Assembly: GCA_037130925.1 (NCBI GenBank)
Contig: JBAXSC010000001.1
Location: 253,877-317,876 of the forward strand
Source of the DNA: Candidatus Nomurabacteria bacterium
GTDB taxonomy: Bacteria > Patescibacteriota > Minisyncoccia > Phycocordibacterales > UBA5272
DNA: 64,000 nucleotides
Direction of reading: 5' to 3'
Shown here: one piece after another, positions 1 through 64,000 of the stretch
How the letters are laid out: each line of letters starts with the position of its first letter
Numbering within the stretch: the stretch's first letter is position 1
Position numbers and translations under genes: made by a program
The notes under the pieces: model-generated
What the model was told of the DNA's origin: nothing
Databases searched by the model: none
Seen by the model: the letters and a program-made list of their open reading frames with translations, nothing else

Positions 1-1325
1 GGAATACTGTTTTTGTTTCTTCATATTCTGCTTTAACAACGTTATTTGTAACTGTAGGCATAGTTGGAATACTAGCAATACTCTCTGTGATAGCCGCAGT
101 ATTCTTAGGTATTTATATAAGTGTAAAAAAATACAATAAAAATTCAGAACTAGGTGAGGATGGGGCAGAGAAATTCTATTTTATCTCATCAATTGCTTTA
201 TTTGTATTTTCAACAATTTCGTTCTTAGTATTTACAAATGTAAGTTTCGCTATAATTCTTTTTGCTTTATCAACAGGATTAGTAATTTCAAACATTACAT
301 CTTGGAAAGAAAAAGATTCTACAAAAATTACAAATATTATATTCTTAGCTTTTGCTTTAATTATTCTATTAGGATTTGTTATAGCTTTTAATAGAGTTAG
401 AAGTACATCTTTATCTGTTAATGCTCTAACAGAATACAAACAAGATAATGATATTGCAAAATTAGAGATTAATCTTGTAAAAGCAGCTAAAATTTCAGGT
501 GATGATAATGACTACAGAACACTAACTCAATTCTATGTATTTAAAGCGCAACAAGTATTAAACACAACGTCAGCAAGTACTACAGCTGACGTGCTACAAA
601 AAAATATCTTATCTGACATAAATAATGCTATTTCTTCAGCTAAAACAGCCATAAGTGTTGACGATCAAAATTATAATAACTATCTTACTCTTGCTTCTAT
701 TTATAATTTCTTAATGTCTATTGGCGGTGAAAAAAGAGACATGTACTATAAAGAAGCAAAAGATAATTATGGATTAGCTCTTAATCTTTATCCAAAAAAT
801 CCATCAATTCCTTTAACTGTTGCCAACTTGGAATATTCTTACAATCAAAACCCTACTACAACATTAGTAAACATTAAACAATCTTTATCAATTAAGCCAA
901 ACTATTCTTCTGCTTATTACACACTATCCCAATTAGCAGCAAAATATAATGATAGAAATTCAGCTATACTTTATGCAGGACAAGCTATACAAACTGATCC
1001 TCAAAATGTAGATGCATATCTACAATATGGAATATTAACTCTTAATAAAAAAGACGTGACACAGAACGATCTAAATCAAGCATACACAGCATTTGTATCA
1101 GTATTAAGTATTGATCCAAATAACGTCACAGCGGCTTATTATTTATCTATTACCTATATCTTAGCTAAAGATTATGATCATGCTCAAGCTTTGATTACAG
1201 CATTAACCAAAGTTACGCCAAACGATCAAAAGATAACAGATCTTCAATCATTCCTTAATTCTCAAAAAGGAGGGACTTCCACACCTGCACCAGCAACAAA
1301 AACATCTAAAACAACAAAAAAGTAA
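1..1325 (+). CDS. TPR-repeat integral membrane protein (5' end outside window)
   Basis: The frame of ORF 87..1325 stays open back to nt 3, so GTG-87 is probably internal. Hydrophobic segments are followed by TPR-like repeats (AYYTLSQLAAKYND, DAYLQYGILTL, AAYYLSITYILAKDYD). Confidence 0.6.
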   Translation, partial: NTVFVSSYSALTTLFVTVGIVGILAILSVIAAVFLGIYISVKKYNKNSELGEDGAEKFYFISSIALFVFSTISFLVFTNVSFAIILFALSTGLVISNITSWKEKDSTKITNIIFLAFALIILLGFVIAFNRVRSTSLSVNALTEYKQDNDIAKLEINLVKAAKISGDDNDYRTLTQFYVFKAQQVLNTTSASTTADVLQKNILSDINNAISSAKTAISVDDQNYNNYLTLASIYNFLMSIGGEKRDMYYKEAKDNYGLALNLYPKNPSIPLTVANLEYSYNQNPTTTLVNIKQSLSIKPNYSSAYYTLSQLAAKYNDRNSAILYAGQAIQTDPQNVDAYLQYGILTLNKKDVTQNDLNQAYTAFVSVLSIDPNNVTAAYYLSITYILAKDYDHAQALITALTKVTPNDQKITDLQSFLNSQKGGTSTPAPATKTSKTTKK

Positions 1326-1432
1326 TTAATATTAATTACTTAAATAAAAAACAGTCTTTATAGGCTGTTTTTTATTTAACATCTTAACTTTTAATTTTAT
1401 TTAATTAAATTAAGATGTTAATATATTTATAT

Positions 1433-2725
1433 ATGAAAAAATATTTCTTTATTTTGTTTCTTTTAATTTTACAAATATCTTTTATAAATAATTCTCTTGC
1501 TGCAAATTATTTACCAAAAACCTCTTTTTCTTATTCTGTATGGATACCATATTGGGCGAGATGGGGAGGAACGGATGAATTATTGGCAAGTTCTACAATT
1601 TCTGGAATAAGCTATAATTCAAATTTCAATTCCACAACTTCTGTATCAAATTTTTATGGTTCAACTTCTTCAAAAATGAATCTTGATAAACTTGATATAA
1701 TTTCTCCTTTTACTTTTAATGTTGACAGTACAGGGGCTTTTTTAGATAAGGGAAATTTAAATAATGATACTTTTAATAATCTAATTAAAATAGCACAAGC
1801 AAAAAAGATTAAAATTTATCCTACAGTTCTTTGGACAGACGCAAATCAAATGGATAAAGTTTTATCTGATAAAGATTTACAGCAAGCCATACTTACTGAT
1901 ATAGAATTCAATTTAAATAAGTATAATTTTGATGGAATAGATATAGATTTTGAAGGTAAAAAGGCTTCTACAAAAAATAATTTTTCTTCTTTATTAAAAT
2001 TAGTTTCTATAAATTTACATAAAAAAAGCAAAGGTTTAATCTGTACAATTGAAGCACGTACACCTTTAGTGGATACATATTCTAAGCTTACAAATCAAAC
2101 AAGAAATAATGTCGAATATGCAAATGATTATTCTGTAATTGGAAAATATTGTGACCAAGTGAGAATTATGTCTTATGATCAAATAGGAGATGACACATAT
2201 TTAAATAATATTAATAAAAATATTTATTATAGACCAGTATCAGACACAGCTTGGGTAGAAAAAGTTATTAAAAATACTATTAAATATGGAATTCCTGCAA
2301 ATAAACTAGTTTTAGGTGTTGCAACTTATGGATATAAATATGAAGTAGCCACAAATACAACTGCAACTACTACAAATAATAATAAACCAGATAAATATGG
2401 AAGTGTATTATTAAATAATCAATCAAATTATTCATACGGTAGAATAGGTAGTATGAATTATTCTTTTGCAAATGACTTAGCTAGAAGTTTAAATATAGTT
2501 CCGACAAGAAATAGTGGAGGCGAGTTAGAATTTTCATATTCTTCTACTACAGATATTAGTAATACAACACCTGGAGTTTTAAAAACTTATTATGTAGAAT
2601 ATTCTGATAGTAAAGCAATAGAGCAAAAAATAGCTTTAGCCAAGAAATATAAACTTGCAGGTATTTCCATATTTAAAATAGACGGAAATAATGACCATAA
2701 TATCTGGAATATAATAAAGAAGTAA
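1433..2725 (+). CDS. secreted glycoside hydrolase family 18 (chitinase / cell-wall hydrolase-like)
   Basis: FDGIDIDFEG matches the GH18 DxxDxDxE catalytic motif. A signal-peptide-like MKKYFFILFLLIL starts at the second Met (the ORF opens at 1415). Confidence 0.75.
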   Translation: MKKYFFILFLLILQISFINNSLAANYLPKTSFSYSVWIPYWARWGGTDELLASSTISGISYNSNFNSTTSVSNFYGSTSSKMNLDKLDIISPFTFNVDSTGAFLDKGNLNNDTFNNLIKIAQAKKIKIYPTVLWTDANQMDKVLSDKDLQQAILTDIEFNLNKYNFDGIDIDFEGKKASTKNNFSSLLKLVSINLHKKSKGLICTIEARTPLVDTYSKLTNQTRNNVEYANDYSVIGKYCDQVRIMSYDQIGDDTYLNNINKNIYYRPVSDTAWVEKVIKNTIKYGIPANKLVLGVATYGYKYEVATNTTATTTNNNKPDKYGSVLLNNQSNYSYGRIGSMNYSFANDLARSLNIVPTRNSGGELEFSYSSTTDISNTTPGVLKTYYVEYSDSKAIEQKIALAKKYKLAGISIFKIDGNNDHNIWNIIKK

Positions 2726-2836
2726 AAATCAATATTTTTCAAAATTTTCTATTTTTATCTAATTTTTAAAATATGCTTATTTTTCAATAATATTTTAGAG
2801 ATTAATAAAAAAATTTTGTTTTTTTGCTAAAAATAC

Positions 2837-2866
2837 TTGACAAAATATATTTATCTATGATAATAT
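2837..2866 (+). promoter_or_regulatory. sigma70-type promoter of the orphan RNA gene
   Basis: TTGACA at 2837-2842, an 18-nt spacer ending in TG (2858-2859), then TAATAT at 2861-2866; A/T tracts lie upstream. Confidence 0.6.
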
Positions 2867-2872
2867 ATATAA

Positions 2873-3352
2873 GTAATCAAAGATTGATTACAAAAGTACA
2901 TTAAATAAATAACTATTAATAAGTTGGATTAAGCACACATAAAGTGAAGCTCGTACCAACACGCTGCCAACGTAAGGAACTACTGTTAATGATTTTAATA
3001 AATTATTAGAATCATAATATTCCTTGGCAGTTTTAGGGCCACCGGCGAATCGCCATAACGCGCCCGAATAGAGCTGGTATGGGACGAAAAAAGTTCCTCA
3101 GCTTATTGTACCGTGTAGCTTTAAAAAAGATCTGCAATATTGCAATCACAAAAAAAGATCTTTAAAAAAAATTAAAGCACACAATCCGAGTATTTGGTGA
3201 TTAGAAATGATTCCATTTGTCCTAAGCAAATAGAAAGAATCTAATTTCAGCCAATAACTCATTCTCCGCAACGCATCGCGGAAAAATTTAAGTCTCACTT
3301 AGGCTTGAGACCCCCCCTCTACAAATGTAATCAAAGTAGGGGGGGATTTTTA
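2873..3352 (+). ncRNA. unclassified structured RNA (~480 nt)
   Basis: No ORF of 60 aa or more in any frame across 2726-3387. It is bounded by a consensus promoter and a strong terminator. The interior is clearly more GC-rich than the flanks, with at least 6 hairpins readable by eye (2873-2891, 2964-3030, 3036-3065, 3113-3182, 3265-3282, 3292-3311). Confidence 0.6.
3311..3352 (+). terminator. intrinsic terminator of the RNA gene
   Basis: CCCCCCC(tc)TAC at 3311-3322 pairs with GTAGGGGGGG at 3336-3345, followed by ATTTTTATTT. Confidence 0.8.
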
Positions 3353-3372
3353 TTTATTGTCATTTTTTCTTA

Positions 3373-3381
3373 TGATATAAT
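3373..3381 (+). promoter_or_regulatory. extended -10 promoter of scpA (predicted leaderless mRNA)
   Basis: TGaTATAAT at 3373-3381 lies only 6 nt before the ATG at 3388. Confidence 0.5.
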
Positions 3382-3387
3382 ATTTTC

Positions 3388-4152
3388 ATGTCACATGCAT
3401 TTAGCGTCAATCTAGAAAGATTTTCTGGACCATATTTTAAGCTTTTGGAGCTAATTGAAGAAAGAAAGCTTTCTATAAATGAATTTTCACTTTCCCAAAT
3501 CACAGACGAATATATTACTTATATAAAAGACCTTGAAAACAAAGGAGAAAAAGATATTGTAGACATATCTCAATTTATTTCTGTAGCATCAACTTTAATG
3601 CTTATAAAAGCAAAATCACTATTTCCAAATCTCGAATATACAGAAGAAGAAAAAGAAGCTGTTAATAATCTAGAAAAGAAACTAGAACTATACAAGATAA
3701 TGCTAGAAGCTTCTAAAAAAGTAAATAAAATTTATTCAAAAGAAGTTTTATCTTCTATATCAAAATTTGAAAATAATGAATCTGTTTTTGTTTGGGATAA
3801 CAGAGTAAATTCCACTTTTTTACACTCTGTTGCTATTGCATCACTTTTAAAAATTCCTAAAAAAGAAAAATTGAAACAAGTAGCCGTTAGACAAGTTTTA
3901 AAAATAGAAGATGTAATAGAAAAACTTTTAGAAAGAGTAAAAGTTTCTTTTTCTTTATCATTTAGAGATTTTTCTAAGTCAATGTCTAATGAAGTTGGGA
4001 GCTTTGAAGAGAAAAAATCAGCTTTTATAATTTCATTTTTAGCAATGTTAGAATTAATTAAAAATGGATTATTAAGTGCAGAGCAAACAGGGGACCATAA
4101 TGAAATAAATATTTCAAATATAGAAAATAAAGAATTAGAGACAGTAATCTAA
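3388..4152 (+). CDS. scpA: segregation and condensation protein A (kleisin)
   Basis: The N-terminal FSGPYFKLLELIEERKLSINEFSLSQITDEY pattern is typical of ScpA, and scpB follows directly. Confidence 0.75.
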   Translation: MSHAFSVNLERFSGPYFKLLELIEERKLSINEFSLSQITDEYITYIKDLENKGEKDIVDISQFISVASTLMLIKAKSLFPNLEYTEEEKEAVNNLEKKLELYKIMLEASKKVNKIYSKEVLSSISKFENNESVFVWDNRVNSTFLHSVAIASLLKIPKKEKLKQVAVRQVLKIEDVIEKLLERVKVSFSLSFRDFSKSMSNEVGSFEEKKSAFIISFLAMLELIKNGLLSAEQTGDHNEINISNIENKELETVI

Positions 4153-4172
4153 ATGTTATAATAATAAACAAT

Positions 4173-4748
4173 ATGGAAACACAAAATAATGGATCAAATA
4201 CAAATATTTTAGAACAAATTTCTGGCATATTATTTTTATATAATGATTCTATTACTATTTCTAAAATAGAAGAAATTCTAGCTAATGAAAATAAAATTAA
4301 AAAAGAAGATTTTGAAAATATATTTGAAGAATTAAATTTAAAATTAAGTAGTGTTGGATTAACTTTAATTAAAAAAGATAATAAAGATTTTGAAGAAATA
4401 GAATTAACTATTGCGGTTAAAAAAGATTTATCATATATTGCAAAGAAAATTAAAAAAGATGAATTAGAGGGAGATCTTACTCCTGCATCATTACAAGTTT
4501 TAACAATCTGTGCATATTTAGGCCATACAACAAAAAATGAAATATCTTTCATAAGAGGAATACAATCTGCCCAAAGTATCAGATCATTATCTTCTAGAGG
4601 ACTTCTTAAAAAAGAAGGAGAAAAATATTCTTTATCGATAGAAGCAATGCAAGAATTAGGAATAACAAAACTAGACGATTTACCAGAATACGAAAAAATA
4701 AAACAAGATTTTGAAGAAAGACTTAAAGAAGTATTAAAAGAAGAATAA
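4173..4748 (+). CDS. scpB: segregation and condensation protein B
   Basis: Adjacent to scpA, 191 aa, with winged-helix-like segments (ILFLYNDSITISKIEEIL; LQVLTICAYLGHTTKNEISFIRG). Confidence 0.7.
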   Translation: METQNNGSNTNILEQISGILFLYNDSITISKIEEILANENKIKKEDFENIFEELNLKLSSVGLTLIKKDNKDFEEIELTIAVKKDLSYIAKKIKKDELEGDLTPASLQVLTICAYLGHTTKNEISFIRGIQSAQSIRSLSSRGLLKKEGEKYSLSIEAMQELGITKLDDLPEYEKIKQDFEERLKEVLKEE

Positions 4749-4752
4749 AATT

Positions 4753-5766
4753 ATGACTAATAAAAAAAGACAAGATGATATTTTAGAACATAAACATTTA
4801 CATAATGTTGGTCTTTTTACTTTTTTTATTTTTATAGTTTTGGTCGGGTTTTTTAACGCAACACCAAATTTATTTGCAGAACCATATAATAGATTTAACA
4901 TATTTAATAATATGTCTTTTGATAATTTTAATAGAAGGCTTATTCAAAGCAGTATCTCAGAATTAAATTCAGAAAATCAAAACGAAAAAGATTACTCTTC
5001 TTTAGAAAATACTTTTGTACAAGCAAAAAGTTTTATTGTTTACGATGTTAAAAATAAAAAAGTTTTAGCAGGAAAAAATCAAGATGAAATTTTACCGTTA
5101 GCATCTTTAACAAAAATAGTAGCAGCTATTACAGCCTCTAAATTAGCTTCACCAGATACAGATATAACTATTAGAAAAGACTATATGAAAAAAGATGAGA
5201 TCATAGATATCGGTATGAAAGTTGGACAAAAATGGAAAATGAACGAATTGCTTAAATACGCCTTAACTATTTCTTCAAATTCCTCAATAGATATAATTGC
5301 TAACACAGTTAGTTCTTCTAATCAAAATTTTGTAGATGAAATGAATAAATATACAAAAGAATTAGGATTTAAAAACTTTTATTTTAATTCTGCCTCCGGA
5401 CTTGATTATGGCGATGTAATTGGTGGAAATGGCACAGCTTTTGAATATGCACAACTTTTTGCAAAAGCTTATGAATTAATACCAAATATAATGTCTTATA
5501 CCATAAATTCTAAAGTAAACTTGAATTCTGGAGATAAAAAACTTTATCAAGTACCAAATACAAATGAAGATGCGAGCTCAATAATAGGATTAATGGCTTC
5601 CAAAACTGGATATACAGATCTTGCTGGTGGCAATCTTGCGATACTTGTAAATTTAGAAGTAGATAGGCCGGTAGTAATTGTTGTTTTAGGATCAACTGTA
5701 AGCGGTAGGTTTGATGATGTAAATAGACTACATAATGCAACAGAAAAGATTTTCCGATCTAAATAG
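4753..5766 (+). CDS. D-alanyl-D-alanine carboxypeptidase (S11 family PBP)
   Basis: Motifs SxxK (ASLTKIV), SxN (SSNSS) and KTG (SKTGYT), plus an N-terminal TM anchor. Confidence 0.8.
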   Translation: MTNKKRQDDILEHKHLHNVGLFTFFIFIVLVGFFNATPNLFAEPYNRFNIFNNMSFDNFNRRLIQSSISELNSENQNEKDYSSLENTFVQAKSFIVYDVKNKKVLAGKNQDEILPLASLTKIVAAITASKLASPDTDITIRKDYMKKDEIIDIGMKVGQKWKMNELLKYALTISSNSSIDIIANTVSSSNQNFVDEMNKYTKELGFKNFYFNSASGLDYGDVIGGNGTAFEYAQLFAKAYELIPNIMSYTINSKVNLNSGDKKLYQVPNTNEDASSIIGLMASKTGYTDLAGGNLAILVNLEVDRPVVIVVLGSTVSGRFDDVNRLHNATEKIFRSK

Positions 5767-5861
5767 TTAGAAGCTAATTTTGTATCTTTAGTCAAGATTT
5801 AAAAGAATTATTTTAATGTTATAATTTATAAATTATAAATAAGTAACAGGTAAAATAATAT

Positions 5862-6968
5862 ATGAATGAAAACATAATAGGTCATAATCTAGAGCTAGCT
5901 TTCTCATCACTTTCTATCTTTAAAATATTATGGCCAACAATTACAGCTTTCTTTTTTGGATTTGTAATAACTCCATTTGTCTCTAATTTTTTATACAAAA
6001 ATAAATTTTGGAAAAAAAAGAATATTAAATCAACAATAGATGGACAAGAAGCAACAATAACAGCCTCTATTTTAAATGATGGAAAAAGGGAAACCCCAAG
6101 AATGGGTGGTATTATTATAATATTCGCAGTCTTATTTTCTATATTATTTTATTCACTTTTACCTTATATTATTACAAACCATCATATTGTAGAAAAATTA
6201 AATTTTATTTCTAGAAATCAAACTTGGTTACCAATAGCAATTTTTATATTTGCAGCATTTATAGGATTACTAGACGACTTAGCATCGGTCGGAAAACTTA
6301 ATATTAAAAATAAACATGGTGAGGCCGGTATGCCTTTAAGAGTAAGATTATTTTTTATAGTAATGTTCGGATTAATATCTGGAGCTTGGTTTTACTTCAA
6401 ATTAGGTTTTGATTATATTCATATACCTTTTGCGGGAAATTTACACTTAGGTATATATATTATTTTGTTTTTTATAATATTATTTTTATCCACTTATGGA
6501 GCTTCAAATATAGATGGGTTAGACGGCTTATCTGGAGGACTTTTCGCAATAGTATTTTCTAGCTATGGAATAATAGCTTTAGTAAATAACCAGATAGATA
6601 TAGCAACACTTTGTTTCGTCGTTGTAGGATCAATTTTAGCCTTCTTATGGTTCAATATACCTCCAGCAAGATTTTATTTATCAGAAGTAGGGTATATGCC
6701 ACTAGCTATACTTTTAGCTATGATAGCAATAATGACAAACGCCGCCCTTTTATTAATTATAATAGCAATGCCTTTTGTGATTACAGAATTAACTACAATA
6801 ATTCAACTTTTATCTAAAAAATTCAGAAAGAAAAAAGTATTCCCAGTAACTCCTATTCATAATACTTTTGTGTATATAGGATGGAGTAAAGAAAAAGTTG
6901 TAATGAGATACTGGATTTTTGCTTCGATTTTTGCTTTTTTAGGTATTGCTATATATTTGATTTCATAA
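5862..6968 (+). CDS. mraY: phospho-N-acetylmuramoyl-pentapeptide transferase
   Basis: GLLDDL and NIDGLDGLSGG motifs; polytopic membrane protein. Confidence 0.85.
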   Translation: MNENIIGHNLELAFSSLSIFKILWPTITAFFFGFVITPFVSNFLYKNKFWKKKNIKSTIDGQEATITASILNDGKRETPRMGGIIIIFAVLFSILFYSLLPYIITNHHIVEKLNFISRNQTWLPIAIFIFAAFIGLLDDLASVGKLNIKNKHGEAGMPLRVRLFFIVMFGLISGAWFYFKLGFDYIHIPFAGNLHLGIYIILFFIILFLSTYGASNIDGLDGLSGGLFAIVFSSYGIIALVNNQIDIATLCFVVVGSILAFLWFNIPPARFYLSEVGYMPLAILLAMIAIMTNAALLLIIIAMPFVITELTTIIQLLSKKFRKKKVFPVTPIHNTFVYIGWSKEKVVMRYWIFASIFAFLGIAIYLIS

Positions 6969-6971
6969 GAC

Positions 6972-8084
6972 ATGAGAACAATAATTAAAAATTTAAAGAT
7001 AGACAAAATATTTTTAGTATCAACTTTAGTTCTTTTACTTTTAGGAATGGTAATTTTTCTTTCTGCGTCACTTGGAATATTACCGTCTAATGAATTAAAA
7101 TTTTTTGCTGTTATAAAATCTCAACTTGTGTATGTTTTTATTTTTGGAATATTAGCCATATATATAGGATCTAGTATAAATTATAAATATTATAAAAAAT
7201 ATTCTATATTACTTTTTATTTTTTCTTTACTTTTTTCTCTTTTAGTTTTTGTGCCAGGATTAAGTTTCTATTACAATGGTGCGCACAGATGGATACACAT
7301 ACTATCAATTTCAATTCAACCTAGTGAACTAGTTAAATTTACAAGTGTAGTTTTAATTGCTTTTTTTTGTAATAAATATAAAAAATATTTTAATGATTTT
7401 AAATACGGACTTTTACCATTTACAGGTTTTATAATTTTAGTAGCTGGAGTATTATTACTACAAAAAGACTTTGGAACATTACTAATAATACTTTTTTCTT
7501 CATTTTTAGTATTTTTTATTGGAGAAGCTAAAATTAGAGATATTGCAATAATAACTCTCGCAGGAATACTTGTATTTTTTGTTTTAATAGAAATGAGACC
7601 GTATATGAAAGAAAGAATTTTAACTTTTGTAGATCCAAGTAGAGAACTGCTAGGCGCAGGATATCAACTTAATCAATCTCTTATAGCTGTTGGAGCAGGG
7701 GAGATATTCGGAAGAGGCATAGGACAATCTATTCAAAAATTTAATTATTTACCAGAACAAATATCAGACTCTATATTTCCGGTATACGCAGAAGAAACAG
7801 GATTTGTCGGATCCGCAATACTTATTTCTATTTTTATATTTATAATAATAAGAGGTGTACATATAGCAAAATACACAACAGATGAATTTGGTAAATTGTT
7901 AGCAATAGGAATAGTGGCAATATTTACTTTTCAAGCAATATTAAATATTGCATCTTCAATAGGAGTGGCCCCTTTAACAGGGGTACCTCTTCCGTTTATT
8001 TCAAAAGGTGGAACCTCTTTGGTTTTCCTAATGTTTGAATTTGGAGTATTATTAAATATTTCTAAATATAAAATTAAAATATAA
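6972..8084 (+). CDS. SEDS-family peptidoglycan polymerase (FtsW/RodA)
   Basis: Multi-TM protein with GAGYQLNQSLIAVGAGEIFGRGIGQS and NYLPEQISDSIF. It sits between mraY and mreB, so FtsW versus RodA is not resolved. Confidence 0.85.
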   Translation: MRTIIKNLKIDKIFLVSTLVLLLLGMVIFLSASLGILPSNELKFFAVIKSQLVYVFIFGILAIYIGSSINYKYYKKYSILLFIFSLLFSLLVFVPGLSFYYNGAHRWIHILSISIQPSELVKFTSVVLIAFFCNKYKKYFNDFKYGLLPFTGFIILVAGVLLLQKDFGTLLIILFSSFLVFFIGEAKIRDIAIITLAGILVFFVLIEMRPYMKERILTFVDPSRELLGAGYQLNQSLIAVGAGEIFGRGIGQSIQKFNYLPEQISDSIFPVYAEETGFVGSAILISIFIFIIIRGVHIAKYTTDEFGKLLAIGIVAIFTFQAILNIASSIGVAPLTGVPLPFISKGGTSLVFLMFEFGVLLNISKYKIKI

Positions 8085-8142
8085 ATAAACGATTTTGTAA
8101 AGCATTGTATTTCGTGTTAAAATAGACTGAATTAAACAAATT

Positions 8143-9156
8143 ATGGCATTCTTCGTAAGAAAATTAGGTATTGACCTTGGCACAGAAAATACATTAGTAT
8201 TTGTTCCTGAAAGAGGGATTGTTGTTAATGAACCTTCTGTTGTTGCTATCTCTAAAGAAGATAATAAAATTTTAGCCATTGGAAATAAAGCAAAAGAAAT
8301 GATAGGAAAAACTCCTGACGCTATTATCGCATACAAACCTATGCGTGATGGTGTTATTGCTGATTTTAAAGTTACAGAAACAATGCTTCGCTACTATATA
8401 AATAAAGCATTACCTAAATTTAATATTTTTAAACCAGAAGTAATGATCTCAGTACCGAGTGGTGTCACAAGCACAGAAAGAAGATCTGTCATTGAGGTCA
8501 CAATAAAAGCTGGAGCAAAAAATGCATATGTTGTGAAAGAGCCTGTACTGGCTGCTATTGGAGCCGGTATACCTATTCATGAAGCGAGAGGAAGAATAAT
8601 TGTAGATATCGGAGGAGGAACAACAGACGTAGCCGTAATATCGCTCGGAGGAATAGTTTGTGCCAATTCTATCAAATGTGCAGGAAATAAAATCGATAAA
8701 GCTATTATTGATTATATGAAAAAAACTCATAATTTAATAATTGGAGATCAAAGTGCAGAAGAAATGAAAATAGAAATTGGATCTGCATTGCCGCTAGAAG
8801 AAGAGCTTTCAATGAAAGTTAAGGGGCGTGATATAGAGTCAGGATTACCACGCACAATGGAAGTCAGAACGAATGAAATAACAAAAGCTATTGATAAAGA
8901 ATTAAAAGAAATAATCTTAGCAATTAAATCAGTATTACAAGAAACTCCACCAGAATTATCTAGAGATATTATTGATAATGGAATTATAATGAGTGGAGGA
9001 TCGTCAATGTTGAGACATTTTCCAATACTTGTAGAAAGAAGAACTGGTGTTAAGGCGGAAGTTGCTATTGATCCAATTTATTGTGTATCAAAAGGTACAG
9101 GGCATGCATTAACACATTTAGATGTTTATAAAAAATCAATACTTTCAAAAAGATAA
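8143..9156 (+). CDS. mreB: rod shape-determining actin homolog MreB
   Basis: GIDLGTENTLV, DIGGGTTDVAVISLGG and IMSGGSS motifs. Confidence 0.95.
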   Translation: MAFFVRKLGIDLGTENTLVFVPERGIVVNEPSVVAISKEDNKILAIGNKAKEMIGKTPDAIIAYKPMRDGVIADFKVTETMLRYYINKALPKFNIFKPEVMISVPSGVTSTERRSVIEVTIKAGAKNAYVVKEPVLAAIGAGIPIHEARGRIIVDIGGGTTDVAVISLGGIVCANSIKCAGNKIDKAIIDYMKKTHNLIIGDQSAEEMKIEIGSALPLEEELSMKVKGRDIESGLPRTMEVRTNEITKAIDKELKEIILAIKSVLQETPPELSRDIIDNGIIMSGGSSMLRHFPILVERRTGVKAEVAIDPIYCVSKGTGHALTHLDVYKKSILSKR

Positions 9157-9162
9157 AAAATA

Positions 9163-9196
9163 AAAAAGCTGATAATAAATATCAGCCTTTTCTTTT
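9163..9196. terminator. bidirectional hairpin terminator between mreB and the 9213 gene
   Basis: A-run, GCTGATA (9168-9174) / TATCAGC (9180-9186), then a T-rich run. Confidence 0.6.
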
Positions 9197-9212
9197 AAAG
9201 AAATAATTTACT

Positions 9213-9845
9213 TCACAAATATAAATTCTCTTTCATAAACCTAAATTCTCTTTCATAAACCTTATAAGTATTTAAATAATAACTGAAGCCTTTTAATTTC
9301 TCTTCTAAAAAAATAATAAGACCTATAGTATTAACTGTCCACCATTCTCCCAAAAAACCATTGTTTAATTCTATTTTTTTATCTGGAGATGGAGCATTCA
9401 TTGTTAAAATACCGCAAGAATAAGAACTGTTAGTAACAAATTCATTTAATAAAAAATTATAATATATTTCTTTTCTATTTTTTAGATAGTAAATTTCTAT
9501 ATTTTTTCTATCAAAAAAATTAAACGGATAAGGGAAAAAAATTGAAGTTTTATCTTCTGTCATTTTTCCATCTATGTCTCTTATTATTTCATAATTTTCT
9601 ACCAATTTGTAATCAATAGATCTGGTATCTACAAAATAAGATTTAGCTTTAATTATACAAAGTGGCTCTTTTGTATAATCATGCAGAAGAATCTTTTCTA
9701 TATTTTCCTCGCTTAATAAGCAGGTAGTTATAGAATAATTTCTTAAATTTCCTTTTATTAAAGAATTCCAAACATGAAATCCATAATCATTTGGCCTACC
9801 AATAGTCCCTTGAATAAAATTCAGAAATGATAACTCTAAATTCAT
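9213..9845 (-). CDS. hypothetical protein (210 aa)
   Basis: Long ORF with no competing frame and no motif I recognise. Its 3' end contains a 20-bp tandem duplication. Confidence 0.5.
   Translation of the reverse strand: MNLELSFLNFIQGTIGRPNDYGFHVWNSLIKGNLRNYSITTCLLSEENIEKILLHDYTKEPLCIIKAKSYFVDTRSIDYKLVENYEIIRDIDGKMTEDKTSIFFPYPFNFFDRKNIEIYYLKNRKEIYYNFLLNEFVTNSSYSCGILTMNAPSPDKKIELNNGFLGEWWTVNTIGLIIFLEEKLKGFSYYLNTYKVYEREFRFMKENLYL
9222..9261. repeat. perfect 2 x 20-bp tandem duplication (TAAATTCTCTTTCATAAACC)
   Basis: Copies at 9222-9241 and 9242-9261 are identical, and both lie inside the last codons of ORF 9213..9845. Confidence 0.9.
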
Positions 9846-9937
9846 AGTAAATTTGTTTTTGAGTGAAAGAATATGTTTAATTTTGAACTAAATTCATGGT
9901 ATCATAAGAAAATAAATTAATCAACAGAAAAAATAAT

Positions 9938-10666
9938 ATGAATTTAGACATTATTTTTCAAGAGTTTTTAACTTCAAATCATCACACTTTTCTTTTAGAG
10001 ACAAATAACAGAGAAAGAGATTTTAAATTTTTCCATTCAAAATTACAAGAAGAAAGCAAAACTGATGAGATTTTTTCTATTGATTTGAAAGTTTTTGATA
10101 TTGAAAAAGCTAGAGAAGTCGTAAATTATGGAAAAACTTCTTTTGAAACAAAACACTATATAGTTATATCTTTTTATTCTATAAACAGAGAAGCTCAAAA
10201 TGTTTTACTTAAATTTTTAGAAGAAACACCAAATAATGTAAAAATAATTTTTATAATTCATGCTGGAGCAAAAATTTTAAAGACTATCTATTCTAGAGTT
10301 TATAAATTAAATTCTGAAAATGAATTAAATACTGAAAATAATGAAGTAGAAAATTTAGCTAAAACATTTTTAGAAACTAAGAAACTTTCAAGAATGAAGA
10401 TAAAAGAAATAGTCGAACTACTTGCAAAAAAAGATGAGTACGCGGAAGAATTTGAAGACAAAGAAAGATCTGACAGGGAAGTCGTAGAAGTTTTTCTTTT
10501 AGCCTTACATAGCGAACTATTTAAAGAATACAAAAAAACAAAAGATCCTTCTTTACTATCAAACCTAGAAGAATTAACAGAATATTTAAAATATATTAAA
10601 AATAACTCAAGCAGTGGAAAAACAATCCTAGAATTCTTATCTTTAAGATTACCAGAAATAGATTAA
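9938..10666 (+). CDS. holB: DNA polymerase III clamp-loader delta-prime-like subunit
   Basis: LLKFLEETP and TIYSRVYKL (SRC-like) motifs; 242 aa. Confidence 0.55.
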   Translation: MNLDIIFQEFLTSNHHTFLLETNNRERDFKFFHSKLQEESKTDEIFSIDLKVFDIEKAREVVNYGKTSFETKHYIVISFYSINREAQNVLLKFLEETPNNVKIIFIIHAGAKILKTIYSRVYKLNSENELNTENNEVENLAKTFLETKKLSRMKIKEIVELLAKKDEYAEEFEDKERSDREVVEVFLLALHSELFKEYKKTKDPSLLSNLEELTEYLKYIKNNSSSGKTILEFLSLRLPEID

Positions 10667-10711
10667 TAAAATATAGCTTTTATGATATAATCTCCTTATA
10701 AATTCAAAATT

Positions 10712-11266
10712 ATGTCATACGATTTTAAAAAATTCAAAGAAGAAAAAGAAAAAATTACATCTTATTTATCTGCAGAATATCGCAGTATTCAAACTGGTGC
10801 AGCAACCCCACAAGTTTTAGATCTTATTAGTGTAGATGCTTACGGATCAAAAATGCACATATCTCATGTTGCCTCAGTAAATGTAGAAAGTCCTACAAAT
10901 TTACTTATTTCTCCTTATGATAAAACCTTGGCAAAGGATATTGAAAAAGCTATTAATGAAGCCGATCTTGGTCTTTCTGTTTCTACTGATTCAACCGGAT
11001 TACGCGTATTCTTTCCAAAGCCAACAACAGAATCTCGCCAGAGAATGATAAAAGTAATTAAAGAAAGACTTGAAGAAGCAAGGGTTAAAATCAGAGGACT
11101 AAGAGAAGAAAACAAAAAAGAAATAGAAAAGAATTGTAAAGAAGGAGAATTTGGAAAAGATGAAGAAACAAAGTATTTAGAAGAATTACAAACCTTAGTA
11201 ACATCTGCAAATAATGAACTTGAAAATATCTATTCTAAAAAAGAAAAAGATATATTAGGTGAATAA
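10712..11266 (+). CDS. frr: ribosome recycling factor
   Basis: 184 aa with an RRF-like pattern (LISVDAYGSKMHISHVASV; SRQRMIKVIKERLEEARVKIRGLREE). Confidence 0.9.
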   Translation: MSYDFKKFKEEKEKITSYLSAEYRSIQTGAATPQVLDLISVDAYGSKMHISHVASVNVESPTNLLISPYDKTLAKDIEKAINEADLGLSVSTDSTGLRVFFPKPTTESRQRMIKVIKERLEEARVKIRGLREENKKEIEKNCKEGEFGKDEETKYLEELQTLVTSANNELENIYSKKEKDILGE

Positions 11267-11275
11267 ATTTAATAT

Positions 11276-12448
11276 ATGACTTTTATAATTTTTATAATAA
11301 TACTTTTAGTTTTAGTTTTGATCCATGAAGCTGGACACTTTTTTGCTGCAAAAATATCAGGAGTAAAAGTTGATGAATTTGCATTTGGGTTTCCACCAAA
11401 AATTTACTCAGTTAAAAAAGGTGAAACTAACTATGTTTTTAATGCTCTACCACTTGGTGGATATGTAAAAATATTTGGAGAAAATGGAGAAGATAAGGAT
11501 AAAAAAGTTAAAAAAGACGAAAGAAGTTTCTTTAATAAAAAGCCTTTAACTAAAATTTTTATTTTATCTGCCGGAGTATTGATGAATTTAATTTTAGCTT
11601 ACATTTTAGTGACAGCTTCCTTTTATATTGGTACAACTTTCCAAATAGATAAAAATACACAAGAATACAAGAAATTTTCTGATGAAGGAAGAATAAGAAA
11701 TGAATTTGCTGTTATAAACTATATTGCAAATAATTCTCCAGCAAAAAGAGCAGGTCTAAAACCTGGTTTAAAAATAGAATATATATATATAAATGAAGAA
11801 AGTTCTAACGGGACAGTTTATTCAAAAAGAAGTTTAGATTTAAATAAAGAAGGAGATCAAATCTCTCAAGATATATTTGACAGTATTAATACTGGAAATG
11901 CAGATTCTATCACTATTGTTTATGATATTAAAAATGAAAAAACCTCTTCTACAACTTTAGCTGGGATATATGGAATTGACGGGGATTATAAAAATAAAAA
12001 AACTGGAATTTCTATCACAAAATTCGCCACAATAACATTGCCAATTTCAGACACCTTTATTTTAGGATTTCAAAATACCAATCAAATAATAAAAGAAACA
12101 GTTTTAGGATTTGGTATATTATTTAAAGATTTATTTAAACACGGTCAAGTATCAAAAGATGTATCAGGACCAGTCGGAATCTTTAATATGATTTCTCAAG
12201 CTAGTCAATTTGGAATAAGTTATATATTTTTATTTGCAGCAATACTTTCTGTATCTTTAGCAATATTTAATATATTACCTTTCCCGGCACTTGATGGAGG
12301 AAGAATACTATTTGTAATAATAGAATCAATAACAAAGAAAAAAATATCTGAAAAATGGCAAACAATATTAAACGGAATAGGTTTTGTTATATTAATTTTA
12401 TTAATGATAATAGTGTCTTTTAGAGATATAATGAGTTTATTTAAATAA
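11276..12448 (+). CDS. rseP: site-2 (M50) zinc metalloprotease RseP
   Basis: HEAGHF zinc site, a PDZ-like insert and LPFPALDGGR. Confidence 0.85.
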   Translation: MTFIIFIIILLVLVLIHEAGHFFAAKISGVKVDEFAFGFPPKIYSVKKGETNYVFNALPLGGYVKIFGENGEDKDKKVKKDERSFFNKKPLTKIFILSAGVLMNLILAYILVTASFYIGTTFQIDKNTQEYKKFSDEGRIRNEFAVINYIANNSPAKRAGLKPGLKIEYIYINEESSNGTVYSKRSLDLNKEGDQISQDIFDSINTGNADSITIVYDIKNEKTSSTTLAGIYGIDGDYKNKKTGISITKFATITLPISDTFILGFQNTNQIIKETVLGFGILFKDLFKHGQVSKDVSGPVGIFNMISQASQFGISYIFLFAAILSVSLAIFNILPFPALDGGRILFVIIESITKKKISEKWQTILNGIGFVILILLMIIVSFRDIMSLFK

Positions 12449-12523
12449 TAAAATATAATATAGTCAATATCTTTTCAAGATTCTTTATATGATATTATTA
12501 AATAAATTAATCTAAATAATTAT

Positions 12524-13639
12524 ATGAAAATAGTTTTCACTGGGGCAGGAGGAGGACATTTCTATCCTTTAATAGCAGTTGCTGAAAGGATATCAAAAGA
12601 AGTAGTAAGAGAAAAAATCATAGATGCAGAAATGTTTTTTCTTTCTGATAGAGCATACAACGATAATCTTCTCTTAAGTAAAAATATAAAATTTATAAAA
12701 ATTCCAGCAGGGAAAGTGCGACTTTATTTTTCTTTAGAAAATTTCTTTGATCCTATCAAAACTTTTTTTGGATTTTTTATTGCATTATTTCATTTATTTA
12801 GAATATATCCTGACATTATTTTTACAAAAGGTGGATATGCCAGTTTGCCAGTACTCTTTGCGGCGAAAGTACTATTTATTCCGGTCTTTATGCATGAAAG
12901 TGATTCCGTGCCAGGAAAAAGTAACCTGTTAGCAGCAAAATTCTCAAAAAGAATAGCTGTCAGTTATGCTTCTGCTATAAAATATTTTAATCCACAAAAG
13001 ACAGCATACACAGGACAGCCAATAATGGAAGAATATTTACCGACCCAAGAAAAATTAAATAATAAATACTTAAACAGAGAAGGTAAAAAGAAAACCATTT
13101 TTGTATTAGGAGGATCACAAGGAAGCGAAATAATAAATAATATCATTTTAGACTCTCTACCTGAACTATTAGAAAAATATAATATCATTCATCAAGTGGG
13201 GGAAAATAACTATAATAAAGTTAAAATAGCTAGCGAAGTATTATTAAAAAATAATCCGAATGCTGGGAATTATAGCTTCTTTGCTTTAGCCGATCTTGGT
13301 AAATATTATGAGATAGCAGATATTGCAATAACAAGAGCAGGATCTTCTCTTTTTGAATTTTCTGCATGGGGAATACCAACAATAATAGTTCCTTTCACTG
13401 TCAGTAATGGAAATCATGCAGTAGAAAATGCTTTTACTTTTGAAAGAGCCGGATGCTCTTTAGTAATAGAAGAAGTTAATTTAAAAAAGAATTTATTATT
13501 AAATAATATAAACTTTATATTAGATAATCAAGACAAATATAAAGAAATGGAATTAAATAACTTAAACAATTTCAAATCCGGTGCTGCAGAATTGATTGCA
13601 AATGAAATAATAAAAATTGGTTTGTCACATAATTATTAA
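12524..13639 (+). CDS. murG: UDP-GlcNAc:lipid I GlcNAc transferase MurG
   Basis: GAGGGHFYPLIAVA, GGSQGS and ITRAGSSLFEFSAWGIPTIIVP motifs. Confidence 0.85.
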   Translation: MKIVFTGAGGGHFYPLIAVAERISKEVVREKIIDAEMFFLSDRAYNDNLLLSKNIKFIKIPAGKVRLYFSLENFFDPIKTFFGFFIALFHLFRIYPDIIFTKGGYASLPVLFAAKVLFIPVFMHESDSVPGKSNLLAAKFSKRIAVSYASAIKYFNPQKTAYTGQPIMEEYLPTQEKLNNKYLNREGKKKTIFVLGGSQGSEIINNIILDSLPELLEKYNIIHQVGENNYNKVKIASEVLLKNNPNAGNYSFFALADLGKYYEIADIAITRAGSSLFEFSAWGIPTIIVPFTVSNGNHAVENAFTFERAGCSLVIEEVNLKKNLLLNNINFILDNQDKYKEMELNNLNNFKSGAAELIANEIIKIGLSHNY

Positions 13640-13702
13640 AAAGAAAAAAGATTGATAATAAATTTATTACCAATCTTTTAAATAAGATGAATTCGTTAGT
13701 GT

Positions 13703-13981
13703 TTATTGAAAAACAAATAAATCTATTTTTTCAACTTTACTAGATGTGTAAGGTTCTCCTATTTTATCTTTTTCAAGAACTTTGTTATAAGTTTCCTCAT
13801 CAACATTCAAATATAGAACTTCATTTATTGAAATTACCTTTTTCTCTTTTTTGTATTTTTCAATAAAAACATCAGCAGCGAGCTTGCTTTTGTGTAAAGA
13901 AAAAGTAAATTTTGAAAGTGTGTTATATTGTCCACAATTTTCATCTTCCCATTGCTGTACAAAGACTTTTTTCAATGTCAT
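13703..13981 (-). CDS. hypothetical small protein (92 aa)
   Basis: ORF with its own conserved promoter cassette (14021-14060) and a downstream hairpin at 13648-13677. Confidence 0.5.
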   Translation of the reverse strand: MTLKKVFVQQWEDENCGQYNTLSKFTFSLHKSKLAADVFIEKYKKEKKVISINEVLYLNVDEETYNKVLEKDKIGEPYTSSKVEKIDLFVFQ

Positions 13982-14020
13982 TTTATAAATTTTATATTGT
14001 TTGAAAATAATGTTTTAAAA

Positions 14021-14060
14021 AACTAATATAAATATAACATTATAAATATATTTGTCAAGT
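14021..14060 (-). promoter_or_regulatory. conserved 40-nt promoter cassette, copy A
   Basis: The reverse complement reads ACTTGACAAATATATTTATAATGTTATATTTATATTAGTT (TTGACA, 16 nt, TGtTATATT). Confidence 0.65.
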
Positions 14061-14083
14061 ATTAAAAATTAAATATTATTTTT

Positions 14084-14114
14084 AAAAAGAAAAAGCCGGT
14101 AAAGTTATACCGGC
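14084..14114 (-). terminator. intrinsic terminator of ORF 14141..14425
   Basis: GCCGGT (14095-14100) / ACCGGC (14109-14114) with a T-run on the minus strand. Confidence 0.7.
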
Positions 14115-14140
14115 TTAAGTAAAGATAAATTAATTCAAAT

Positions 14141-14425
14141 CTAATTATACCGAACAGGGTCAGAAATATCTATTAATATTTTAGCTTTTTGTTTTAAAGC
14201 TGAAACGTTAATATTTTTATTTTCTCTTTCAACTATTCCTAAAATAGTAGAGAGTTTTTCTATATACATATTTCTGAAATTTATTTGTGCAATATATTGT
14301 CCTTTATTTTGAATATATTTTATATTTGTATAAACTATATTCATTGCAGCAACAAATTCTATTTCCCATTCTAAAATAAATTGTTTTAATTTATCTTCAT
14401 TGTAAATTAATTCTCCAATATTCAT
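14141..14425 (-). CDS. hypothetical small protein (94 aa)
   Basis: ORF framed by promoter cassette copy B and a GC hairpin terminator. Confidence 0.5.
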   Translation of the reverse strand: MNIGELIYNEDKLKQFILEWEIEFVAAMNIVYTNIKYIQNKGQYIAQINFRNMYIEKLSTILGIVERENKNINVSALKQKAKILIDISDPVRYN

Positions 14426-14450
14426 ATATTAATTGATTTAATTTGTACGA

Positions 14451-14490
14451 AACTAATATAAATATAACATTATTAATATTATTGTCAAGT
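14451..14490 (-). promoter_or_regulatory. conserved 40-nt promoter cassette, copy B
   Basis: The reverse complement reads ACTTGACAATAATATTAATAATGTTATATTTATATTAGTT. Confidence 0.65.
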
Positions 14491-14556
14491 CTGAAAAAGG
14501 TATATTTTATGGTATTATTTTAGTATTAAAAATATAAGAGCTATTTATAAAAATTT

Positions 14557-15840
14557 ATGTTAGATATAAAATTTATTAAAGAAAATTCTGAGTTAATTAA
14601 AATGGCAGCAACAAAGAAACATATAAATTTCAATGTTGATGAACTAATTGAATCTGATAAGAAAAGAATTGAAATACTTCAAAAAGTTGAAGATCTTCGC
14701 GCAAAGCAAAATGCTGTATCTCTAGAAATCCCTCAAGCAGCACCAGAAGAAAGATCTAAAAAGATTGAAGAAATGGGTCTTGTAAAAAATGAATTAAAAG
14801 ATCTCGAAACAGAACTTGAAAAAGTTATGGAAAATTGGAGAACTTTAATGCTAAAAGTTCCTAATGTTCCCGACATGTCTGTACCAGAAGGAAATACAGA
14901 TGAAGACAATCAGGAAGTAAAAAAATGGGGTAATCCAAAAACAGAAAAAGAATTCGGATTTGCCCCAAAAGACCATATTGAAATAATGGAAGCTCAAGAT
15001 TGGGTTGATTTTGAAAGAGGAATAAAAACTTCTGGATTCAGAGGATATTTCTTAAAAGGAGATGCTGCTCTACTCGATGTTGCTCTATGGCAATATGGTA
15101 TGCAAAAATGGTCAAGTAAGGGCTTTACTCCAATGATTGTGCCCTCACTTGTAAAAAAAGAAACTTTATTAGGATCTGGATATCTCCCACAAGGTCAAGA
15201 TGATCTTTATAATGACATTGATGGTGACTATTTTGCCGGAACAGCAGAAGTTGCAACAATGTATTATCATGCTGGAGAAATTTTAGAGAAAAAAGATTTA
15301 CCTAAAAAATTTATTTCATTTTCTCCATGTTTTCGTAAAGAGGCCGGAGCGCACGGAAAAGATACAAAAGGACTTTATCGTGTACATGAATTTATGAAAT
15401 TAGAACAAGTTATACTTTGTGAAGCAAATCATGAAGAATCTGTAAAATATCATGAGGAACTTACGAGTTATGCAGAAGAAGTAGCTGAAGAATTAAATCT
15501 TCCTTATCACAGAGTTGTAAACTGTGGAGGAGATCTCGGTCTAGGACAAGTTAAAAAATACGATCTTGAAGCATGGATGCCTAGTAAAAATAAATATGGA
15601 GAAACTGGATCTTCATCTTATTTCCATGATTTTCAAACAAGAAGACTTAATATCAGATATCGTGACGAAGAAGGAAAATTAAAATTTGTTCACTCATTAA
15701 ATAATACAGCCATAGCAACACCTAGATTTCTTTTAATGATTATAGAAAATTATCAAAATGCAGACGGTACTGTAACTGTTCCTGAAGCGCTTATTCCATT
15801 CATGGGTGGTAAAAAAATAATTGGTAATCCTGTATTTTAA
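14557..15840 (+). CDS. serS: seryl-tRNA synthetase
   Basis: N-terminal coiled-coil arm plus class II motifs (FRKEAGAHGKDTKGLYRVHEF; SSSYFHDFQTRRL). Confidence 0.95.
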   Translation: MLDIKFIKENSELIKMAATKKHINFNVDELIESDKKRIEILQKVEDLRAKQNAVSLEIPQAAPEERSKKIEEMGLVKNELKDLETELEKVMENWRTLMLKVPNVPDMSVPEGNTDEDNQEVKKWGNPKTEKEFGFAPKDHIEIMEAQDWVDFERGIKTSGFRGYFLKGDAALLDVALWQYGMQKWSSKGFTPMIVPSLVKKETLLGSGYLPQGQDDLYNDIDGDYFAGTAEVATMYYHAGEILEKKDLPKKFISFSPCFRKEAGAHGKDTKGLYRVHEFMKLEQVILCEANHEESVKYHEELTSYAEEVAEELNLPYHRVVNCGGDLGLGQVKKYDLEAWMPSKNKYGETGSSSYFHDFQTRRLNIRYRDEEGKLKFVHSLNNTAIATPRFLLMIIENYQNADGTVTVPEALIPFMGGKKIIGNPVF

Positions 15841-15844
15841 TTAA

Positions 15845-16426
15845 ATGCAAGTTAGTACTAATAAAAAACCAAAGAAAAAACTAAAAAAAGGATTTAAAAT
15901 ATCCTTAATTACAATTCTTATTATTTTAGTTTTTATTTTTGGTTTTTTATTATTTAAAAAATTTAATAATAATACTGATAATATAAAGACAGAAAATAAT
16001 ACACAAGAAAATTCTACTAGTACTTCTACCAATCCAGTTGTGATAGATAATAATCCTGCTGCAAATGATGAATTTAGTAGACTTTTTAAATTAAGACTTC
16101 CAAGTCAACATTTAGAATATTCTAGTAGTAATGAAATATCTCAAAATGGAGATATGAAAATTTATCTAAAAGATACCAAAGATGCTACAGGATATATTTT
16201 TGTAAATACAAAAGATGAAGCAAATTATGTTTGGATAACTTTCGCATCAGCTATTGCTGGCGAGCCACTTAAAACTCTAATTACAAATGATTTAAAAAAT
16301 TTGAATTATATAGATATGCGCTTTGGAAATAAAATTTTTTATAAATTTAATGATGGAAATAATTCAACAACTTCTACAAGTACAATAGTAAATACTTCGT
16401 CTTCCACAATTAAAGCCTTAAGATAA
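15845..16426 (+). CDS. hypothetical membrane-anchored protein
   Basis: Lys-rich N-terminus followed by one TM segment (ISLITILIILVFIFGFLLF); Thr/Ser/Asn-rich. Confidence 0.5.
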   Translation: MQVSTNKKPKKKLKKGFKISLITILIILVFIFGFLLFKKFNNNTDNIKTENNTQENSTSTSTNPVVIDNNPAANDEFSRLFKLRLPSQHLEYSSSNEISQNGDMKIYLKDTKDATGYIFVNTKDEANYVWITFASAIAGEPLKTLITNDLKNLNYIDMRFGNKIFYKFNDGNNSTTSTSTIVNTSSSTIKALR

Positions 16427-16430
16427 AAAC

Positions 16431-17507
16431 ATGATTAAATCAGAAAAGAATTTTATAGATAAATTAAAAGATAAAATAAAAAAAGGAAAAACTATTTCCG
16501 TCTTAGCCCCTATGGCAGATGTGACTGATTATGTTTTTAGAGAAATGATAGCAAAATATTCTACGCCTCATGGTCCAGATATTTTTTGGACAGAATTCGT
16601 CTCTGCTGATGGACTCGCAAGTATCGGCGCAGAGCATCTTAAAATAGATCTAAAATTTAATAAAACAATAGAAAGACCAATACTTGCTCAGATATTTGGA
16701 TCTAAAAAAGAAAATTTAAAAACAGCTATTAATTTGACTTATAAATTAGGCTTTGATGGAGTTGATATTAATATGGGATGCCCAGACAAAAGCATTGAGA
16801 AGCAAAATTCTGGCTCTGGAATGATTAAAAACCCAGCTTTGGTAAGAGATATACTAAAAGATTTAAAAGATCATATAGATATATTAAAACAAAAAAGATT
16901 TTTCTCTTTATCTGTTAAAACAAGAATTGGATACAATAAAATAGAATATGAAAAATGGTTCCCAAATATACTTGATTATGAGCCAGATATTTTTACAATT
17001 CATTTAAGAACAAGAAAAGAAATGAGTCTCGTAGAGGCACATTGGGAACTTTCAGAAGAAATAGTTTCTTTTGTAAAAAAATACTGCAAAGATAATAATT
17101 TAAAAATCCCATTTATAATTTTAAATGGTGATGTAAAAAATGTTTTGGATTCTAAAGAAAAAATAAAATTGTCTGGAGCCGATGGAGTCATGATTGGTAG
17201 GGGAGTCTTTGGTACTCCTTGGCTCTTTAATGAAAAAGAATACATAAAAAGAAAAGAACTAGATCTTTATACAAAGAGTGGAAGAAAAAATATTTTATTT
17301 AGATTAGAAGTTTTAATGGAGCATACCAAGCTTTACGAAAAACAACTTGGAAAAGTAAAGAGTTTCAATATAATGAAAAAACATTACAAAGCTTATGTTA
17401 ATGGTTTTGATAATGCAAAAGAATTAAGAATAGATTTAATGAATAGAAAAGATTATAAAGAAGTAAAACAAATTTGTGAGAAATTTATAAAAGAAAAAAT
17501 ACTCTAA
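16431..17507 (+). CDS. dus: tRNA-dihydrouridine synthase
   Basis: APMADVTDYVFR and DGVDINMGCP motifs of the Dus family. Confidence 0.85.
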   Translation: MIKSEKNFIDKLKDKIKKGKTISVLAPMADVTDYVFREMIAKYSTPHGPDIFWTEFVSADGLASIGAEHLKIDLKFNKTIERPILAQIFGSKKENLKTAINLTYKLGFDGVDINMGCPDKSIEKQNSGSGMIKNPALVRDILKDLKDHIDILKQKRFFSLSVKTRIGYNKIEYEKWFPNILDYEPDIFTIHLRTRKEMSLVEAHWELSEEIVSFVKKYCKDNNLKIPFIILNGDVKNVLDSKEKIKLSGADGVMIGRGVFGTPWLFNEKEYIKRKELDLYTKSGRKNILFRLEVLMEHTKLYEKQLGKVKSFNIMKKHYKAYVNGFDNAKELRIDLMNRKDYKEVKQICEKFIKEKIL

Positions 17508-17555
17508 TTATTTATTAAATAAAATAAATAATTAGAGTATTTTAATTTTCCTTAA

Positions 17556-17885
17556 TTAATTTCTTATTGCTATAACTTTTGTTTGATATACATAATCTCC
17601 AACAATACCGGTATTTAACATACCCTTTATTGTATCTTCCAATTTATTACTTTTTATAAATTGTAAGTTTCCATTATCATTATCAATTAAAAACCAACTA
17701 TCTTTTCCATCAGCAGCATATCTATATGCTATGCTAGTGTCTTTAATTCCGAAAAGGTTAATGTCAGCGATATTAAGTGGACTGATAGTATCACCAGTTG
17801 AAACTCTTTCAAATTTCAACTTAGAAGATTGATTACACGCCATCAAGCATAAAGAAGCAATAATAACAAAGATTAAATTTTTCAT
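17556..17885 (-). CDS. small lipoprotein
   Basis: Signal peptide with lipobox (IIASLCLMAC). A consensus promoter lies on the minus strand at about 17915-17950. Confidence 0.55.
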   Translation of the reverse strand: MKNLIFVIIASLCLMACNQSSKLKFERVSTGDTISPLNIADINLFGIKDTSIAYRYAADGKDSWFLIDNDNGNLQFIKSNKLEDTIKGMLNTGIVGDYVYQTKVIAIRN

Positions 17886-17991
17886 TACTTATAATTTTAT
17901 TTTAAATTAAACTATATATAATATATATTATATATAAATACTTGTCAAGTCTTAAAAATAACTCTTTTTTATAATATAATCTTAAACATAT

Positions 17992-19065
17992 ATGAAAAAT
18001 ACAAAAGTTGAAATTGAGGAGCAACATTTAGCTTTATACAGAAAGTATCGTCCTGAGACATTTAAAGACGTATTAGGACAAGAATTAGCCATATCAACAT
18101 TAGAGAATTCTATTAAACAAAACAAAATTTATCACGCTTACATATTTTCTGGTGACAGAGGTACCGGAAAAACGACAATGGCTAGAATATTTGCTAGAGA
18201 AATAGGATCATCTAAAGATGATATTTTTGAGCTAGATGCTGCGAGTAATAACGGAGTAGATGAAATGAGACTTTTAATTGAAGCAACACAATCGTCAACT
18301 TTTGGCTCAAGATACAAAGTTTATATACTGGATGAGGCTCATATGCTCTCAAAATCAGCCTTCAATGCTCTTTTAAAGACTCTAGAAGAGCCACCAGCGC
18401 ATGTAATATTCATTTTAGCTACCACAGACAGACATAAGCTTCCCAACACTATAATATCAAGATGTCAAGAGATAAAATTCTTATCACCAGATATAAAGAT
18501 TTTAGAAAATTTAATAGAAACAGTTTCTAAAAAAGAAAATAAAGAAATAGAAAATGAAGCTGCGAAAATAATAGCCCGTGAAGGAAAAGGATCTTTCCGT
18601 GACACACTTGGAATTTTAGAAAAAGTTTTTAGTACAATCACTACAGATAAAATCACAAAAGAAAATGTAGAAAAAATATTTGGAATTTTAGATGAAGAAG
18701 AAGTTTATAAAATACTAGAATCTATCTGTGAAAAAGATTCTTCAAAGCTACTAAGTCATTTAGAAAATTTAAAATTAGAGACAAATCAAATGATCGACAA
18801 TGTCTACCTACAGATAGTCAAAATCATGGAGCTGACACTATTCTTGAGATTAGTAAAAGAAGATGAGGCAAAGAAATTTTTTGAAAATAAGATAGGCGAG
18901 AGCTTAATACAAAAATTAAAGTCTTTAGCAGAAAAATATCCGACATCTATATCATCATCAAATCTATACAAGTTACTACAAATAGAAAAAGATCTAAATA
19001 CAAACTCGACACAAATCAAGAAAACGATTTTGACGACAGGACTCATAATGATGATAGATAACTAA
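17992..19065 (+). CDS. dnaX: DNA polymerase III gamma/tau subunit
   Basis: GDRGTGKTT Walker A, LLKTLEEPP and TIISRCQ motifs. Confidence 0.9.
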   Translation: MKNTKVEIEEQHLALYRKYRPETFKDVLGQELAISTLENSIKQNKIYHAYIFSGDRGTGKTTMARIFAREIGSSKDDIFELDAASNNGVDEMRLLIEATQSSTFGSRYKVYILDEAHMLSKSAFNALLKTLEEPPAHVIFILATTDRHKLPNTIISRCQEIKFLSPDIKILENLIETVSKKENKEIENEAAKIIAREGKGSFRDTLGILEKVFSTITTDKITKENVEKIFGILDEEEVYKILESICEKDSSKLLSHLENLKLETNQMIDNVYLQIVKIMELTLFLRLVKEDEAKKFFENKIGESLIQKLKSLAEKYPTSISSSNLYKLLQIEKDLNTNSTQIKKTILTTGLIMMIDN

Positions 19066-19079
19066 ACACATAAAGAAAG

Positions 19080-19104
19080 CCGATCATATCAAGATCGGTT
19101 TTTT
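19080..19104 (+). terminator. dnaX terminator
   Basis: CCGATC (19080-19085) / GATCGG (19093-19098) followed by TTTTTT. Confidence 0.75.
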
Positions 19105-19227
19105 ATTTTGTTTAGATTTAATAAGTATTTAAATAAAGGATTTTAATGGTATATAGAGTCGTAAAAGATATATTGTGCGACACATACAATTAAAAAGAAT
19201 CAATCCCTCTATAGGACTCTAAATAAG

Positions 19228-19236
19228 TTATCCACA
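19228..19236 (+). promoter_or_regulatory. perfect DnaA-box 9-mer TTATCCACA
   Basis: Exact match to the consensus TTATCCACA; it is a single copy. Confidence 0.4.
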
Positions 19237-19267
19237 TCTGATCTTTTCATAGTATCAATACTCAGAC

Positions 19268-19305
19268 AAAACAAAACGCACCATATAAGGAGTGCGTTTT
19301 GTTTT
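19268..19305. terminator. bidirectional terminator
   Basis: AAAACAAAACGCAC / GTGCGTTTTGTTTT, a 14-bp stem with A/T runs on both sides. Confidence 0.75.
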
Positions 19306-19433
19306 AGTCACCCAAGACTAGTTTTTTGGGAGAGACAGGAGTGTGGGATTCTTCTATCTCCCCTGTTCATAATTATAGCAAGAGCAAAATCAGATGCAAT
19401 ATTTACAAAAAATAATTTTATTTCATTATTAAA

Positions 19434-19730
19434 TTATTTCTTTTTTGGATACAAAATATTAAATATTTCAAAATCTAAATTTATACCAACAAAAGAAAAT
19501 ATCTTAACCACCATTGTCCAAATAGAATTAAATAAAGTATCTAATCCTAAATTTTTAAAGAATAAAAAGAAATCAAATTCCATTTTATAATCAAATTTAA
19601 GAGCTTTAGCTTTAGCTTGGTAAGACTCTCCAGTATTTCCTATTATAGTTGCATAAGCAACTATAACACCAAATAAAAAGGCAAGTATAGAATATATTAT
19701 AAGATTGTATGAATAAATTTCTAATATCAT
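19434..19730 (-). CDS. small membrane protein (98 aa from Met-14 of the track ORF)
   Basis: Hydrophobic N-terminal half. The ATG at 19730 lies 4 nt after the stop of the upstream 34-aa ORF. Confidence 0.45.
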   Translation of the reverse strand: MILEIYSYNLIIYSILAFLFGVIVAYATIIGNTGESYQAKAKALKFDYKMEFDFFLFFKNLGLDTLFNSIWTMVVKIFSFVGINLDFEIFNILYPKKK

Positions 19731-19734
19731 AATT

Positions 19735-19839
19735 TTACTTGAGCCACTTAATAGTGTAATAAAAACCAACTATATATCCTCCGATGAATAATATTAAAAG
19801 CCATATGAATAAACTCTCTGCTGATATATCTACTAACAT
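19735..19839 (-). CDS. 34-aa single-TM peptide (not in ORF track)
   Basis: Reads MLVDISAESLFIWLLILFIGGYIVGFYYTIKWLK. TTGACA (19872-19877), 17 nt, TAGTAT, then 9 nt to the ATG, so the leader is near zero. Confidence 0.35.
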   Translation of the reverse strand: MLVDISAESLFIWLLILFIGGYIVGFYYTIKWLK

Positions 19840-19880
19840 AGTTATATAATACTACAATATATAACTTTATTTGTCAAATA

Positions 19881-21242
19881 CTATTTTAATGCAGTGATAG
19901 CATTTTCTATTCTAGAAACAGACTCTGTAATACCTAAAATACTTAATAAAGTTTTTGGATCTGGAGATTTTTCCTTTCCAGAAAGACAATAACGTAGAGG
20001 CCAAAGTATGTCGCCTTTACCTTTTACTTCAGCTAAAGTGTAGATTTCTTTCCATAAATCTTCAATATCAAAAGAAACATTCTTTTCTAAAATATCTTTT
20101 ATTTCTTGTAGATTAATTAAAGTATTTTCCTTGTCAGACTTTTTCCAAATTAATTTTTCAGGATTCTTTTCTTCATTACTATTATCGAATACTGGTGCAA
20201 AGATATAATATTCTAATTCTCCAGTATCATGCATAGATTTTAACTCTCCATAAAAATTAATTCTATCTATTAATACAGGTCTTAATTTTTGAATTAATTC
20301 TTCTGAATATTTTTCTATTTCTGGTAAATATTTTTTAATATAAATAACCTGTTCTTCTTCAGATTGTTTTTTAATATATTCCTTATTAAACCAATTTAAT
20401 TTTTCTACATTAAATACAGCTCCACCTTTTTGAACTTTATTAATATTAAACTTTTCAATTAATTCGTTTAAAGAAAAAATTTCTTCTTCTCCTCCAGGAT
20501 TCCAACCAAGGAAAGAAACAAAGTTAATCATTGCCTCAGCAAGGTATCCATTCTTTTCATAATATTCCACAGATACCATTTCTCCATGTTTTCTTTTTGA
20601 TAATTTTTCTCTTATCTCAGAAAGAATAAGAGGAATATGTCCATATACAGGCCTCTCTCTTTCATTAATAGCCTCCCAGATAAGTATTTGTCTTGGAACA
20701 TTAGAAATATGTTCCTCGCCACGAATCACGTGAGTAATACCCATAATAATATCATCTACAACATTTGATAAATGAAAAATAGGCTCATCAAGACTTTTTG
20801 CAATTACAAAATCTCCAAGATCTGTAGTATCAAAAGTTATTTCGCCCTTAACCATATCAACAAAAGTAATTTTTTTATTTGGATTTTTAAAACGAACCAC
20901 TTCTGATCTTTGGCCTTCTTCTTTTACTTCTTCTTTAGAAATATAAGCATGACCATCAGAAATTAATTTCTCTAAATATTTTCTATGAATATGAAAATTA
21001 TCAGACTGCATAAATGTGTCATCAAATTCTAAATTAAGCCATTTAAAAGCTTTGATTATACCGTCTGTGAATTCTTGTTTATTTCTTTCTAGATCCGTAT
21101 CTTCTATTCTCAAAATAATTCTTCCCTCATTTTGCTTTGTGTATAAATAATTAAATAAAGCACTTCTAGCTCCTCCAATATGAAGAAAGCCTGTTGGGCT
21201 TGGTGCAAATCTTGTAACTATCTTTTTATTTTCTGTTGTCAT
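19881..21242 (-). CDS. gltX: glutamyl-tRNA synthetase
   Basis: FLHIGGARSALFNY (HIGH) and KLSKR (KMSKS) motifs. The start is set at Met-20 of the track ORF (MTTENKKIVTRFAPSPTG). Confidence 0.9.
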   Translation of the reverse strand: MTTENKKIVTRFAPSPTGFLHIGGARSALFNYLYTKQNEGRIILRIEDTDLERNKQEFTDGIIKAFKWLNLEFDDTFMQSDNFHIHRKYLEKLISDGHAYISKEEVKEEGQRSEVVRFKNPNKKITFVDMVKGEITFDTTDLGDFVIAKSLDEPIFHLSNVVDDIIMGITHVIRGEEHISNVPRQILIWEAINERERPVYGHIPLILSEIREKLSKRKHGEMVSVEYYEKNGYLAEAMINFVSFLGWNPGGEEEIFSLNELIEKFNINKVQKGGAVFNVEKLNWFNKEYIKKQSEEEQVIYIKKYLPEIEKYSEELIQKLRPVLIDRINFYGELKSMHDTGELEYYIFAPVFDNSNEEKNPEKLIWKKSDKENTLINLQEIKDILEKNVSFDIEDLWKEIYTLAEVKGKGDILWPLRYCLSGKEKSPDPKTLLSILGITESVSRIENAITALK

Positions 21243-21290
21243 AGCTTTTAAAATATATTCAAATATTACCACAAAATCCCCTCTTTTCAG

Positions 21291-21330
21291 ACTTGACAAT
21301 AATATTTATAATGTTATACTTATATCAGTT
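21291..21330 (+). promoter_or_regulatory. conserved 40-nt promoter cassette, copy C
   Basis: Reads ACTTGACAATAATATTTATAATGTTATACTTATATCAGTT, matching copies A and B at 36/40 or better. Confidence 0.65.
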
Positions 21331-21369
21331 TTAAACAAAATTAATTAACGTTCTAAATATTATCATTAA

Positions 21370-21648
21370 ATGAAAAAGATTCTAAAAAATTTTACAGAAT
21401 TAAACAGAAGAGTATTATTTATTCTTTCAAAAGTAAGAGAAGCAAAGATTGCATATGTTTGCGCAAACATACTTTTGTTGATTAGTGCCATCAAAAGCTT
21501 TACAGACAATAATAAGGTAATGGGGCTTGTCTGTCTTATTACTATAATGTTACAATATGTAACATTATTATTTTTCTTCGGTAAGATACTGTATCCAATA
21601 TTTTATAAAAGATATATGGGCAGTATTTCTCCACAAAAAGCGGAGTAG
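21370..21648 (+). CDS. hypothetical small membrane protein (92 aa)
   Basis: Two hydrophobic segments; driven by promoter cassette copy C. Confidence 0.5.
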   Translation: MKKILKNFTELNRRVLFILSKVREAKIAYVCANILLLISAIKSFTDNNKVMGLVCLITIMLQYVTLLFFFGKILYPIFYKRYMGSISPQKAE

Positions 21649-21800
21649 AGCCTGAGCACATACATAATACAATAGAGGTCGGGATATGAAAATATTTCGG
21701 CTTTTTTATTTTGTTTTTTTAAATTGACAAATATTAATTAATATAATAAACTAGCTTCAGTTCTTTCAAAACATTTTTTTAAAATATTAAATTTATAATC

Positions 21801-22205
21801 ATGAACACATCAGTTACGATTAGCGATCATCCTTTCTATGAAACAAAAGAAGGAAAAGAAGCAAAAGAAATTTTGGTTAAACTTACTGAAATATGTGGGT
21901 TTGATACAACAATCGGTGTCCAATATTTTGAAGCCGACTCGCCTATGATAAATTTAGGCATCATAGATCCAAACTCAAAAAGTAAAATTCCATCTTTTAA
22001 AATGGGAAAACAAATCGATCTTTATTTAAGAAACAAAAGAAAACCTATACAATTTCATCGTCCTACCAATAGAGATTATGAGACTAGGAAAAAAATATTT
22101 CTTCCATTAAAAAAACACTGGAAAGAAATTAATTCTCTTTTAGAAAAATATTACTACCCTCGTGGACATGACTACTATCTTTCAAAAGGAGTAGTTATTA
22201 ATTAA
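21801..22205 (+). CDS. hypothetical protein (134 aa)
   Basis: ORF with an upstream TTGACA promoter (about 21724) and a downstream hairpin (AAAAGCCAAC..GTTGGCTTTT). Confidence 0.5.
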   Translation: MNTSVTISDHPFYETKEGKEAKEILVKLTEICGFDTTIGVQYFEADSPMINLGIIDPNSKSKIPSFKMGKQIDLYLRNKRKPIQFHRPTNRDYETRKKIFLPLKKHWKEINSLLEKYYYPRGHDYYLSKGVVIN

Positions 22206-22330
22206 GAATATTTTTAAAATATTAAAAAGCCAACTATAAATGTTGGCTTTTAATTTTAATTTTTTTGATTGACATAAATAGTAAAAAATATTAGTATCAA
22301 TATATTCTTTTACAATTTAAATTAATTTAA

Positions 22331-22546
22331 ATGAAATCAAAAATTAATCTAGATAAACTTATTTTAAAAACAAGGACTCGTAGATTTTTTGCATGGTTAC
22401 CAATAAAAATCAATGAAGATATAAGATTTTTAAAAACTGTAACAGTCGAAGAACAATACAGATTTGGTTTTAAAAAAATAACTTTTTTAAACATTGTTAA
22501 ATTACCATGCGGATATTACTGGAAAAAGGTAAAGTTTATTAATTAA
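22331..22546 (+). CDS. hypothetical small basic protein (71 aa)
   Basis: ORF preceded by a TTGACA promoter at about 22270. Confidence 0.4.
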   Translation: MKSKINLDKLILKTRTRRFFAWLPIKINEDIRFLKTVTVEEQYRFGFKKITFLNIVKLPCGYYWKKVKFIN

Positions 22547-23108
22547 GAAAAGATTCTTCAAAATCTTTGGTTGCTTCTTTTTCAGAAGCACCATGAAGGC
22601 CGGCGTACCAAATGTCGGCTTTTTTTATTTTAGAAATAGAGAGAGCGTGAGATACAACTATTTCATGACTTGAAATATCAAGATTTGGAATCGCATCAAT
22701 TTCCCCTGTCTCACCATTTTCATCTGTCACAAAAATAAATTTTACTTTTTCTTCTCCGACTACTCCTTTGATATTTTCAGTTACTAAAATATTTGAACGA
22801 GAAATTATTTTTCCTTTTACTCCTGCGATACCTCTAATATTTATTTTCGATTTTGTATAGCTCGCATTATGATTCACAATACAAGAAACATCACAGACAT
22901 AATTAACAGATTTATATCTTCCAATAAATTCTATACTCGCTCCTTCAATATTTAAATTGATAATAGTATGAGATATAAAATCATTTTCTAAATTCCTCTC
23001 TTCTATTTTATATTCTTTTGCTTCATCACAATTAATAACCTTCACTGCTTTAGCGATTTCTTCCTCTGTAAATTTTGTACTTATTTTTAATGCGTAATTT
23101 ATAGACAT
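22539..23108 (-). CDS. short SufD-like (SufBD family) protein
   Basis: Lies 4 nt downstream of sufB. The sequence is beta-helix-like (NIRGIAGVKGKIISRSNILV; PNLDISSHEIVVSHALSISKI). At 189 aa it is much shorter than canonical SufD. Confidence 0.5.
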   Translation of the reverse strand: MSINYALKISTKFTEEEIAKAVKVINCDEAKEYKIEERNLENDFISHTIINLNIEGASIEFIGRYKSVNYVCDVSCIVNHNASYTKSKINIRGIAGVKGKIISRSNILVTENIKGVVGEEKVKFIFVTDENGETGEIDAIPNLDISSHEIVVSHALSISKIKKADIWYAGLHGASEKEATKDFEESFLN

Positions 23109-23112
23109 AATT

Positions 23113-24501
23113 TTACATTCCTTCTATTTCAAGATCGATTAATTTATTTAATTCTACCGCGTATTCTAATGGAAGCTTTTTTATTACTTCACTTGCAAAT
23201 CCTCCAATAATAAGTCTCTGTGCTCCATATTCATCAAAGCCGTGTAAGTTTGTATAAAAGATTTCTTTTTCTGAAAGCTGACCAACTTTCGCTTCATGAG
23301 AAATTTCCACATCTTTATTTGAAACTTTATTTACGGGGATAGCTAAAGCTTTTGATTTTTTATCTAAAAGTAAAGTGTCACAAGCAACGACAACTTTAGA
23401 ATTTTTTGCATTTTTCCCAATCTCAACATATCCACGATAAGTAGAAACTCCGCCATTTTTCGCAATAGATTTTGATTTGATAACTGATGAAGTATTTGGG
23501 GCTAGATGTATAACTTTTGATCCCACATCTTGATATTGATCTTTTCCTGCCATTGCAATACCAAGACTTTCGCTACGAGCATACTCACCGAGCAAAACAG
23601 AAGAAGGATAAAGCATCGTGGTATGAGAACCAGTATTCCCATTAAGCCATTCAACTTCACCTCTTTCATATACAAGAGCTTTTTTAGTATTTAAATTAAA
23701 AACATTTTTACTCCAATTTTCGATACTTGAATATTTTATTTTTGCACCTTTTAAGACAAATAATTCTACACCTCCAGCATGAATAGAAGAAAAACTATAT
23801 CTCGGAGCAGAACAACCTTCAATATATTCTACAGAACTTCCTTCGTCAGCAATAATGATAGTATGCTCGAATTGTCCACCTTTTTCTTTATTCATTCTAA
23901 AATAAGATTGTAGAGGCATTTTAACTTTCACTCCTTTTGGTACATAAATAAATGTTCCTCCACTCCAGACCGCAGCATGAAGCATTGCAAATTTATGCTC
24001 ATTTAATTTTATACAATCAGTCATGAAATATTTTTTCACAAGCTTTGGATATTTTTCTACAGCAGTATCCATATTTTCAAAAACAACCCCTTGCTTTTTA
24101 AGAGAATCTTTTATTGAATGATAAACAACTCCAGAGTCATATTGCGCTCCTACACCACCAAGATATTCACGCTCGGCTTTTGGTATTCCAAGTTTTTCAA
24201 ATTGGTCACTTATTTCTTTTGGTACTTCACTCCAAGAATTTTGCTCTTTCAAATCTGTCGGTATATAGTAAATTATTTCATTTAGATTTAATCCAGATAA
24301 ATCTGGTCCCCAACTTGGCATTTTTGCTTTTTTATAATAATTAAAAGCCTCGAGTCTCTTTTCAAGCATCCAGTCTGGCTCGTTTTTATCTTTTGAAATA
24401 CTTCGAACTAATTCCTCTGTTAATCCAAAAGAAAAATCAAAAGAATTATCTTGTAATTCTTTTTTATTAATCCCAAATTTTCCCAATAGTTTTTTAAACA
24501 T
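23113..24501 (-). CDS. sufB: Fe-S cluster assembly protein SufB
   Basis: 462 aa with a SufB-like core (FEHTIIIADEGSSVEYIEGCSAP; SHEAKVGQLSEKEIFYTNLHG). Confidence 0.9.
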   Translation of the reverse strand: MFKKLLGKFGINKKELQDNSFDFSFGLTEELVRSISKDKNEPDWMLEKRLEAFNYYKKAKMPSWGPDLSGLNLNEIIYYIPTDLKEQNSWSEVPKEISDQFEKLGIPKAEREYLGGVGAQYDSGVVYHSIKDSLKKQGVVFENMDTAVEKYPKLVKKYFMTDCIKLNEHKFAMLHAAVWSGGTFIYVPKGVKVKMPLQSYFRMNKEKGGQFEHTIIIADEGSSVEYIEGCSAPRYSFSSIHAGGVELFVLKGAKIKYSSIENWSKNVFNLNTKKALVYERGEVEWLNGNTGSHTTMLYPSSVLLGEYARSESLGIAMAGKDQYQDVGSKVIHLAPNTSSVIKSKSIAKNGGVSTYRGYVEIGKNAKNSKVVVACDTLLLDKKSKALAIPVNKVSNKDVEISHEAKVGQLSEKEIFYTNLHGFDEYGAQRLIIGGFASEVIKKLPLEYAVELNKLIDLEIEGM

Positions 24502-24540
24502 TCTTAATATAATAATACATTTTTGACTTTTTATAAAGAC

Positions 24541-24570
24541 TTGACAAATAATAAATATATGTGATATAAT
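24541..24570 (+). promoter_or_regulatory. promoter of ORF 24616
   Basis: TTGACA at 24541-24546, 18-nt spacer, TGaTATAAT at 24562-24570. The leader contains the hairpin CTTAGT..ACTAAG. Confidence 0.6.
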
Positions 24571-24615
24571 TATAAAACTTAGTGATTTTACTAAGAGTTC
24601 TTTAAATTAAATATT

Positions 24616-24879
24616 GTGAATAATAATTTCGAACAAGAATGGCAAGGCCTCAGCAAACAAGAAAAAGAATTAATGAAACAATGGACACAAAGCATTGAAA
24701 GAAAAGATGTATTAATGTCCAAATGGCCTAAAACTGAATTTGGAACAGACGAAATGGGAGCTTTACTTAATGAGCTTGCTGAAGAGTCAAAATTAGAGAC
24801 CGAAATAATGGCCAAGCTGGAAAAGATTGATAAGCAACAATTCGCACTTATTGAAAAAGAAAGAAAAGTTAAAAGATAA
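24616..24879 (+). CDS. hypothetical small acidic protein (87 aa, GTG start)
   Basis: ORF between a consensus promoter and the hairpin terminator at 24903-24927. Confidence 0.45.
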   Translation: MNNNFEQEWQGLSKQEKELMKQWTQSIERKDVLMSKWPKTEFGTDEMGALLNELAEESKLETEIMAKLEKIDKQQFALIEKERKVKR

Positions 24880-24902
24880 AAAATTAATCTTTTCTAAAAA
24901 AT

Positions 24903-24927
24903 AAATCCCGCAAAATTTGCGGGATTT
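24903..24927. terminator. bidirectional terminator (ORF 24616 / proS)
   Basis: AAATCCCGC / GCGGGATTT, a 9-bp stem. Confidence 0.75.
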
Positions 24928-24938
24928 AAATTTATTTA

Positions 24939-26195
24939 TTATTTATATTCTTCCAAAAAATCTTCGATTGAAACGATTTTACTTTCACTCTCATTTCTCT
25001 TTTTAATTTCTATTCCTCCTTTTTCTAAAGACTTTTCTGAAATGACGACACGAAGTGGAATACCAATTAAGTCTGCATCAGAGAATTTTTCTCCAGCTGA
25101 TTTATTTTCTCTATCATCAAAAAGTACTTCAATATCATCTTCTACTAATTTGTCATAAATATTTTTTGCTTGTTTATAGACTTCGCTTTCTTTATCTTTT
25201 GAAAGAGATAATAAATGAATTTGAAATGGAGCGACAGACTCTGGCCAAACAATTCCTTTTTCATCTGCAAAAACTTCTACTATTGTACCCATGAGTCTTG
25301 TGATACCAATCCCATATGACCCCATATATACAGGTCTGACTTCTCCATCTTGATCTTTATAATTCAAATCTAAAGGATCTGAAAATTTAAATGCGAGTGA
25401 GAAAATATTCCCAACTTCGATAGCTTTTTCTTCTACGAGATTATTTTTATCAATATTTAATTCTTCCAAAACTTCATCATTTAAAACTTCTTTATTGATA
25501 GCAATATTTTTATTTTTATCTATATAAATAAGATCTTCTCCAGCATCTGAGATAGTTTGAAATTCGTGTGAGAATTTTGCAAATGTTCCACCACTAGCAA
25601 AAGTTAAATATGTTTTGTCTTCTAGACCGGCTCTACAAAATACATTCATATAAGCAATCTTTGCTTTTTCATAAAACATATCATGTTCATCTTTGTCTTT
25701 AGAAAATGAGTACAAAGCTTTCCAATAAAATTCTCTTCCTCTCATCATTCCTGATTTACTTCTCGCTTCATTTCTAAAAATTTCTTTAAAATCATAAGGA
25801 TAAACAGGAAGATCTTTGTATGAATTAATATATTGCTTCATTATGTTTGTATAAGCTTCTTCATTTGTAAACGAAAGACCAACTTGAGTTCCATTTTTTA
25901 ATTCTGTTTTAAACCAATTATCTACAACATCATCACTCCATCTATTTGTTTTCTCCCAAGCATCTTTTGTTTGAATAATAGAAGTCTTCATTTCCATTCC
26001 TCCTATCGCATTCATTTCTTCACGAATAATATTTTCGATTTTATTTATAACTCTCATTCCAAGAGGAAGTAAAGTATAAACTCCTGCCATTTCTTTAAAC
26101 ACATATCCGGCCTGAATTAAAAGCTGTGCATTACGAGCTTGTTCATCGGCAGGAATGTCTTTTTTAGTTTTAGAAAAAAGTTTTGATTGAAGCAT
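24939..26195 (-). CDS. proS: prolyl-tRNA synthetase, short form without the INS editing domain
   Basis: N-terminus MLQSKLFSKTKKDIPADEQARNAQLLIQAGYV plus a class II core. At 418 aa there is no room for the bacterial insertion domain. Confidence 0.85.
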   Translation of the reverse strand: MLQSKLFSKTKKDIPADEQARNAQLLIQAGYVFKEMAGVYTLLPLGMRVINKIENIIREEMNAIGGMEMKTSIIQTKDAWEKTNRWSDDVVDNWFKTELKNGTQVGLSFTNEEAYTNIMKQYINSYKDLPVYPYDFKEIFRNEARSKSGMMRGREFYWKALYSFSKDKDEHDMFYEKAKIAYMNVFCRAGLEDKTYLTFASGGTFAKFSHEFQTISDAGEDLIYIDKNKNIAINKEVLNDEVLEELNIDKNNLVEEKAIEVGNIFSLAFKFSDPLDLNYKDQDGEVRPVYMGSYGIGITRLMGTIVEVFADEKGIVWPESVAPFQIHLLSLSKDKESEVYKQAKNIYDKLVEDDIEVLFDDRENKSAGEKFSDADLIGIPLRVVISEKSLEKGGIEIKKRNESESKIVSIEDFLEEYK

Positions 26196-26344
26196 AAAAA
26201 TATTTATATATATTCATATATTATCTTATTTTTTGAGATATACAAATACTTGACAATACTATAATTTTTAGTTAGTATAATATTAGTTTAAATAAATTAT
26301 TCTTTTACTTGTCATATTTTTCAATCACAAAAAAACATTTAATC

Positions 26345-26656
26345 ATGAATTTAGAAGATGTTAAACAATTAAAAATTGGAGATTTTATAAAATTTTATCA
26401 TCAAGATTTAGAAATAAATAAAACTCCGTCTAAAATTTTGAGTATAAACAGGACTAGTATTACTCTCTGGCATATCCATTACAACAGAAAAGGATATTAT
26501 CATTTTGATAATATAAATCCTGAAATTATCTTAAAAATAGGAGAATCTAAATACAAAAATTATGAGAGATTACTCTTAACTAAAATCGAAAAAGAGATAA
26601 TTGCACATAAAAATAGGATAAAACTTTTAGAAAAAGTATCTAAAAAGAATCCTTGA
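26345..26656 (+). CDS. hypothetical protein (103 aa from the ATG)
   Basis: The track ORF opens at a TTG (26309); the first ATG is at 26345. A terminator hairpin lies at 26677-26696. Confidence 0.45.
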   Translation: MNLEDVKQLKIGDFIKFYHQDLEINKTPSKILSINRTSITLWHIHYNRKGYYHFDNINPEIILKIGESKYKNYERLLLTKIEKEIIAHKNRIKLLEKVSKKNP

Positions 26657-26765
26657 AAACTGAATTTGATTTTTTGAGCCCTGTAATAGCAGGGCTTTGT
26701 TTTTTGTAAAATTTGAATAAATGCTTTTTATTTGCTAGATTAATATAGGACTAAAAATAGAAAAA

Positions 26766-27209
26766 ATGAAAAAGGTATTAAGAATTACCAAATTAATTTT
26801 TTTATTTTTAATAAATTTGTTTATAGGATATTACGTTGAAACTGATAGTATTAAAAAAGTATTTTATTTTCTGTATAAAATGGATGGAAAATTAGAAAAT
26901 ATAAAAATAACAGGAAATGTGATTTTAATATTTATATTCCCTTTGTTTTTTATTCTAATAATAGAATCCTTTAAGAAGGAAGACTTGTTAATATCTTTTA
27001 AAAAATTTGTAAATCAAACATTAACATCTATATATTTCATTTTAATGATATGTATAGCATTGTTTTTATTTGTAACTTTAAAAGACATTAAATATTTCGA
27101 TCTTGATTTATTTATCTATATACTTATCTCAACTTTTGCAATAGGAGTGATATTTGGAACAACTTTTAGTTTACTAGAATGTCTAATAAACATTTTTAGA
27201 AAAAAATAA
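26766..27209 (+). CDS. hypothetical polytopic membrane protein (147 aa)
   Basis: About four hydrophobic segments. Confidence 0.5.
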   Translation: MKKVLRITKLIFLFLINLFIGYYVETDSIKKVFYFLYKMDGKLENIKITGNVILIFIFPLFFILIIESFKKEDLLISFKKFVNQTLTSIYFILMICIALFLFVTLKDIKYFDLDLFIYILISTFAIGVIFGTTFSLLECLINIFRKK

Positions 27210-27216
27210 AAAAATA

Positions 27217-27258
27217 AGACTTCTGAATAATAAATAATTTTATTATTCAGAAGTCTTT
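27217..27258. terminator. bidirectional terminator
   Basis: AAGACTTCTGAATAATAA / TTATTATTCAGAAGTCTT, an 18-bp stem between convergent genes. Confidence 0.75.
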
Positions 27259-27266
27259 TTCATTTC

Positions 27267-27833
27267 TCAAAAAGAATTGTTTGGATTTATTTTTCCAAAA
27301 AGAATTTTATCTAAAATAGTTCCATCAATTAATCTGACATGACTTTTTAGAATCCCCTCCTCACTAAATCCATTCTTTTTTAGAACAAAAGTGCTACCAA
27401 TATTGCCTTCATAAACATTGGCTTCAATCTTTCTAAAATTTAAATTGTTAAAGATGAATTCAGTCATGAGGAATACAGATCTAGTCATATACCCATTTCC
27501 TTCATACTTTTTAGAAAGCCAGTACCCTAGATTACTTATAATATTATTATCATAATCAGGGACGATCCCTATATTTCCAATATATTTACCTTTTTGGATA
27601 AAGATACCGAAATTATATTCTTTACCAGAATTCCAAGACTCTCTTGAAAAATTTAGAAAATCAGAAGAATCCTTTCTCGTATAAGGGTTCGGAAATCTAG
27701 GTCCCACATACTTCGCAATTTCATAATCATCTGCCATATTTGCCAGATAATCTAAATTAATAGTCTGTGAAGGCAAAGGCCTCAAGGAGAGATTCTTGTC
27801 TCCTAAAACCGTTTTTAAGCTTATTCTATTCAT
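27267..27833 (-). CDS. GNAT-family N-acetyltransferase (RimJ/RimL-like)
   Basis: 188 aa with an acetyl-CoA-binding-like segment (YEGNGYMTRSV) and a typical GNAT C-terminal region. Confidence 0.65.
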   Translation of the reverse strand: MNRISLKTVLGDKNLSLRPLPSQTINLDYLANMADDYEIAKYVGPRFPNPYTRKDSSDFLNFSRESWNSGKEYNFGIFIQKGKYIGNIGIVPDYDNNIISNLGYWLSKKYEGNGYMTRSVFLMTEFIFNNLNFRKIEANVYEGNIGSTFVLKKNGFSEEGILKSHVRLIDGTILDKILFGKINPNNSF

Positions 27834-27943
27834 TTTTAAAAAATTTTAATAATTAAAAAATATTTACAACTAAATTTAAAATAACATCTTTTATTTATCA
27901 AGTCAAATAGATTTTTTCGTGTTAAAATTAACAAATAATTTCT

Positions 27944-29671
27944 ATGACTCAATCCGAAGCTCTCGACATTTTAAAAATGGGACATTCTGTATTCTTAACT
28001 GGTGCTGCCGGCACTGGAAAAACTTTCGTATTAAATAAATATATAGAATATTTAAAAACTCACGATATCAATCCAGCTATCACAGCCTCAACTGGTATCG
28101 CAGCGACACATATTGGAGGACAGACTATTCACTCTTGGAGTGGAATAGGTATCTTAGACAAGCTCGATAGATACGCACTCGATAGACTAGAGCAAAATGA
28201 AAAGCTTTATAAGAGATATGAAAATATAAAAGTTTTGATAATAGACGAAGTATCAATGCTCCACTCTTCTCGTCTCGATATGATAAATAAACTTTTCAAA
28301 ACTTTTAGAAAAAGTGATAAACCTTTTGCTGGAGTACAGATAATTTTTTGTGGAGACTTTTTTCAACTTCCACCTGTAGTTAAAAATTCTTCTTCTGATT
28401 TTGGAAGCGAAAAAGAATTCGCCTATCACTCAAATGCTTGGCAAGAATTAAATCCAGTGATTTGCTATCTCTCGGAAAATTATAGACAAGATGATGAACA
28501 TTTATTAAAAATGCTAAATAATATTCGCTTTGAAAGAGATATAGAAGAAACTCATAAAAAATTAGAATTAAAAATAAAAAGTAAAAAAGAATTAGACAAA
28601 GATGTGATAAAACTTTTTACTCATAATATCGATGTCGACTCTATTAATAAAAAAGAATACGATTCACTTGATCAAGATGAAAAAGAATATAGATTTGAAA
28701 TGTATGAAAAAGGAAAAAAGAACTTAGTCGATGGATTAAAAAATAATTGTCTCGCTCCAGAAATTTTAAATTTAAAAATTGGAACAAAAGTTATTTTTGT
28801 CAGAAATGATATCAATAAACATTATCAAAATGGAACACTTGGAGAAGTGGTAGATTTTGATATTACAGGACTCCCTATTGTAGAAACTTTTGGTAAAAAA
28901 AGAATTACTACCGATCGTGAAGATTGGCAATTAACAAATGATGATGGAAAAGTATTAGCGGAAATATCACAAATCCCTCTACGCTATGCCTGGGCTATCA
29001 CAATTCATAAATCACAAGGAATGACACTCGATGCGGCCGAGATAGATCTCGCAAAGGCTTTTGGGTCTGGTATGGGATATGTTGCACTTTCTCGTGTACG
29101 AAAATTAGAAAATATTAAATTATTAGGAATTCATCCTGACGCTCTAAATGTAAATAAAGATGTCTTGAGACAAGATAAAGTCTTTAGAGAAAAATCAGAT
29201 CGTGCTAGTACTGCTCTCGAAAAATATTATGAGAATGACGAAATGAAAAAGAAGCTTGCTAAAAAACAAGAAATCTTTATTGAAATGTCTGGCGGTAGTC
29301 TCGAAGCTCACGAAATAAAAGAAGAAGAATTTGAAGAAAAAATAAAAGTTAAAACAACTACTGTGACTTTAGAATTTATTAAAAAAGGAATTCTTCCAAA
29401 AGAAATTGCTGAAAATAGAGATCTCACACTTGGGACAATAGTCGGACATGTCGAAGAACTTTTTGAGTCAAAAGAAATAAATGAAAAAGATATAAAATAT
29501 ATTTTAAAAGATATTGAAAAACATTATTCTTCAGCTGATATGAAAACTATTAAAAAAGTTTTGAAAGAAGATACTGGCCTCAAAGCAAAACATATTAAAT
29601 TAAATACTAAAGAAAAAATAGATATAGATTTTCACACTTTGAAATTATTAAGATTGGAAATCGAGAAATAA
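27944..29671 (+). CDS. Pif1/RecD-like SF1B helicase with C-terminal HTH-like domain
   Basis: GAAGTGKTF Walker A, LIIDEVSML, FCGDFFQLPPV and AITIHKSQGMTLD motifs. The C-terminal segment LTLGTIVGHVEEL looks HTH-like. Confidence 0.8.
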   Translation: MTQSEALDILKMGHSVFLTGAAGTGKTFVLNKYIEYLKTHDINPAITASTGIAATHIGGQTIHSWSGIGILDKLDRYALDRLEQNEKLYKRYENIKVLIIDEVSMLHSSRLDMINKLFKTFRKSDKPFAGVQIIFCGDFFQLPPVVKNSSSDFGSEKEFAYHSNAWQELNPVICYLSENYRQDDEHLLKMLNNIRFERDIEETHKKLELKIKSKKELDKDVIKLFTHNIDVDSINKKEYDSLDQDEKEYRFEMYEKGKKNLVDGLKNNCLAPEILNLKIGTKVIFVRNDINKHYQNGTLGEVVDFDITGLPIVETFGKKRITTDREDWQLTNDDGKVLAEISQIPLRYAWAITIHKSQGMTLDAAEIDLAKAFGSGMGYVALSRVRKLENIKLLGIHPDALNVNKDVLRQDKVFREKSDRASTALEKYYENDEMKKKLAKKQEIFIEMSGGSLEAHEIKEEEFEEKIKVKTTTVTLEFIKKGILPKEIAENRDLTLGTIVGHVEELFESKEINEKDIKYILKDIEKHYSSADMKTIKKVLKEDTGLKAKHIKLNTKEKIDIDFHTLKLLRLEIEK

Positions 29672-29724
29672 AAAAAGCCCCTCAAGAATGAGGTGCTTTT
29701 TGCAAAAGATCTGATTGTGAATAT

Positions 29725-30231
29725 TTATCCACGAGCTAATCTTAATGCTAAAACAAATCTTTTCCATCTTGGCAACTTATGTGTCGCCAAGATTTCTTTC
29801 ATTGTTTGATAAAGAATTTTAAACTGGGTAACTTTAACCTGTTCTACTTCAAAAGAAATAGTTGGAGCTATAGACCCCGCATGAATCTTTTCAAGCAAAA
29901 TCTCCATGTCTTTAATACCATCCCAAGAACTAGTTTCAATAAGAATAGAATTCTCTACTTTACTAATGTAATGAAAAGTAGCTTTAGCCTCTCCAAAATA
30001 ATAAACTCCGTAAGTTCTATGACTTACAAACTGCACGGTGTTTGATAAATAAGAAGCAGAAAGAAAATGTTTCTTAAAAAGACTTTCTTTTTCAAGAAAA
30101 ACTTTTGGAAAACTAACATCAACACGAGGACAACTTGCCCAGTCGTAAACTGTTACTCCACAAAGCTGACGAGAAGCAAAATCTGATAAACCATCTTTGA
30201 TTGTCCAGTCTTTTTCTAATTCTGGAGTCAA
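29725..30231 (-). CDS. hypothetical protein (168 aa, TTG start)
   Basis: Long ORF, visibly less AT-rich than its neighbours, with no recognisable motif. The first ATG is only at codon ~109, so initiation is uncertain. Confidence 0.4.
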   Translation of the reverse strand: MTPELEKDWTIKDGLSDFASRQLCGVTVYDWASCPRVDVSFPKVFLEKESLFKKHFLSASYLSNTVQFVSHRTYGVYYFGEAKATFHYISKVENSILIETSSWDGIKDMEILLEKIHAGSIAPTISFEVEQVKVTQFKILYQTMKEILATHKLPRWKRFVLALRLARG

Positions 30232-30278
30232 ATTTAAATATAAACGTACTGAAATTTTTCACTCATTTCTCCGATCAT

Positions 30279-30298
30279 TGATAACTGAATTGTTATCA
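30279..30298. promoter_or_regulatory. operator-like palindrome TGATAAC-N6-GTTATCA
   Basis: 7-bp perfect arms at 30279-30285 and 30292-30298, with a third TGATAA half-site at about 30307. It lies in the predicted 5' UTR of ORF 29725..30231. Confidence 0.4.
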
Positions 30299-30333
30299 TA
30301 CGTCTTTGATAATAAGGTAATATACGTATATCA

Positions 30334-30362
30334 TAATATATATATATATATATATATGTCAA
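30334..30362 (-). promoter_or_regulatory. promoter whose spacer is the (AT)11 tract
   Basis: Minus strand reads TTGACA + (TA)n + TATTAT/TATGAT. TATATT falls at 16 nt and TATTAT at 18 nt from the -35. Confidence 0.45.
30336..30357. repeat. (AT)11 dinucleotide microsatellite
   Basis: 22 nt of uninterrupted AT repeats directly abutting a minus-strand TTGACA (30357-30362). Confidence 0.95.
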
Positions 30363-30395
30363 GCATAATATAAGCAAACCAATATTTTAATATTA

Positions 30396-30424
30396 TTGAT
30401 TAATAATATTTTCTGTACTATAAT
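30396..30424 (+). promoter_or_regulatory. promoter of the 51-aa peptide gene
   Basis: TTGATT at 30396-30401, 17-nt spacer, TATAAT at 30419-30424. Confidence 0.55.
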
Positions 30425-30469
30425 TAATCAGGATTTAAACAATATTTTCTTTTCATTAAAAAACACAAG

Positions 30470-30625
30470 ATGACACAAGAAGTTATTACACCAGTGACTA
30501 CCATATTGCTAGAAATAGTATCTGCGATTGGTCTGGTTATTGTAATGATTATTCCTTTCATCTTGTTTAAAAATAGAGAAGATGAACATGTAATAAAAAA
30601 TTACAATAAGAATATAAAATTCTGA
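30470..30625 (+). CDS. 51-aa single-TM peptide (below the ORF-track cutoff)
   Basis: Reads MTQEVITPVTTILLEIVSAIGLVIVMIIPFILFKNREDEHVIKNYNKNIKF, with its own near-consensus promoter and a TGA stop. Confidence 0.4.
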   Translation: MTQEVITPVTTILLEIVSAIGLVIVMIIPFILFKNREDEHVIKNYNKNIKF

Positions 30626-30656
30626 CAATCAATTATTAATTGAAAGCCAGAATTTT

Positions 30657-31652
30657 TTATTTCACAAAATACATGTCTTGATTATAATCAGAGATACCAA
30701 TATACTCCACATCTTTTATTTCTTCTCCATCAAGATCGAGATTGATAGTATTTTCAGAAAAATTCTTTTTACCACCACCGCTTTGAATAAATTTATAAAC
30801 TTTTTCAAAATCACGACAATATCTACAACCTTCACCTTCTACAGTTTCGTTTTTACATTTATACTCCCCTTTTTCTCTCAAATTTTTAATTTTAATTCCT
30901 ATTTCTAAAATCTTTTTTTCTGTCTCTTTTATATCTTCCAATTTTCCTTCATCAATTTCTATGACATGAAATTCATCATGCTCACTATTTTCTTTTTTAT
31001 TATCATGATCGAGATACCAATAAGCCGCTTCTTTTATTTTATAAATTTTCTTAGAATTTTCTTTCATTAAATTCGTAATCAGTAAATAATAAATTGGAAA
31101 TTGAAATGAATCATCATCTTCATCATTGCGACCAGTTTTAAAATCAACTATTCTGATAGCGTCATCTTTTTCTAAATATTCGGTCCAGTCTATAGATCCA
31201 CATAAAATTAAATTTTCCTCTGTACTCAAATAATAATTTGGTATCATATCTCCTTTATAAAAATAGTTTAAAGGAATTATCTTATTTAATAAAATTCCAG
31301 GATTTGCGACAACTCTCTTTATCATTTCTTCACCACGAGAAAAAAAACTATTTTCTTCTTCGAGGTCTTTGAATCCTCCTTTTTTTCCTTTGTATTTATT
31401 CCATTCTTTTCTAAAATTTTCTAAAAGATTTTCTTTGATTTCTTTTTCTCTTTCATCACTTTTTATTTTCTTTAAATCTTCGATGACTTTATGGACCGCG
31501 ATACCGAGAGTGAGATATGGTGAAGCGATATTTATTTTTCTGCGAGTTGATGGATCTTTATAAACATTTTTCAAAAAATAAAGTCTGTCACATGACAAAA
31601 AATCATTAATAGAAGAATGTGATATCCAAACTGATTTGTATTTATCGGGCAT
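30657..31652 (-). CDS. Cas4/AddB-like PD-(D/E)XK nuclease with Cys cluster
   Basis: GSIDWTE, IVDFKTG (D/ExK) and QFPIYYLL (QxxxY) motifs. Cys21 plus a C-terminal C-x9-C-x2-C is reminiscent of Fe-S nuclease domains. Confidence 0.7.
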   Translation of the reverse strand: MPDKYKSVWISHSSINDFLSCDRLYFLKNVYKDPSTRRKINIASPYLTLGIAVHKVIEDLKKIKSDEREKEIKENLLENFRKEWNKYKGKKGGFKDLEEENSFFSRGEEMIKRVVANPGILLNKIIPLNYFYKGDMIPNYYLSTEENLILCGSIDWTEYLEKDDAIRIVDFKTGRNDEDDDSFQFPIYYLLITNLMKENSKKIYKIKEAAYWYLDHDNKKENSEHDEFHVIEIDEGKLEDIKETEKKILEIGIKIKNLREKGEYKCKNETVEGEGCRYCRDFEKVYKFIQSGGGKKNFSENTINLDLDGEEIKDVEYIGISDYNQDMYFVK

Positions 31653-31751
31653 GGTTTTTGAAATGTTTTTTTAAATAAAATGTATTTTCGCGAGTTTTCG
31701 CTTGCGTGGCGCACGAGAGAAAATATATTTTATTTATGAAAAGATAATTTC

Positions 31752-34700
31752 TTATATTTTACCATTTAAAAGATCTTCTTCAAATTTCTCAATATCTTTT
31801 AATGTTAATTCTTCTTTTTTTAATCCCGTCTTTTCATTTATGAAATATGATGAAGTATCTGGAAAATCTAAATTCATGACTTTTTGATAAACTATTTTTG
31901 TTAAACTTTTAACTCTTTCTAAAAGCTCTTCATCTATGTCAAGCTCTAAAATATTTATTTTCTTTTTTGAATCTGCCTCAAGGAATTCTATATATCCAGA
32001 TTCTAATTCATATCCATTATAGCTCCTTGAATTTTTAATAAGAATAGAATAAAAAGCTAATTGATATTTAAAGAAGTGAAGCTTGATCTTGTCATAAGGA
32101 CTACTACCATCATCCCAATCTTTAAAACTCTTCCCTGTTTTGAGATCTGTCACTTTTACTTGATTACCAAGAATTTCCATTTTATCTATCTTTCCTGTTA
32201 ATTGAGCATTATCAAGAGTCACGCCTTCATTTGCGAAATTTACTTCGACTTCTATTTTTCTATCTTCTTTTCTTTCTTCTAAATCTTTCAAATAAATTTC
32301 TAAATTCTTTACTCCTGATTCATAATATTTATCAAAATCTATTTTATCTAAGCTTCCTCTCTCGAGAGCTTTTTTAAAATAATTAATTATTTTTTCTAGA
32401 TCTGGTTTTTCTTCATATTTTTTAAAATACAAATAATAATTTTGCATCGCTTCATGCATCGCAGATCCATAGACTGAGCTGGCTGTCATAGCCTGAGGAA
32501 AGCGAAGAAGGTTTTGCTCGATGAATTTCTCTGGACCAATTTTGCTAATATTCAAAAAGTTAATGAGATGCGTAACAGGCATTTTATAATTTTCTAAAAG
32601 TCTCTCAAGTAAAATCTTTTCATCTTCGATCAATGGATTTCTCTCTGTGATATAGAGACTATTCACTATATTTTTATTGATACCTGAGCTTGTCGAAGGG
32701 TCAGAATTTTCTAAATTCTTTTCTTTATTTTCTTTCATCTCTTCTTCATTTTCATCACTTAATAATTTAGAAAATTTAGTACTATTATTTGTAATATATA
32801 AAGTATGCTTCGCACGAGTCATAGCCACATAATAAAGTCTCACTCTATCATTAATATCATCACTCGCTGGAAGAAGTGGTAGATTAACAGGCATATCAAT
32901 TTTGTTGGCACGCTTTTTACCATTCCATTCATCTTCATCACTATTCATAATAAAAACATATTCATACTCGAGACCTTTACTCTTGTGAGCAGTCTGTAGA
33001 ACTATCGCATTTTTACTTGTCGCAAAAGGAGAAGTTAAAGTCAATGAAAGATTATTGTTGTTACTATAAATTTCTACAAAAGTTTTTAAATCTTTTGCAT
33101 ACAAAATCTCTCCATTTTTATACTCTCTCAAGACACCCATAAATGTACGAAGTGCGAAGAGAAAATCAAGATATTCTGGCTTGTTGTGCTCAAAATTATC
33201 TTTACCGAAATAATACTCTCTAAATGGCGAAATATAGCCCGTAGAGAGGCTTTTCACCTCATCACCGTCATCTACACTACTATCTATCTCCCACTCTCTA
33301 GTGCCTATTATTTTGTCTAATAAATATGGCAATGGCATTGATTTACTATCAGCTATCAGATCTATTAAAAATCTCGCAATATTCGCAACTTTTTCATCTT
33401 TACTATTTAGCATGACAGATATCCAAGAAACTCTGTTTTTTATTTTCTCTCCAAATTCTCCGATAGATATTTCTCCAGCTCTAACTTCTTCTGCTATTTT
33501 CCAGATAGTCAGTCTATCAATATTCCAAAATTTATAAGACAAAATCTCTGGAAGAAAATCTTCTCTCATATTTTCTGTACCAGTATCTACAAACTCGACT
33601 ATCTTTATCAATTCTTTTATCGGCTGTTTATCAAAAACATTTTCTTTTTTCTCATAGCTATATGGCAACTTATGCTCATTTAAAATCTGTGCCATCAATT
33701 TCAAATTTGCATGACTACGAGAAATAATTGTGATCTCTTTTGGATCAACTTTTTTATCTAAAATATTTTTTATCTCTCTCGCTATGAAATCCATCTCATG
33801 ATGTGGATTATCAAAACTCTCTCTGATTATTTTTCCGCCATGCTTTTCTAAAAGCTTTTTATTTTCTGCTCGGATATTTTTATTAATATCTTTTGGGAAT
33901 CTCACCTCGAGTCTGTCATCTATTTTTGTAATTAAATTTCTAGCTTGATCGAGAATGTTTTGAGTTGATCTATAATTTTTATTTAAAGTGATGAGCTGTA
34001 CACCTTTGTAGCTATTTATAAACTTTGTAATATTATCTAGCTCTGCTCCTTGGAATTTAAAAATAGCCTGATCATCATCACCGACGGCCATAACATTTGG
34101 TCTACCCTCATTGACTGGATTACTTGTCAGATTTTTCACTAAAGAAAATTGTGAGTCAGATGTATCTTGGAATTCGTCTATCATAATGTATTGATATTTT
34201 TCTTCAAGCTCACCACGAAGTGCCTCATTCTTTTCTAATTCATGAGAAACTTTAAATATCATGTCATCAAAATCGTAAAATCCTTTTTCATACATTGCTA
34301 AATTATATTTCTCATACACATCAGCGAGTGAGAGCCACTTTTCTATTTTTCCATCTTTACTATCTTTTAAAATTAAAATCCCATCTTCATTTCTCGTAAA
34401 GTAATTATCTTTCCAAGATGTGAGATTGTTCGCCTTTCCAGAATCTTCTGATTGCTTTATTTCTAGAGAAAGAGTAGTAGATAAAAATCTCGCTGTATCA
34501 TTATTTTTAATATTAATTAACTCTCTATAAATATTGAGATACGCATCACGCAAAACATCATATTTACTTTTACCTTTTATCTCAGCAAAGATTTCTCCTA
34601 ATACATTATTTACTTCTTGATATTCTTCTTGATTTTTATTTATCACATTTTTCCATTCTTCTCCTGTGAGATTTCCTTTTTTTAAGGCAGAGATAGTACT

Positions 34701-35180
34701 CAAAATATCATATAGATATGTATAGCCGAGCTCTGGATGACGAGAAGAAAGAGGATTGTCACGATTTAATTTTTCTAAAATATTTTCTAAAATTCCAATT
34801 CTCTCTACATCACTAGCCGGACGAAAACTCGCCCCTTCAAAAAAGTATTCTCCGTATCTACTCATCACATCACTCGCAAATGCATGGAAAGTATAAATGG
34901 CGACTCTGTATCCTGCCTCACCTATCAATCCGACTAGTCTCTCTCTCATATTTTGCGCTCCACTCTCTGTAAATGTGAGAAGCAAAATATTCCCAGCGGA
35001 GACTTGAGTCTCTTGCAATATCTTTGCAGTACGAAGTCCGAGCAACTCTGTCTTTCCACTTCCTGGTCCAGCGACAACGAGCACAGGCCCGTCGATCATA
35101 TCGACAGCCATTCTTTGTTTATCGTTTAGAGAATTATATCGATCTTGAAATGTTTTTGAGGATTTTTGAGAGTGGGTCAT
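31752..35180 (-). CDS. UvrD/PcrA-type SF1A helicase fused to a C-terminal RecB-like nuclease (AddA-like)
   Basis: AGPGSGKT, IMIDEFQDTS, VGDDDQAIFKFQGA and NYRSTQNIL motifs. The C-terminal part has GKIDKME...VTDLKTGK...YQLAFYSIL (PD-(D/E)XK). Confidence 0.85.
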   Translation of the reverse strand: MTHSQKSSKTFQDRYNSLNDKQRMAVDMIDGPVLVVAGPGSGKTELLGLRTAKILQETQVSAGNILLLTFTESGAQNMRERLVGLIGEAGYRVAIYTFHAFASDVMSRYGEYFFEGASFRPASDVERIGILENILEKLNRDNPLSSRHPELGYTYLYDILSTISALKKGNLTGEEWKNVINKNQEEYQEVNNVLGEIFAEIKGKSKYDVLRDAYLNIYRELINIKNNDTARFLSTTLSLEIKQSEDSGKANNLTSWKDNYFTRNEDGILILKDSKDGKIEKWLSLADVYEKYNLAMYEKGFYDFDDMIFKVSHELEKNEALRGELEEKYQYIMIDEFQDTSDSQFSLVKNLTSNPVNEGRPNVMAVGDDDQAIFKFQGAELDNITKFINSYKGVQLITLNKNYRSTQNILDQARNLITKIDDRLEVRFPKDINKNIRAENKKLLEKHGGKIIRESFDNPHHEMDFIAREIKNILDKKVDPKEITIISRSHANLKLMAQILNEHKLPYSYEKKENVFDKQPIKELIKIVEFVDTGTENMREDFLPEILSYKFWNIDRLTIWKIAEEVRAGEISIGEFGEKIKNRVSWISVMLNSKDEKVANIARFLIDLIADSKSMPLPYLLDKIIGTREWEIDSSVDDGDEVKSLSTGYISPFREYYFGKDNFEHNKPEYLDFLFALRTFMGVLREYKNGEILYAKDLKTFVEIYSNNNNLSLTLTSPFATSKNAIVLQTAHKSKGLEYEYVFIMNSDEDEWNGKKRANKIDMPVNLPLLPASDDINDRVRLYYVAMTRAKHTLYITNNSTKFSKLLSDENEEEMKENKEKNLENSDPSTSSGINKNIVNSLYITERNPLIEDEKILLERLLENYKMPVTHLINFLNISKIGPEKFIEQNLLRFPQAMTASSVYGSAMHEAMQNYYLYFKKYEEKPDLEKIINYFKKALERGSLDKIDFDKYYESGVKNLEIYLKDLEERKEDRKIEVEVNFANEGVTLDNAQLTGKIDKMEILGNQVKVTDLKTGKSFKDWDDGSSPYDKIKLHFFKYQLAFYSILIKNSRSYNGYELESGYIEFLEADSKKKINILELDIDEELLERVKSLTKIVYQKVMNLDFPDTSSYFINEKTGLKKEELTLKDIEKFEEDLLNGKI

Positions 35181-35280
35181 AAATAATTTTACTATTTAGT
35201 TTCTTTAATAATGGATAAATTATAACATTATTAAGATTTTAAAAATATATTTAAAATAGTGTTAAAATATATTTAATTTT

Positions 35281-35757
35281 ATGAAATTAAATATTTATAT
35301 AGACGGAAACAATTTATATCGTTCTGCAAAAGAACTTGGATTTGAAATTGATTATAAAAGATTTCGTATTTGGCTAACACAAAAATATAATACAAAAGAT
35401 ATATTTCTATTTATAGGTTATCTAGAAAATAAAAAAGATTTTTATAATTATTTAAAAGAATGTGGATTTAATTTAATATTCAAAGAAGCAATTTTGCATG
35501 AAGGAAATATAAAAGGTAATTGTGATGCTGAACTTGTATTAAAATCTGTAGACGATTTTCACCTTAAAAATTTTGATAAGTCTATACTCGTTTCAAATGA
35601 TGGTGACTTTGGATGCTTGGTAGAATTTTTAATACAAAAAGATGTATTTGATACTATAATTTCACCCGATAGAAATAAATGTTCTATTTTATTAAGAAAT
35701 AAGACTAATAAGCTTTTATATTTAAACGAAGTATATAAAAAGTTTTCTAAAAAATAA
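35281..35757 (+). CDS. NYN/LabA-like (PIN-fold) ribonuclease domain protein
   Basis: IYIDGNNLY, GNCDAEL and VSNDGDF acidic motifs typical of the NYN domain. An extended -10 TGtTAAAAT lies at 35260-35268. Confidence 0.7.
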   Translation: MKLNIYIDGNNLYRSAKELGFEIDYKRFRIWLTQKYNTKDIFLFIGYLENKKDFYNYLKECGFNLIFKEAILHEGNIKGNCDAELVLKSVDDFHLKNFDKSILVSNDGDFGCLVEFLIQKDVFDTIISPDRNKCSILLRNKTNKLLYLNEVYKKFSKK

Positions 35758-35771
35758 AGTTGGTATAAAAA

Positions 35772-35814
35772 GAAAAAACTCCCGATATAGACGCATCTAT
35801 ATAGGGATTTCTTT
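35772..35814. terminator. bidirectional terminator (NYN gene / DUF2075 fusion)
   Basis: TCCCGATATAGA (35780-35791) / TCTATATAGGGA (35796-35807) with one mismatch, flanked by A- and T-runs. Confidence 0.65.
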
Positions 35815-35883
35815 CATAGTGATATAGATATTATACACCGGTAAAAAAATAATGCAAGTTAATATTAACATTAATTATTAATT

Positions 35884-37977
35884 CTAATTCTCTTTATAAT
35901 CTTCACCCTTTTTCAAAACTTTAACAAAAATACCTTGTATTTTTACTTCTTCATCGTATGGAGTTATCACAATATCTTTATGTCTTGAATTTGTAGAATT
36001 AGGTTTCAAAATAACATTACCACCTTTTGTTCTGTATTCTTTTAAAATTGCATCATCACCCATTAAAGCTACAACAATATTACCATCTACAGGATGATAA
36101 TCTTTTCTACACAAAACCAAATCACCATCATTAATATTTTTCTTATTCATAGAATCACCATTAGTTCTTAATACAAAATATTTTCTTCCTTTATACATAA
36201 GATCATCTTTAACTAGTAAAGTATCAGTTGGTACTGAGTCTGCAGTCCTTGTATCTCCACAACCAATTGAATCGTACAGTTCAACATTTCTGGTTATAAA
36301 ATCCTTTATCAAATATGGAGATATTATATTTTTATAATCATTCTTTTTAACAAAATTTTCTTTTTTTATTTCTTTAGAAAATTCTTCTGTAATATATTTT
36401 CTTAAATTTTCATCACAAATATAAACATAAGTACCTTTTATAGCTCTAGTCAAAAGAACTTTATATATATTTAAAACATAATTTAATAATTCTCCATAAG
36501 AATCTAAAGATCTTTTTCCATTAATATCTTTATATAATTCTTTTTTTACAATAAGTTTTTTATTTTCAAAATCATAAGAAAGTTCTGGACCAATAATAAC
36601 TCCAGCATAATTTAGATCGTATCCTTGAACTGTATGTATACACCCAATTTCATTAATAGCATTTTTAGAATAAATCCAATTATCATTAGTGGAATTCCAT
36701 CTTAAAGACAAATTATCTATTTCTATATCAAATTTTGAAATATCTTTTTTGGATTTCCACTCCCACGCATACCCAGCAAACATTCTACATATTCCAAATT
36801 CTCTATCTTTTTTCTTTATCAAATTAATCATTTCATCTAAATTATCAAAAATTTTAAATTCATAATTTTTAAAATCTTTAATTTTAAAAATTTCATTACT
36901 AAATAATTTTTTTATATTACTTATATATTCTTCACCGCCTTGCACACGAAGTTGTGTACTTAATTTATAAATTATTGGATCTTTAACTATTTCTTTAAAT
37001 AAATCATGTCCTATATCAGACGGAGTAACACTTTGATCTTTATCATAAAAAAATATTTGATATTTTGATTTTTCCATAATCCAATGAAGTTGAGTTCCTT
37101 TGTTTATATCTAATCCTAATTTAATATTAGTATCATCGAAAGCTTTCATATTAGAATTATTTTTTCTTGTTCTTAATCTATGAGATTCGTCTATTACCAA
37201 TATGTCATAACTTTCATTTGAAACGTCTGAAGGGCCAATAACATTTACTTTTTTCAAAGATTTTATATTTCTCACAACTTTCTTTAGTGTTTTTCTTAAG
37301 GAAGTCATAGAAACAACAAGACCAATTTTATAGTCTTTTGTACTTTCTTTTTCTTTTAACATCTTTATAAGATATAAAGCTAAAATAGTTTTACCTGTAC
37401 CAGCTCCACCATTTACAATAAATGATTTTTCTTTTTCTATCTTAATATTTTCAAAAATAGAATCAGCTATATTTATTTGGTCTTGTGTTAATGCTGTGTA
37501 TGGAGAGTATTTAAATAAATCGCTATTCTTTAACTCCATTAAATCTTGAGTTACTAATTTAAATTCTTTCAACTTGTCCCATATAATTCTTATTTTAGAT
37601 TCTCTTCTATCTTTATCAAAATAATTATGATCTACCTCTCCTTCATTTTTATTTTGTAAAAAATATTTACCATCAGCAGATAAATATCTTATTAACAATG
37701 ATTCAATATCTAAAACTACAGATTTATTAGCTTCTGTATCATATACAATATAAAAGTCTTTTAAAGAATTTCTTTGTTCATTTTTAAAATGAGTAACTAA
37801 TCTACTAATTGCACTATGTGTTTGACCAACATACATTTCTTCCTTTCCTGAGATAAGGTACACGACTGGCCAATTCACACCAAAATCAGTATTTTTTAAT
37901 TGATCAAATCCTTTATCGTCAAAAGACATATGACTCAAAGAAATATCTTCTTCTTTTTTATTAGGATTCTCTTTCAT
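35884..37977 (-). CDS. GIY-YIG-like nuclease / DUF2075 P-loop helicase-like ATPase / S24 LexA-UmuD peptidase fusion (697 aa)
   Basis: Residues 38-111: VVYLISG..MYVGQT..R59..E92..N (GIY-YIG pattern). Residues 190-197: GGAGTGKT, followed by VIDESHRL and FFYDKDQS (DUF2075-like). Residues 572-697 align to the LexA/UmuD catalytic domain (GDSM Ser609, LKEY Lys646, Cys573-Gly574 cleavage-site motif). Confidence 0.8.
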   Translation of the reverse strand: MKENPNKKEEDISLSHMSFDDKGFDQLKNTDFGVNWPVVYLISGKEEMYVGQTHSAISRLVTHFKNEQRNSLKDFYIVYDTEANKSVVLDIESLLIRYLSADGKYFLQNKNEGEVDHNYFDKDRRESKIRIIWDKLKEFKLVTQDLMELKNSDLFKYSPYTALTQDQINIADSIFENIKIEKEKSFIVNGGAGTGKTILALYLIKMLKEKESTKDYKIGLVVSMTSLRKTLKKVVRNIKSLKKVNVIGPSDVSNESYDILVIDESHRLRTRKNNSNMKAFDDTNIKLGLDINKGTQLHWIMEKSKYQIFFYDKDQSVTPSDIGHDLFKEIVKDPIIYKLSTQLRVQGGEEYISNIKKLFSNEIFKIKDFKNYEFKIFDNLDEMINLIKKKDREFGICRMFAGYAWEWKSKKDISKFDIEIDNLSLRWNSTNDNWIYSKNAINEIGCIHTVQGYDLNYAGVIIGPELSYDFENKKLIVKKELYKDINGKRSLDSYGELLNYVLNIYKVLLTRAIKGTYVYICDENLRKYITEEFSKEIKKENFVKKNDYKNIISPYLIKDFITRNVELYDSIGCGDTRTADSVPTDTLLVKDDLMYKGRKYFVLRTNGDSMNKKNINDGDLVLCRKDYHPVDGNIVVALMGDDAILKEYRTKGGNVILKPNSTNSRHKDIVITPYDEEVKIQGIFVKVLKKGEDYKEN

Positions 37978-38321
37978 TATAATTTATTATATTTTTTATG
38001 ATTTCCTTTCGCTTTATCTACTGGATATTTTTCTTCATTCTTAGTTTGTTTTTTATCTAAAGCTTTCAAGACGTCAATATTTAAATCATAACTCATAAGT
38101 AAAACCCAATACAAAACGTCTGCCAACTCGTCACTTATATCTTCTTTATGTTCTACAACATATTTATCTAACTCTTCTCCATTCTTCCACTGAAAATGTT
38201 CTAATACTTCTGTAGATTCTAAAACCAAAGATAAAGCCAAATCTTTAGGATTGTGAAATTGCTTCCAATCTCTAGCATCTCTAAAATCAACTATTCTTTG
38301 TATAAGATTTTCCAAATTCAT
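37977..38321 (-). CDS. MazG-like all-alpha nucleotide pyrophosphohydrolase
   Basis: RDWKQFHNPKDLALSLVLESTEVLEHFQW and SDELADVLYWVLLMSYDL (EExxE/D helices). The ATG at 38321 is preferred over the track TTG at 38384. Its stop overlaps the next ATG (TAATG). Confidence 0.7.
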   Translation of the reverse strand: MNLENLIQRIVDFRDARDWKQFHNPKDLALSLVLESTEVLEHFQWKNGEELDKYVVEHKEDISDELADVLYWVLLMSYDLNIDVLKALDKKQTKNEEKYPVDKAKGNHKKYNKL

Positions 38322-38328
38322 ATAGTAT

Positions 38329-38337
38329 ATTATAGCA
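38329..38337 (-). promoter_or_regulatory. extended -10 promoter of the mazG-like operon (predicted leaderless)
   Basis: The minus strand reads TGcTATAAT, 7 nt upstream of the ATG at 38321. Confidence 0.5.
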
Positions 38338-38387
38338 CCAAGATAAATATTTAAAAACACTTCGATTTCTCGAAATGTTTTCAAATT

Positions 38388-38858
38388 TTACTTCTTTATC
38401 GAGACATCTACCTTCACTTCACTCGTATGCTTCGCTGGGACAACTCTCTCATAAATCTTTTCTATTATCCCCTTTCCATTTATCAAAACACTCTTTCTCA
38501 TCACTCCGTCATATTCCCGCCCCATAAACTTTTTTGGACCATAGGCATCATATACCCTGATCGTATCCAGACCCTCATCTGAAAGTATAGGAAAATTTAA
38601 TTTATATTTATCTGCAAATTTCTTATGGCTCGTGACACTATCTTTACCGATACCTATCACAACGAGACCCAGCTTTTCTAAATCTTTCATCCCATCACGA
38701 AAGCTGCAAGCCTCAGTCGTACATCCTGGAGTATCATCCTTTGGATAAAAATAAATCAAAACTTTTTTCTTTTGATTCAAATACTCTTTTAAAGTATGAT
38801 CTGTGCCTGACTGATCTTTTAATTTGAAAGCTGGTGCTTTGTCGCCTATTTTTAGCAT
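38388..38858 (-). CDS. bcp: thiol peroxidase / peroxiredoxin Bcp
   Basis: FYPKDDTPGCTTEAC active-site motif. The start is set at MLKIGDKAPAF, because the track's N-terminal extension overlaps an upstream terminator hairpin. Confidence 0.85.
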   Translation of the reverse strand: MLKIGDKAPAFKLKDQSGTDHTLKEYLNQKKKVLIYFYPKDDTPGCTTEACSFRDGMKDLEKLGLVVIGIGKDSVTSHKKFADKYKLNFPILSDEGLDTIRVYDAYGPKKFMGREYDGVMRKSVLINGKGIIEKIYERVVPAKHTSEVKVDVSIKK

Positions 38859-38922
38859 AATTTTGTTTTTATTTATTATAGCAAAATAAAAGCATCTCAA
38901 TTTCTCGAGACGCTTTTAAAAA

Positions 38923-38988
38923 CTATTTAGGTTTTTCTTGTTTTGGTTTTTTCTTCTCTTTTCTTTGTGAAAAATTTCCTTTTGCCAT
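38923..38988 (-). CDS. 21-aa lysine-rich micro-ORF (MAKGNFSQRKEKKKPKQEKPK)
   Basis: It has its own extended -10 (TGgTATAAT, 39028-39036 on the minus strand) and its own hairpin terminator (about 38890-38920). Coding status is uncertain. Confidence 0.3.
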   Translation of the reverse strand: MAKGNFSQRKEKKKPKQEKPK

Positions 38989-39044
38989 AATTTTTTATTT
39001 ATTCAAATATTAAATTTATATATCTAAATTATACCATAATAATA

Positions 39045-39470
39045 TTAATCAAACTCTGGAAAAACAAAATCACCATAATTAATACCCTCTTTATCAAAAA
39101 CCTGCTTTAAAGTCTCAAGATGCTCTACACCAGCATGGAGCTGCATAAGTGAGGCTTGATCATATTTTCCAACAGAGTAGATCTTTATTTTCTTTTCATT
39201 CAATTTATTATTCGCAAGACAAATACCCAATTCAGTAAAAAGATCTGTTCCGTCGAGATCATTGAAGACTATAAAAATATCTGAATTCAAAATATTCACG
39301 AGACATCTATCCGCGAGAGCTTGAGAAGGAATTAAATTTTCTATGAAAGGTTTTAAATTTCCTTCATATATCCAATCAGAAGAAAAAGTTTCTCCTTTAG
39401 ATTCTAAAAACCTTGCTATTTCTTTCAATTTTTCTGTATGCCTTGTACGGCTTGCAAAATACCACTTCAT
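39045..39470 (-). CDS. nucleoside 2-deoxyribosyltransferase-like protein
   Basis: N-terminal KWYFAS and DGTDLFTELGICLA resemble the YxAG...DxGTxxExG pattern of the Ndt family. The call rests on weak motifs only. Confidence 0.4.
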   Translation of the reverse strand: MKWYFASRTRHTEKLKEIARFLESKGETFSSDWIYEGNLKPFIENLIPSQALADRCLVNILNSDIFIVFNDLDGTDLFTELGICLANNKLNEKKIKIYSVGKYDQASLMQLHAGVEHLETLKQVFDKEGINYGDFVFPEFD

Positions 39471-39497
39471 ATAATTATTTTAAAAAGTATATCATAT

Positions 39498-39848
39498 CTA
39501 TTTACAAGTCTTTGCTAGGACATATCCTGCATTTTGTGCAGATTCATCAGTATCAAAATATATTTTATTTTTATCACTAATACTTGATTTACAATTGAAA
39601 TGATAATACTTTTTGCCTCTACTACTAGCATAAATATAATGTTTTTCGCCTGAGACTATAGTAGAATCAGCTGATAAATCTGAAGATTGATAGACTAAAT
39701 TACTAGGATTTCCAAGACTTCCTGAAGTGACTATCTTATACCAGACAAATAGAGATAGTAAAATAAGGCTTAAAATAAGAGAAAGAAATCCTCCACCTCG
39801 TAATTCAATATTGATTTTTTTCAAAGTTTCTGTTATACTTCTCTGCAT
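39498..39848 (-). CDS. membrane-anchored protein with C-terminal Cys/His motif (Ada-Zn-like / sunset-type)
   Basis: One TM segment (FLSLILSLILLSLFVWY) and a C-terminal YYHFNC...NAGYVLAKTCK. Confidence 0.4.
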   Translation of the reverse strand: MQRSITETLKKINIELRGGGFLSLILSLILLSLFVWYKIVTSGSLGNPSNLVYQSSDLSADSTIVSGEKHYIYASSRGKKYYHFNCKSSISDKNKIYFDTDESAQNAGYVLAKTCK

Positions 39849-39875
39849 AATATTTATTAATTATACTAAAAAAAT

Positions 39876-40148
39876 ATGGCACATAGAAAGGCGGCCGGAA
39901 CGGCGAAAAATCTAAGAGACAGTCAACCAAAGTATCTTGGTCTTAAAAAAGGATCAGGTGAAGATGTTATTGCTGGAAATATCATTGTAAGACAAAGAGG
40001 TACAAAATTCTTGGCTGGTAAAAATGTCGGAATTGGTAGAGACCACACTCTTTTTGCTTTAAAACCTGGAAAGGTTACAATGTCTCAAAAAAGACAAGCT
40101 AAATTTGACAATACTATCAAAGTTAAAAAAGTAATTAGTGTCTTATAA
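39876..40148 (+). CDS. rpmA: 50S ribosomal protein L27
   Basis: [24 protein letters not shown]...[10 protein letters not shown]...GRDHTLFAL. Confidence 0.95.
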
Positions 40149-40167
40149 GATTTAATCTTAAAAAAGT

Positions 40168-40205
40168 AAAAAGCTTCAAAAAAATATTTTTTTGAAGCTT
40201 TTTCT
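40168..40205. terminator. bidirectional terminator after rpmA
   Basis: AAGCTTCAAAAAAA / TTTTTTTGAAGCTT stem. Confidence 0.7.
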
Positions 40206-40225
40206 TTGTCATAGCTTCCATATAT

Positions 40226-40444
40226 TCAATGTGGAATTCTAGGACATCTTGGTGGTGGACTTGGGATGATAATTGTCGGAGGCCCAAAGAATCTGGAATA
40301 ATACACAGGCCTTGGTGGAGGTAGCGGTGGACAATGTCTGACATGTCTATTATATCCATATCCATATCCATCATCCGCAAAAAATGTCACTTTGCAAGCA
40401 CTAAGGCTTAGCAAAAATACAAATAAAATAAAGAACTTTTTCAT
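40226..40444 (-). CDS. proline-rich small lipoprotein (72 aa)
   Basis: Signal peptide plus lipobox (LLSLSAC), a GYGYGY stretch, and PPLPPPRP / PSPPPR tracts. Confidence 0.5.
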   Translation of the reverse strand: MKKFFILFVFLLSLSACKVTFFADDGYGYGYNRHVRHCPPLPPPRPVYYSRFFGPPTIIIPSPPPRCPRIPH

Positions 40445-40605
40445 AAAAAAATAGTTTTAATTTTTGAAAAAATAAAAGAAAAAAATATTATATATATTAT
40501 ATACAGTATTTTAAAAATATCAAGATATTATAAACTTTTTATTTATTAAATAAAAAAACTCCTTCCCTTTTTCAAGAGAAGGAGTTTTTAATTTCTTTTT
40601 AGTCT

Positions 40606-41088
40606 TTAATAATTAATATGCCAATAATTGGCATTTGGAAATTTTTTCCAAAGAGACCGTATAAATCTAGCTTCGTAGAAAAAATTAACTTTAGTAATTA
40701 CACAACCTTGTGCAACTTCAATATAATTATTCCTATTAGCATATTCCCACATATCCGGAGAAAGATTTCCACGTACTAAATCTAAATTGCCTATTTCCTT
40801 CCAGCAACCATTTTTTACTGGGAAAATTAATAAAGGTCTTATATCTGCACCTTTGTGATTTTCACCATAAACCAGATAATAAGTGAATCCAAAAAGTTGA
40901 TATTCATCTACAGAAGTATTTTCTGTAATTATATCAGCTTTAGACAATACCTCTATCCAATAAGATAAGGAATTTTGATTAATCTTTGTACTACAAATAG
41001 TAGGATTAAACATTCCTGCCTGTCCATAAGAAGAAAACGAAAAAGAAAAAGAAATTAAAAAAACAATAACAACGAACAAATTTTTCAT
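40606..41088 (-). CDS. secreted hypothetical protein (160 aa)
   Basis: N-terminal signal peptide MKNLFVVIVFLISFSFSFSSYG. A terminator hairpin lies at 40558-40588. Confidence 0.5.
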   Translation of the reverse strand: MKNLFVVIVFLISFSFSFSSYGQAGMFNPTICSTKINQNSLSYWIEVLSKADIITENTSVDEYQLFGFTYYLVYGENHKGADIRPLLIFPVKNGCWKEIGNLDLVRGNLSPDMWEYANRNNYIEVAQGCVITKVNFFYEARFIRSLWKKFPNANYWHINY

Positions 41089-41183
41089 AACTCACGATTT
41101 TATTTGATTGAAAGATAACTTTTATATACTGAATACAGTATAGCATACTATACTTGTATTGTCAATACTATAATAAATATCTT

Positions 41184-41648
41184 CTATTTTACTAGAATTT
41201 TAATTTTCTTTTTGTTGGCCTTATCAGTCAATTCTATTTCATATTCTCCAAATTTCTTAATAGACTGCTTTCCGAGAGATATCTGACTTGGATTTAAAGA
41301 GATTTTAATTTTTTTGAAAATACTATCTACAATATCCCCTTCTTTAATAGCTGAAAAAAGATTTCCTTTATCGTCTGCTTTATGACCTGTGATTTCTAAT
41401 AATCCTTTACTTTCGTTATTTAAAATTTCTTGAAGATCATTTATAGCTTTTAAGAAAAGATTTTTATCTAATTCTTTTTTAGATTCTTTATTATTTTTCT
41501 CTTGCTCTATTTTTTTAATAGCTGCATCAGTTGCAACGATAGCTTGATTCTTTGCAAGAAGAACATTTCTAGCAAATCCATCAGCGACGTTTTTTATTTC
41601 GCCTTTTCTGCCAACTCTCGCGACATCTTGTATAAAAATTACTTTCAT
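41184..41648 (-). CDS. rplI: 50S ribosomal protein L9
   Basis: [40 protein letters not shown] matches the L9 N-domain. Confidence 0.85.
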
Positions 41649-41767
41649 ATTTTTCTAAAATTATACCAGAAAATCTATATTTAAAAAATTGACAAAAAAT
41701 TATATTTTGTTAGAATTATATCAGTTCTTTATCACCACATTTTCTAACAACTTTTAATTTTTTCTTT

Positions 41768-41986
41768 ATGGGAAACATTACTGCAAATGACTCAGCTTTT
41801 GATGAAGTAAAAGGAAAGGTAAACATTGTTGCTTATATCGAAGATCATAAAGATCTGAGAGATGATACAGAAATTATTTCTTTACTTAAGGAAAAATCTA
41901 AAATCTCTGACACTTGGAATAAAGTTGTTAAGAGAATAAAAGATTTAAAACCTGAGATAAGTTATAAATTCTACAACTTTGCTTAG
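41768..41986 (+). CDS. hypothetical small protein (72 aa)
   Basis: ORF with TTGACA-17-TAGAAT promoter at about 41688-41716 and a terminator at 42011-42050. Confidence 0.45.
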   Translation: MGNITANDSAFDEVKGKVNIVAYIEDHKDLRDDTEIISLLKEKSKISDTWNKVVKRIKDLKPEISYKFYNFA

Positions 41987-42010
41987 AAAAGAATTTTGCT
42001 TGCACAAATG

Positions 42011-42050
42011 AAAATCCTGTTTATCACTCGAAATGATAAACAGGATTTTT
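42011..42050. terminator. bidirectional terminator
   Basis: AAAATCCTGTTTATCA / TGATAAACAGGATTTT, a 16-bp stem. Confidence 0.75.
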
Positions 42051-42065
42051 TATTTTTATAAATTA

Positions 42066-43310
42066 TTATTTCAATTTAGAAACAATATCTACAGCTTTTA
42101 ATAATTGACTATCAATTGTCTTTCCATTTTTATCAGTCTTCACGACTTGTGAACTAGTAGCGATGATATCTGGAGTAATACCATTCTCAGAAATATTTAT
42201 ACCTTTTGGTGTAAACCATTTTGCAACTGTAACTTTAATATCTGATCCATCTGATAATTTAATTAATTGTTGAACACAACCTTTTCCAAAAGATTTCTCT
42301 CCTATCACTGTAGCGACACCATTATCTTTCAAAGCTCCAGCAAGGATCTCTGAGGCTGACGCAGATCCTCCATCAATCAAGACTGCTAATTTTAAATTAC
42401 CATTAAAATAATTAAATCCTTTTGAATAATCTTTTTGATCTCCACCATTTTTACTATTTTGTTCTGTCACAACTATTTTATCACTTGGTAAAAAGAATGA
42501 AGCAATATTCACAGCCGCATCGAGATATCCTCCACCATTTCCACGAAGATCGATAATTAATTTTGATTTACCTGATTTTACAAAATCTTGTAGAGCTGTC
42601 TGGAATTTATCAGCAGAATCCTCTGTGAAAGAGTAGAAATGAATTATAAATACATTACCATTTGTCTCTGTATCAAGTACTGGAACATTTATCACCTGAC
42701 GAGTAATTTTTATTTTTGTAGTTTTTGTATCTCCTTTATGAATAACTTCAAGTGTAACATTTGTACCAACCTCACCTCTCACAAGAGCTACAACTTGATC
42801 TGTAGACATACTAGCAGAAGATGTGCCATTCACAGATAAAATAATATCTCCAGCTTTTGTCCCAGCTTTTTCAGCAGGACTACCTTTAATATTTGAAATT
42901 ATCACAGGGTTAGAGTCTTTGTAACCAATGTATGCTCCGATTCCTCCAAAGCTACCTTGAATATTTTCTTCAAATTGTTTTGACTCTGTAGGAGTGAAAA
43001 ATTGAGTATAAGGATCTTTATAACTCTCCACATATCCTTTTACCATTCCATAAGCAAGATCTTGATCTGTTGGTAAAGTTGTAGAAGCTTTCCAGGAAAT
43101 AAAATTATTATCCAAAGCATTTTTTACCTCTTCTAATATTGGAGGTATATTCGTAGGAGAATTTGAGGCAGCTGCAGAAGAAAATATTCTTTGTGGTCCT
43201 GTAGAAACTCTAGCGAATAAAATACCTAATGCAAAAAAGAATATTGCAATTAGTCCAATATACACATATCTCACTCTTGTATTAAAATGTTTGTAAAAAT
43301 AATTTTTCAT
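42066..43310 (-). CDS. S41 C-terminal processing peptidase
   Basis: N-terminal TM segment, a PDZ segment (GSPAEKAGTKAGDIILSVNG), catalytic GGSASASEILAGAL and a GEKSFGKG lysine region. Confidence 0.85.
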   Translation of the reverse strand: MKNYFYKHFNTRVRYVYIGLIAIFFFALGILFARVSTGPQRIFSSAAASNSPTNIPPILEEVKNALDNNFISWKASTTLPTDQDLAYGMVKGYVESYKDPYTQFFTPTESKQFEENIQGSFGGIGAYIGYKDSNPVIISNIKGSPAEKAGTKAGDIILSVNGTSSASMSTDQVVALVRGEVGTNVTLEVIHKGDTKTTKIKITRQVINVPVLDTETNGNVFIIHFYSFTEDSADKFQTALQDFVKSGKSKLIIDLRGNGGGYLDAAVNIASFFLPSDKIVVTEQNSKNGGDQKDYSKGFNYFNGNLKLAVLIDGGSASASEILAGALKDNGVATVIGEKSFGKGCVQQLIKLSDGSDIKVTVAKWFTPKGINISENGITPDIIATSSQVVKTDKNGKTIDSQLLKAVDIVSKLK

Positions 43311-43388
43311 ATCTCAAAATTATATCACGCTTTTTGAGACAACTTTTGAGAGAGATTTTATCTAGACTTTATGATAAAATAGAAAAAT

Positions 43389-44672
43389 ATGAAAGAAATA
43401 CATTTTTATAATACCCTCACTCGAGAGAAAGATTTGTTTACTCCTATTCAAAAAGATGAAGTATTAATTTATTCTTGCGGACCAACTGTTTATCATTATG
43501 CGCATCTTGGAAATCTCCGTGCTTATGTTTTTGCTGATATTTTAAACAATACTTTAAATCAGGCTGGATATAAAATAAAGCATCAAATAAATATCACAGA
43601 TGTCGGACATCTCGTCTCTGACTCTGACGAAGGAGAAGATAAAATGGAAAAAGGTGCAGAGAGAGAAGGAAAAAATGTCTGGGATATCGCAGAATTTTAC
43701 ACAGAAGCTTTTTATAAAGATTTGTCTGCTTTAAATATTGATAAAGAAAAATTTACTTGGACAAAAGCTACAGACTATATCAAAGAGCAAATTGAAATGG
43801 TAAAAAAATTAGAAGAAAAAGGATTCACTTATAAGACTAGCGATGGAATCTATTTCGACACATCTAAATTTCCAAATTATTCGGAATTAGCACATATTGA
43901 TATAGAAGGACTTCAAAAAGGAAAAAGAATTGAAGATGAAAATAATGAAAAGAAAAATAAAACAGATTTTGCTTTGTGGAAATTCTCACCAATAAATGAA
44001 AAAAGACAAATGGAATGGGATTCACCTTGGGGAGTCGGATTTCCTGGTTGGCATATTGAGTGTAGTGCCATGATCAAGGCTGTACTTGGTGACCATATTG
44101 ATATTCATACAGGAGGAATTGATCATATTCCTGTTCATCATACAAATGAAATAGCACAAAGTGAATCATCTTGTGATGACGGAAAAAGATTTGTAAATTA
44201 TTGGATGCATATAAATTTCTTAAATGCACAAAGAGGATCATGCCAAATTAAAATGAGTAAAAGTGATGGAGACTTTTTGAGATTAGAAACTTTAAAAGAA
44301 AGAAACGTAAATCCTCTATCTTATAAATATTTACTTTTAATGACACATTACAGAAAAGAAATAAAATTCTCTTTTGAAAGTCTCGAGGCTGCAGACAATG
44401 CATATCAAAAACTTTTAAAGCAAGTAGATAAAATTAAAACCCCTTCAGGCGGATTACCATCAGCTTCCCCTAAAATGGGAAGCGAAATTCAAAATCTTTC
44501 AGATAAAGCTAAAGTATATCTTGATAAATTTGTCTCAGCAATGAATGATGATCTGAATACTTCTATCGCTCTAGCTACTCTCTGGTCAATATTAGGAGAC
44601 AAAGAATTAAGTACTGAAGAAAAATATACTTTGGTTTTAAAAATAGATAAGTATTTCGCTTTGAAATTATAA
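43389..44672 (+). CDS. cysS: cysteinyl-tRNA synthetase
   Basis: HLGNLRAY (HIGH), KMSKS and the zinc-site region WHIECS. An extended -10 TGaTAAAAT ends 8 nt before the ATG. Confidence 0.95.
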   Translation: MKEIHFYNTLTREKDLFTPIQKDEVLIYSCGPTVYHYAHLGNLRAYVFADILNNTLNQAGYKIKHQINITDVGHLVSDSDEGEDKMEKGAEREGKNVWDIAEFYTEAFYKDLSALNIDKEKFTWTKATDYIKEQIEMVKKLEEKGFTYKTSDGIYFDTSKFPNYSELAHIDIEGLQKGKRIEDENNEKKNKTDFALWKFSPINEKRQMEWDSPWGVGFPGWHIECSAMIKAVLGDHIDIHTGGIDHIPVHHTNEIAQSESSCDDGKRFVNYWMHINFLNAQRGSCQIKMSKSDGDFLRLETLKERNVNPLSYKYLLLMTHYRKEIKFSFESLEAADNAYQKLLKQVDKIKTPSGGLPSASPKMGSEIQNLSDKAKVYLDKFVSAMNDDLNTSIALATLWSILGDKELSTEEKYTLVLKIDKYFALKL

Positions 44673-44737
44673 TTTCAAAAAATAACAAAATTAAAAAGCA
44701 GTATAAATACTGCTTTTTGTTGATTATCAAAAAATCA

Positions 44738-45052
44738 CTAATAACTTTTTTTATTTGGAATAGAAAATAAATCTTTCGATCCGTATTGTAAATATTTAAA
44801 CATTATAAATACTATACAAAACATAATAAAAAAAATTATTATCCACCACCAACCAATACTTTGAAATAAAGTCACGTTTGATGCTTCTATTATCTGTTCT
44901 TTTGTAGCACCTAATTCCTTTTGTAGAGGAAGAGAGAAAGCGTCACCAAACAACATTCCAGTAAATAATATAACGAAGACTACAACTGAAATGTAAAAAG
45001 GTATTGTGATTACTGAGTAATCTTTTTTTGTTTTTCTATTCATAATATACAT
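44738..45052 (-). CDS. hypothetical membrane protein (104 aa)
   Basis: Two hydrophobic segments. Confidence 0.45.
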   Translation of the reverse strand: MYIMNRKTKKDYSVITIPFYISVVVFVILFTGMLFGDAFSLPLQKELGATKEQIIEASNVTLFQSIGWWWIIIFFIMFCIVFIMFKYLQYGSKDLFSIPNKKSY

Positions 45053-45234
45053 AATTTTTAATTAAAAATTTATTTAGAAACTAGAACATATATTTAATTT
45101 ATATACTCTAATTTCTAAACAAATAAAAATAATTTTAATTACATATAATAAAATTCTGAAAAGAACCTTTTGTCTAAAAAACAATATTAAGTATAACATA
45201 TACTATATATATGTCAAGTATTTATAAATTTAAC

Positions 45235-45252
45235 TTTTCCACTTTATCCACC
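45235..45252 (+). promoter_or_regulatory. two abutting DnaA-box-like 9-mers upstream of dnaB
   Basis: TTTTCCACT (45235-45243) and TTATCCACC (45244-45252); each differs from TTWTCCACA only at the last base. Confidence 0.3.
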
Positions 45253-45340
45253 CACAATACAATGAAAAAAGACTAGTCACAAGGCTAGCTTTTTTGTTAT
45301 GATTTAGACTATTACAAGATGAATAATTTATTTTAAAAAT

Positions 45341-46846
45341 ATGTTAACACCACAAGATCTCGCTCGTCCAAATAATAATAAAGGTGGAAGAAATAATTAT
45401 TCATCTAATGGTAGAAATAATTATCAAAACAATAATTATAAAAATAATAATATACCATCACCTTTTGATGAATTAGCTGGCATTCGTATTCCTCCACAAG
45501 ATATGGAAACAGAGAAAGCTTTTCTAGGTTCTCTTTTACTTGTGCCTGACTCTTATTTTGAAATTGCGCACTTGATAGATAGAAATGATTTTTATTCTGA
45601 AAAACATAAAACTATTTTTGATACTATTACTGAATTAATGAATAGAAAAGAGCCTATCGATCTTTTAACTGTTTCTTCAAAATTACGTGAGAAAAAAGAG
45701 TTAGAACCAATCGGTGGAACCGATTATCTTTCTAGTCTTTTAGGACTTGTCGGATCTGCTTCAAACATCGCATATTATGCAAATTTAATTAAGAAAAAAT
45801 CAGTATTAAGAAAATTAATTATCGCTGGAAGCCATATCGGAGAAATAGCTTTTAATGAAGAAGAAGAACTCGAATCAATATTAGAAGAAGCTGAAAGAAA
45901 AATTTATGAAATCACTTCAAACAATGGTGGTGAAAGTCAGGTCGCATCAATAAAAGACCTCGGAGAAGAAACTATTTCAAGATTTATACATTTAGCAGAA
46001 AATCAAAATGAAGTTCGTGGAGTACCTAGTGGATTTAAAGATCTTGATAATAAATTATCTGGATTTCAAAAGTCTGACCTCATCATTCTCGCTGCTCGTC
46101 CATCTGTCGGAAAGACATCTCTCGCTCTCGACCTTATTCGTAGTGCGGCTGTAAATCATAATATCCCTACTGTTATATTTTCTCTGGAAATGAGTAAGCA
46201 ACAACTCGTAGATAGAATGCTATCAGCTGAAGCACAAGTCGATGGATGGAAGCTCCGCACAGGAAAGCTAAGTATGGATGATGAAATAGAAAGACTTCAA
46301 GAAGGAATGCATAAGCTCATGCAAGCTCCAATTTTCATCGATGACAAGCCAGCAAATACTGCGATGAATATGAGATCGGTTTTAAGAAAAGTAAGTCATG
46401 ATAGACCTATCGGATTAGTCGTGGTCGACTACTTGCAATTAATGGGAACATCAAGATCATATGACAATATGGTGAATCAAGTGACAGAGATATCAAGATC
46501 ACTCAAAGGTCTCGCTAAAGAGTTTAATGTGCCTGTGATAGCCCTCTCACAGCTCTCTCGTGCCGTAGAATCTCGTGGAGACAGACCTCGCCTATCAGAC
46601 CTTCGTGACTCTGGATCTATCGAGCAAGATGCAGACATCGTTATGTTCATTCACAGAGTCGCTGACAAACATACAGAAGATCCTGAAAAGAAAAACATCG
46701 TAGAAATCTTGATCGAAAAACACAGAAATGGTCCAACTGGTATCATTGAGCTTTACTTCGACGGAAAGAAAACATCATTCTTATCTATTGAAAAAAATGA
46801 ATTTGGTGATTTCCAAATTCCAAAAATTGACGCAGATGAATTCTAA
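45341..46846 (+). CDS. dnaB: replicative DNA helicase DnaB
   Basis: ARPSVGKTSLAL Walker A, VVDYLQLM, and SRSLKGLAKEFNVPVIALSQLSR. There is an Asn-rich N-terminal extension. Confidence 0.95.
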   Translation: MLTPQDLARPNNNKGGRNNYSSNGRNNYQNNNYKNNNIPSPFDELAGIRIPPQDMETEKAFLGSLLLVPDSYFEIAHLIDRNDFYSEKHKTIFDTITELMNRKEPIDLLTVSSKLREKKELEPIGGTDYLSSLLGLVGSASNIAYYANLIKKKSVLRKLIIAGSHIGEIAFNEEEELESILEEAERKIYEITSNNGGESQVASIKDLGEETISRFIHLAENQNEVRGVPSGFKDLDNKLSGFQKSDLIILAARPSVGKTSLALDLIRSAAVNHNIPTVIFSLEMSKQQLVDRMLSAEAQVDGWKLRTGKLSMDDEIERLQEGMHKLMQAPIFIDDKPANTAMNMRSVLRKVSHDRPIGLVVVDYLQLMGTSRSYDNMVNQVTEISRSLKGLAKEFNVPVIALSQLSRAVESRGDRPRLSDLRDSGSIEQDADIVMFIHRVADKHTEDPEKKNIVEILIEKHRNGPTGIIELYFDGKKTSFLSIEKNEFGDFQIPKIDADEF

Positions 46847-46848
46847 AA

Positions 46849-46857
46849 TGTTATAAT
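46849..46857 (+). promoter_or_regulatory. extended -10 promoter of recR (predicted leaderless)
   Basis: TGtTATAAT lies 7 nt before the ATG at 46865. Confidence 0.45.
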
Positions 46858-46864
46858 CCTCTTT

Positions 46865-47509
46865 ATGAATCCTACAGAAAGACTACAAGAATTGTTTCTT
46901 AAATTCCCTGGTATTGGCCCAAAACAAGCCGCTCGCTTTGTTTATTTTCTACTTAGACAAAACTCTAACTACAAATCAGAATTAGCCAAGAATATCGAAT
47001 TATTAAAAGATGCCTCACATATTTGTGACAGATGTCTCAGGGTTTTCTCTAAATCAAATAATTTAGTAGAAGGAAGAATCTGTGAGATTTGTGACAATAA
47101 AAATCGTGATGATAAATCTCTAATGATAGTAGTCAAAGAGCTCGATATAGACGCAATAGAAAAAACAAATTTCTATAATGGAAAATATTTTGTACTCGGA
47201 TCAACATTACCATTCTTAACAGAAAAGCCAAGTGAAGTAATAAACATTCGTGAATTAGTAAATCTAATTCATAATAATTTACAATATGAAAAATCAGATG
47301 AAGATAAAAAAATATCTGAAATAATCTTCGCTTTACCAGCTACAGAAGAAGGAGAAAATACTATTGAATATTTGAAAAAGACTTTGAGTCAGGTTGTGGG
47401 TATAGAAAATGTGAAAATGTCGACTTTAGCGAGAGGGCTCTCAACAGGACTCGATATTGAATATGTAGATAAAAATACTTTCAAGCAAGCATTCAGTCAT
47501 AGAGATTAA
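46865..47509 (+). CDS. recR: recombination protein RecR
   Basis: FPGIGPKQAARF (HhH), a C4 zinc finger (CDRC...CEIC) and a Toprim-like C-terminal half. Confidence 0.9.
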   Translation: MNPTERLQELFLKFPGIGPKQAARFVYFLLRQNSNYKSELAKNIELLKDASHICDRCLRVFSKSNNLVEGRICEICDNKNRDDKSLMIVVKELDIDAIEKTNFYNGKYFVLGSTLPFLTEKPSEVINIRELVNLIHNNLQYEKSDEDKKISEIIFALPATEEGENTIEYLKKTLSQVVGIENVKMSTLARGLSTGLDIEYVDKNTFKQAFSHRD

Positions 47510-47573
47510 TTTATAAAATTAAAAAAGATACTCATTAAATTTGAGTATCTTTTTTCTTTAAAAATTAAATCAC

Positions 47574-47864
47574 TTACTCTCCTGCATCAAGGGATGCCAT
47601 ACTTTTACAATCATAAATTCGATTAGCTAATTTATCAAAACCAAATGATTGAGCTTTCCAGTGCAAATCATCCAGAGCACATAATGGATTTTGTTTTTTA
47701 AGAAGTTCAAAAATATCACACAAAACATAATAAATTGGAATGCGAAGAAGAATTTTAAAAAACCAACCTTTATGATACCAGGATACATATGCTCCATATT
47801 TTTTATTAAGCTTTTCACCTTCCGGAGTTGATTTTAAAAATGTTGATAAATACCATGTAGACAT
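47574..47864 (-). CDS. hypothetical protein (96 aa)
   Basis: ORF only; Trp/Tyr-rich. Confidence 0.4.
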   Translation of the reverse strand: MSTWYLSTFLKSTPEGEKLNKKYGAYVSWYHKGWFFKILLRIPIYYVLCDIFELLKKQNPLCALDDLHWKAQSFGFDKLANRIYDCKSMASLDAGE

Positions 47865-47999
47865 AATTAATTTAATTTAAAAATGAAAGAATCTTGTTTA
47901 GAACTGTTCAAATACTAACATATTGATAAAATATTATCAAAATAAAAACCTCTAAAATATTTCTATCTTAGAGATTTTTAAAAAAGAAAATTTACCTTT

Positions 48000-48443
48000 T
48001 TAAACTTTTTTGAATTTAAAAGTTTGCGCTAATGCAGAATTAGCATCAATCAAACACTCTTTTTTATTTTTAAAAATTATCACAAAATATGATAATGTTT
48101 GAGAAGATACTGATCCTGTATCGCAATCTACATTACTAGGACGAGAAACACTAAAAGAGAATTCTTTTATTGGTTCTCCAATATTTTTATTAATATCCTC
48201 AAATAAAATATTGAAATCTTCTCTTCTAAATTCTGTATATAAAGAGAATTTTTCTTCATCTACACAAAAAATGATCTCATCTTTATCTTTAGATAAAGAT
48301 ACTTTCTTAAGAACACCTCCTTTCCATTTATCTTCAAAGGAACTGTTGTATTCTGAGCCACTATTTTTCCGCTCAAGCTTTATTAATTTCTCACTCATAT
48401 AAAAAATATTTAAAAGTACAAAAATAAAATTTCTAGTGAGCAT
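48000..48443 (-). CDS. hypothetical protein (147 aa; alternative start at Met-16, nt 48398)
   Basis: ORF followed by a hairpin terminator at about 47947-47975. Confidence 0.45.
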   Translation of the reverse strand: MLTRNFIFVLLNIFYMSEKLIKLERKNSGSEYNSSFEDKWKGGVLKKVSLSKDKDEIIFCVDEEKFSLYTEFRREDFNILFEDINKNIGEPIKEFSFSVSRPSNVDCDTGSVSSQTLSYFVIIFKNKKECLIDANSALAQTFKFKKV

Positions 48444-48505
48444 AATAACATAAAATTAATATAAACAAAAACCTCTTCTTTCGAAGAGGTTTTTGTTATT
48501 TTGTA

Positions 48506-48826
48506 TTAAGCTATTGAAGTAACTTTGATTTCAAAATATGGTTGTCTGTGACCATTTTTCTTAAAGTATCTAGACTTTGGCATGTATTTAACAACTTCTA
48601 CTGTTTTATGTTTTGCAATATCAATTATTTCCGCCTCAACCTTTACTCCAGGAACAACAGGTGTTCCAACTTTCACATCACTTCCATTAGCAACAAGTAA
48701 AACCTTGTCAAAAGAAAGCTTATCACCAGCCTTATACTCACCAATAATCTTCTCGATTTTTAGCTTTGTTCCAACTTCCACCTTGTATTCTTTTCCTCCT
48801 GTTTGAATAACTGCAAAATTAGTCAT
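48506..48826 (-). CDS. rplU: 50S ribosomal protein L21
   Basis: MTNFAVIQTGGKEYKV...GHRQPYFEIKVTSI. The start is set at Met-4 of the track ORF. Confidence 0.9.
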   Translation of the reverse strand: MTNFAVIQTGGKEYKVEVGTKLKIEKIIGEYKAGDKLSFDKVLLVANGSDVKVGTPVVPGVKVEAEIIDIAKHKTVEVVKYMPKSRYFKKNGHRQPYFEIKVTSIA

Positions 48827-48951
48827 ATATTTCAATAGTTTTTAATAAATTAAAGTCTTTTTAATGGGTTAATATTATCACAAAATCAGTTTTTTTGCAA
48901 ATAAAAAGAAGCTTTATACAATTAGATTATAAAAGGCTTCTTTATTGTGTC

Positions 48952-49209
48952 TCAAATATTACATTTTGGCATGATAATAGGTTTGGAATAATTTAACCCT
49001 AATTCATATCTATAAATATCCAAAACACCACTTCCTTTTTGAACAAACTTCTTGATTTTCGAAAAGTCAAAAATATCTTCCCTTGTTAATGTAGTCTTTT
49101 CGTTACATGAACAGCGGATCATTTTAAATTTTTCATTTTCAAAAAGAACAACATCTTTTTTTACTTGTCCACAATGTGAACAGATAAAATTAAATTTTTT
49201 ATTTCCCAT
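48952..49209 (-). CDS. small zinc-ribbon-like protein (85 aa)
   Basis: CSHC...CSC Cys pairs. Confidence 0.4.
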   Translation of the reverse strand: MGNKKFNFICSHCGQVKKDVVLFENEKFKMIRCSCNEKTTLTREDIFDFSKIKKFVQKGSGVLDIYRYELGLNYSKPIIMPKCNI

Positions 49210-49263
49210 CTTTTAAAAATTATTACTTAATACTAACATATAATAGAAATATGTCAATATAGA

Positions 49264-50718
49264 TTAAATTAATTTCAAAAATTTTTCTCCCCTGTCATAT
49301 TCATTTAAAAACATTCCAAAACTCGCAAATCCAGGAGAAAAAAGAATAACATCACCATCTGAAGATAATTCTTTTGCTAGAGACACAGCTTTTTCTAAAG
49401 TTTCAGCTAATTTATATTCTTCAAAATTAGATTCTTTCATTTTCTCTAAAACCTTTTTTGTACCTGTAGTAGAATCGTCTAATAAGAAAATAATTTCTTT
49501 TATAAATTCAGATCTTTTTTCTGAAATCAATTTTTCAGTATAATTTTCTATTTCCAATTCTTTATCCGTACCACCTGTTATTAAAATCAATTTGCCATTT
49601 TTACTATTTTGTAATTTTAAAGCATTGATAGCTGCAATAGTTGCCTCTCCTGTAGTCGCAGTAGTATCATTGTAATACTTCATACCATTTTCTTCTTTTA
49701 CAAACTGAAGTCTCCCGTCTACACCATTAAATTCTAAAACGCTTTTTTGTATATTCTCATCTGTAATATTAAATTCTTTTGCAGTGCGTACTGAAAAAGA
49801 AATATTTAATCTATTATGAATTCCTATTAATAAACTTTTATAAATTTCTTCGTCATTTCTAATATCATCTTCTGATAAAAATACTTTTTTAGAATTAGAA
49901 TTTTTATAAATATCTTTAAATTCTTCATTTAAATATTTTTCAATACAATCTTGAAAATTATTATCAGAAATTAAAACATCATTCTGATTTTGATACAAGA
50001 AAGTCTGAGCTTTATCAGAAAAATAATCACTCATATTATCTTTATAATAATTCATATGATCTCTCATAAGATTTGTAAAAATTGAAACCTTTGGCGCAAA
50101 TTTAATATCTTTAAATCCTTGTGCGAGCCAAGAATCAGTTTCCATTACAATAATGTCTTTTTCTTTTACATTTTCTAAAAGCTCTATTGTAGATATTCCT
50201 TGAATATTTCCTCCAAGATAGACATTTCTATCTTTTAAATTATCTTTTAAAATTTTATAAATAAGCTGAGTAGTAGTTGTCTTTCCTCTTGTACCTGTCA
50301 CTGTCACGACTTTTATTTTACTTTCTTCATCTAAATTCTCATTAAAATCTTGGACTATTTTTAAGAATAAAGAACTCTCTTGATAAACTGGAATACTATT
50401 TTCTCTAGAATACTTTAAATAAATATTATCTTTTGGTACTCCACTAGCCTGTATAACATAATCACAATTCAAAAAATCATCTTTTTCATGTTTACCAAAA
50501 ACGTATTTTATTTTATCTTTAGAAATATTATTTTCTTTCATGAAATTTTCTATTTCCAAAATCTGATCAGTAAAAAAAGATTCATCTTTCATATCTGTCA
50601 CCAATAATTCAGCATTATTTTTTAACAAAAATTTTACAACACCGAGACTACGACCAAGAATACCAAACCCTTGTTTAGTTATTTTTTTATTATCAAAATA
50701 TTTTTTATAATTAATCAT
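49264..50718 (-). CDS. murD: UDP-N-acetylmuramoylalanine--D-glutamate ligase
   Basis: GTRGKTTTT P-loop of the Mur ligases. The N-terminal Rossmann segment (GFGILGRSLGVVKFLL) and the tail SPGFASFGMFLNEYDRGEKF are typical of MurD. Confidence 0.85.
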   Translation of the reverse strand: MINYKKYFDNKKITKQGFGILGRSLGVVKFLLKNNAELLVTDMKDESFFTDQILEIENFMKENNISKDKIKYVFGKHEKDDFLNCDYVIQASGVPKDNIYLKYSRENSIPVYQESSLFLKIVQDFNENLDEESKIKVVTVTGTRGKTTTTQLIYKILKDNLKDRNVYLGGNIQGISTIELLENVKEKDIIVMETDSWLAQGFKDIKFAPKVSIFTNLMRDHMNYYKDNMSDYFSDKAQTFLYQNQNDVLISDNNFQDCIEKYLNEEFKDIYKNSNSKKVFLSEDDIRNDEEIYKSLLIGIHNRLNISFSVRTAKEFNITDENIQKSVLEFNGVDGRLQFVKEENGMKYYNDTTATTGEATIAAINALKLQNSKNGKLILITGGTDKELEIENYTEKLISEKRSEFIKEIIFLLDDSTTGTKKVLEKMKESNFEEYKLAETLEKAVSLAKELSSDGDVILFSPGFASFGMFLNEYDRGEKFLKLI

Positions 50719-50719
50719 A

Positions 50720-50953
50720 TTATTTTTTAATTAACATTAATCTTTTTTCACCCCCGTCATCATAAATTTCACAATTCCAATTTTTAAAACCATTTTCAAA
50801 ATATTCTTCAAAAATTTGCATTCTTCTGTAATATGCCAATTTTGAATCTTTTGCATAATTAAAACTTTTTTTATAAATATCTTTATATGTTTTAAAGATT
50901 TCAACTATCCCTTCATCTAACAGACTTTCTTTTGTTTTTGTTTTATCAACTTT
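50720..50953 (-). other. 77-codon stop-free frame continuing in phase after the TAA of ORF 50954..51427
   Basis: Manual translation: KVDKTKTKESLLDEGIVEIFKTYKDIYKKSFNYAKDSKLAYYRRMQIFEEYFENGFKNWNCEIYDDGGEKRLMLIKK*. No ATG/GTG/TTG start would give more than 39 aa. It ends 1 nt before the murD ATG. Confidence 0.5.
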
Positions 50954-51427
50954 TTAAATCTCATCTATACACTCATCCACTTCTTCTTTTTTATAATTTA
51001 CTTCTGAAAAACTCATCCAAATTCTCTTTAAATTTTCTTTTTGATCTTTCGCTACTGTATTAAAAAATCTTTCCATATCATGAAATAAATCATCTTTTTG
51101 TTCTTTATTTAAAGAGGTTTTTGCATATCCATATTTTGTATCAAAAGAAAAATAAAAATCACCATTTTTATCAATATCTTGTGTGAGACTATAATAATAA
51201 TCCAACCCTTTAATTTCTTTTTTTAAATAAAAATTTGTACTAAGTTGAGACAATTTACTTTCTTTATTTTCTTTTATGTATTTTACAACTTCATTTGCTA
51301 CGTCATTATTTTTCTCTTGAAAATATTCTTTACCAATCTTAATAACAATAGGTAAAAAAGAATATTTATTTTCTTCTGCTTTTTTATTATTTTTATTCAA
51401 TTCTTCCATATTTTTAATCTTCTTCAA
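50954..51427 (-). CDS. hypothetical protein (157 aa)
   Basis: The ORF overlaps the rmuC 3' end by 14 nt (or starts at Met-7, nt 51409). No motif recognised. Confidence 0.5.
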   Translation of the reverse strand: MKKIKNMEELNKNNKKAEENKYSFLPIVIKIGKEYFQEKNNDVANEVVKYIKENKESKLSQLSTNFYLKKEIKGLDYYYSLTQDIDKNGDFYFSFDTKYGYAKTSLNKEQKDDLFHDMERFFNTVAKDQKENLKRIWMSFSEVNYKKEEVDECIDEI

Positions 51428-52538
51428 TATTCACTTTTTCTAAAAGCATTGGCTCTATAGCCATCTCATGCTCACCATCTGTGATTTTATAAACATCCTT
51501 ATCTATCTTTTTTAATTCTTTATAAGAAGAATTGTAGTGATTAACAGTCGTATTCAAAGAGTTACCAAGCTTTTGCATATAGTCTTCATATTTTAAAATA
51601 TGCTTTCCGAGTTCTTCAACTTTCTTTTTAATCTCGCGAGCATTTTCTTCTATTTTAGAATCTTTTATTCCAGAAATCACAAGATGCAAATATGCAAGAA
51701 TAGAAGTTGGAGAAACTATTATTACTTTCTTTTCTTGTGCAAAATCGAGAAGCTTTTGAGTATTAATTTTTAAATTTCCATTATCTCCAGAATTGAGATC
51801 ATAATAAATTGCTTCACTTGGTATAAACATAAAAGCGAAAGGAAGAGTATTTTCTCCCGTCTCATCAATATATTTTTGAGTTTCCTCTATTCTTTTTTTA
51901 ATATCTTTTTTAAATTCTTCAGCAAAAAATTTCTTATCATCTTCATTTTCAGCATCGACGCATCTACGATAATTATCTATTGAGAATTTTGAGTCTATTG
52001 GTAAAATTTTATCTTTAATTAAAATTGCCGCATCGACTATCTCTCCAGATTTATATCCGTATTGCATTTTATAAACTCCTTCTGGTAAAAAATTTGAAAG
52101 AATAAGCTGAAGTGAAGATTCTCCCCAATTTCCTCTTTGTTTCTGATTTGTTAAAACTTTTTCAAGATTAGAAAGCTGCTCTGTCATACTTATAACCTGT
52201 TTACTTCCTTCTTTAACTTCGATCACAGATTGATTTACTTTCCCTAGATGCTCGTGAATATCACTGATCAATTTTTGTGATTCACTGAATTGATGTCTAA
52301 CATTTTTATTCATTTCTTCTTGGCCAGAATTTATCTTTTGATCAATATCTCTACGAGTTTCTCTAATATCCATTTTAATATCATCTTTTAAATTTTTTAA
52401 AGTCTCAGCTAGAATTAACATTCCTTCTTCATCAGTATTTCCAGCTTTCAATTTTTTATTAAAAGAAAAAACTACAATAATTAAAACAATTACCAACAAA
52501 ACCAAAACCCCAATTAAAATAATAGTTAAAGTATCCAT
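51414..52538 (-). CDS. rmuC: DNA recombination protein RmuC
   Basis: N-terminal TM segment, a long coiled coil, then an RmuC-type C-terminal domain (FAFMFIPSEAIYYDL; VIIVSPTSILAYLHLV). Confidence 0.8.
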   Translation of the reverse strand: MDTLTIILIGVLVLLVIVLIIVVFSFNKKLKAGNTDEEGMLILAETLKNLKDDIKMDIRETRRDIDQKINSGQEEMNKNVRHQFSESQKLISDIHEHLGKVNQSVIEVKEGSKQVISMTEQLSNLEKVLTNQKQRGNWGESSLQLILSNFLPEGVYKMQYGYKSGEIVDAAILIKDKILPIDSKFSIDNYRRCVDAENEDDKKFFAEEFKKDIKKRIEETQKYIDETGENTLPFAFMFIPSEAIYYDLNSGDNGNLKINTQKLLDFAQEKKVIIVSPTSILAYLHLVISGIKDSKIEENAREIKKKVEELGKHILKYEDYMQKLGNSLNTTVNHYNSSYKELKKIDKDVYKITDGEHEMAIEPMLLEKVNIEED

Positions 52539-52641
52539 ATTTTTAAATTATAACATGACGAGAAAAGATAATAAAAAAAATAAATCCCCCTAATTTTTAG
52601 GAGGTTTACGAAGTAAGTAAAATACTTACCTCTCTTTCTTT

Positions 52642-52830
52642 TTATCTACCATACTGTTCTTCTAAAAGAGCCCAATACGGTTGAGAATTATAATTTGGAT
52701 CGTCAGGACTCTGACCCCAAATATCAAATTCATCTAATCTGACTCTTAGTTCTTCTTCTAAAGAAGAGTCATCATTAACAACAACTTCATTTTGTTGTTT
52801 TTCTAATTCATTTAAATCATTAACTGACAT
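52642..52830 (-). CDS. hypothetical small acidic protein (62 aa)
   Basis: ORF followed by two tandem hairpins (52590-52640). Confidence 0.4.
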   Translation of the reverse strand: MSVNDLNELEKQQNEVVVNDDSSLEEELRVRLDEFDIWGQSPDDPNYNSQPYWALLEEQYGR

Positions 52831-52980
52831 AAAAAATGTTTTTTAGATTAAAAAAAATATTAAAGAACTATGAATATAGTCTATCATATTAAATAATATT
52901 TGTCAAGCGATTTTTAATAATAATATAAAAACAATCTCAAAATAACAAAAATACCCATATTTTATAGGGGTATTTTATTT

Positions 52981-53009
52981 TTGACAAATAAAGATTATTA
53001 TATTATAAT
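52981..53009 (+). promoter_or_regulatory. perfect consensus sigma70 promoter
   Basis: TTGACA at 52981-52986, exactly 17 nt, TATAAT at 53004-53009. The track ORF's TTG start is this -35 box. Confidence 0.7.
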
Positions 53010-53052
53010 TATAGTATTAGCAATATTGCTTCTCGTTCTTAAATTTAAAGCT

Positions 53053-53253
53053 ATGAGCACAAAAGTTAGGATAATCTTAAATCAACCAACTAGTGATCAA
53101 ATAAATAAAGAAAAACCATACATTACATTGGTTAATGACAAAACAAATCAAGTCCTTTGTACTTTTTCAGTCGAAAAAACAGATTTATCTAAAAAACCTT
53201 TTAAATTAGATATAACTTACATTATTACTGATGAAATTAAAGTAGAAAAGTAA
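53053..53253 (+). CDS. hypothetical small protein (66 aa from the ATG at 53053)
   Basis: The first ATG downstream of the consensus promoter; a terminator hairpin lies at 53283-53315. Confidence 0.45.
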   Translation: MSTKVRIILNQPTSDQINKEKPYITLVNDKTNQVLCTFSVEKTDLSKKPFKLDITYIITDEIKVEK

Positions 53254-53317
53254 AATACTGTTCTTATGATTCTGAATTAAAAAATGCAACATATTTTATT
53301 ATGTTGCATTTTTATTT

Positions 53318-54760
53318 TTAGAAATTTTTTAATCTATAAGCTTTTTCGTGATCACGAATCTTTTCATGAACTTTTGCTTCAATTTGTCTAATTCTCTCAC
53401 GGGTCACTTGGAATTCCTCACCTACTTCCTCAAGTGTATGCATAACACCATTATAGATACCAAGACCATTTCTCATTTCAACAATCTTTCTTTCTTTTTC
53501 TGAAAGATCCATTAAAATTTCATTAATCTGATCTGCGAGAATTCTTCTACTTGCTTCTTGATCTGGAGAAAGGATTTTATCATCACTCACAAATTCTCCT
53601 AATGAAGATTTATCATCATCATCGCCTGTCGGCTTTTCAAGAGAAAGAGTTTCTTGATCAATATTTTCTATCACATGAATCTTTTCAACATCGACACCCA
53701 TTTCATCAGCGATTTCTTCTGCAAGAGGTTCACGCCCTAGATCTTGAGAAAGTCTTCTAAGAACTTGTTTATACTTCGCAATAGTTTCTACCATATGCAC
53801 TGGGATACGAATTGTACGAGATTGATCAGCAAGAGCACGAGTTATGCCTTGACGAATCCACCAACAAGCATATGTTGAGAATTTATATCCTTTACTGAAG
53901 TCATATTTTTCTACAGCTTTGAAAAGACCAAGATTTCCTTCTTGAATAAGATCGAGCAATGTAAGGTTTGGACTTCTACCAACATATTTTTTAGCGAAAG
54001 TCACCACAAGACGAAGATTTGCTTTTGCTAAAATATTTTTAGCCTCTTCATCACCCATCTCAATTCTTTTAGCTAAATCTCTTTCTTCTTCTGATGAAAG
54101 GAGAGGATATTGACCAATTTCTTTTAAATAAATCTGAATACTATCATGATTTGCCTCGTCTTTTCCAAGCTTCATATAGTCTTCATCCATATCAAGCAAA
54201 TTACTTCCGTCTAAAATATCAATTCCAGCTGAAGACATTTTCTCATAAAGTTCATCAAGAAAAGTAATATCTTTTTCTAGATCAGGGAAAATTTTAATAA
54301 TATCATCATAAGTGACGAAACCACGATCTTTTCCTTTTCTAATCAATTCATTCTCTCTTTCAATTTTAAGAATGTCATTCTTATTTAATTTTACATTCTT
54401 ATTTTTTTCTACTTTCTTTTTTTCTTTAGAAACCTGAACTTTATTTTGATCAATTCTTTTTTGTCTTTCTTTTTTATCTTTAGCGTTTTTAATTTCTCTT
54501 CTTTTTTTCTCTTCTAACTTTTCTTTTGCGGTTAATGCTTTAAGATTCACAAATTGACCAACCTGTTCTTTTGAAGAAACTTTTTTAGCTGATACTTTTT
54601 TTGTAGCAACTTTTTTAGCTGGAGTTTTTTTAACAACTTTCTTTGAAACTTTTTTAGCAGAAGATAAAACCTTTTTAACAGGCTTTTTAACTTTTTTCTC
54701 TATCTTTTTACTAACAACTTTCTTTGAAACAGCTTTTACTTTTTTATTGTTTTTCTTCAT
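53318..54760 (-). CDS. rpoD: primary sigma factor with lysine-rich N-terminal extension
   Basis: [35 protein letters not shown] (region 2) and [20 protein letters not shown] (region 4.2). Residues 1-125 are KKV/AKK repeats. Confidence 0.95.
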
Positions 54761-54969
54761 ATTTTAATATTAAAAATAAATTTAGAGTAAACATAAACAC
54801 ACTCTTGTCAAATTTTTTATATTATAATTCATATTTGTAAAATATACAACTAGACAAAGTTATAATATGTGTATAAATATTTAAAAATAATTTGACTAAA
54901 TTTTGGACCAAAAATCAGGAGATGACTCCCTACTTTTTATAATACAGCACAGATAAAAATTTATTACAA

Positions 54970-56736
54970 TTATTTATCTGTATTTTGAGTTTTAAGCTTA
55001 TTTATTTCTTTTGAGAATTTTTCTTTTTTGATCCAATCTTCATCTATTTTTTCTTTTTTCTCATCTATTTTTTTTATTTCTTCTTGAAGGACTTCTATCT
55101 TATAGATTCTAGCAAGATCCATGAGGTGCTTTATTATAAATTTCTTTTCATGTTCTTCATAATCTTTATTTTTAGAAAACTCTTTTTCTAATTTAGATAT
55201 TTCTGGCTCTAGCATCTCTTCCGGAAATTCACTTTTTTCTTCTAAAAATATTTTAGCAAAATCTATAAGATCATTTTTATTTTCTGAATTATTAGAAAAA
55301 TTAAATTCTAAAAACTTTTCTAAATTTATTTTTTTCCAGCTCAAAATAGCTAAAATTTCTTTTAACAATCTTTCTCTTCTTTTAAAAGAAATTATTTCAC
55401 TTGGCTTTATAAATTCTATATCTGTAACTTTACTATTCAAATCAGTTTCTTCCATTAATTTAATTTTCTTTAAATCATTATAAATATCAACTTCTTCTAT
55501 TTGTAATTTATTTGCTAAAAAACGAATAAAATATGATCTATCCATATCACTTTCAATAGCTCTTAAGAAAGGCAAAACTTCAAGACGAATATCTTTTAAT
55601 CTTTCTCTATCATCTTTTATTTTATCAAAAATAGTATTAGTTAAATATTCTATTAAATGTATTCTTTTGCTAATCAAATTTTTCCATTCTTCTCCACCAA
55701 AGTCTTTAATTAGATCAGCTGTATCTTTTACTCCTTCTTTTTTAGGTATTATAAATACATCCATTCCTCCGTATAGAGCCAGCATAGCTGCACGACGCAT
55801 CGCTTTTTCTCCTGCATCATCTTGATCAAAAGAAAGTAAAACTCTCTCAGCAAATCTTTTTAAGATCTTTATATGTTCATCTGTAATACTTGTACCAGAT
55901 ACTGCTACGACATTTTCTACACCAGCTTGATGACTCATAATAATATCCATTTGACCCTCTACTATTATCGCTTCTTTTTTATCAGAAATACTTTTCTTGG
56001 CTTCATTATATCCAAAAAGGATTTTACTTTTATGATAAACATCTGTCTCTGGAGAATTGATATATTTTCCAGATTTTCCATCATCAAATTTTGGCAAAAT
56101 TCTCGCAGAAAATCCAACAACGTTTCCAAATGTATTTCTAATTGGAAACATTATTCTTCCACGGAATCTATCAAAATATTTTTCTTCATTTTCTTTTTTT
56201 ATCACAACTCCTGCTGCGATCATTTCTTCTGGTGAAAAATGCTCTTTGGCTAATCCTATAAACACATCTCTCCATCCCATTTCACCACCAACAGCAAAAC
56301 CTATTTTAAATTTTTTAATAGTCTCTGGTAATAACCCTCTATCTCCTAAATAAACTTTTGCTTCAGGTGAAGTTTCTAAATTTTTTATATAATGTTCATT
56401 TGCTTTTTGAAGAAGAGAAATTAAATTTGATTCTTTATCATGTTCTTCTTTTTTGTATGGATTTAATTTTATTCCTGCTCTGTCTGCGAGTATTGTGAGA
56501 GCCTCATAAAAAGGAACACTTTCTAATTTTTCTACAAATGAAAAAATATCTCCGTGTTGAGAGCAACCAAAACAATGATATGTTCCTCTGTCTGGCGACA
56601 CATAAAAGCTGGGAGTCTTTTCATTATGAAAAGGACAACGACCTTTAAATTGAGAGCCTGATTTCTCAAGTTTTACATAAGTTGATACGACGTCTAAAAT
56701 AGAAAGACTTTGTTTGATTTGATCTTTTGGATTCAT
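54970..56736 (-). CDS. dnaG: DNA primase
   Basis: Zinc finger CPFHNEKTPSFYVSPDRGTYHCFGC and a Toprim domain (EGQMDIIMSHQAG, FDQDDAGEKA). Confidence 0.95.
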   Translation of the reverse strand: MNPKDQIKQSLSILDVVSTYVKLEKSGSQFKGRCPFHNEKTPSFYVSPDRGTYHCFGCSQHGDIFSFVEKLESVPFYEALTILADRAGIKLNPYKKEEHDKESNLISLLQKANEHYIKNLETSPEAKVYLGDRGLLPETIKKFKIGFAVGGEMGWRDVFIGLAKEHFSPEEMIAAGVVIKKENEEKYFDRFRGRIMFPIRNTFGNVVGFSARILPKFDDGKSGKYINSPETDVYHKSKILFGYNEAKKSISDKKEAIIVEGQMDIIMSHQAGVENVVAVSGTSITDEHIKILKRFAERVLLSFDQDDAGEKAMRRAAMLALYGGMDVFIIPKKEGVKDTADLIKDFGGEEWKNLISKRIHLIEYLTNTIFDKIKDDRERLKDIRLEVLPFLRAIESDMDRSYFIRFLANKLQIEEVDIYNDLKKIKLMEETDLNSKVTDIEFIKPSEIISFKRRERLLKEILAILSWKKINLEKFLEFNFSNNSENKNDLIDFAKIFLEEKSEFPEEMLEPEISKLEKEFSKNKDYEEHEKKFIIKHLMDLARIYKIEVLQEEIKKIDEKKEKIDEDWIKKEKFSKEINKLKTQNTDK

Positions 56737-56840
56737 AATTAGTCTTATTCTATCAAATTTAGAGCTTAATCTGAAATGATTGACAACTCCTATATATTTG
56801 ATATTATTGGAGTATTGTACATTATAAAAACATAATAATT

Positions 56841-57050
56841 ATGAAACAGATAAATGAAAAAGAATATCTGGAAGCTAAAAAAGTAGTTGACATGTATGAA
56901 TTGCAAGAAAAGATAAAAAAACAGAACTCTTGTAATCATCCTGAACATGCAAGAACTTTACGTCATATGAGTAATAGCCAATCTATCCATTACTATTATC
57001 AATGTGACTTGTGTAATTTTTGTTTTCCAGATTGGGAAGAACCTGCGTAA
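56841..57050 (+). CDS. hypothetical Cys/His-rich small protein (69 aa)
   Basis: CNHPEH...CDLCNFC. A terminator lies at 57069-57099. Confidence 0.45.
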   Translation: MKQINEKEYLEAKKVVDMYELQEKIKKQNSCNHPEHARTLRHMSNSQSIHYYYQCDLCNFCFPDWEEPA

Positions 57051-57102
57051 AATTAATTTTTATTTAAAAATCCCCTAGCAATTGCGAAAGGGATTTTTTA
57101 TT

Positions 57103-57184
57103 TAGAATCACCCTGTTTCTACAAATTTTTATTTCATATTCATTCATAAAAATTTAAGAAACAGACCTCTTTTAAGAAAGAGGT
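57103..57184. repeat. left structured inverted repeat
   Basis: 11-nt box at 57103-57113, internal hairpin TGTTTCT..AGAAACA, and a 21-nt palindromic box at 57164-57184. Confidence 0.85.
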
Positions 57185-57254
57185 ATTAAATACAAACTTT
57201 TTAAGTTTTATTAAATGTAATCATGAAAACGAAAATAATTAAAATCGAATAATT

Positions 57255-57644
57255 CTAATTTATTTTTAAAGAATTCAAAATTTCATCTAACTTTTTATAA
57301 GTTTTTTCAGAATTATTCAAAATACTTTTATTTGTAATTCTAATAATTTTTAAATTATATTTTTGTAAAAACAGACTTCTCTCCATATCTCTTTCTTTTA
57401 ATTTTTCATGAATTTCTCCATCAATTTCTATAATCAATTTTAATTTTGCTATATAAAAATCAACAATAAAATATCCTATTATTTTTTGTCTCATTACATT
57501 TAATTCTAATTTAGATAAATATTCATTCCAAATTTTCTTCTCGGCTTCGGTCTGATTTTTTCTTAAATCTCTAGAGATATCTTTCAATTTTGGATCATAA
57601 GGAAGAAATAATTCATTTTTTACTAAAAATTTTTCTCTTTTCAT
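57255..57644 (-). CDS. DUF559 (Vsr-like PD-(D/E)XK) endonuclease domain protein
   Basis: LRKNQTEAEKKIWNEYL...RQKIIGYFIVDFYIAKLKLIIEIDGEIH...KIIRITN matches the DUF559 pattern. Confidence 0.8.
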   Translation of the reverse strand: MKREKFLVKNELFLPYDPKLKDISRDLRKNQTEAEKKIWNEYLSKLELNVMRQKIIGYFIVDFYIAKLKLIIEIDGEIHEKLKERDMERSLFLQKYNLKIIRITNKSILNNSEKTYKKLDEILNSLKIN

Positions 57645-57676
57645 ATCTTATATAAATAAATTTTATCATGTATTTC

Positions 57677-57759
57677 ACCTCTTTCTTAAAAGAGGTCGAT
57701 TTACAAAATATTTTGAGAATTTATTCGAGAAAATATTTTAGGTAAATCGGGTGATTCTA
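57677..57759. repeat. right structured inverted repeat
   Basis: 21-nt box at 57677-57697, internal hairpin GATTTAC..GTAAATC, and an 11-nt box at 57749-57759 (reverse complement of the left-arm boxes). Confidence 0.85.
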
Positions 57760-57767
57760 AAATAAAA

Positions 57768-57790
57768 AACCTTCACACTATGTGAAGGTT
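57768..57790 (-). terminator. rpoC terminator
   Basis: AACCTTCACA / TGTGAAGGTT, a 10-bp stem with a T-run on the minus strand. Confidence 0.8.
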
Positions 57791-57806
57791 TTTTATTATT
57801 TTATAA

Positions 57807-60800
57807 TTAATCTCTATCTTGAATTCCTGTTCCAGCTGGTACAAGTTTACCGATAATTACATTTTCTTTTAGTCCGTGTAATTTATCAACCTGCCCTCTA
57901 GCAGATGCATTAATCAAAACTTTTGTTGTGTGCTGGAATGACGCAGATGACAACCATGAATTTGTAGTAAGAGCAACATCAGAGATACCACAGATTAGAT
58001 GTGCACCCTTTGCTGGAACACCTCCAGCATTTTTTACTCTTTCATTTTCTGATCTAAAGTCAGAAACTTCTACCACATCACTTTGAGTAAAGAGAGTATC
58101 ACCTACTTCTTTAATCTTCACACGAGAAAGCATTTGTTTAATTATTAATTCCATATGCTTTCTTGAAATTGAAGCTCCTTGTAATTCATAAACTTTATTA
58201 AGTTCATTTACAATGTAGTCTTCTGTAATTTCTCTTCCTGCTAAATCATAAAGTTGTTCGATATTTAATGATCCATCTGTTAAAGGCTGACCTTTTACTA
58301 TTTTGTCTCCAACTTTAACAATTGCTCTACGAGAATAAGCCATTTCGTATTCGATCTTTAGTCCTTTTTTCTTTGCAAGATTATATGAACCATCATCATT
58401 ACTCAAGACAACAATACTCTTTGCTTTACCGTCTCTTTTAACATCTACAACTTCACCATTTGAAAGAGATATAACTCCAGGATTTTTTGGATTACGTCTT
58501 TCAAAGATTTCAGCAACACGAGGAAGACCTTGTGTGATGTCGACTCCAGCTACCCCTCCTGAGTGGAAGGTACGCATTGTAAGCTGTGTTCCAGGCTCTC
58601 CAATGGCTTGTGCGGCAACAATACCCACAGCCTCACCAATCTTCACTAATTCATTTCTAGCAAGGTCTAGACCGTAACATCTTTGACATACACCATTTAA
58701 AGATTCACAAGAAAGTGGTGAGTAAATGTTTGCTTCTTCTATTCCTGACTCTTCAATTAATTTAGCTTCTTCTTTACGTACTAAATGTCCTTTCTTGAAT
58801 AAAATGTTTCCATTTTTATCCATCAAATCTTGAGCAATAACTCTACCTTTTAGACTCTTTGATAATGGAATTTCGATACCTAAAACATTTTCTGTTTTTA
58901 AGATCTTAGAATTTTTTGTTCCACAACTTTCTTCTGAAACGATCACATCTTGTGACACATCAACTAGTCTTCTTGTTAAGTATCCAGCTTCAGCTGTCTT
59001 AAGAGCCGTATCAGATGTTCCCTTTCTAGCTCCATAAGTTGTAATGAAATATTCAATTGGAGAAAGACCTTCTTTATTTGATGAAATAATTGGGAAGTCA
59101 ATATTCTTTCCTGATGAGTTCACAATAATACCCTTCATACCCGCAAGCTGAATAAGTTGTTTTACAGAACCTCTAGCTCCTGATGTAAGAAGATTGTAAA
59201 CTGATCCAAATTTATCCATACCTTTTGCTGGCATAAGATTTTCAATTTCCTTTCTAATTGTTGTCCAGTTTTCGATAGTCTTTTGATATCTTTCATCTTC
59301 TGAAAGCAATCCTTCTTCAAAATATTTTTTAATATTTTGTTCTTCGACTCTACCTTTTGCAATAATTCCTCCTTTTTCTTCTGGAACTTTCACTGCATCA
59401 ATGCTCCAAGTTGTACCTGAGATTGTCGCATATTTGAATCCGAAAGTTTTTATTTTATCAATAATTTTTGGAGCAATAGTAAATCCGTACTGCATGATAA
59501 CTTTATCAATGATTTGATTCATTTTATTTCCACCGATTTGTTCATCGATATATTCAAAATCATCAGGTAAGATTGAGTTGAAACGTAGTCTTCCAACTGT
59601 TGTTTCAAATCTTTTTCCTTCGTATTTTTTATATTTATCTTTTGTTGTAGGACAAACATGAATCTTTGCACGCAAATCTACAATACCGAATTCATTCGCA
59701 GTAATAGCGTCATTTGGTGAAGAAAAATATTTTCCTTCTCCTTGAGCTCCTGGGATTTCAGTTGTTAACCAAAAACATCCTAGTAACATGTCCATACGAG
59801 GATTTACAATTGAGTCTCCTGATCCTGGCTTTAATAAGTTTTTATTTGCAGCCATTAATTCGCGAGCTTCTTCTTGTGCTTTCTCAGAAAGTGGTAAGTG
59901 AACAGCCATTTGGTCTCCGTCGAAGTCAGCGTTGAAAGCTGTACAAACAAGCGGATGAAGTTGAATAGCATTTCCTTCGATCATTTTTGGTTTGAAAGCT
60001 TGAATACCAAGTCTATGCAATGTTGGAGCACGGTTTAGAAGAACATATTTTCCTTCGATTACTTCTTCAAGAATTTCCCAAACTTCTGGAATACTATCTT
60101 CAATTAATTTATTCGCACCTCTGATATTGAAAGTAAATTCTCTTTCAAGTAATTTTGAAATTACAAAAGGTTTGAATAATTCAAGAACCATATGCTTTGG
60201 AAGTCCACACTCATCAAGCGCAAGATCTGGACCAATAACGATCACAGAACGACCAGAATAGTCAACACGTTTTCCAAGAAGATTTTGTCTAAATAGTCCT
60301 GACTTTGATTTAATACCATCAGCAAGAGATTTTAATTGTCTCTTTTGTCCGATAATAGTTGTAGCTTCTTGACCACGTCTCTTTGAATTATCTATAAGAG
60401 CGTCAACAGCTTCTTGTAAGATTCTTTTTTCATTTCTTAAAATAACATCTGGCGCAGAAATTTCTTTCAATTTTAATAGACGATTATTTCTATTTATAAC
60501 TCTTCTGTAAAGATCATTTACATCACTTGTTGCATATCTTCCTCCTTCAAGTGCAACCATAGGACGAATTCCTGGAGGAATAACTGGAAGTGCTGTAAGA
60601 AACATCCACTCTGGTCTGATATCAGCTGTTTTGAAAGCTCTCACAAGTGAAAGTCTTTTTTCTTGTTTTTCTCTTTCAAGAGTAGAAGCTTTTTCTAATC
60701 TTGCTAAAATTTCCTTTTCTAGAACATCTAAATCCATTCCTTGGAAAATATTATAAATAGCCTCCGCACCAATTTGCGCTTCGAAAGCAATGCTATATCT

Positions 60801-61409
60801 CATTGAATATCTGTGATAAGTAATTTCATCTAAAATTTTTCTCTCACGAATATCTTCGATTTCTTTTTTAGTAGCAAGCATTAATTCTTTCAACTTATCT
60901 TTTGTTTTATCATCAGTAGCTGCTTTAATTTTTGCTTTGAATTCACTTTCAAGATTTTTAAGAATTTCTTCTTTTTCTGCTTTATTTACTTTTGTAATAA
61001 TATAATTAGCAAAGTAAACAACTTTCTCAACTTCACCAGCAGGCTCTCCTAAAATAAGAGCAATACGAGAAGGAATGTCTCTTAAAAACCAAATGTGTGC
61101 AACAGGAGAAGCTAATTCAATATGACCCATTCTCTCACGACGAACAATTGATTTTGTAACTTCAACTCCACATTTTTCACAAACAATATCTTTATATCTA
61201 ATTCTTCTATATTTTCCACAATAACATTCGTAATCTTTTTCTGGACCGAATATTTTTTCATCGAAAAGACCAGATCTTTCAGAACGGCCTGTACGGTAGT
61301 TTATAGTTTCAGGTTTTGTAACTTCTCCAAAACTCCATGAACGAATAGCTTCTGGTGAGGCAATTTTAATCTGTAAAGCTTCAAAATTTGTTGTATCTAT
61401 TGTTTTCAT
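57807..61409 (-). CDS. rpoC: DNA-directed RNA polymerase beta-prime subunit
   Basis: NADFDGDQM catalytic motif and an N-terminal zinc motif (CYCGKYRRIRYKDIVCEKCG); 1200 aa. Confidence 0.97.
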   Translation of the reverse strand: MKTIDTTNFEALQIKIASPEAIRSWSFGEVTKPETINYRTGRSERSGLFDEKIFGPEKDYECYCGKYRRIRYKDIVCEKCGVEVTKSIVRRERMGHIELASPVAHIWFLRDIPSRIALILGEPAGEVEKVVYFANYIITKVNKAEKEEILKNLESEFKAKIKAATDDKTKDKLKELMLATKKEIEDIRERKILDEITYHRYSMRYSIAFEAQIGAEAIYNIFQGMDLDVLEKEILARLEKASTLEREKQEKRLSLVRAFKTADIRPEWMFLTALPVIPPGIRPMVALEGGRYATSDVNDLYRRVINRNNRLLKLKEISAPDVILRNEKRILQEAVDALIDNSKRRGQEATTIIGQKRQLKSLADGIKSKSGLFRQNLLGKRVDYSGRSVIVIGPDLALDECGLPKHMVLELFKPFVISKLLEREFTFNIRGANKLIEDSIPEVWEILEEVIEGKYVLLNRAPTLHRLGIQAFKPKMIEGNAIQLHPLVCTAFNADFDGDQMAVHLPLSEKAQEEARELMAANKNLLKPGSGDSIVNPRMDMLLGCFWLTTEIPGAQGEGKYFSSPNDAITANEFGIVDLRAKIHVCPTTKDKYKKYEGKRFETTVGRLRFNSILPDDFEYIDEQIGGNKMNQIIDKVIMQYGFTIAPKIIDKIKTFGFKYATISGTTWSIDAVKVPEEKGGIIAKGRVEEQNIKKYFEEGLLSEDERYQKTIENWTTIRKEIENLMPAKGMDKFGSVYNLLTSGARGSVKQLIQLAGMKGIIVNSSGKNIDFPIISSNKEGLSPIEYFITTYGARKGTSDTALKTAEAGYLTRRLVDVSQDVIVSEESCGTKNSKILKTENVLGIEIPLSKSLKGRVIAQDLMDKNGNILFKKGHLVRKEEAKLIEESGIEEANIYSPLSCESLNGVCQRCYGLDLARNELVKIGEAVGIVAAQAIGEPGTQLTMRTFHSGGVAGVDITQGLPRVAEIFERRNPKNPGVISLSNGEVVDVKRDGKAKSIVVLSNDDGSYNLAKKKGLKIEYEMAYSRRAIVKVGDKIVKGQPLTDGSLNIEQLYDLAGREITEDYIVNELNKVYELQGASISRKHMELIIKQMLSRVKIKEVGDTLFTQSDVVEVSDFRSENERVKNAGGVPAKGAHLICGISDVALTTNSWLSSASFQHTTKVLINASARGQVDKLHGLKENVIIGKLVPAGTGIQDRD

Positions 61410-61446
61410 AATTTTATTTTAATTATTTTTATTATTAATCAAATTT

Positions 61447-64000
61447 CTAATCCTTAATTTTAATAACTTTTTCCTCACCTAATAATATTTTCTCTTTTCT
61501 CTTTTTTGATTTATCAGCAGATTCTAATGGGATAACATCTAGAGAAAGTCCTCTTAAAGTATTTAAAAGAACATTTAGAGATGCTGGTGCATTTGGTTCT
61601 TCAATTGGTTGATTCTTGATAATACTATTGAAAGCATTTGATCTTCCAACAATATCGTCTGACTTGATAGTTAAGACTTCACGTAAAGTATGAGCTGCTC
61701 CGTATCCTTCGAGAGCCCAGACCTCCATTTCTCCAAATCTTTGTCCTCCATTTTGTGATTTACCGCCAAGAGGCTGTTGTGTAATTAGAGAGTATGGACC
61801 AATTGAACGAGCATGTATTTTATCTTCAACCATATGATGGAGTTTAAGCATGTACATGATACCGATAGCAACTTTCTCTGCAAATTTATCTCCCGTTCTT
61901 CCGTCAAATAATTCTACAGTTCCTGATGCATCAAATCCTGCTTTTACTAATTCTTCTTTAATTTCTGTTTCAGTTGCTCCGTTGAAAACTGGCACAACAG
62001 ATTGATAACCAAGAGTTTTAGCCGCTAAACCTAAATGCATTTCTAAGATTTGTCCTAGATTCATACGAGATGGAACTCCAAGCGGAGTCAAGATAATATC
62101 TACAGCTTCTCCATCTTCTGTGAATGGCATGTCTTCAATAGGTAATATTCTTGAGATAACTCCTTTATTTCCGTGTCTTCCGGCAAGCTTGTCTCCAACT
62201 GAAATGTCACGAAGTTGTGCAACTTCAATATGAATCTTTTTAATAACACCACTCTCTAAAGTATCTCCTCTTTCTCTTGAGAAAACTTTGATACCAATAA
62301 TTCTTCCTCTCTTTCCATTGTCTAATCTTAATGAAGTATCTTTTACATCACGAATCTTTTCACCAAAGATACTTCTAAGTAATCTTTCTTCCGGAGTAAG
62401 TTCTGTTTCTCCTTTTGGTGTAATTTTTCCAACAAGAATATCTCCAGCTCTCACATCTGCTCCGACTCTAATAATTCCATCTTCATCTAAATTCTTAAGT
62501 TTTGTTTCTCCAACATTTGGAATGTCGTGAGTTGTAACTTCAGCACCTAATTTTGTATCACGAACACTACATACAAATTCTTCGATATGAATAGAAGAGA
62601 ATTTCTTCTCACGTACAAGTTTTTCAGAAATAATAATAGCATCTTCATAGTTCGCACCATTCCAACTCATAAATGCTACACGAATATTGTGTCCAATAGA
62701 AATTTGTCCACCACGTGTTGATGATGAGTCAGCTAAAACTTCTCCTTTCTTTACTTTGTCTCCAATATTTACGATAGGTCTCTGATAAAACGCTGTGAAG
62801 TTATTTGTACGAGTAAAATCTACAAGATTATATGTTTTATCTTTTCCATCTTTTCCTGTAACAATAACTTTTTTAGCATCAACATATTTAACATCTCCAG
62901 CTTCATCAGCTAATACAATTCTTCCGATATGCTTTGCCGCTTCTAACTCCATACCTGTAGAAACATAAGGCGCTTCTGCCAATAATAGAGGTAAAGCTTG
63001 TTTCTGCATGTTTGATCCAAGTGAGGCACGAACGGCGTCATCATGCTCCAAGAAAGGAATAAGATTTGTCGCAATAGAATAAGCTTGATTTGTCGCAACA
63101 TCGATATACTCAACTTCTTCTTTTCTAACAATTGCTGGTGATCCACCTTTTCTTGCTTGAACAAATTCATCTTTGATTTCTCCAGCCTCATTATAATCAA
63201 TAGCAGCATGTGTGATAACTGTAGCCTCTTCTTGAAGAGCATTCAAATATTGAATCTCATTTGTAATTTTTCCATTTTTAACTTTCACATAAGGAGTTTC
63301 GATAATTCCAAATTCATTAATCTTTGCATAAGTTGCAAGTCTTAAAATAAGACCCACGTTCGCACCGTCAGGTGTATGAATTGGACAAACACGACCATAG
63401 TGAGATGTATGAACATCACGAACTTCAAATCCAGCTCTTTCTTTTGAAAGTCCTCCGGGACCAAGTGCCGACACTGTACGAAGTGTTTCGATTTCAGCAA
63501 GAAGATTTTCTTGATTCATCAAGTGTGAAAGCTGATTTACTGTAAAGAATTCTTTGATACGAGCTTGTAAAGGTCTTTGATTAACGATAGAAACAGGCAA
63601 TGTTGTATCAGTATCAACAACAGACATTTTCTCTTGAATATATCTTCTTACTTGAATCATTCCTTTTTTAATTTTCATTCCAAGCATTTCTCCGACAAAA
63701 CGAACTCTTCTTGATGCCAAGTGATCTATATCATCACCTTGAGCTTCAGGATTATTGTTTAGTTCGATAAGATGAGCAATAACTAAAACAATATCTTCTT
63801 TAGAAAGAGTTAACCTCTTCATATCTTTTCCATCTAGAGCAAGATTAAATCTCTTATTAAAACGCATTCTACCAATTGGAGATAAGTCATATCTCTCTTT
63901 TGAGAAAAGAGAAGTAATATATGATTTTGCATTTTCAATTGTAGCAAGATCTCCATCACGAAGTTTTTTATAAATATCAATATAAGCTTCATCAGCTGTC
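61447..64000 (-). CDS. rpoB: DNA-directed RNA polymerase beta subunit (N-terminus beyond window end)
   Basis: GEMEVWALEGYGAAHTL and RHGNKGVISRI motifs. The frame stays open upstream of the track Met (63867) to nt 64000 (..RYDLSPIGRMRFNKR..). Confidence 0.97.
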   Translation of the reverse strand, partial: TADEAYIDIYKKLRDGDLATIENAKSYITSLFSKERYDLSPIGRMRFNKRFNLALDGKDMKRLTLSKEDIVLVIAHLIELNNNPEAQGDDIDHLASRRVRFVGEMLGMKIKKGMIQVRRYIQEKMSVVDTDTTLPVSIVNQRPLQARIKEFFTVNQLSHLMNQENLLAEIETLRTVSALGPGGLSKERAGFEVRDVHTSHYGRVCPIHTPDGANVGLILRLATYAKINEFGIIETPYVKVKNGKITNEIQYLNALQEEATVITHAAIDYNEAGEIKDEFVQARKGGSPAIVRKEEVEYIDVATNQAYSIATNLIPFLEHDDAVRASLGSNMQKQALPLLLAEAPYVSTGMELEAAKHIGRIVLADEAGDVKYVDAKKVIVTGKDGKDKTYNLVDFTRTNNFTAFYQRPIVNIGDKVKKGEVLADSSSTRGGQISIGHNIRVAFMSWNGANYEDAIIISEKLVREKKFSSIHIEEFVCSVRDTKLGAEVTTHDIPNVGETKLKNLDEDGIIRVGADVRAGDILVGKITPKGETELTPEERLLRSIFGEKIRDVKDTSLRLDNGKRGRIIGIKVFSRERGDTLESGVIKKIHIEVAQLRDISVGDKLAGRHGNKGVISRILPIEDMPFTEDGEAVDIILTPLGVPSRMNLGQILEMHLGLAAKTLGYQSVVPVFNGATETEIKEELVKAGFDASGTVELFDGRTGDKFAEKVAIGIMYMLKLHHMVEDKIHARSIGPYSLITQQPLGGKSQNGGQRFGEMEVWALEGYGAAHTLREVLTIKSDDIVGRSNAFNSIIKNQPIEEPNAPASLNVLLNTLRGLSLDVIPLESADKSKKRKEKILLGEEKVIKIKD

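Follow-up and report, generated by a model that had tools for sequence, protein, structure and literature searches.

The gap between a GH18 gene and scpA in a Candidatus Nomurabacteria genome raises the question of whether an intergenic region with a promoter, several hairpins and a terminator constitutes a gene for a non-coding RNA and, if so, an RNA of what kind. An earlier note, made from the letters of the 64-kb stretch of DNA analyzed here (the window), had proposed an orphan RNA gene of ~480 nt at positions 2837–3355. Part of that proposal stands: the locus reads as an independent, non-coding, plus-strand unit that belongs to no known family. The unit is not, however, conserved as a whole. 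We consider it somewhat better than an even chance, judging from sequence comparisons, that 2837–3355 encodes, as an independent gene on the plus strand, a structured ncRNA of ~480 nt that is modular in construction and restricted to a narrow lineage of Ca. Nomurabacteria.

Gene context and transcription signals

The genes that surround the RNA element all lie on the plus strand and encode cell-envelope and cell-division functions. A TPR protein (87–1325) and a GH18 protein (1415–2725; Pfam PF00704) precede it, and scpA (3388–4152; PF02616) follows, succeeded on the same strand and in this order by scpB and genes for a D-Ala-D-Ala carboxypeptidase, an MraY-like transferase, FtsW/RodA and MreB. 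No mobility, reverse-transcriptase or nuclease gene is present among the annotated genes, which cover ~28 kb of the 64-kb window. The GH18–scpA gap measures 662 bp (2726–3387), and the claim that it lacks a substantial reading frame is correct: its longest ORF, of 50 aa, is on the minus strand, and on the plus strand no ORF of at least 30 aa lies wholly inside the gap.

A sigma-70-type promoter is found at 2837–2866 on the plus strand. TTGACA at 2837–2842 is followed either by GATAAT, with a 16-nt spacer and 11 of 12 consensus matches, or by TG-n-TAATAT, with an 18-nt spacer and 10 of 12 matches. The TTGACA site is the top promoter-like site within 2000–4500, in agreement with its earlier description as near-consensus. 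L031 and L046, two contigs from the closest relative that we describe below, have the same two promoter hexamers, and the interval 2837–2872 is 87% identical. Transcription from this promoter would start at ~2872–2873. The AT-rich plus-strand spacer located 3′ of the GH18 stop codon (2726–2836; 12–15% GC) is 78% identical to L031 over 2726–2800 and 86% identical over 2801–2836; on the basis of its composition and position, it may possibly serve the RNA promoter in the manner of an UP element.

An intrinsic terminator occupies 3311–3355 on the plus strand. It consists of a C7/G7-based stem (C3311–3317 with G3339–3345, plus ~3–4 more pairs) and a 13-nt loop, followed by a T-tract (read as UUUUUAUUU or TTTTTATTT), and the RNA would end near 3350. 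The earlier note called this the strongest terminator in the window. It is the most G/C-rich but not the strongest, because its hairpin, at −18.3 kcal/mol, ranks ~9th by energy among the T-tract hairpins of the window; the ranking comes from a separate scan, as a hairpin scan limited to loops of ≤8 nt misses the 3311–3345 structure.

The end of the terminator is ~35 nt from the scpA start codon. An extended −10 element, TG-A-TATAAT (3373–3381, plus strand), ends 7 nt before the ATG at 3388 and is not part of the RNA. In all relatives, whether or not they carry the element, scpA keeps TGnTATAAT ~7 nt before its ATG, and we therefore take scpA to be transcribed from its own, apparently leaderless, promoter. 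This agrees with the suggestion that the RNA is not simply a leader of scpA. The GC enrichment noticed in the interior of the element is likewise real: GC content is 0.43–0.45 per 100 nt in the element, as compared with 0.12–0.15 in the upstream spacer and 0.28 in the window overall, and the peak of 0.55 per 80 nt, at 3036, is the highest among all intergenic gaps of the window.

Fold and comparison with the closest relative

The minimum free energy (MFE) of the element is −139.9 kcal/mol, as compared with −88.8 ± 6.1 kcal/mol for dinucleotide shuffles (z = −8.3), and the two halves fold separately (2872–3068, z = −5.0; 3066–3355, z = −6.8). Folding is strong on the minus strand too (z = −6.4), as expected of any set of hairpins. 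The plus strand is favored on account of the promoter, the T-tract and seven pairs that are G-U, or change to G-U, when read on the plus strand and that would be A-C mismatches on the minus strand. The MFE structure is a row of local hairpins in which no helix joins the 5′ and 3′ ends. Six helices previously picked out by eye (2873–2891, 2964–3030, 3036–3065, 3113–3182, 3265–3282 and 3292–3311) are all present in both the MFE and the centroid structures.

A single close relative, with 96% identity in ScpA, carries a related unit. It is represented by two independent assemblies: an ENA contig (L031) recovered in an ScpA search and a JGI contig (L046) recovered in a metagenome scan with a 33-base DNA pattern from the 5′ domain. 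The intergenic sequences of the two are identical over the 448 nt compared. In BLAST alignments, homology between the window and L031 extends from inside the GH18 gene to 3041 (85.7% identity), breaks, and restarts at 3364 (92%). A weak MAFFT alignment prolongs the upstream homology through a GC-rich hairpin to ~3068 and, by eye, homology restarts at ~3343–3349 (GGATT..TTATTTATTRTCA). The unrelated stretch begins at ~3042–3069 and ends at ~3345. With a homology span that reaches ~3041–3068, the promoter and the first four hairpins, H1–H4, are therefore common to the window and L031.

H1, the 5′-end hairpin (2873–2891, plus strand; GUAAUCAA/UUGAUUAC), is present in the MFE and centroid structures and keeps 7 of its 8 pairs in L031, one of them by a change from A-U to G-U. 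The A/U-rich unpaired linker that follows it in the alignment to L031 (2892–2922) shows the lowest conservation within the 5′ domain and contains a 7-nt indel. H2 (2923–2960), in which GUUGG/CCAAC closes an internal loop and an inner hairpin, AGC-CAC...GUG-GCU, retains all 11 of its pairs, with one compensatory change from A-U to G-C. H3 (2964–3030), a long hairpin whose distal arm is A/U-rich, has the strands CUGCCAA...AAGGAA / UUCCUUGGCAG. In L031 it shows three double changes that are compensatory and three that affect one side and stay compatible; by eye, its basal helix can still form there once the register is shifted by 1 nt, two of the pairs being G-U. The last element to be matched in L031 is H4 (3036–3065), a GC-rich hairpin in which GGGC...GCCC encloses GGCG-AAU-CGCC; the L031 version reads GGGGC-CAAUGCCGU-GCCCC. 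H2, H3 and H4 are, like H1, read on the plus strand.

Relative to L031, paired columns of the 5′ domain are 74–78% identical and unpaired columns 55% identical; the sequence therefore drifts at an approximately neutral rate. Four-fold degenerate sites in scpA, scpB and the 3′ end of the GH18 gene are 69–81% identical between the same two genomes, 76% being the value to set beside the 55% of the unpaired columns. A synonymous-like rate of this kind also fits a weakly selected or neutral insert, a point against the reading that we consider best.

When the MFE structure of the window was mapped onto the alignment, 43 of the 51 comparable pairs were still standard pairs in L031, and the changes in the 5′ domain comprised four that were double and compensatory and five that were one-sided and compatible. 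Under nulls of independent substitution, 34.5 ± 3.3 (P = 0.006) or 38.4 ± 1.4 (P = 0.005) pairs were kept, and 1.0–1.6 double compensatory changes were expected as opposed to the four observed (P = 0.007–0.07). Sliding the 3′ partners by 1–3 columns left 32–48% of cells paired with 0–1 double changes, versus 92.5% and four for the real structure. These comparisons involve two distinct sequences, one of which supplied the structure, and they lend real but thin support to conservation of pairing in the 5′ domain through compensatory change. Covariation, which the earlier note had put forward as a check, is thus seen as compensatory pairs in 2873–3065, but between only two distinct sequences, and the 3′ part has no homologue in the sequences searched.

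The genome-specific 3′ domain (3066–3310, plus strand) folds, in both the MFE and centroid structures, into five hairpins: Ha (3071–3104), Hb (3113–3182, with GCAAUAUUGC at its tip), Hc (3188–3260), Hd (3265–3282) and He (3292–3311). The 3′ ~280 nt of the window element are unrelated to the 180 nt that follow the 5′ domain in the L031 RNA, which has a terminator of its own at ~L031:897–925. Between that terminator and scpA, L031 contains an orphan ORF for a 73-aa hydrophobic protein that has no homologue among 5.8 billion proteins. Searches of L031/L046, 48 fetched loci, the rest of the window, phages, plasmids and viral contigs revealed no similarity to the 3′ domain. The picture of one conserved gene consequently gives way to a divided one: the promoter and the first ~200 nt, comprising H1–H4, are shared with L031, and the 3′ ~280 nt, with four of the hairpins listed earlier, the terminator and the second copies of two repeated words, are unique to the window genome.

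These words do occur as described, AAGCACACA at 2931 and 3175 and GTAATCAAAG at 2873 and 3327. Long-range direct 9-mers are mildly enriched (3 versus 0.3 expected, P ~0.02), and the complementary 9-mer found at long range does not exceed chance expectation (P = 0.17). Both words have their second copy in the genome-specific 3′ domain, and L031 lacks these second copies. Two interactions had been suggested, a kissing contact of the terminator loop with the 5′ hairpin and an alternative pairing of AAGCACACA. Neither finds comparative support, because L031 has no equivalent; the former stands at P = 0.17 and the latter does not exceed chance. A 17-nt direct repeat with 82% identity, at 2866 and 3320, is of doubtful significance.

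Occurrence in other genomes and comparison with known RNA families

We examined 15 further relatives in which the junction between the upstream gene and scpA could be read and ScpA was 67–87% identical. The element is missing from this junction in all 15. In 12 of them only 18–47 bp precede scpA, and in three of the 12 (L001, L007 and L048) the GH18 gene directly adjoins scpA. In L004, the 88-bp junction contains a terminator only. The remaining two lineages carry unrelated units in the same slot, each with a promoter, hairpins and a terminator. The first, in L036/L038/L040, is a 370-bp insert with TTGACA-17-TATTAT, a hairpin-rich 264-nt RNA (z = −5.4) and a terminator; the second, in L006, is a ~130-nt unit of like build (z = −6.9). 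Neither matches the window element in sequence or by covariance model. Protein searches with ScpA and GH18, traced to the contigs of their matches, brought up no other close relative; the next after L031, with 87% identity in ScpA and 77% in GH18, lack the element as well. From its absence at the 15 junctions, the element is therefore either dispensable and young or located elsewhere in those genomes.

Broader searches gave the same result. A GTDB genome scan with an ScpA alignment returned 30 loci, none with the element, and the metagenome scan with the 33-base pattern matched L046 alone. When 274 kb of related sequence was searched with a covariance model built on the 5′ domain, only the training sequences of the model were recovered. 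Scans of viral contigs yielded chance matches or nothing, BLASTN of the element against phages and plasmids produced no match, and the 64-kb window contains no second copy. No partner gene was found to co-occur with the element.

The suggested comparison with Rfam was carried out with release 15, and no known family was matched. At gathering scores there was no match in the whole 64-kb window or in 20 related loci. With relaxed filters and E ≤ 10, the interval 2700–3450 gave only noise, consisting of LhrC at E = 0.1 on the minus strand of the terminator and two others at E above 6, and L031, L035 and L036 gave only terminator-like noise at E ≤ 10. Outside the element, an L20 leader match at E = 0.27 was also terminator-like noise. 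ARAGORN detected no tRNA or tmRNA in the 64 kb. A motif scan that allowed 2–3 mismatches found no RNase P CR-I or CR-V, tmRNA T-loop, T-box or SRP helix 8, in line with the earlier failure to find RNase P CR-I, a tmRNA end or an SRP helix-8 motif by eye.

We considered the established classes individually. RNase P RNA is recognized by CR-I (GGAAAGUCC), the CR-V strands of P4 and a P1 helix that joins both ends; for types A and B there was no Rfam match, and the element has neither CR-I/CR-V nor a terminal 5′–3′ helix. A tmRNA has a tRNA-like domain, with an acceptor stem formed from both ends and a T-arm, together with a tag reading frame. ARAGORN and Rfam were both negative for tmRNA, and no GGUUCGAnUCC-like T-loop was present within 2 mismatches. 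SRP RNA is marked by the GNAR loop of helix 8 with its symmetric loop, and 6S RNA by an end-closed rod with a central bubble. Rfam matched neither SRP RNA (4.5S or long) nor 6S RNA, no GGAAGCAGCC-like motif was found, and the MFE structure is not a rod. A riboswitch or leader is identified by a match to a curated model and a downstream regulated gene that lacks a promoter of its own; for riboswitches, T-boxes and ribosomal-protein leaders Rfam was negative, no T-box was found, and scpA has a conserved promoter of its own. The Rfam 15 models for OLE, GOLLD, ROOL, HEARO, raiA and group I and II introns were unmatched in the 64 kb and, at E ≤ 10, in 2700–3450. CsrA sponges of the CsrB/RsmZ type carry many GGA/ANGGA motifs in hairpin loops. 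The element has five GGA motifs, as compared with 5.3 ± 2.0 in shuffles, and its sole ANGGA lies within a stem. MITE- or REP-like sequences occur in several genomic copies with terminal inverted repeats and a target-site duplication. No second copy was present in the 64-kb window (~1/10 of the genome) or in 274 kb of related loci, the only terminal inverted repeats of the element are AT-rich chance matches, and no convincing target duplications surround it.

Patescibacteria have been reported to contain a tRNA gene split by a group I intron (PMC13011429). The element contains no tRNA halves and matches no intron model. An origin of replication or parS site is also rejected, the GC-skew switch and a perfect DnaA box lying at ~19 kb, away from the element, as is a retron or guide RNA, given that the ~28 kb of annotated sequence contains no reverse transcriptase or nuclease gene. 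Our search of the full-text literature found no paper describing this RNA or such ncRNAs in CPR bacteria. The general features of an ncRNA gene are nonetheless found together at this locus: a promoter, a terminator, no coding capacity, excess folding and, between two sequences and for 2873–3065 only, compensatory pairs.

Competing explanations and significance

According to the reading that we prefer, a strong promoter would drive synthesis of the RNA, and the 5′ hairpin and the G/C-rich terminator hairpin are predicted to stabilize the transcript. The 5′ domain of four hairpins (2873–3065) would be retained by selection, its shape held by compensatory changes as its sequence drifts approximately neutrally. 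The 3′ domain with the terminator (3066–3345, five hairpins plus terminator) appears to have been exchanged for unrelated sequence in L031, and such a module would mainly provide termination and stability. Because conservation is lowest in the unpaired segments whereas pairing is maintained in the stems, we infer a shape-dependent role; the 5′ domain would act in trans by its shape, probably through protein binding or titration and not as a base-pairing seed.

The main competitor, which we regard as unlikely but deserving of weight, is that functionless foreign or selfish DNA occupies a permissive slot, having carried or acquired its signals, and is in the process of being replaced or lost. 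The slot is nearly empty (18–47 bp) in most relatives or holds unrelated units (264 nt in L036/L038/L040, ~130 nt in L006); L031 has a different 3′ half and an orphan 73-aa ORF; the GC content of the element is far above that of the host; and its sequence divergence is near neutral. Against this, the GC-rich stems of H2–H4 have been kept by compensation since the split from L031 and show no decay toward the 28% GC of the host. The promoter hexamers, moreover, are identical in both lineages, no mobility gene is nearby, and the element lacks terminal inverted repeats, convincing target duplications, further copies in the 64 kb or 274 kb, and phage, plasmid or viral matches. We think it improbable that the unit is instead a cis-acting module for scpAB, either an insulator that blocks read-through from GH18 or from its own promoter or an attenuator leader. 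The proximity of the terminator to the scpA ATG (~35 nt) and the presence of terminator-bearing units at the same position in L004, L006 and L036 would suit such a role, but scpA has its own leaderless-type extended −10 everywhere, including the terminator-free junctions of 18–47 bp, and in L031 a separate small ORF intervenes between the RNA terminator and scpA. In addition, no riboswitch or leader family was matched and no conserved alternative antiterminator pairing was found.

Two further explanations concern what the element encodes. That it specifies one or more small proteins, or is a dual-function RNA, seems to us very improbable. Short ORFs do exist, for a basic 28-aa peptide at 3079–3165 on the plus strand and for 50 aa at 3146–3298 on the minus strand, and the host genome seems to make common use of leaderless translation. 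None of the ORFs of the element is conserved in L031, however, and none has a match in a collection of 15 billion proteins; the ATG at 3079 is located in a stem, with neither a Shine-Dalgarno sequence nor a promoter of its own, and a tblastn search with the 73-aa ORF of L031 found no counterpart in the window. We give still less credence to a very divergent housekeeping RNA (RNase P, tmRNA, SRP or 6S) that the models missed. In size and GC enrichment the element resembles the stable RNAs of AT-rich genomes, and none of these four was found anywhere in the 64-kb window. The families are unmatched even at E ≤ 10 with relaxed filters, though, and CR-I/CR-V, T-loop and SRP helix-8 motifs are absent when 2–3 mismatches are allowed. 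The element also lacks pairing of its 5′ and 3′ ends, a trait of all four RNAs, and replacement of its 3′ half at 96% ScpA identity, together with its absence from the syntenic position elsewhere, is unlike the behavior of essential RNAs.

Returning to the interpretation as an RNA gene, the element has much in common with orphan, lineage-specific sRNA genes: a sigma-70-type promoter, a 5′ hairpin, hairpins arranged as beads on a string, a Rho-independent terminator, no ORF, a narrow range and fast sequence turnover. It differs from typical sRNAs in its length of ~480 nt, which is several times greater, and from orphan sRNAs in that its unpaired regions, where seed sites would lie, are the least conserved and half of it is swapped in the nearest relative. 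Its size, many hairpins, strong promoter and terminator and poor primary conservation recall the CsrB/RsmZ sponges, 6S and Ms1. By analogy with these RNAs, the element may titrate a protein, functioning through its shape or repeated hairpins. Unlike CsrB/RsmZ it is not enriched in GGA motifs, and unlike 6S it has no rod, central bubble or end-closing helix; the Rfam models for 6S and CsrB-type RNAs were unmatched at E ≤ 10. OLE, GOLLD, ROOL, HEARO and raiA are, like the element, large, strongly structured, GC-enriched intergenic RNAs. They are conserved across many genera, usually with associated genes, whereas the element matches none of their models and occurs only in two near-identical lineages, without an associated gene.

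The arrangement of a constant 5′ part, unrelated 3′ sequence and resumed homology downstream is also reminiscent of integration sites at the 3′ ends of tRNA and tmRNA genes. Here, however, the replaced pieces are ~280 and 400 nt, there is no integrase or tRNA-like end, and no att-like repeat is present save the doubtful 17-nt repeat at 2866 and 3320. The combination of a constant 5′ part with a swapped 3′ part is the sole unusual trait of the candidate RNA, which would otherwise represent a new family that is ordinary in kind and narrowly distributed, encoded by a well-delimited candidate ncRNA gene.

To our knowledge, almost nothing has been established about ncRNAs in Patescibacteria (CPR), a group with otherwise extremely compact genomes. 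For a compact genome, a 660-bp non-coding insert with a promoter, ten stable hairpins and a terminator is costly and, if expressed, it would be a candidate for a lineage-specific regulatory or protein-binding RNA. Its practical importance is limited by its restriction to two near-identical lineages of uncultivated organisms. As a long shot, the junction upstream of scpAB in the Paceibacteria/Nomurabacteria clade could be a slot for fast-evolving, shape-dependent RNAs, in which a constant scaffold is combined with interchangeable 3′ modules under diversifying selection. Were this so, the element would be a modular RNA for, as examples, strain-specific immunity, competition or titration of a variable partner, and not a one-off sRNA. 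Turnover at this position is fast in any event, with half of the RNA exchanged at 96% ScpA identity and the slot empty or filled with unrelated sequence in sister lineages, and it bears on the birth and loss of RNA genes in reduced genomes.

Structured units upstream of scpA in other lineages

The intergenic junction directly upstream of scpA is also occupied in other lineages, where it holds unrelated units that each combine a promoter, a structured RNA and a terminator. One of these, within 2631-3000 of the relative's locus L036, has an RNA of 264 nt that folds with z = -5.4 (folding energy against shuffled sequences); sequence identical to it is carried by L038 and L040. Another, of ~130 nt, lies within 2805-3000 of L006 and gave z = -6.9. 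Neither the L036 nor the L006 unit has an Rfam match.

Variation in the neighboring genes

In relatives, the gene row includes a gene for an aminoacyl-tRNA synthetase of class I and TyrRS/TrpRS type (PF00579). It precedes GH18 in L036 (163-1179), stands between a TPR protein gene and GH18 in L047 (725-1741) and L048 (1947-2957), and adjoins scpA in L032 (1943-2959), where GH18 is missing. The window has no synthetase gene at this place, and just 89 bp (1326-1414) lie between its TPR gene and GH18.

In the close relative that shares the RNA's 5′ domain, represented by assemblies L031 and L046, an orphan ORF encoding a strongly hydrophobic product of 73 residues is found 3′ of the RNA terminator (L031 947-1168, corresponding to L046 597-818 on the minus strand). 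It apparently has its own -10 element, TGATATTAT, and a collection of 5.8 billion proteins contained no homologues of it.

A second sRNA-like unit and the skew switch near 19 kb

Besides the main element, the window carries another sRNA-like unit on the minus strand at 19264-19399. A promoter-like TTGCAT (19399-19394) is followed, after a 16-nt spacer, by TATAAT (19377-19372); the predicted RNA of ~100 nt contains a GC-rich hairpin and then a long terminator (19305-19267), with z = -5.5. The unit had no match in the Rfam scan of the 64-kb window, and across positions 1-64000 no Rfam family of any kind reached its gathering score. No tRNA gene was detected in positions 1-64000 either. A 2026 paper (PMC13011429) describes Patescibacteria tRNA genes that were overlooked owing to group I introns; for such interrupted genes, the Rfam scan served as the check here.

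GC skew on the plus strand is positive over 2-18 kb and negative over 20-64 kb, switching at ~19 kb (18000-20000). A single DnaA box in the window is perfect, namely TTATCCACA at 19228-19236; it falls within the gap at ~19 kb, shortly after dnaX. Together, the switch and the box may mark a replication-related landmark, or the skew may simply be an effect of gene orientation, which flips at the same place.

Promoters close to start codons

The extended -10 element of scpA (TGnTATAAT) ends ~7 nt ahead of the start codon, both in the window (3373-3390) and at position 3001 of relatives' loci L001-L011, L023 and L032. Several further genes in the window have a similarly placed TGnTATAAT, as read from the gap sequences. 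This spacing suggests that leaderless mRNAs are common in this clade.

Follow-up and report, generated by a model that had tools for sequence, protein, structure and literature searches.

Results

A two-gene locus with a nuclease-helicase that carries a peptidase tail

The window analysed here, a 64,000-nucleotide stretch from a Candidatus Nomurabacteria bacterium, contains on its minus strand a gene whose 697-aa product combines a nuclease-like domain, a helicase and a peptidase domain (Table 1). The protein is identical to the NCBI entry 'DNA/RNA helicase domain-containing protein [Candidatus Nomurabacteria bacterium]'. Directly upstream lies a gene for a MazG-like NTP pyrophosphohydrolase, and one base is shared between its stop codon and the start codon of the nuclease-helicase. 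A terminator-like hairpin that follows the bcp gene, together with an extended -10 box (TGCTATAAT) located 7 nt before the MazG-like ATG, both of them consensus matches only, probably marks the start of a two-gene transcription unit. The core TCGAGAAAT(C/T)GA, common to the hairpins upstream of bcp and of the MazG-like gene, was discarded as a candidate element, with 2 matches in the window, which is chance level; we read both structures as terminator hairpins.

Table 1. Features of the locus, with positions numbered along the window.
Feature	Position	Strand	Basis and details
Nuclease-helicase gene	35884..37977	minus	ORF call and Pfam domains; 697-aa fusion of GIY-YIG-like nuclease, Schlafen-type (DUF2075) SF1 helicase and Peptidase_S24
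N-terminal GIY-YIG-like nuclease domain	37624..37890	minus	About residues 30-118; invariant columns, PADLOC, marginal profile matches
SLFN-g3/DUF2075 SF1 helicase core	36412..37425	minus	Residues 185-522; Pfam PF09848
Disordered linker, helicase to S24	36304..36363	minus	Residues 539-558; AF2 pLDDT <50
Peptidase_S24 (LexA/UmuD-type) domain	35923..36279	minus	Residues 567-685; Pfam, PDB sequence matches to LexA and UmuD, Foldseek
Predicted scissile bond Cys573-Gly574	36256..36261	minus	Codons tgt gga; alignment to LexA A84-G85 and UmuD C24-G25
Ser609, predicted nucleophile (G-D-S-M)	36151..36153	minus	Codon tct; alignment to LexA S119 and UmuD S60
Lys646, predicted general base	36040..36042	minus	Codon aaa; alignment to LexA K156 and UmuD K97
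Cys623, family-specific invariant cysteine	36109..36111	minus	Equivalent to LexA Val133; invariant in 120/120 homologues
MazG-like NTP pyrophosphohydrolase, partner gene	37977..38321	minus	About 114 aa from ATG at 38321; Pfam PF12643, E=4.9e-16
Terminator-like hairpin after bcp, then extended -10 box	38329..38386	minus	Hairpin 38349-38386 (terminator scan); TGCTATAAT at 38329-38337

The neighbours in the window encode the MazG-like protein, Bcp, an NYN protein and an AddA-like protein. The bcp gene, which encodes a peroxiredoxin, lies just upstream of the unit and is not conserved at other loci. No umuC or other Y-family polymerase gene was present among the annotated neighbours, and tblastn with approximate query sequences found neither recA nor lexA in the 64-kb window, so that a RecA in this genome, as invoked below, is assumed.

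The helicase is of the Schlafen type and the nuclease resembles GIY-YIG enzymes

The helicase core matched the SLFN-g3/DUF2075 family PF09848 with E=7.5e-68 (229.8 bits against a cut-off of 24). Its Walker A (GGAGTGKT, residues 190-197) and Walker B/DExH (VIDESHR, residues 261-267) motifs are both intact, residues G190, G193, T194, K196, D263, E264, H266 and R267 are invariant among the homologues, and Foldseek matched the core to SLFN11, Dna2, RecD, Upf1 and nsp13. In the N-terminal domain, the GIY-YIG-like residues Y40, Y49, R59, H63, E92 and N109 are likewise invariant; the PADLOC model PDC-S14 matched residues 36-114, and marginal profile matches (E 0.2-0.35) pointed to T4 endonuclease II, the UvrC N-terminal domain and I-TevI structures. 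The Pfam GIY-YIG family PF01541 gave no match at E<1 in the 697-aa protein; it scored 18-22 bits, just under its cut-off of 22.6, in all 4 relatives tested and is a precomputed annotation in 8 of 120 homologues. The match to the PADLOC Nhi/AbiO model for Nhi (PDLC02372, E=1.7e-16) is partial, residues 151-393 aligning with model positions 172-376 of 470. A PDB sequence search with residues 1-572 returned no matches.

The protein ends in a complete LexA-type S24 domain

The C-terminus is a complete LexA-type S24 domain that includes its own substrate loop. Peptidase_S24 (PF00717) matched residues 567-685 with E=5.7e-20 and 71.6 bits (cut-off 23.3), over positions 2-116 of the 116 in the profile. 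The best-scoring named NCBIfam family for this tail was LexA (TIGR00498; residues 565-690, E=2e-18), at 66.5 bits against an equivalog cut-off of 110.95 and over model positions 80-201 only. The UmuD model (NF007621) scored lower, with 52.6 bits against a cut-off of 110. Pfam found no LexA_DNA_bind or other HTH domain in the 697-aa protein, where residues 1-560 are taken up by the GIY-YIG-like domain and the DUF2075 helicase.

A reading made earlier from the sequence alone had aligned Cys573-Gly574, Ser609 and Lys646 by eye with the cleavage site and catalytic dyad of LexA. The codons it named were recovered by direct reading of the sequence (tgt-gga 36261-36256, tct 36153-36151, aaa 36042-36040), and since the profile alignments match its placement exactly, no different position emerged for the dyad or the loop. 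In phmmer searches against the PDB, 'sigCGdtr' paired with the Thermotoga maritima LexA cleavage site 'eirAGekr', and GDSMN and ILKEY paired with Escherichia coli LexA GMSMK (Ser119) and TVKRL (Lys156). With a profile built from the S24 region of the family, Cys-Gly fell on LexA A84-G85 and UmuD C24-G25, the Ser on S119/S60 and the Lys on K156/K97. The distance from scissile bond to Ser, put at about 36 residues as in LexA, is 36 here, 35 in LexA and 36 in UmuD, and the predicted fragments of about 573 and 124 aa were also right. The label UmuD-type for the Cys-Gly bond proved too restrictive, because Cys-Gly is also present in the closest LexA-like repressors that stand alone and have HTH domains; the LexA model also outscores that of UmuD.

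All 120 of the closest homologues (47-76% identity) have the residues C573, G574, S609 and K646. The cleavage-site and dyad residues are kept in both of the S24 subtypes described below and in the Bacteroidota versions of the fusion, 2 sequences in which the scissile bond is Ala-Gly and Cys623 is replaced by Phe. This conservation is far beyond chance, and its strictness across a large family speaks for a working self-processing module; as had been claimed, the domain is intact and not decayed. These data effectively refute an origin by misassembly or a frameshift that joined a lexA-like gene to a helicase gene, as well as a degenerating S24 remnant, and nothing in favour of either was found. 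More than 120 protein clusters, drawn from assemblies and sources that are independent of one another, have the same architecture, as do 47 of 83 full-length relatives; no trace of an HTH is left between the domains, and the catalytic residues are invariant, with the Bacteroidota forms as further examples of the fusion.

The S24 tail behaves as an exchangeable cassette

The fused form is found in many Patescibacteria and some Bacteroidota, with one cultured carrier, Mangrovivirga halotolerans M17. A search for sequences spanning the junction (residues 500-640) among 1.84 billion representatives yielded about 20 spanning clusters at 50% identity and revealed more distant fused forms of 730-795 aa. 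In phage and plasmid collections we found no fused form; these held only S24 repressors as proteins of their own and, on Bacillus and Clostridium plasmids and a few contigs of gut phages, tail-less cores.

The tail is absent from 36 of the 83 full-length relatives, which come mostly from a scan of species-representative genomes, and this frequency indicates that it is dispensable for core function. Tail-less modules, in which the same two genes and the same core occur without S24, are present in Clostridium spp., on Bacillus thuringiensis plasmids and in other Patescibacteria; they are about 50% identical to the 697-aa protein over residues 14-530, and the cores of tail-less and tail-bearing forms reach 79% identity. 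In the tail-less relatives the chain stops at the counterparts of residues 533-539, at the start of the linker, so that cleavage would leave a product similar to an enzyme that naturally has no tail. Such endpoints fit a detachable regulatory module. In addition, cores that are 85% identical bear S24 domains only about 45% identical. Two S24 subtypes have been swapped between nearly identical cores, so that the tail behaves as an exchangeable regulatory cassette. In the neighbour-joining tree of the core, which has a star-like shape, tail-bearing forms are scattered among tail-less ones; the tree is not robust enough for counting gains and losses of S24.

Structure models and the residues of the LexA pocket for RecA

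Foldseek comparison of the full-length AF2 model placed the S24 fold close to LexA C-terminal domains, at TM 0.89-0.90 and rmsd 2.0-2.1 A (1jhe_A, TM 0.90 and 2.0 A; 8gms_A, TM 0.89 and 2.1 A). The best fits were to the closed, cleavable LexA structures 1JHE, 8GMS and 8S7G (closed and open entries assigned according to PMC11787620). The cleavage loop, flanked by strands 562-572 and 585-590, has a pLDDT of about 60 in this model. When the S24 domain was modelled in isolation, the loop fell below pLDDT 50 and the structure was closer to open LexA forms. On docking of the loop in the active site, to which the sequence-only reading had pointed as a structural check, the two models give conflicting pictures, with low confidence for the loop in both.

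In LexA, the pocket for RecA Phe203 is formed by V79, V82, F111, L113, V146 and V153 (preprint 10.1101/2023.10.30.564768). These map to Y568, I571, F601 (invariant), L603, V636 and A643, and their hydrophobic character is conserved throughout the family. Because the same hydrophobic residues belong to the domain core, their conservation does not speak specifically for RecA binding.

Two alternative readings of the tail were weighed. Self-cleavage could be independent of RecA and triggered instead by a conformational change of the helicase on DNA or ATP, by a phage protein, or by redox or pH, with Cys573 and Cys623 possibly taking part. Both cysteines are invariant, and the Bacteroidota forms have Ala and Phe in place of the two, as would suit a joint role, although only two sequences show this paired replacement; the existence of two exchangeable S24 subtypes could likewise reflect different triggers, and the peroxiredoxin gene sits just upstream in the window, though it is not conserved elsewhere. 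The retained pocket for RecA Phe203 argues the other way, as does the fact that most characterised S24 switches use RecA filaments, and we consider a RecA-independent trigger rather unlikely. LexA-like proteins that cleave without RecA do exist, as described for IrvR (PMC7101444).

It is also conceivable that the tail serves mainly to dock or dimerise the enzyme, targeting it to RecA filaments or holding a dimer, and that self-cleavage is not the regulatory event. The conserved RecA-pocket residues would suit this role; the C-terminal domains of LexA, UmuD and CI dimerise and bind in the groove of the RecA filament, according to a PNAS 2023 article (PMC9926225), and Nhi acts as a dimer (preprint 10.1101/776245). 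Docking alone, however, needs no invariant Cys/Ala-Gly, Ser and Lys across >120 sequences, two divergent subtypes and Bacteroidota forms that are only distantly related. These residues are usually lost in S24 relatives that are not catalytic, and a purely structural tail is accordingly improbable.

The MazG-like partner is conserved with or without the tail

Of 87 related loci, 86 have the MazG-like gene next to that of the nuclease-helicase, and a B. thuringiensis plasmid has the same pair; the two genes form a module that occurs in several phyla. Module neighbourhoods elsewhere vary and often include defence or toxin genes (RhuM, Fic, Xre-SocA, an M78/HTH pair with a ubiquitin-like system), and the Bacillus plasmid copy has zeta toxin and HNH neighbours. 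In 77 loci, the sequence upstream of the MazG-like gene was scored for three types of LexA box, which may not be the Patescibacterial LexA motif. GAAC-N4-GTTC and CTGT-N8-ACAG showed no enrichment over shuffled sequences in this set, and TGTTC-N4-TGTTC occurred in 5 of the 77 compared to about 1.6 expected, a weak excess shared equally by tail-bearing and tail-less loci.

The strict conservation of the partner would also be expected if the S24 domain acted in trans, for example on the MazG-like protein, a LexA-like repressor or a phage protein, with the Cys-Gly loop as a pseudo-substrate or inhibitor; UmuD can indeed be cleaved intermolecularly within dimers. Yet the MazG-like gene is equally conserved beside tail-less enzymes, which means that the partner does not depend on the protease, and the internal site keeps the canonical 36-residue spacing to the Ser, in a loop aligned with those of LexA and UmuD. 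We regard action in trans as very unlikely.

Discussion

The combined results favour, at a probability of roughly 55%, a LexA/UmuD-style autoproteolytic switch, probably stimulated by RecA filaments, on an Nhi-like nuclease-helicase. The proteolytic switch proposed in the sequence-only reading agrees with the placement and conservation of the residues and with tail-less relatives that end at the linker, as a detachable module would; the cleavage, its trigger and its consequence for the enzyme are what we infer from them.

The closest structural comparison is with LexA (E. coli, T. maritima and Pseudomonas aeruginosa structures), which shares the S24 fold, the Ser/Lys dyad, a scissile X-Gly bond that precedes the Ser by about 35 residues, and the hydrophobic pocket residues. 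The order of parts, namely effector, flexible linker, cleavage loop and protease, is the same in LexA and also in lambda CI. The fusion differs in that it has no winged-helix DNA-binding domain, its N-terminal part being a nuclease-helicase of about 540 aa and not a transcription factor, and in that P1 is Cys whereas LexA has Ala, some free LexA-like repressors also having Cys. With UmuD it shares the Cys-Gly bond and the 36-residue spacing to the Ser. Cleavage of UmuD to UmuD', a subunit of Pol V, is activating and would be the best functional analogy, although UmuD sheds an N-terminal arm of 24 residues while the fusion would release a 573-aa enzyme.

In its enzymatic part the fusion resembles Nhi of Staphylococcus epidermidis (SERP2475) and the Nhi-like protein of Millman et al. 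2022, which also combine an N-terminal nuclease and a DUF2075 SF1 helicase in one polypeptide. Nhi is a dimeric anti-phage protein proposed to sense phage replication intermediates (preprint 10.1101/776245; Millman et al. 2022); as far as we read them, the two papers mention neither an S24 tail nor a MazG-like partner of Nhi. The Nhi nuclease is PD-(D/E)XK, unlike the GIY-YIG-like domain found here, and only the N-terminal half of the helicase gives a match. The human Schlafen group III helicase SLFN11 shares PF09848 and is a structural match, but at about 12% identity, with another N-terminal nuclease and no S24 domain. Our literature search retrieved no publication describing a nuclease-helicase/S24 fusion, and none on the MazG-like plus GIY-YIG/DUF2075 module, its tail-less form included.

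We propose that the fusion protein is the effector of the two-gene module, in a design analogous to that of anti-phage Nhi, and that this lineage acquired a LexA-type S24 autopeptidase attached through a flexible linker of about 20 residues. At rest, the cleavage loop would lie mostly outside the active site, as in LexA, and the S24 domain would restrain or dimerise the enzyme. A RecA-ssDNA filament formed on damaged or phage-replicating DNA may then stabilise the closed loop through the conserved hydrophobic pocket, allowing Ser609 and Lys646 to cut Cys573-Gly574 and to free the 573-aa nuclease-helicase. The freed enzyme would probably be the active form since it matches the natural tail-less orthologues; from the analogy with these orthologues, our guess is that cleavage activates the enzyme.

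Self-cleavage of the LexA type is the classic switch by which bacteria respond to DNA damage; to our knowledge, the proteins for which it is established are repressors (LexA, phage CI and their relatives) and UmuD. More tentatively, and at less than even odds, the fusion could represent an 'SOS gate' that acts after translation on an effector of immunity or repair: RecA filaments on phage replication intermediates or damaged DNA would directly trigger S24 self-cleavage and release a nuclease-helicase that works with the MazG-like nucleotide pyrophosphatase, and the swapped S24 alleles would reflect an arms race with phage anti-RecA/SOS factors or a fit to different RecA L2 loops. With such a gate, the principle of LexA/UmuD cleavage would no longer be confined to transcription factors and a polymerase subunit but would also cover a large DNA-processing enzyme.

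Together, these results define a conserved two-gene module of a MazG-like protein and a GIY-YIG/DUF2075 enzyme, and place an intact LexA-type module on a nuclease-helicase of about 570 aa in a family that extends across many Patescibacteria and some Bacteroidota. Should cleavage gate the enzyme, RecA filaments would be linked directly, at the protein level, to a DNA-degrading or DNA-unwinding activity. The finding bears on how bacteria with minimal genomes respond to damage or phage; if the SOS gate is true, the genome-reduced Patescibacteria would gain a response to damage or infection that needs no transcription.

A conserved LexA/UmuD-like peptidase domain ends the nuclease-helicase

Pfam placed SLFN-g3_helicase/DUF2075 at residues 185-522 of the fusion protein (E=7.5e-68) and Peptidase_S24 at residues 567-685 (E=5.7e-20; score 71.6 bits, threshold 23.3). 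The top named NCBIfam models for the S24 tail were LexA (TIGR00498, 66.5 bits, model positions 80-201) and UmuD (NF007621, 52.6 bits), both below their equivalog cut-offs, and phmmer against all PDB sequences returned LexA and UmuD chains only. In those alignments 'sigCGdtr' lies on 'eirAGekr' of Thermotoga maritima LexA, and GDSMN and ILKEY lie on GMSMK (Ser119) and TVKRL (Lys156) of Escherichia coli LexA. A profile of the family's own S24 region matched Cys-Gly to LexA Ala84-Gly85 and UmuD Cys24-Gly25, Ser to LexA Ser119 and UmuD Ser60, and Lys to LexA Lys156 and UmuD Lys97; the LexA part of this profile alignment agrees with the phmmer alignment. These results reproduce the alignment proposed in the sequence-only reading, whose codons for the four residues and predicted fragments of 573 and 124 aa were also right. 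Its "UmuD-type" label is too narrow: Cys-Gly in place of Ala-Gly also occurs in the free-standing LexA-like repressors closest to this S24 domain (P0128-P0157, ~200 aa, with wHTH/LexA_DNA_bind).

A search of 5.8 billion proteins yielded an identical protein from a Candidatus Nomurabacteria MAG plus 119 other clusters (47-76% identity), all with both PF09848 and PF00717. Cys573, Gly574, Ser609 and Lys646 were invariant in all 120 homologues, as were Y600, F601, G607 and M610; neither a decayed domain nor an assembly artefact can therefore explain the tail. An intact self-processing module under selection is thus well supported, while the switch that the earlier reading built on it is one that we infer. 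Cys623, unexpectedly, was also invariant (120/120) among these Cys-Gly homologues, and Phe takes its place in both Bacteroidota forms with Ala-Gly; Cys573 and Cys623 may be linked, by a disulfide or through redox control.

The full-length AF2 model was confident (pLDDT 85), and its S24 domain superposed best on closed LexA (1jhe_A, TM 0.90, 2.0 Å; 8gms_A and 8s7g_A, both 0.89, 2.1 Å). Open LexA fitted worse, both 7b5g, which we take to be an open form (0.78-0.80, 3.5-4.3 Å), and 8b0v_A (0.76, 4.8 Å). The entries 1JHE, 8GMS and 8S7G are closed, cleavable LexA and 8B0V is open (PMC11787620). The cleavage loop reached a pLDDT of only ~60, and when the S24 domain was modelled independently and on its own, residues 570-581 fell below 50 in an open-form-like arrangement. 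The two models disagree on whether the loop docks in the active site; a mobile loop, which is one way to interpret them, would be expected from the LexA two-state mechanism.

By all sequence and fold features examined, the protein belongs to peptidase family S24, and its parts follow the LexA and CI order of effector, flexible linker, cleavage loop and S24. Unlike LexA it has no HTH and scores below the cut-off, and unlike UmuD it scores below the cut-off and has no umuC, so both identities were rejected. Membership of Nhi, the anti-phage nuclease-helicase family, was also rejected: the helicase is of the DUF2075/Schlafen type, but the match is partial and the nuclease differs. No account of a DUF2075-S24 fusion turned up in literature searches; automated annotation does name both COG matches (e.g. 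JGI 'DUF2075 family protein/SOS-response transcriptional repressor LexA').

The S24 tail is optional and exchangeable

Among 83 full-length relatives the tail was present in 47 and absent in 36, the latter from Patescibacteria, Clostridium spp. and several MAGs under labels such as Gammaproteobacteria and Woesearchaeota. Tail-less proteins stop at the equivalents of residues 533-539, where a predicted disordered linker begins (residues 539-558, AF2 pLDDT <50), and their cores share up to 79% identity with tail-bearing ones. Among Patescibacteria the tail comes in two subtypes, A (G-C-G, with 'ALIGDDATIKEY', that of the fusion protein) and B (P-C-G, with 'ALLGGENVTIKYYDKKDGRR'), both retaining Cys-Gly, Ser and Lys. 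Over the region equivalent to window 35887-36294, mean S24 identity was 58% within A, 72% within B and 42% between them, whereas core identity was equal in all three comparisons; some cores 85% identical carry tails only ~45% identical (e.g. locus pairs L005/L011 and L016/L022). The low S24 identity at equal core identity shows that the tail has been swapped between cores.

More distant fusions, 730-795 aa long, were found when 1.84 billion representatives were searched across the junction. Two Bacteroidota fusions, from a Chitinophagaceae MAG and the cultured isolate Mangrovivirga halotolerans M17, have more divergent S24 tails above the Pfam threshold, with Ala-Gly, Ser and Lys present and Phe for Cys623; the M17 protein is an experimentally tractable orthologue.

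The nuclease-helicase forms a two-gene module with a MazG-like gene

The MazG-like stop codon overlaps the start codon of the S24 gene at 37977. Five independent contigs with homologues likewise have a MazG-like gene immediately upstream and differ in all their other neighbours. Scanning 185,579 species-representative genomes gave >596 relatives, and a MazG-like gene adjoined the nuclease-helicase gene in 86 of the 87 related loci examined (84 co-oriented directly upstream, 2 divergent), the exception being a locus without upstream sequence. The adjacency spans Patescibacteria, Clostridium, Bacteroidota and Bacillus plasmids, with or without the S24 tail, and includes Bacillus thuringiensis megaplasmids, where the pair lies beside zeta-toxin and HNH genes. 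Because of this recurrence, the conserved unit is a two-gene module of MazG-like protein and GIY-YIG/DUF2075 nuclease-helicase, for which literature searches found no publication. In one locus (L051) a canonical LexA (HTH and S24, Ala-Gly 'ITAGKP'; 940-1521, minus strand) lies ~2.5 kb from a tail-less module, showing that the two can share one contig.

Support for GIY-YIG is weaker than for the other domains: the fusion protein had no Pfam match to GIY-YIG at E<1, relatives scored just below threshold, and profile matches to PDB endonuclease II, UvrC and I-TevI were marginal. Y40, Y49, R59, H63, E92 and N109 of this putative domain are invariant.

Beside the module, DNA-processing genes occupy 27944-35757 (Table). 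The window has a G+C content of 24-35%, ORFs clean under genetic code 11, and, over its 64 kb, no tRNA genes and no Rfam families at the gathering threshold. Two similar hairpins, identified after and upstream of the peroxiredoxin gene bcp, share the core TCGAGAAAT(T/C)GA, which is no more frequent in the window than chance. An extended -10 box TGCTATAAT comes after each hairpin, one box upstream of bcp and the other upstream of the MazG-like gene. The hairpin after bcp and its box suggest that the module may be its own transcription unit; 7 nt separate the end of the second box from the MazG-like ATG, suggesting a leaderless or near-leaderless mRNA. A lysine-rich ORF of 21 codons, a putative gene (MAKGNFSQRKEKKKPKQEKPK; 38923-38988, minus strand), immediately precedes the hairpin upstream of bcp.

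Table. Coordinates of features in the window and in related loci
Feature	Position	Strand	Remarks
Pif1/RecD-like helicase	27944-29671	+	C-terminal HTH_40 domain
PD-(D/E)XK protein	30657-31652	-	
AddA-like UvrD-type helicase	31752-35180	-	1142 aa; C-terminal PD-(D/E)XK domain
NYN/LabA-like protein	35281-35757	+	convergent with S24 gene
S24-fusion ORF	35884-37977	-	697 aa
Lys646	36042-36040	-	aaa, read from DNA
Cys623	36109-36111	-	motif LVLC; position of LexA Val133 and corresponding UmuD Val
Ser609	36153-36151	-	tct, read from DNA
Cys573-Gly574, predicted scissile bond	36261-36256	-	tgt-gga, read from DNA
MazG-like NTP pyrophosphohydrolase gene	37977-38384 region	-	PF12643; probable ATG 38321; directly upstream of S24 gene
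Terminator-like hairpin after bcp	38349-38386	-	terminator scan
Hairpin upstream of bcp	38887-38918	-	resembles 38349-38386 hairpin
Fused GIY-YIG/DUF2075/S24, M. halotolerans M17 (L087)	4001-6160 of NZ_JAPFQN010000004.1		Ala-Gly; MazG-like upstream
M78 peptidase and HTH pair with Multi_ubiq/ThiF/BubE ubiquitin-like system, RhuM, RhuM-Fic, Xre-SocA (Panacea) toxin-antitoxin genes	L006 9078-11850; L001 4608-5645, 8127-8813; L005 9243-10223		related loci

A probable self-cleaving switch on a putative defence enzyme

The fusion protein is most likely a LexA/UmuD-style autoproteolytic switch on an Nhi-like nuclease-helicase. The LexA allosteric pocket for RecA Phe203 comprises V79, V82, F111, L113, V146 and V153 (10.1101/2023.10.30.564768). 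These residues map to Y568, I571, F601, L603, V636 and A643, all kept hydrophobic among homologues with F601 invariant, and this predicted pocket is compatible with stimulation by a RecA filament. The trigger is probably the RecA-ssDNA filament; self-cleavage triggered independently of RecA is a serious rival. Under the autoproteolytic switch, cleavage would activate the enzyme or free it from a dimer or tether, since the cleaved product would closely resemble the natural tail-less enzymes. UmuD is likewise activated by cleavage, to UmuD'.

Neighbourhoods of the module vary (RhuM/Fic, Xre-SocA, M78/HTH with a ubiquitin-like system, Bro-N, zeta toxin), and the neighbour genes at L001, L005 and L006 form a defence-island-like context. 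Together with plasmid carriage, tail swapping and partial PADLOC matches of the fusion protein to Nhi/AbiO, these neighbourhoods point to a possible role of the module in phage defence, with DNA repair as the alternative.

Follow-up and report, generated by a model that had tools for sequence, protein, structure and literature searches.

Downstream of rpoC (57807-61409) in the 64-kb stretch of Nomurabacteria DNA analysed here (the window) lies a 657-bp unit (57103-57759) that consists of one small nuclease gene between structured inverted repeats. Each arm of the unit is made up of an exact 11-mer, followed by a hairpin of about 50 nt and then by an exact palindromic 21-mer. In the left arm (+ strand), box A (TAGAATCACCC, 57103-57113), the outer terminal inverted repeat, is followed by the variable hairpin V_L (TGTTTCT..AGAAACA, 57114-57163) and the inner palindrome H (GACCTCTTTTAAGAAAGAGGT, 57164-57184). 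In the right arm (− strand), exact inverted copies of box A (57749-57759) and of H (57677-57697) enclose the variable hairpin V_R (GATTTAC..GTAAATC, 57698-57748). The two hairpin segments, 50 nt in one arm and 51 nt in the other, are unrelated in sequence, and each is closed by pairing of the last C of the 11-mer with the first G of the 21-mer. The first-pass annotation of this DNA had described the same layout, and with all positions read directly we found it to lie far beyond chance. Allowing up to three mismatches, the 21-mer occurs only at these two sites in the window (0.01 expected); the exact 11-mer likewise occurs only in the two arms, and with up to one mismatch it has three matches against 0.56 expected. 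The arms each fold as two adjacent hairpins, at −21.8 kcal/mol on the left (z −5.0) and −22.0 kcal/mol on the right (z −3.75), and none of 200 shuffled sequences folded as well. A Logan contig from SRR12676973 (L001) that is identical to the window ends 3 nt past the downstream H (L001 2751-2774); this break in the assembly, which lies within the arm, could stem from a heterogeneous population or from nothing more than low coverage.

The unit is abutted on both sides by terminators. T1, a bidirectional terminator behind rpoC with a 17-pair stem and a T-run (57761-57797, + strand), adjoins the right end, and T2, the terminator-like hairpin of the small ORF at 56841-57050 (57066-57097, + strand, read directly), adjoins the left end. 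The similarity between the two ends of the unit extends about 10 nt outward into the T-tracts of both terminators (TTTTTTATT(T)). The unit had been placed between two convergent terminators; its position between terminators stands, but the convergence concerns only ORF 56841-57050, as the nuclease gene and rpoC share one strand.

The sole open reading frame enclosed by the arms is, as had been annotated, a 129-aa DUF559 gene encoding a Vsr-like PD-(D/E)XK nuclease (57255-57644, − strand). It matches PF04480 with an E value of 4.3e-24 and 84.9 bits against a cut-off of 20.6, and NCBI has an identical protein that comes from a Candidatus Nomurabacteria MAG. The sequence also matches that of structure 3HRL (E 3.5e-8), and the predicted structure (pLDDT 87) finds its best fold matches in 3HRL, which is a DUF559 structure, the catalytic domain of I-Bth0305I (3R3P) and Vsr (1VSR); PvuRts1I-type enzymes are matched as well, and there is no extra domain. 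The catalytic residues D62, E73, D75, H79 and D86 are invariant across 13 relatives, and at the level of sequence the nuclease is evidently under purifying selection. DUF559 (PF04480) is a widespread bacterial family with a solved structure. In the literature that we searched no biological role is assigned to it and no cassette of this kind is described. The unit offers the family a concrete, testable context.

The gene appears to carry its own expression signals. The best minus-strand promoter-like site in a consensus scan (57660-57689) has its −35 box, TTAAGA, in the loop of the right H, followed by an 18-nt spacer and a TG-extended −10 box, TAAAAT, that ends 16 nt before the ATG. Relatives have comparable boxes (TGATAAAAT, TGATATAAT or TATAAT) in the interval from the upstream module to the ATG. 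Read on the minus strand, the left H (57184-57165) forms a terminator-like hairpin downstream of the gene, and it is the only terminator-like site that the gene has. Because the best promoter lies between the upstream arm and the ATG, the upstream arm would be outside the gene's own transcript. This bears on an earlier suggestion of a pan-handle mRNA, with the arms as its 5' and 3' UTRs. Such a local regulatory structure, in which pairing of the arms would control stability or translation, would account for the 11 + 21 nt of complementarity between the ends and for the stable hairpins, but it is at odds with the position of the promoter, with arms that are direct repeats in some relatives (L010, L011 and L024, see below) and with the unit being an insertion that has sister copies at other loci. 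No Rfam family matched the arms of nine related loci, and at permissive thresholds the window region gave sub-threshold, terminator-like matches only. We regard the pan-handle as extremely improbable.

In the three nearest genomes (L028, L029 and L030, with RpoC 93%, 89% and 88% identical), the gene order is rpoB-rpoC-small ORF-dnaG-rpoD and the DUF559 gene is absent. These genomes have one bidirectional terminator behind rpoC; T1 is missing from them, and T2 resembles the single terminator of L028. The sequence TAAATAAAAAATCCCTTT, directly outside the right-hand 11-mer, is common to the window and the empty site of L028 (7620-7690), which places the right boundary within about 2 nt of box A. 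A comparison of the locus downstream of rpoC, proposed in the first-pass annotation, thus uncovered empty sites in all three nearest relatives. The rpoC-dnaG spacer varies in another respect as well: its small convergent ORF differs in each of the four related genomes (window 56841-57050; L028 7689-7907; L029 7666-8070; L030 7683-8057), and the four are mutually unrelated. That of the window (ORF69) has a weak Ogr/Delta zinc-finger match. On this comparison, the rpoC-dnaG spacer is hypervariable, and its variation does not depend on the DUF559 unit.

A sister unit is found upstream of rmuC in the related genome L002, where the homologue is 73% identical to the DUF559 protein of the window; loci with a 73%-identical homologue between a small ORF and rmuC comprise L002-L009 and L025. 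By alignment, the window contains the empty target site of this L002-type insertion (52539-52641, − strand), in which a terminator ending in GGGGGATTTATTTTTTTTAT is followed by TATCTTTT and then the rmuC promoter. The sequence runs uninterrupted (GGGGGATTTATTTTTTTTAT/TATCTTTT...ATG) over the junction, which falls near 52571/52570. The filled site of L002 reads GGGGGATTTATTTTTTTAT/ATAATCACCC...576 bp...GGGTGATTAT/TTTTTAATTTT, and its flanks are homologous to those of the window (ORF62 53% and RmuC 81% identical). The L002 insert starts and stops exactly at its terminal inverted repeats, which are 10 bp long as compared with 11 bp in the window, and it stands directly after the T-tract of a host terminator, an abutment that it shares with the window unit; the L002 element carries no terminator of its own. 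A search for target-site duplications, also proposed earlier, excluded any longer than 2 nt at the L002 site, where at most 2 nt (AT or TA) are compatible with flanks that are AT-rich and diverged. Apart from the T-tract, the flanks of the rpoC/ORF69 and ORF62/rmuC insertions are unrelated. The spacer between rpoD and rmuC is itself a variable intergenic region, about 780 nt long in the window (52539-53317), where it holds ORF62 (52642-52830, − strand) and ORF90 (52981-53253, + strand), and about 70 nt long in L028.

Presence/absence polymorphism therefore occurs at otherwise conserved loci, the unit being absent behind rpoC in L028-L030 and the window being empty at the L002 site. Instead of the same gene with the same flanks in all relatives and no other copies, we found a unit that is absent from the nearest relatives and has a sister elsewhere. 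These comparisons establish, as far as sequence can, that 57103-57759 is an insertion with exact ends and with sister copies at other loci. The earlier reading of the unit as a mobile element is thereby upheld, by the empty nearest relatives, by the sister unit at another locus and by related units at further loci. We consider the mobility of the unit as a whole well supported and probably correct. Filled and empty alleles of an exact-ended cassette are both at hand.

Aligning the two units, we found their arms to be collinear and the DNA between them to be inverted. The left arm of the window is 90% identical to the upstream arm of L002, and the right arm, including V_R, is 79% identical to the downstream arm, with no change of orientation in either; what lies between the H palindromes, the gene segment, is 73% identical and inverted. 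From this alignment, the gene segment can take either orientation between the H palindromes. The stem halves of V_L are identical in the two genomes, with all differences falling in the loop, and the V_R of the window right arm and its counterpart in the L002 downstream arm differ by compensatory changes at the stem base. The first-pass annotation had called for a covariation test of the hairpin, and at the base of V compensatory changes occur at 4 of the 8 base pairs, with 100% of cells paired, among four sequences only. Position 3 of box A and the base in the H loop are G in both arms of the window and T in both arms of L002. At these positions the two arms evolve in concert, as expected if one protein must recognise both ends, or if the arms recombine. 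Just inside the left H, local alignment picks out a putative decayed inverted copy of the L002-type V_L (57200-57236, + strand), a weak and marginal match to the reverse complement of L002 V_L with a score of 36 that 1 of 500 shuffles reached. Putative decayed A' boxes near the stop codon were indistinguishable from AT-rich noise and were discarded.

An orientation that differs between the window and L002 raises the possibility of a programmed inversion switch, in which the H palindromes would be crossover sites of an invertase and orientation would control expression. The 21-bp perfect inverted repeats have the form that such a switch calls for, and DUF559 and 'endonuclease domain-containing protein' are both enriched among predicted inversion targets, which the survey leaves unexplained (PMC9881135). 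Against a switch, the promoter lies inside the invertible segment, so that flipping would leave the gene unswitched; no invertase was found in the 64 kb; and inversion alone leaves presence/absence at different loci unexplained. We think a switch very unlikely.

Homologues of 62-73% identity occur in five chromosomal contexts, that of the window included: behind rpoC, between yqeY and rmuC, beside sodA, between rpsN and a giant gene, and upstream of secG. Each of them with enough flanking sequence has flanking repeats, at z 8-65 against shuffled controls. All follow one order of parts. A C-rich box A, which reads TAGAATCACCC, ACTGAAACCACCC or AATACAAACCCCGA, is followed by V, a spacer or hairpin whose sequence is free, and then by H, a GC-rich palindrome that has one pyrimidine arm and one purine arm. 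The window, L002 and L018 have inverted modules, L011 has direct ones, and L026 has both; L010 has direct pairs of self-closed A-V-H-A' units, and in L024 those units are reversed relative to the gene. The sequence type of the arms goes with the clade of the protein. L018 and its clade have a box A that repeats the 5' half of H (TACAAACCCC), a shared 10-mer; the likeness is weaker in the other clades and in the window it is suggestive only. With a covariance model of the arms, the diverged units of L010 and L024 were recovered (23-25 bits). The only new matches of the model, at window 48471-48546 and L002 6267-6340, proved to be ordinary rplU terminators and were rejected. The stem of the rplU terminator (AAAAACCTCTTCGAAAGAAGAGGTTTTT) is very like the H palindrome, and on that account H resembles host terminator stems of this lineage.

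The cassette also changes in place. L018 and L019, which have the same protein at the same locus, differ by 228 nt, made up of 164 nt of new DNA and a second copy of a 64-nt module. The 164-nt insert (L018 2730-2893, absent from L019) forms a long GC-rich hairpin (GCCCCTACTTGTCT..AGACAAAGGGGC) beside the duplicated 64-nt arm module. At the rpsN site, DUF559 proteins are 80.5% identical, as compared with 80.3% for S8 and 76.4% for L6, so the cassette there dates back to the divergence of the hosts; the shared site is explained by vertical descent, and movement is rare. The unit is thus a rarely moving cassette, which by these identities can persist long in place under purifying selection, and its DUF559 gene may be of use to the host. 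For the DUF559 nuclease family, no small mobile gene cassette had been described in the literature searched.

Several of these features would also fit a cassette without a dedicated enzyme, its arm modules being repeated regulatory units through which homologous or site-specific recombination of the host shuffles, inverts, duplicates and occasionally relocates the gene. H is terminator-like and adjoins the promoter, and stems like it occur in host terminators; the direct-repeat brackets of L010 are 85-87 nt long at 100% identity, a module is duplicated in L018 relative to L019, and the gene segment is inverted between collinear arms. There are precedents of two kinds. PeSL cassettes of T4-type phages (PMC2839356, PMC4122927) have repeated stem-loop and promoter modules that flank small accessory ORFs and bring about modular shuffling; the DUF559 unit differs from them in lying in a bacterial chromosome rather than in phage hyperplastic regions, in empty sites that have no module, and in ends that are set by short inverted repeats. 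Restriction-modification units that arise by 'insertion with long target duplication' (PMC2853133) place a nuclease unit in direct repeats of about 60-90 nt, as seen here in L010, L024, L011 and the L018/L019 polymorphism, whereas the arms of the window and L002 are inverted and the empty site holds no repeat copy. Neither the rmuC site of the window nor the rpoC site of L028-L030, both empty, holds an arm module, and the exact limits of the insertion, set by short terminal inverted repeats, speak for recognition of the ends and not for homology. Recombination without a dedicated enzyme is in our view distinctly unlikely.

A search for further copies, proposed earlier as a check on mobility, was productive in part: it gave related units at further loci but no additional arms, either elsewhere in the window or across the roughly 130 kb of related loci. 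Within the window the unit is single-copy, with no second DUF559 gene and no further arm elsewhere, and the related loci (about 130 kb) contain no solo arms. The exact 21-mer had four matches in 185,579 species-representative genomes, all in other phyla and apparently by chance, and one in JGI metagenomes, inside an IS66-type transposase ORF and likewise judged to be chance; the source genome is evidently outside both sets. On these scans, the 21-mer is not a conserved high-copy repeat. In viral contigs we found no match for the L010-type unit, and a short gapped arm pattern gave 77 matches of which the covariance model confirmed none, so we took them as chance. We scanned 40 other window ORFs, each at least 110 aa long, and found no transposase, integrase or invertase; to that extent the statement that transposase and integrase are lacking holds within the 64 kb.

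These results weigh on whether the unit is a non-autonomous, MITE-like insertion cassette, with ends recognised by a transposase encoded elsewhere and DUF559 as cargo, for example a repair or defence gene. Perfect terminal inverted repeats of 10-11 bp, small size, an interior free of transposase and the precise ends of the L002 insertion all agree with this reading. L010 and L024 in addition resemble a composite element, with the gene between two self-closed units of about 87 nt that have 13-bp inverted ends of their own, and the cargo gene is under host-like purifying selection. Like the qnr-carrying mobile insertion cassettes (PMC3913671), the DUF559 unit has short terminal inverted repeats around a passenger-sized interior without a transposase, and it shares with them small size, intergenic insertion and precise ends. 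It differs in having no known cognate insertion sequence, no clear target duplication and apparently a single copy, in ends that add subterminal hairpins and a palindrome to the inverted repeats, and in a nuclease family that travels with three diverged end types. The last point is unexpected for arbitrary cargo, and the transposase was not found in the 64 kb, nor were further copies or solo ends found in the window or the related loci, nor was there a clear target-site duplication. To our knowledge, insertion sequences are few in the streamlined genomes of this group, which also counts against the reading. We judge a MITE-like cassette to be a serious but rather doubtful alternative.

Homing was the other mobile reading put forward at first pass. 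The unit shares with homing endonuclease genes of the Vsr-fold EDxHD family (I-Bth0305I, PMC3239194) the nuclease fold, 3R3P being among the best matches. Homing genes are further resembled in that this is a selfish-looking single gene with presence/absence polymorphism, situated between conserved housekeeping genes and equipped with its own expression signals. Unlike I-Bth0305I, the DUF559 protein is only 129 aa long and has no extra DNA-binding domains, and unlike homing endonuclease genes in general the gene lies outside any intron or intein. We know of no homing genes with terminal inverted repeats, which the DUF559 unit does have. Classical site-specific homing does not describe the unit, since the two insertions on record went into unrelated sites. 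Of the original proposal of a MITE-like or homing-like element, mobility is therefore retained and classical homing is not; a copy number as high as that of MITEs was not seen in the sequences searched.

Two further classes of element were considered and set aside. An integron gene cassette carries one attC and stands in an array beside the intI integrase; the DUF559 gene has two arms, and the window has no array and no integrase among the ORFs scanned. IS200/IS605-type elements have subterminal imperfect hairpins with a conserved stem and a free loop, and the DUF559 ORF is, like theirs, about 130 aa long; IS200/IS605 elements or class C group II introns insert 3' of a short motif or behind intrinsic terminators and so spare genes, as the DUF559 unit does. 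Here, though, the enzyme is a PD-(D/E)XK nuclease and neither an HUH transposase nor a reverse transcriptase, the terminal repeats are truly inverted, and Rfam found no intron RNA structure. IS200/IS605 elements encode an HUH (Y1) transposase and have ends without inverted repeats, and on both counts they are ruled out.

The best full explanation that we can offer, held tentatively and at somewhat less than an even chance, is that the unit's own nuclease acts on repeated half-sites and host recombination completes the movement. If box A corresponds to a half-site of H, each arm would offer about three copies of one putative binding motif, which would most likely be recognised by the element's own nuclease. 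With its three putative half-sites in each arm, its hairpins preserved through compensatory changes and its two arms evolving in concert, the arm architecture looks like a set of protein-binding sites. We infer recognition by the own nuclease from the precedent of a Vsr-fold homing endonuclease that acts as a homodimer on a pseudopalindrome: I-Bth0305I is a homodimer with highest specificity for a 14-bp pseudopalindrome (PMC3239194), by analogy with which recognition of H by a DUF559 dimer is plausible. Rare movement would start from breaks or nicks at the arms, or at AT-rich sites beside terminators, and be finished by the host through recombination or repair. The inversions, the module duplications and the forms with direct repeats would arise as arm modules recombine with one another. 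Counting against this explanation are the single copy in the 64 kb, the related loci free of solo arms, the chance-like matches to the 21-mer, the age of the cassette at the rpsN site, the want of an established target-site duplication, and a Vsr-fold domain of 129 aa for which no strand-transfer activity is known. H may also serve as the gene's terminator and as an insulator, and insertion behind a host terminator would then be harmless. The cassette allows a test of whether a 129-aa Vsr-fold nuclease can drive DNA mobility, it may explain the clustering of inverted repeats at DUF559 genes in inversion surveys, and it provides a documented mobile element from the candidate phyla radiation, whose genomes are streamlined.

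A bolder version of this explanation, which we think unlikely, is that the DUF559 nuclease is itself the mobility enzyme of a previously unrecognised class of autonomous elements, tiny at about 0.6 kb, that combine terminal inverted repeats with subterminal hairpins. The nuclease would bind the half-sites of box A and palindrome H, cut the folded or duplex ends, and so allow the cassette to be excised or copied into AT-rich sites behind terminators. If autonomous movement were real, the palindromes and inverted repeats at distant DUF559 genes (L032, L034, L036 and L038) would be footprints of one widespread selfish system, as would the enrichment of DUF559 among predicted inversion targets, and a very large family of unknown function would gain one.

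Distant members of the family differ in their flanks. The majority of the distant DUF559 genes, on viral contigs, have no flanking repeats, but four of those that match best carry H-like palindromes such as GCCTCCCTTGTAAAGGGAGG. On the viral contig L036 (1383-2136), GCCTTCCCCTTGAGGGGAAGG palindromes, which read PSPQGEG in their reverse frames, stand on both sides of a distant DUF559 gene, as do direct repeats of 21-54 nt (TTGATATACAAGGGACAAAAA); the product of a small upstream ORF (1137-1376) looks by eye like a four-helix bundle.

Elsewhere in the window, 27944-29671 encodes a PIF1-like helicase with an HTH_40 domain, and a gene pair at 30657-35180 encodes a UvrD-type helicase with a PD-(D/E)XK nuclease domain and a PD-(D/E)XK nuclease, a pair that we take to be AddAB-like. 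This host recombination machinery (27944-35180) could process breaks made at the cassette. Further along, at 35884-38384, a Schlafen-group-3-type helicase fused to a Peptidase_S24 domain adjoins a MazG-like protein, and the two may form a stress or defence module.
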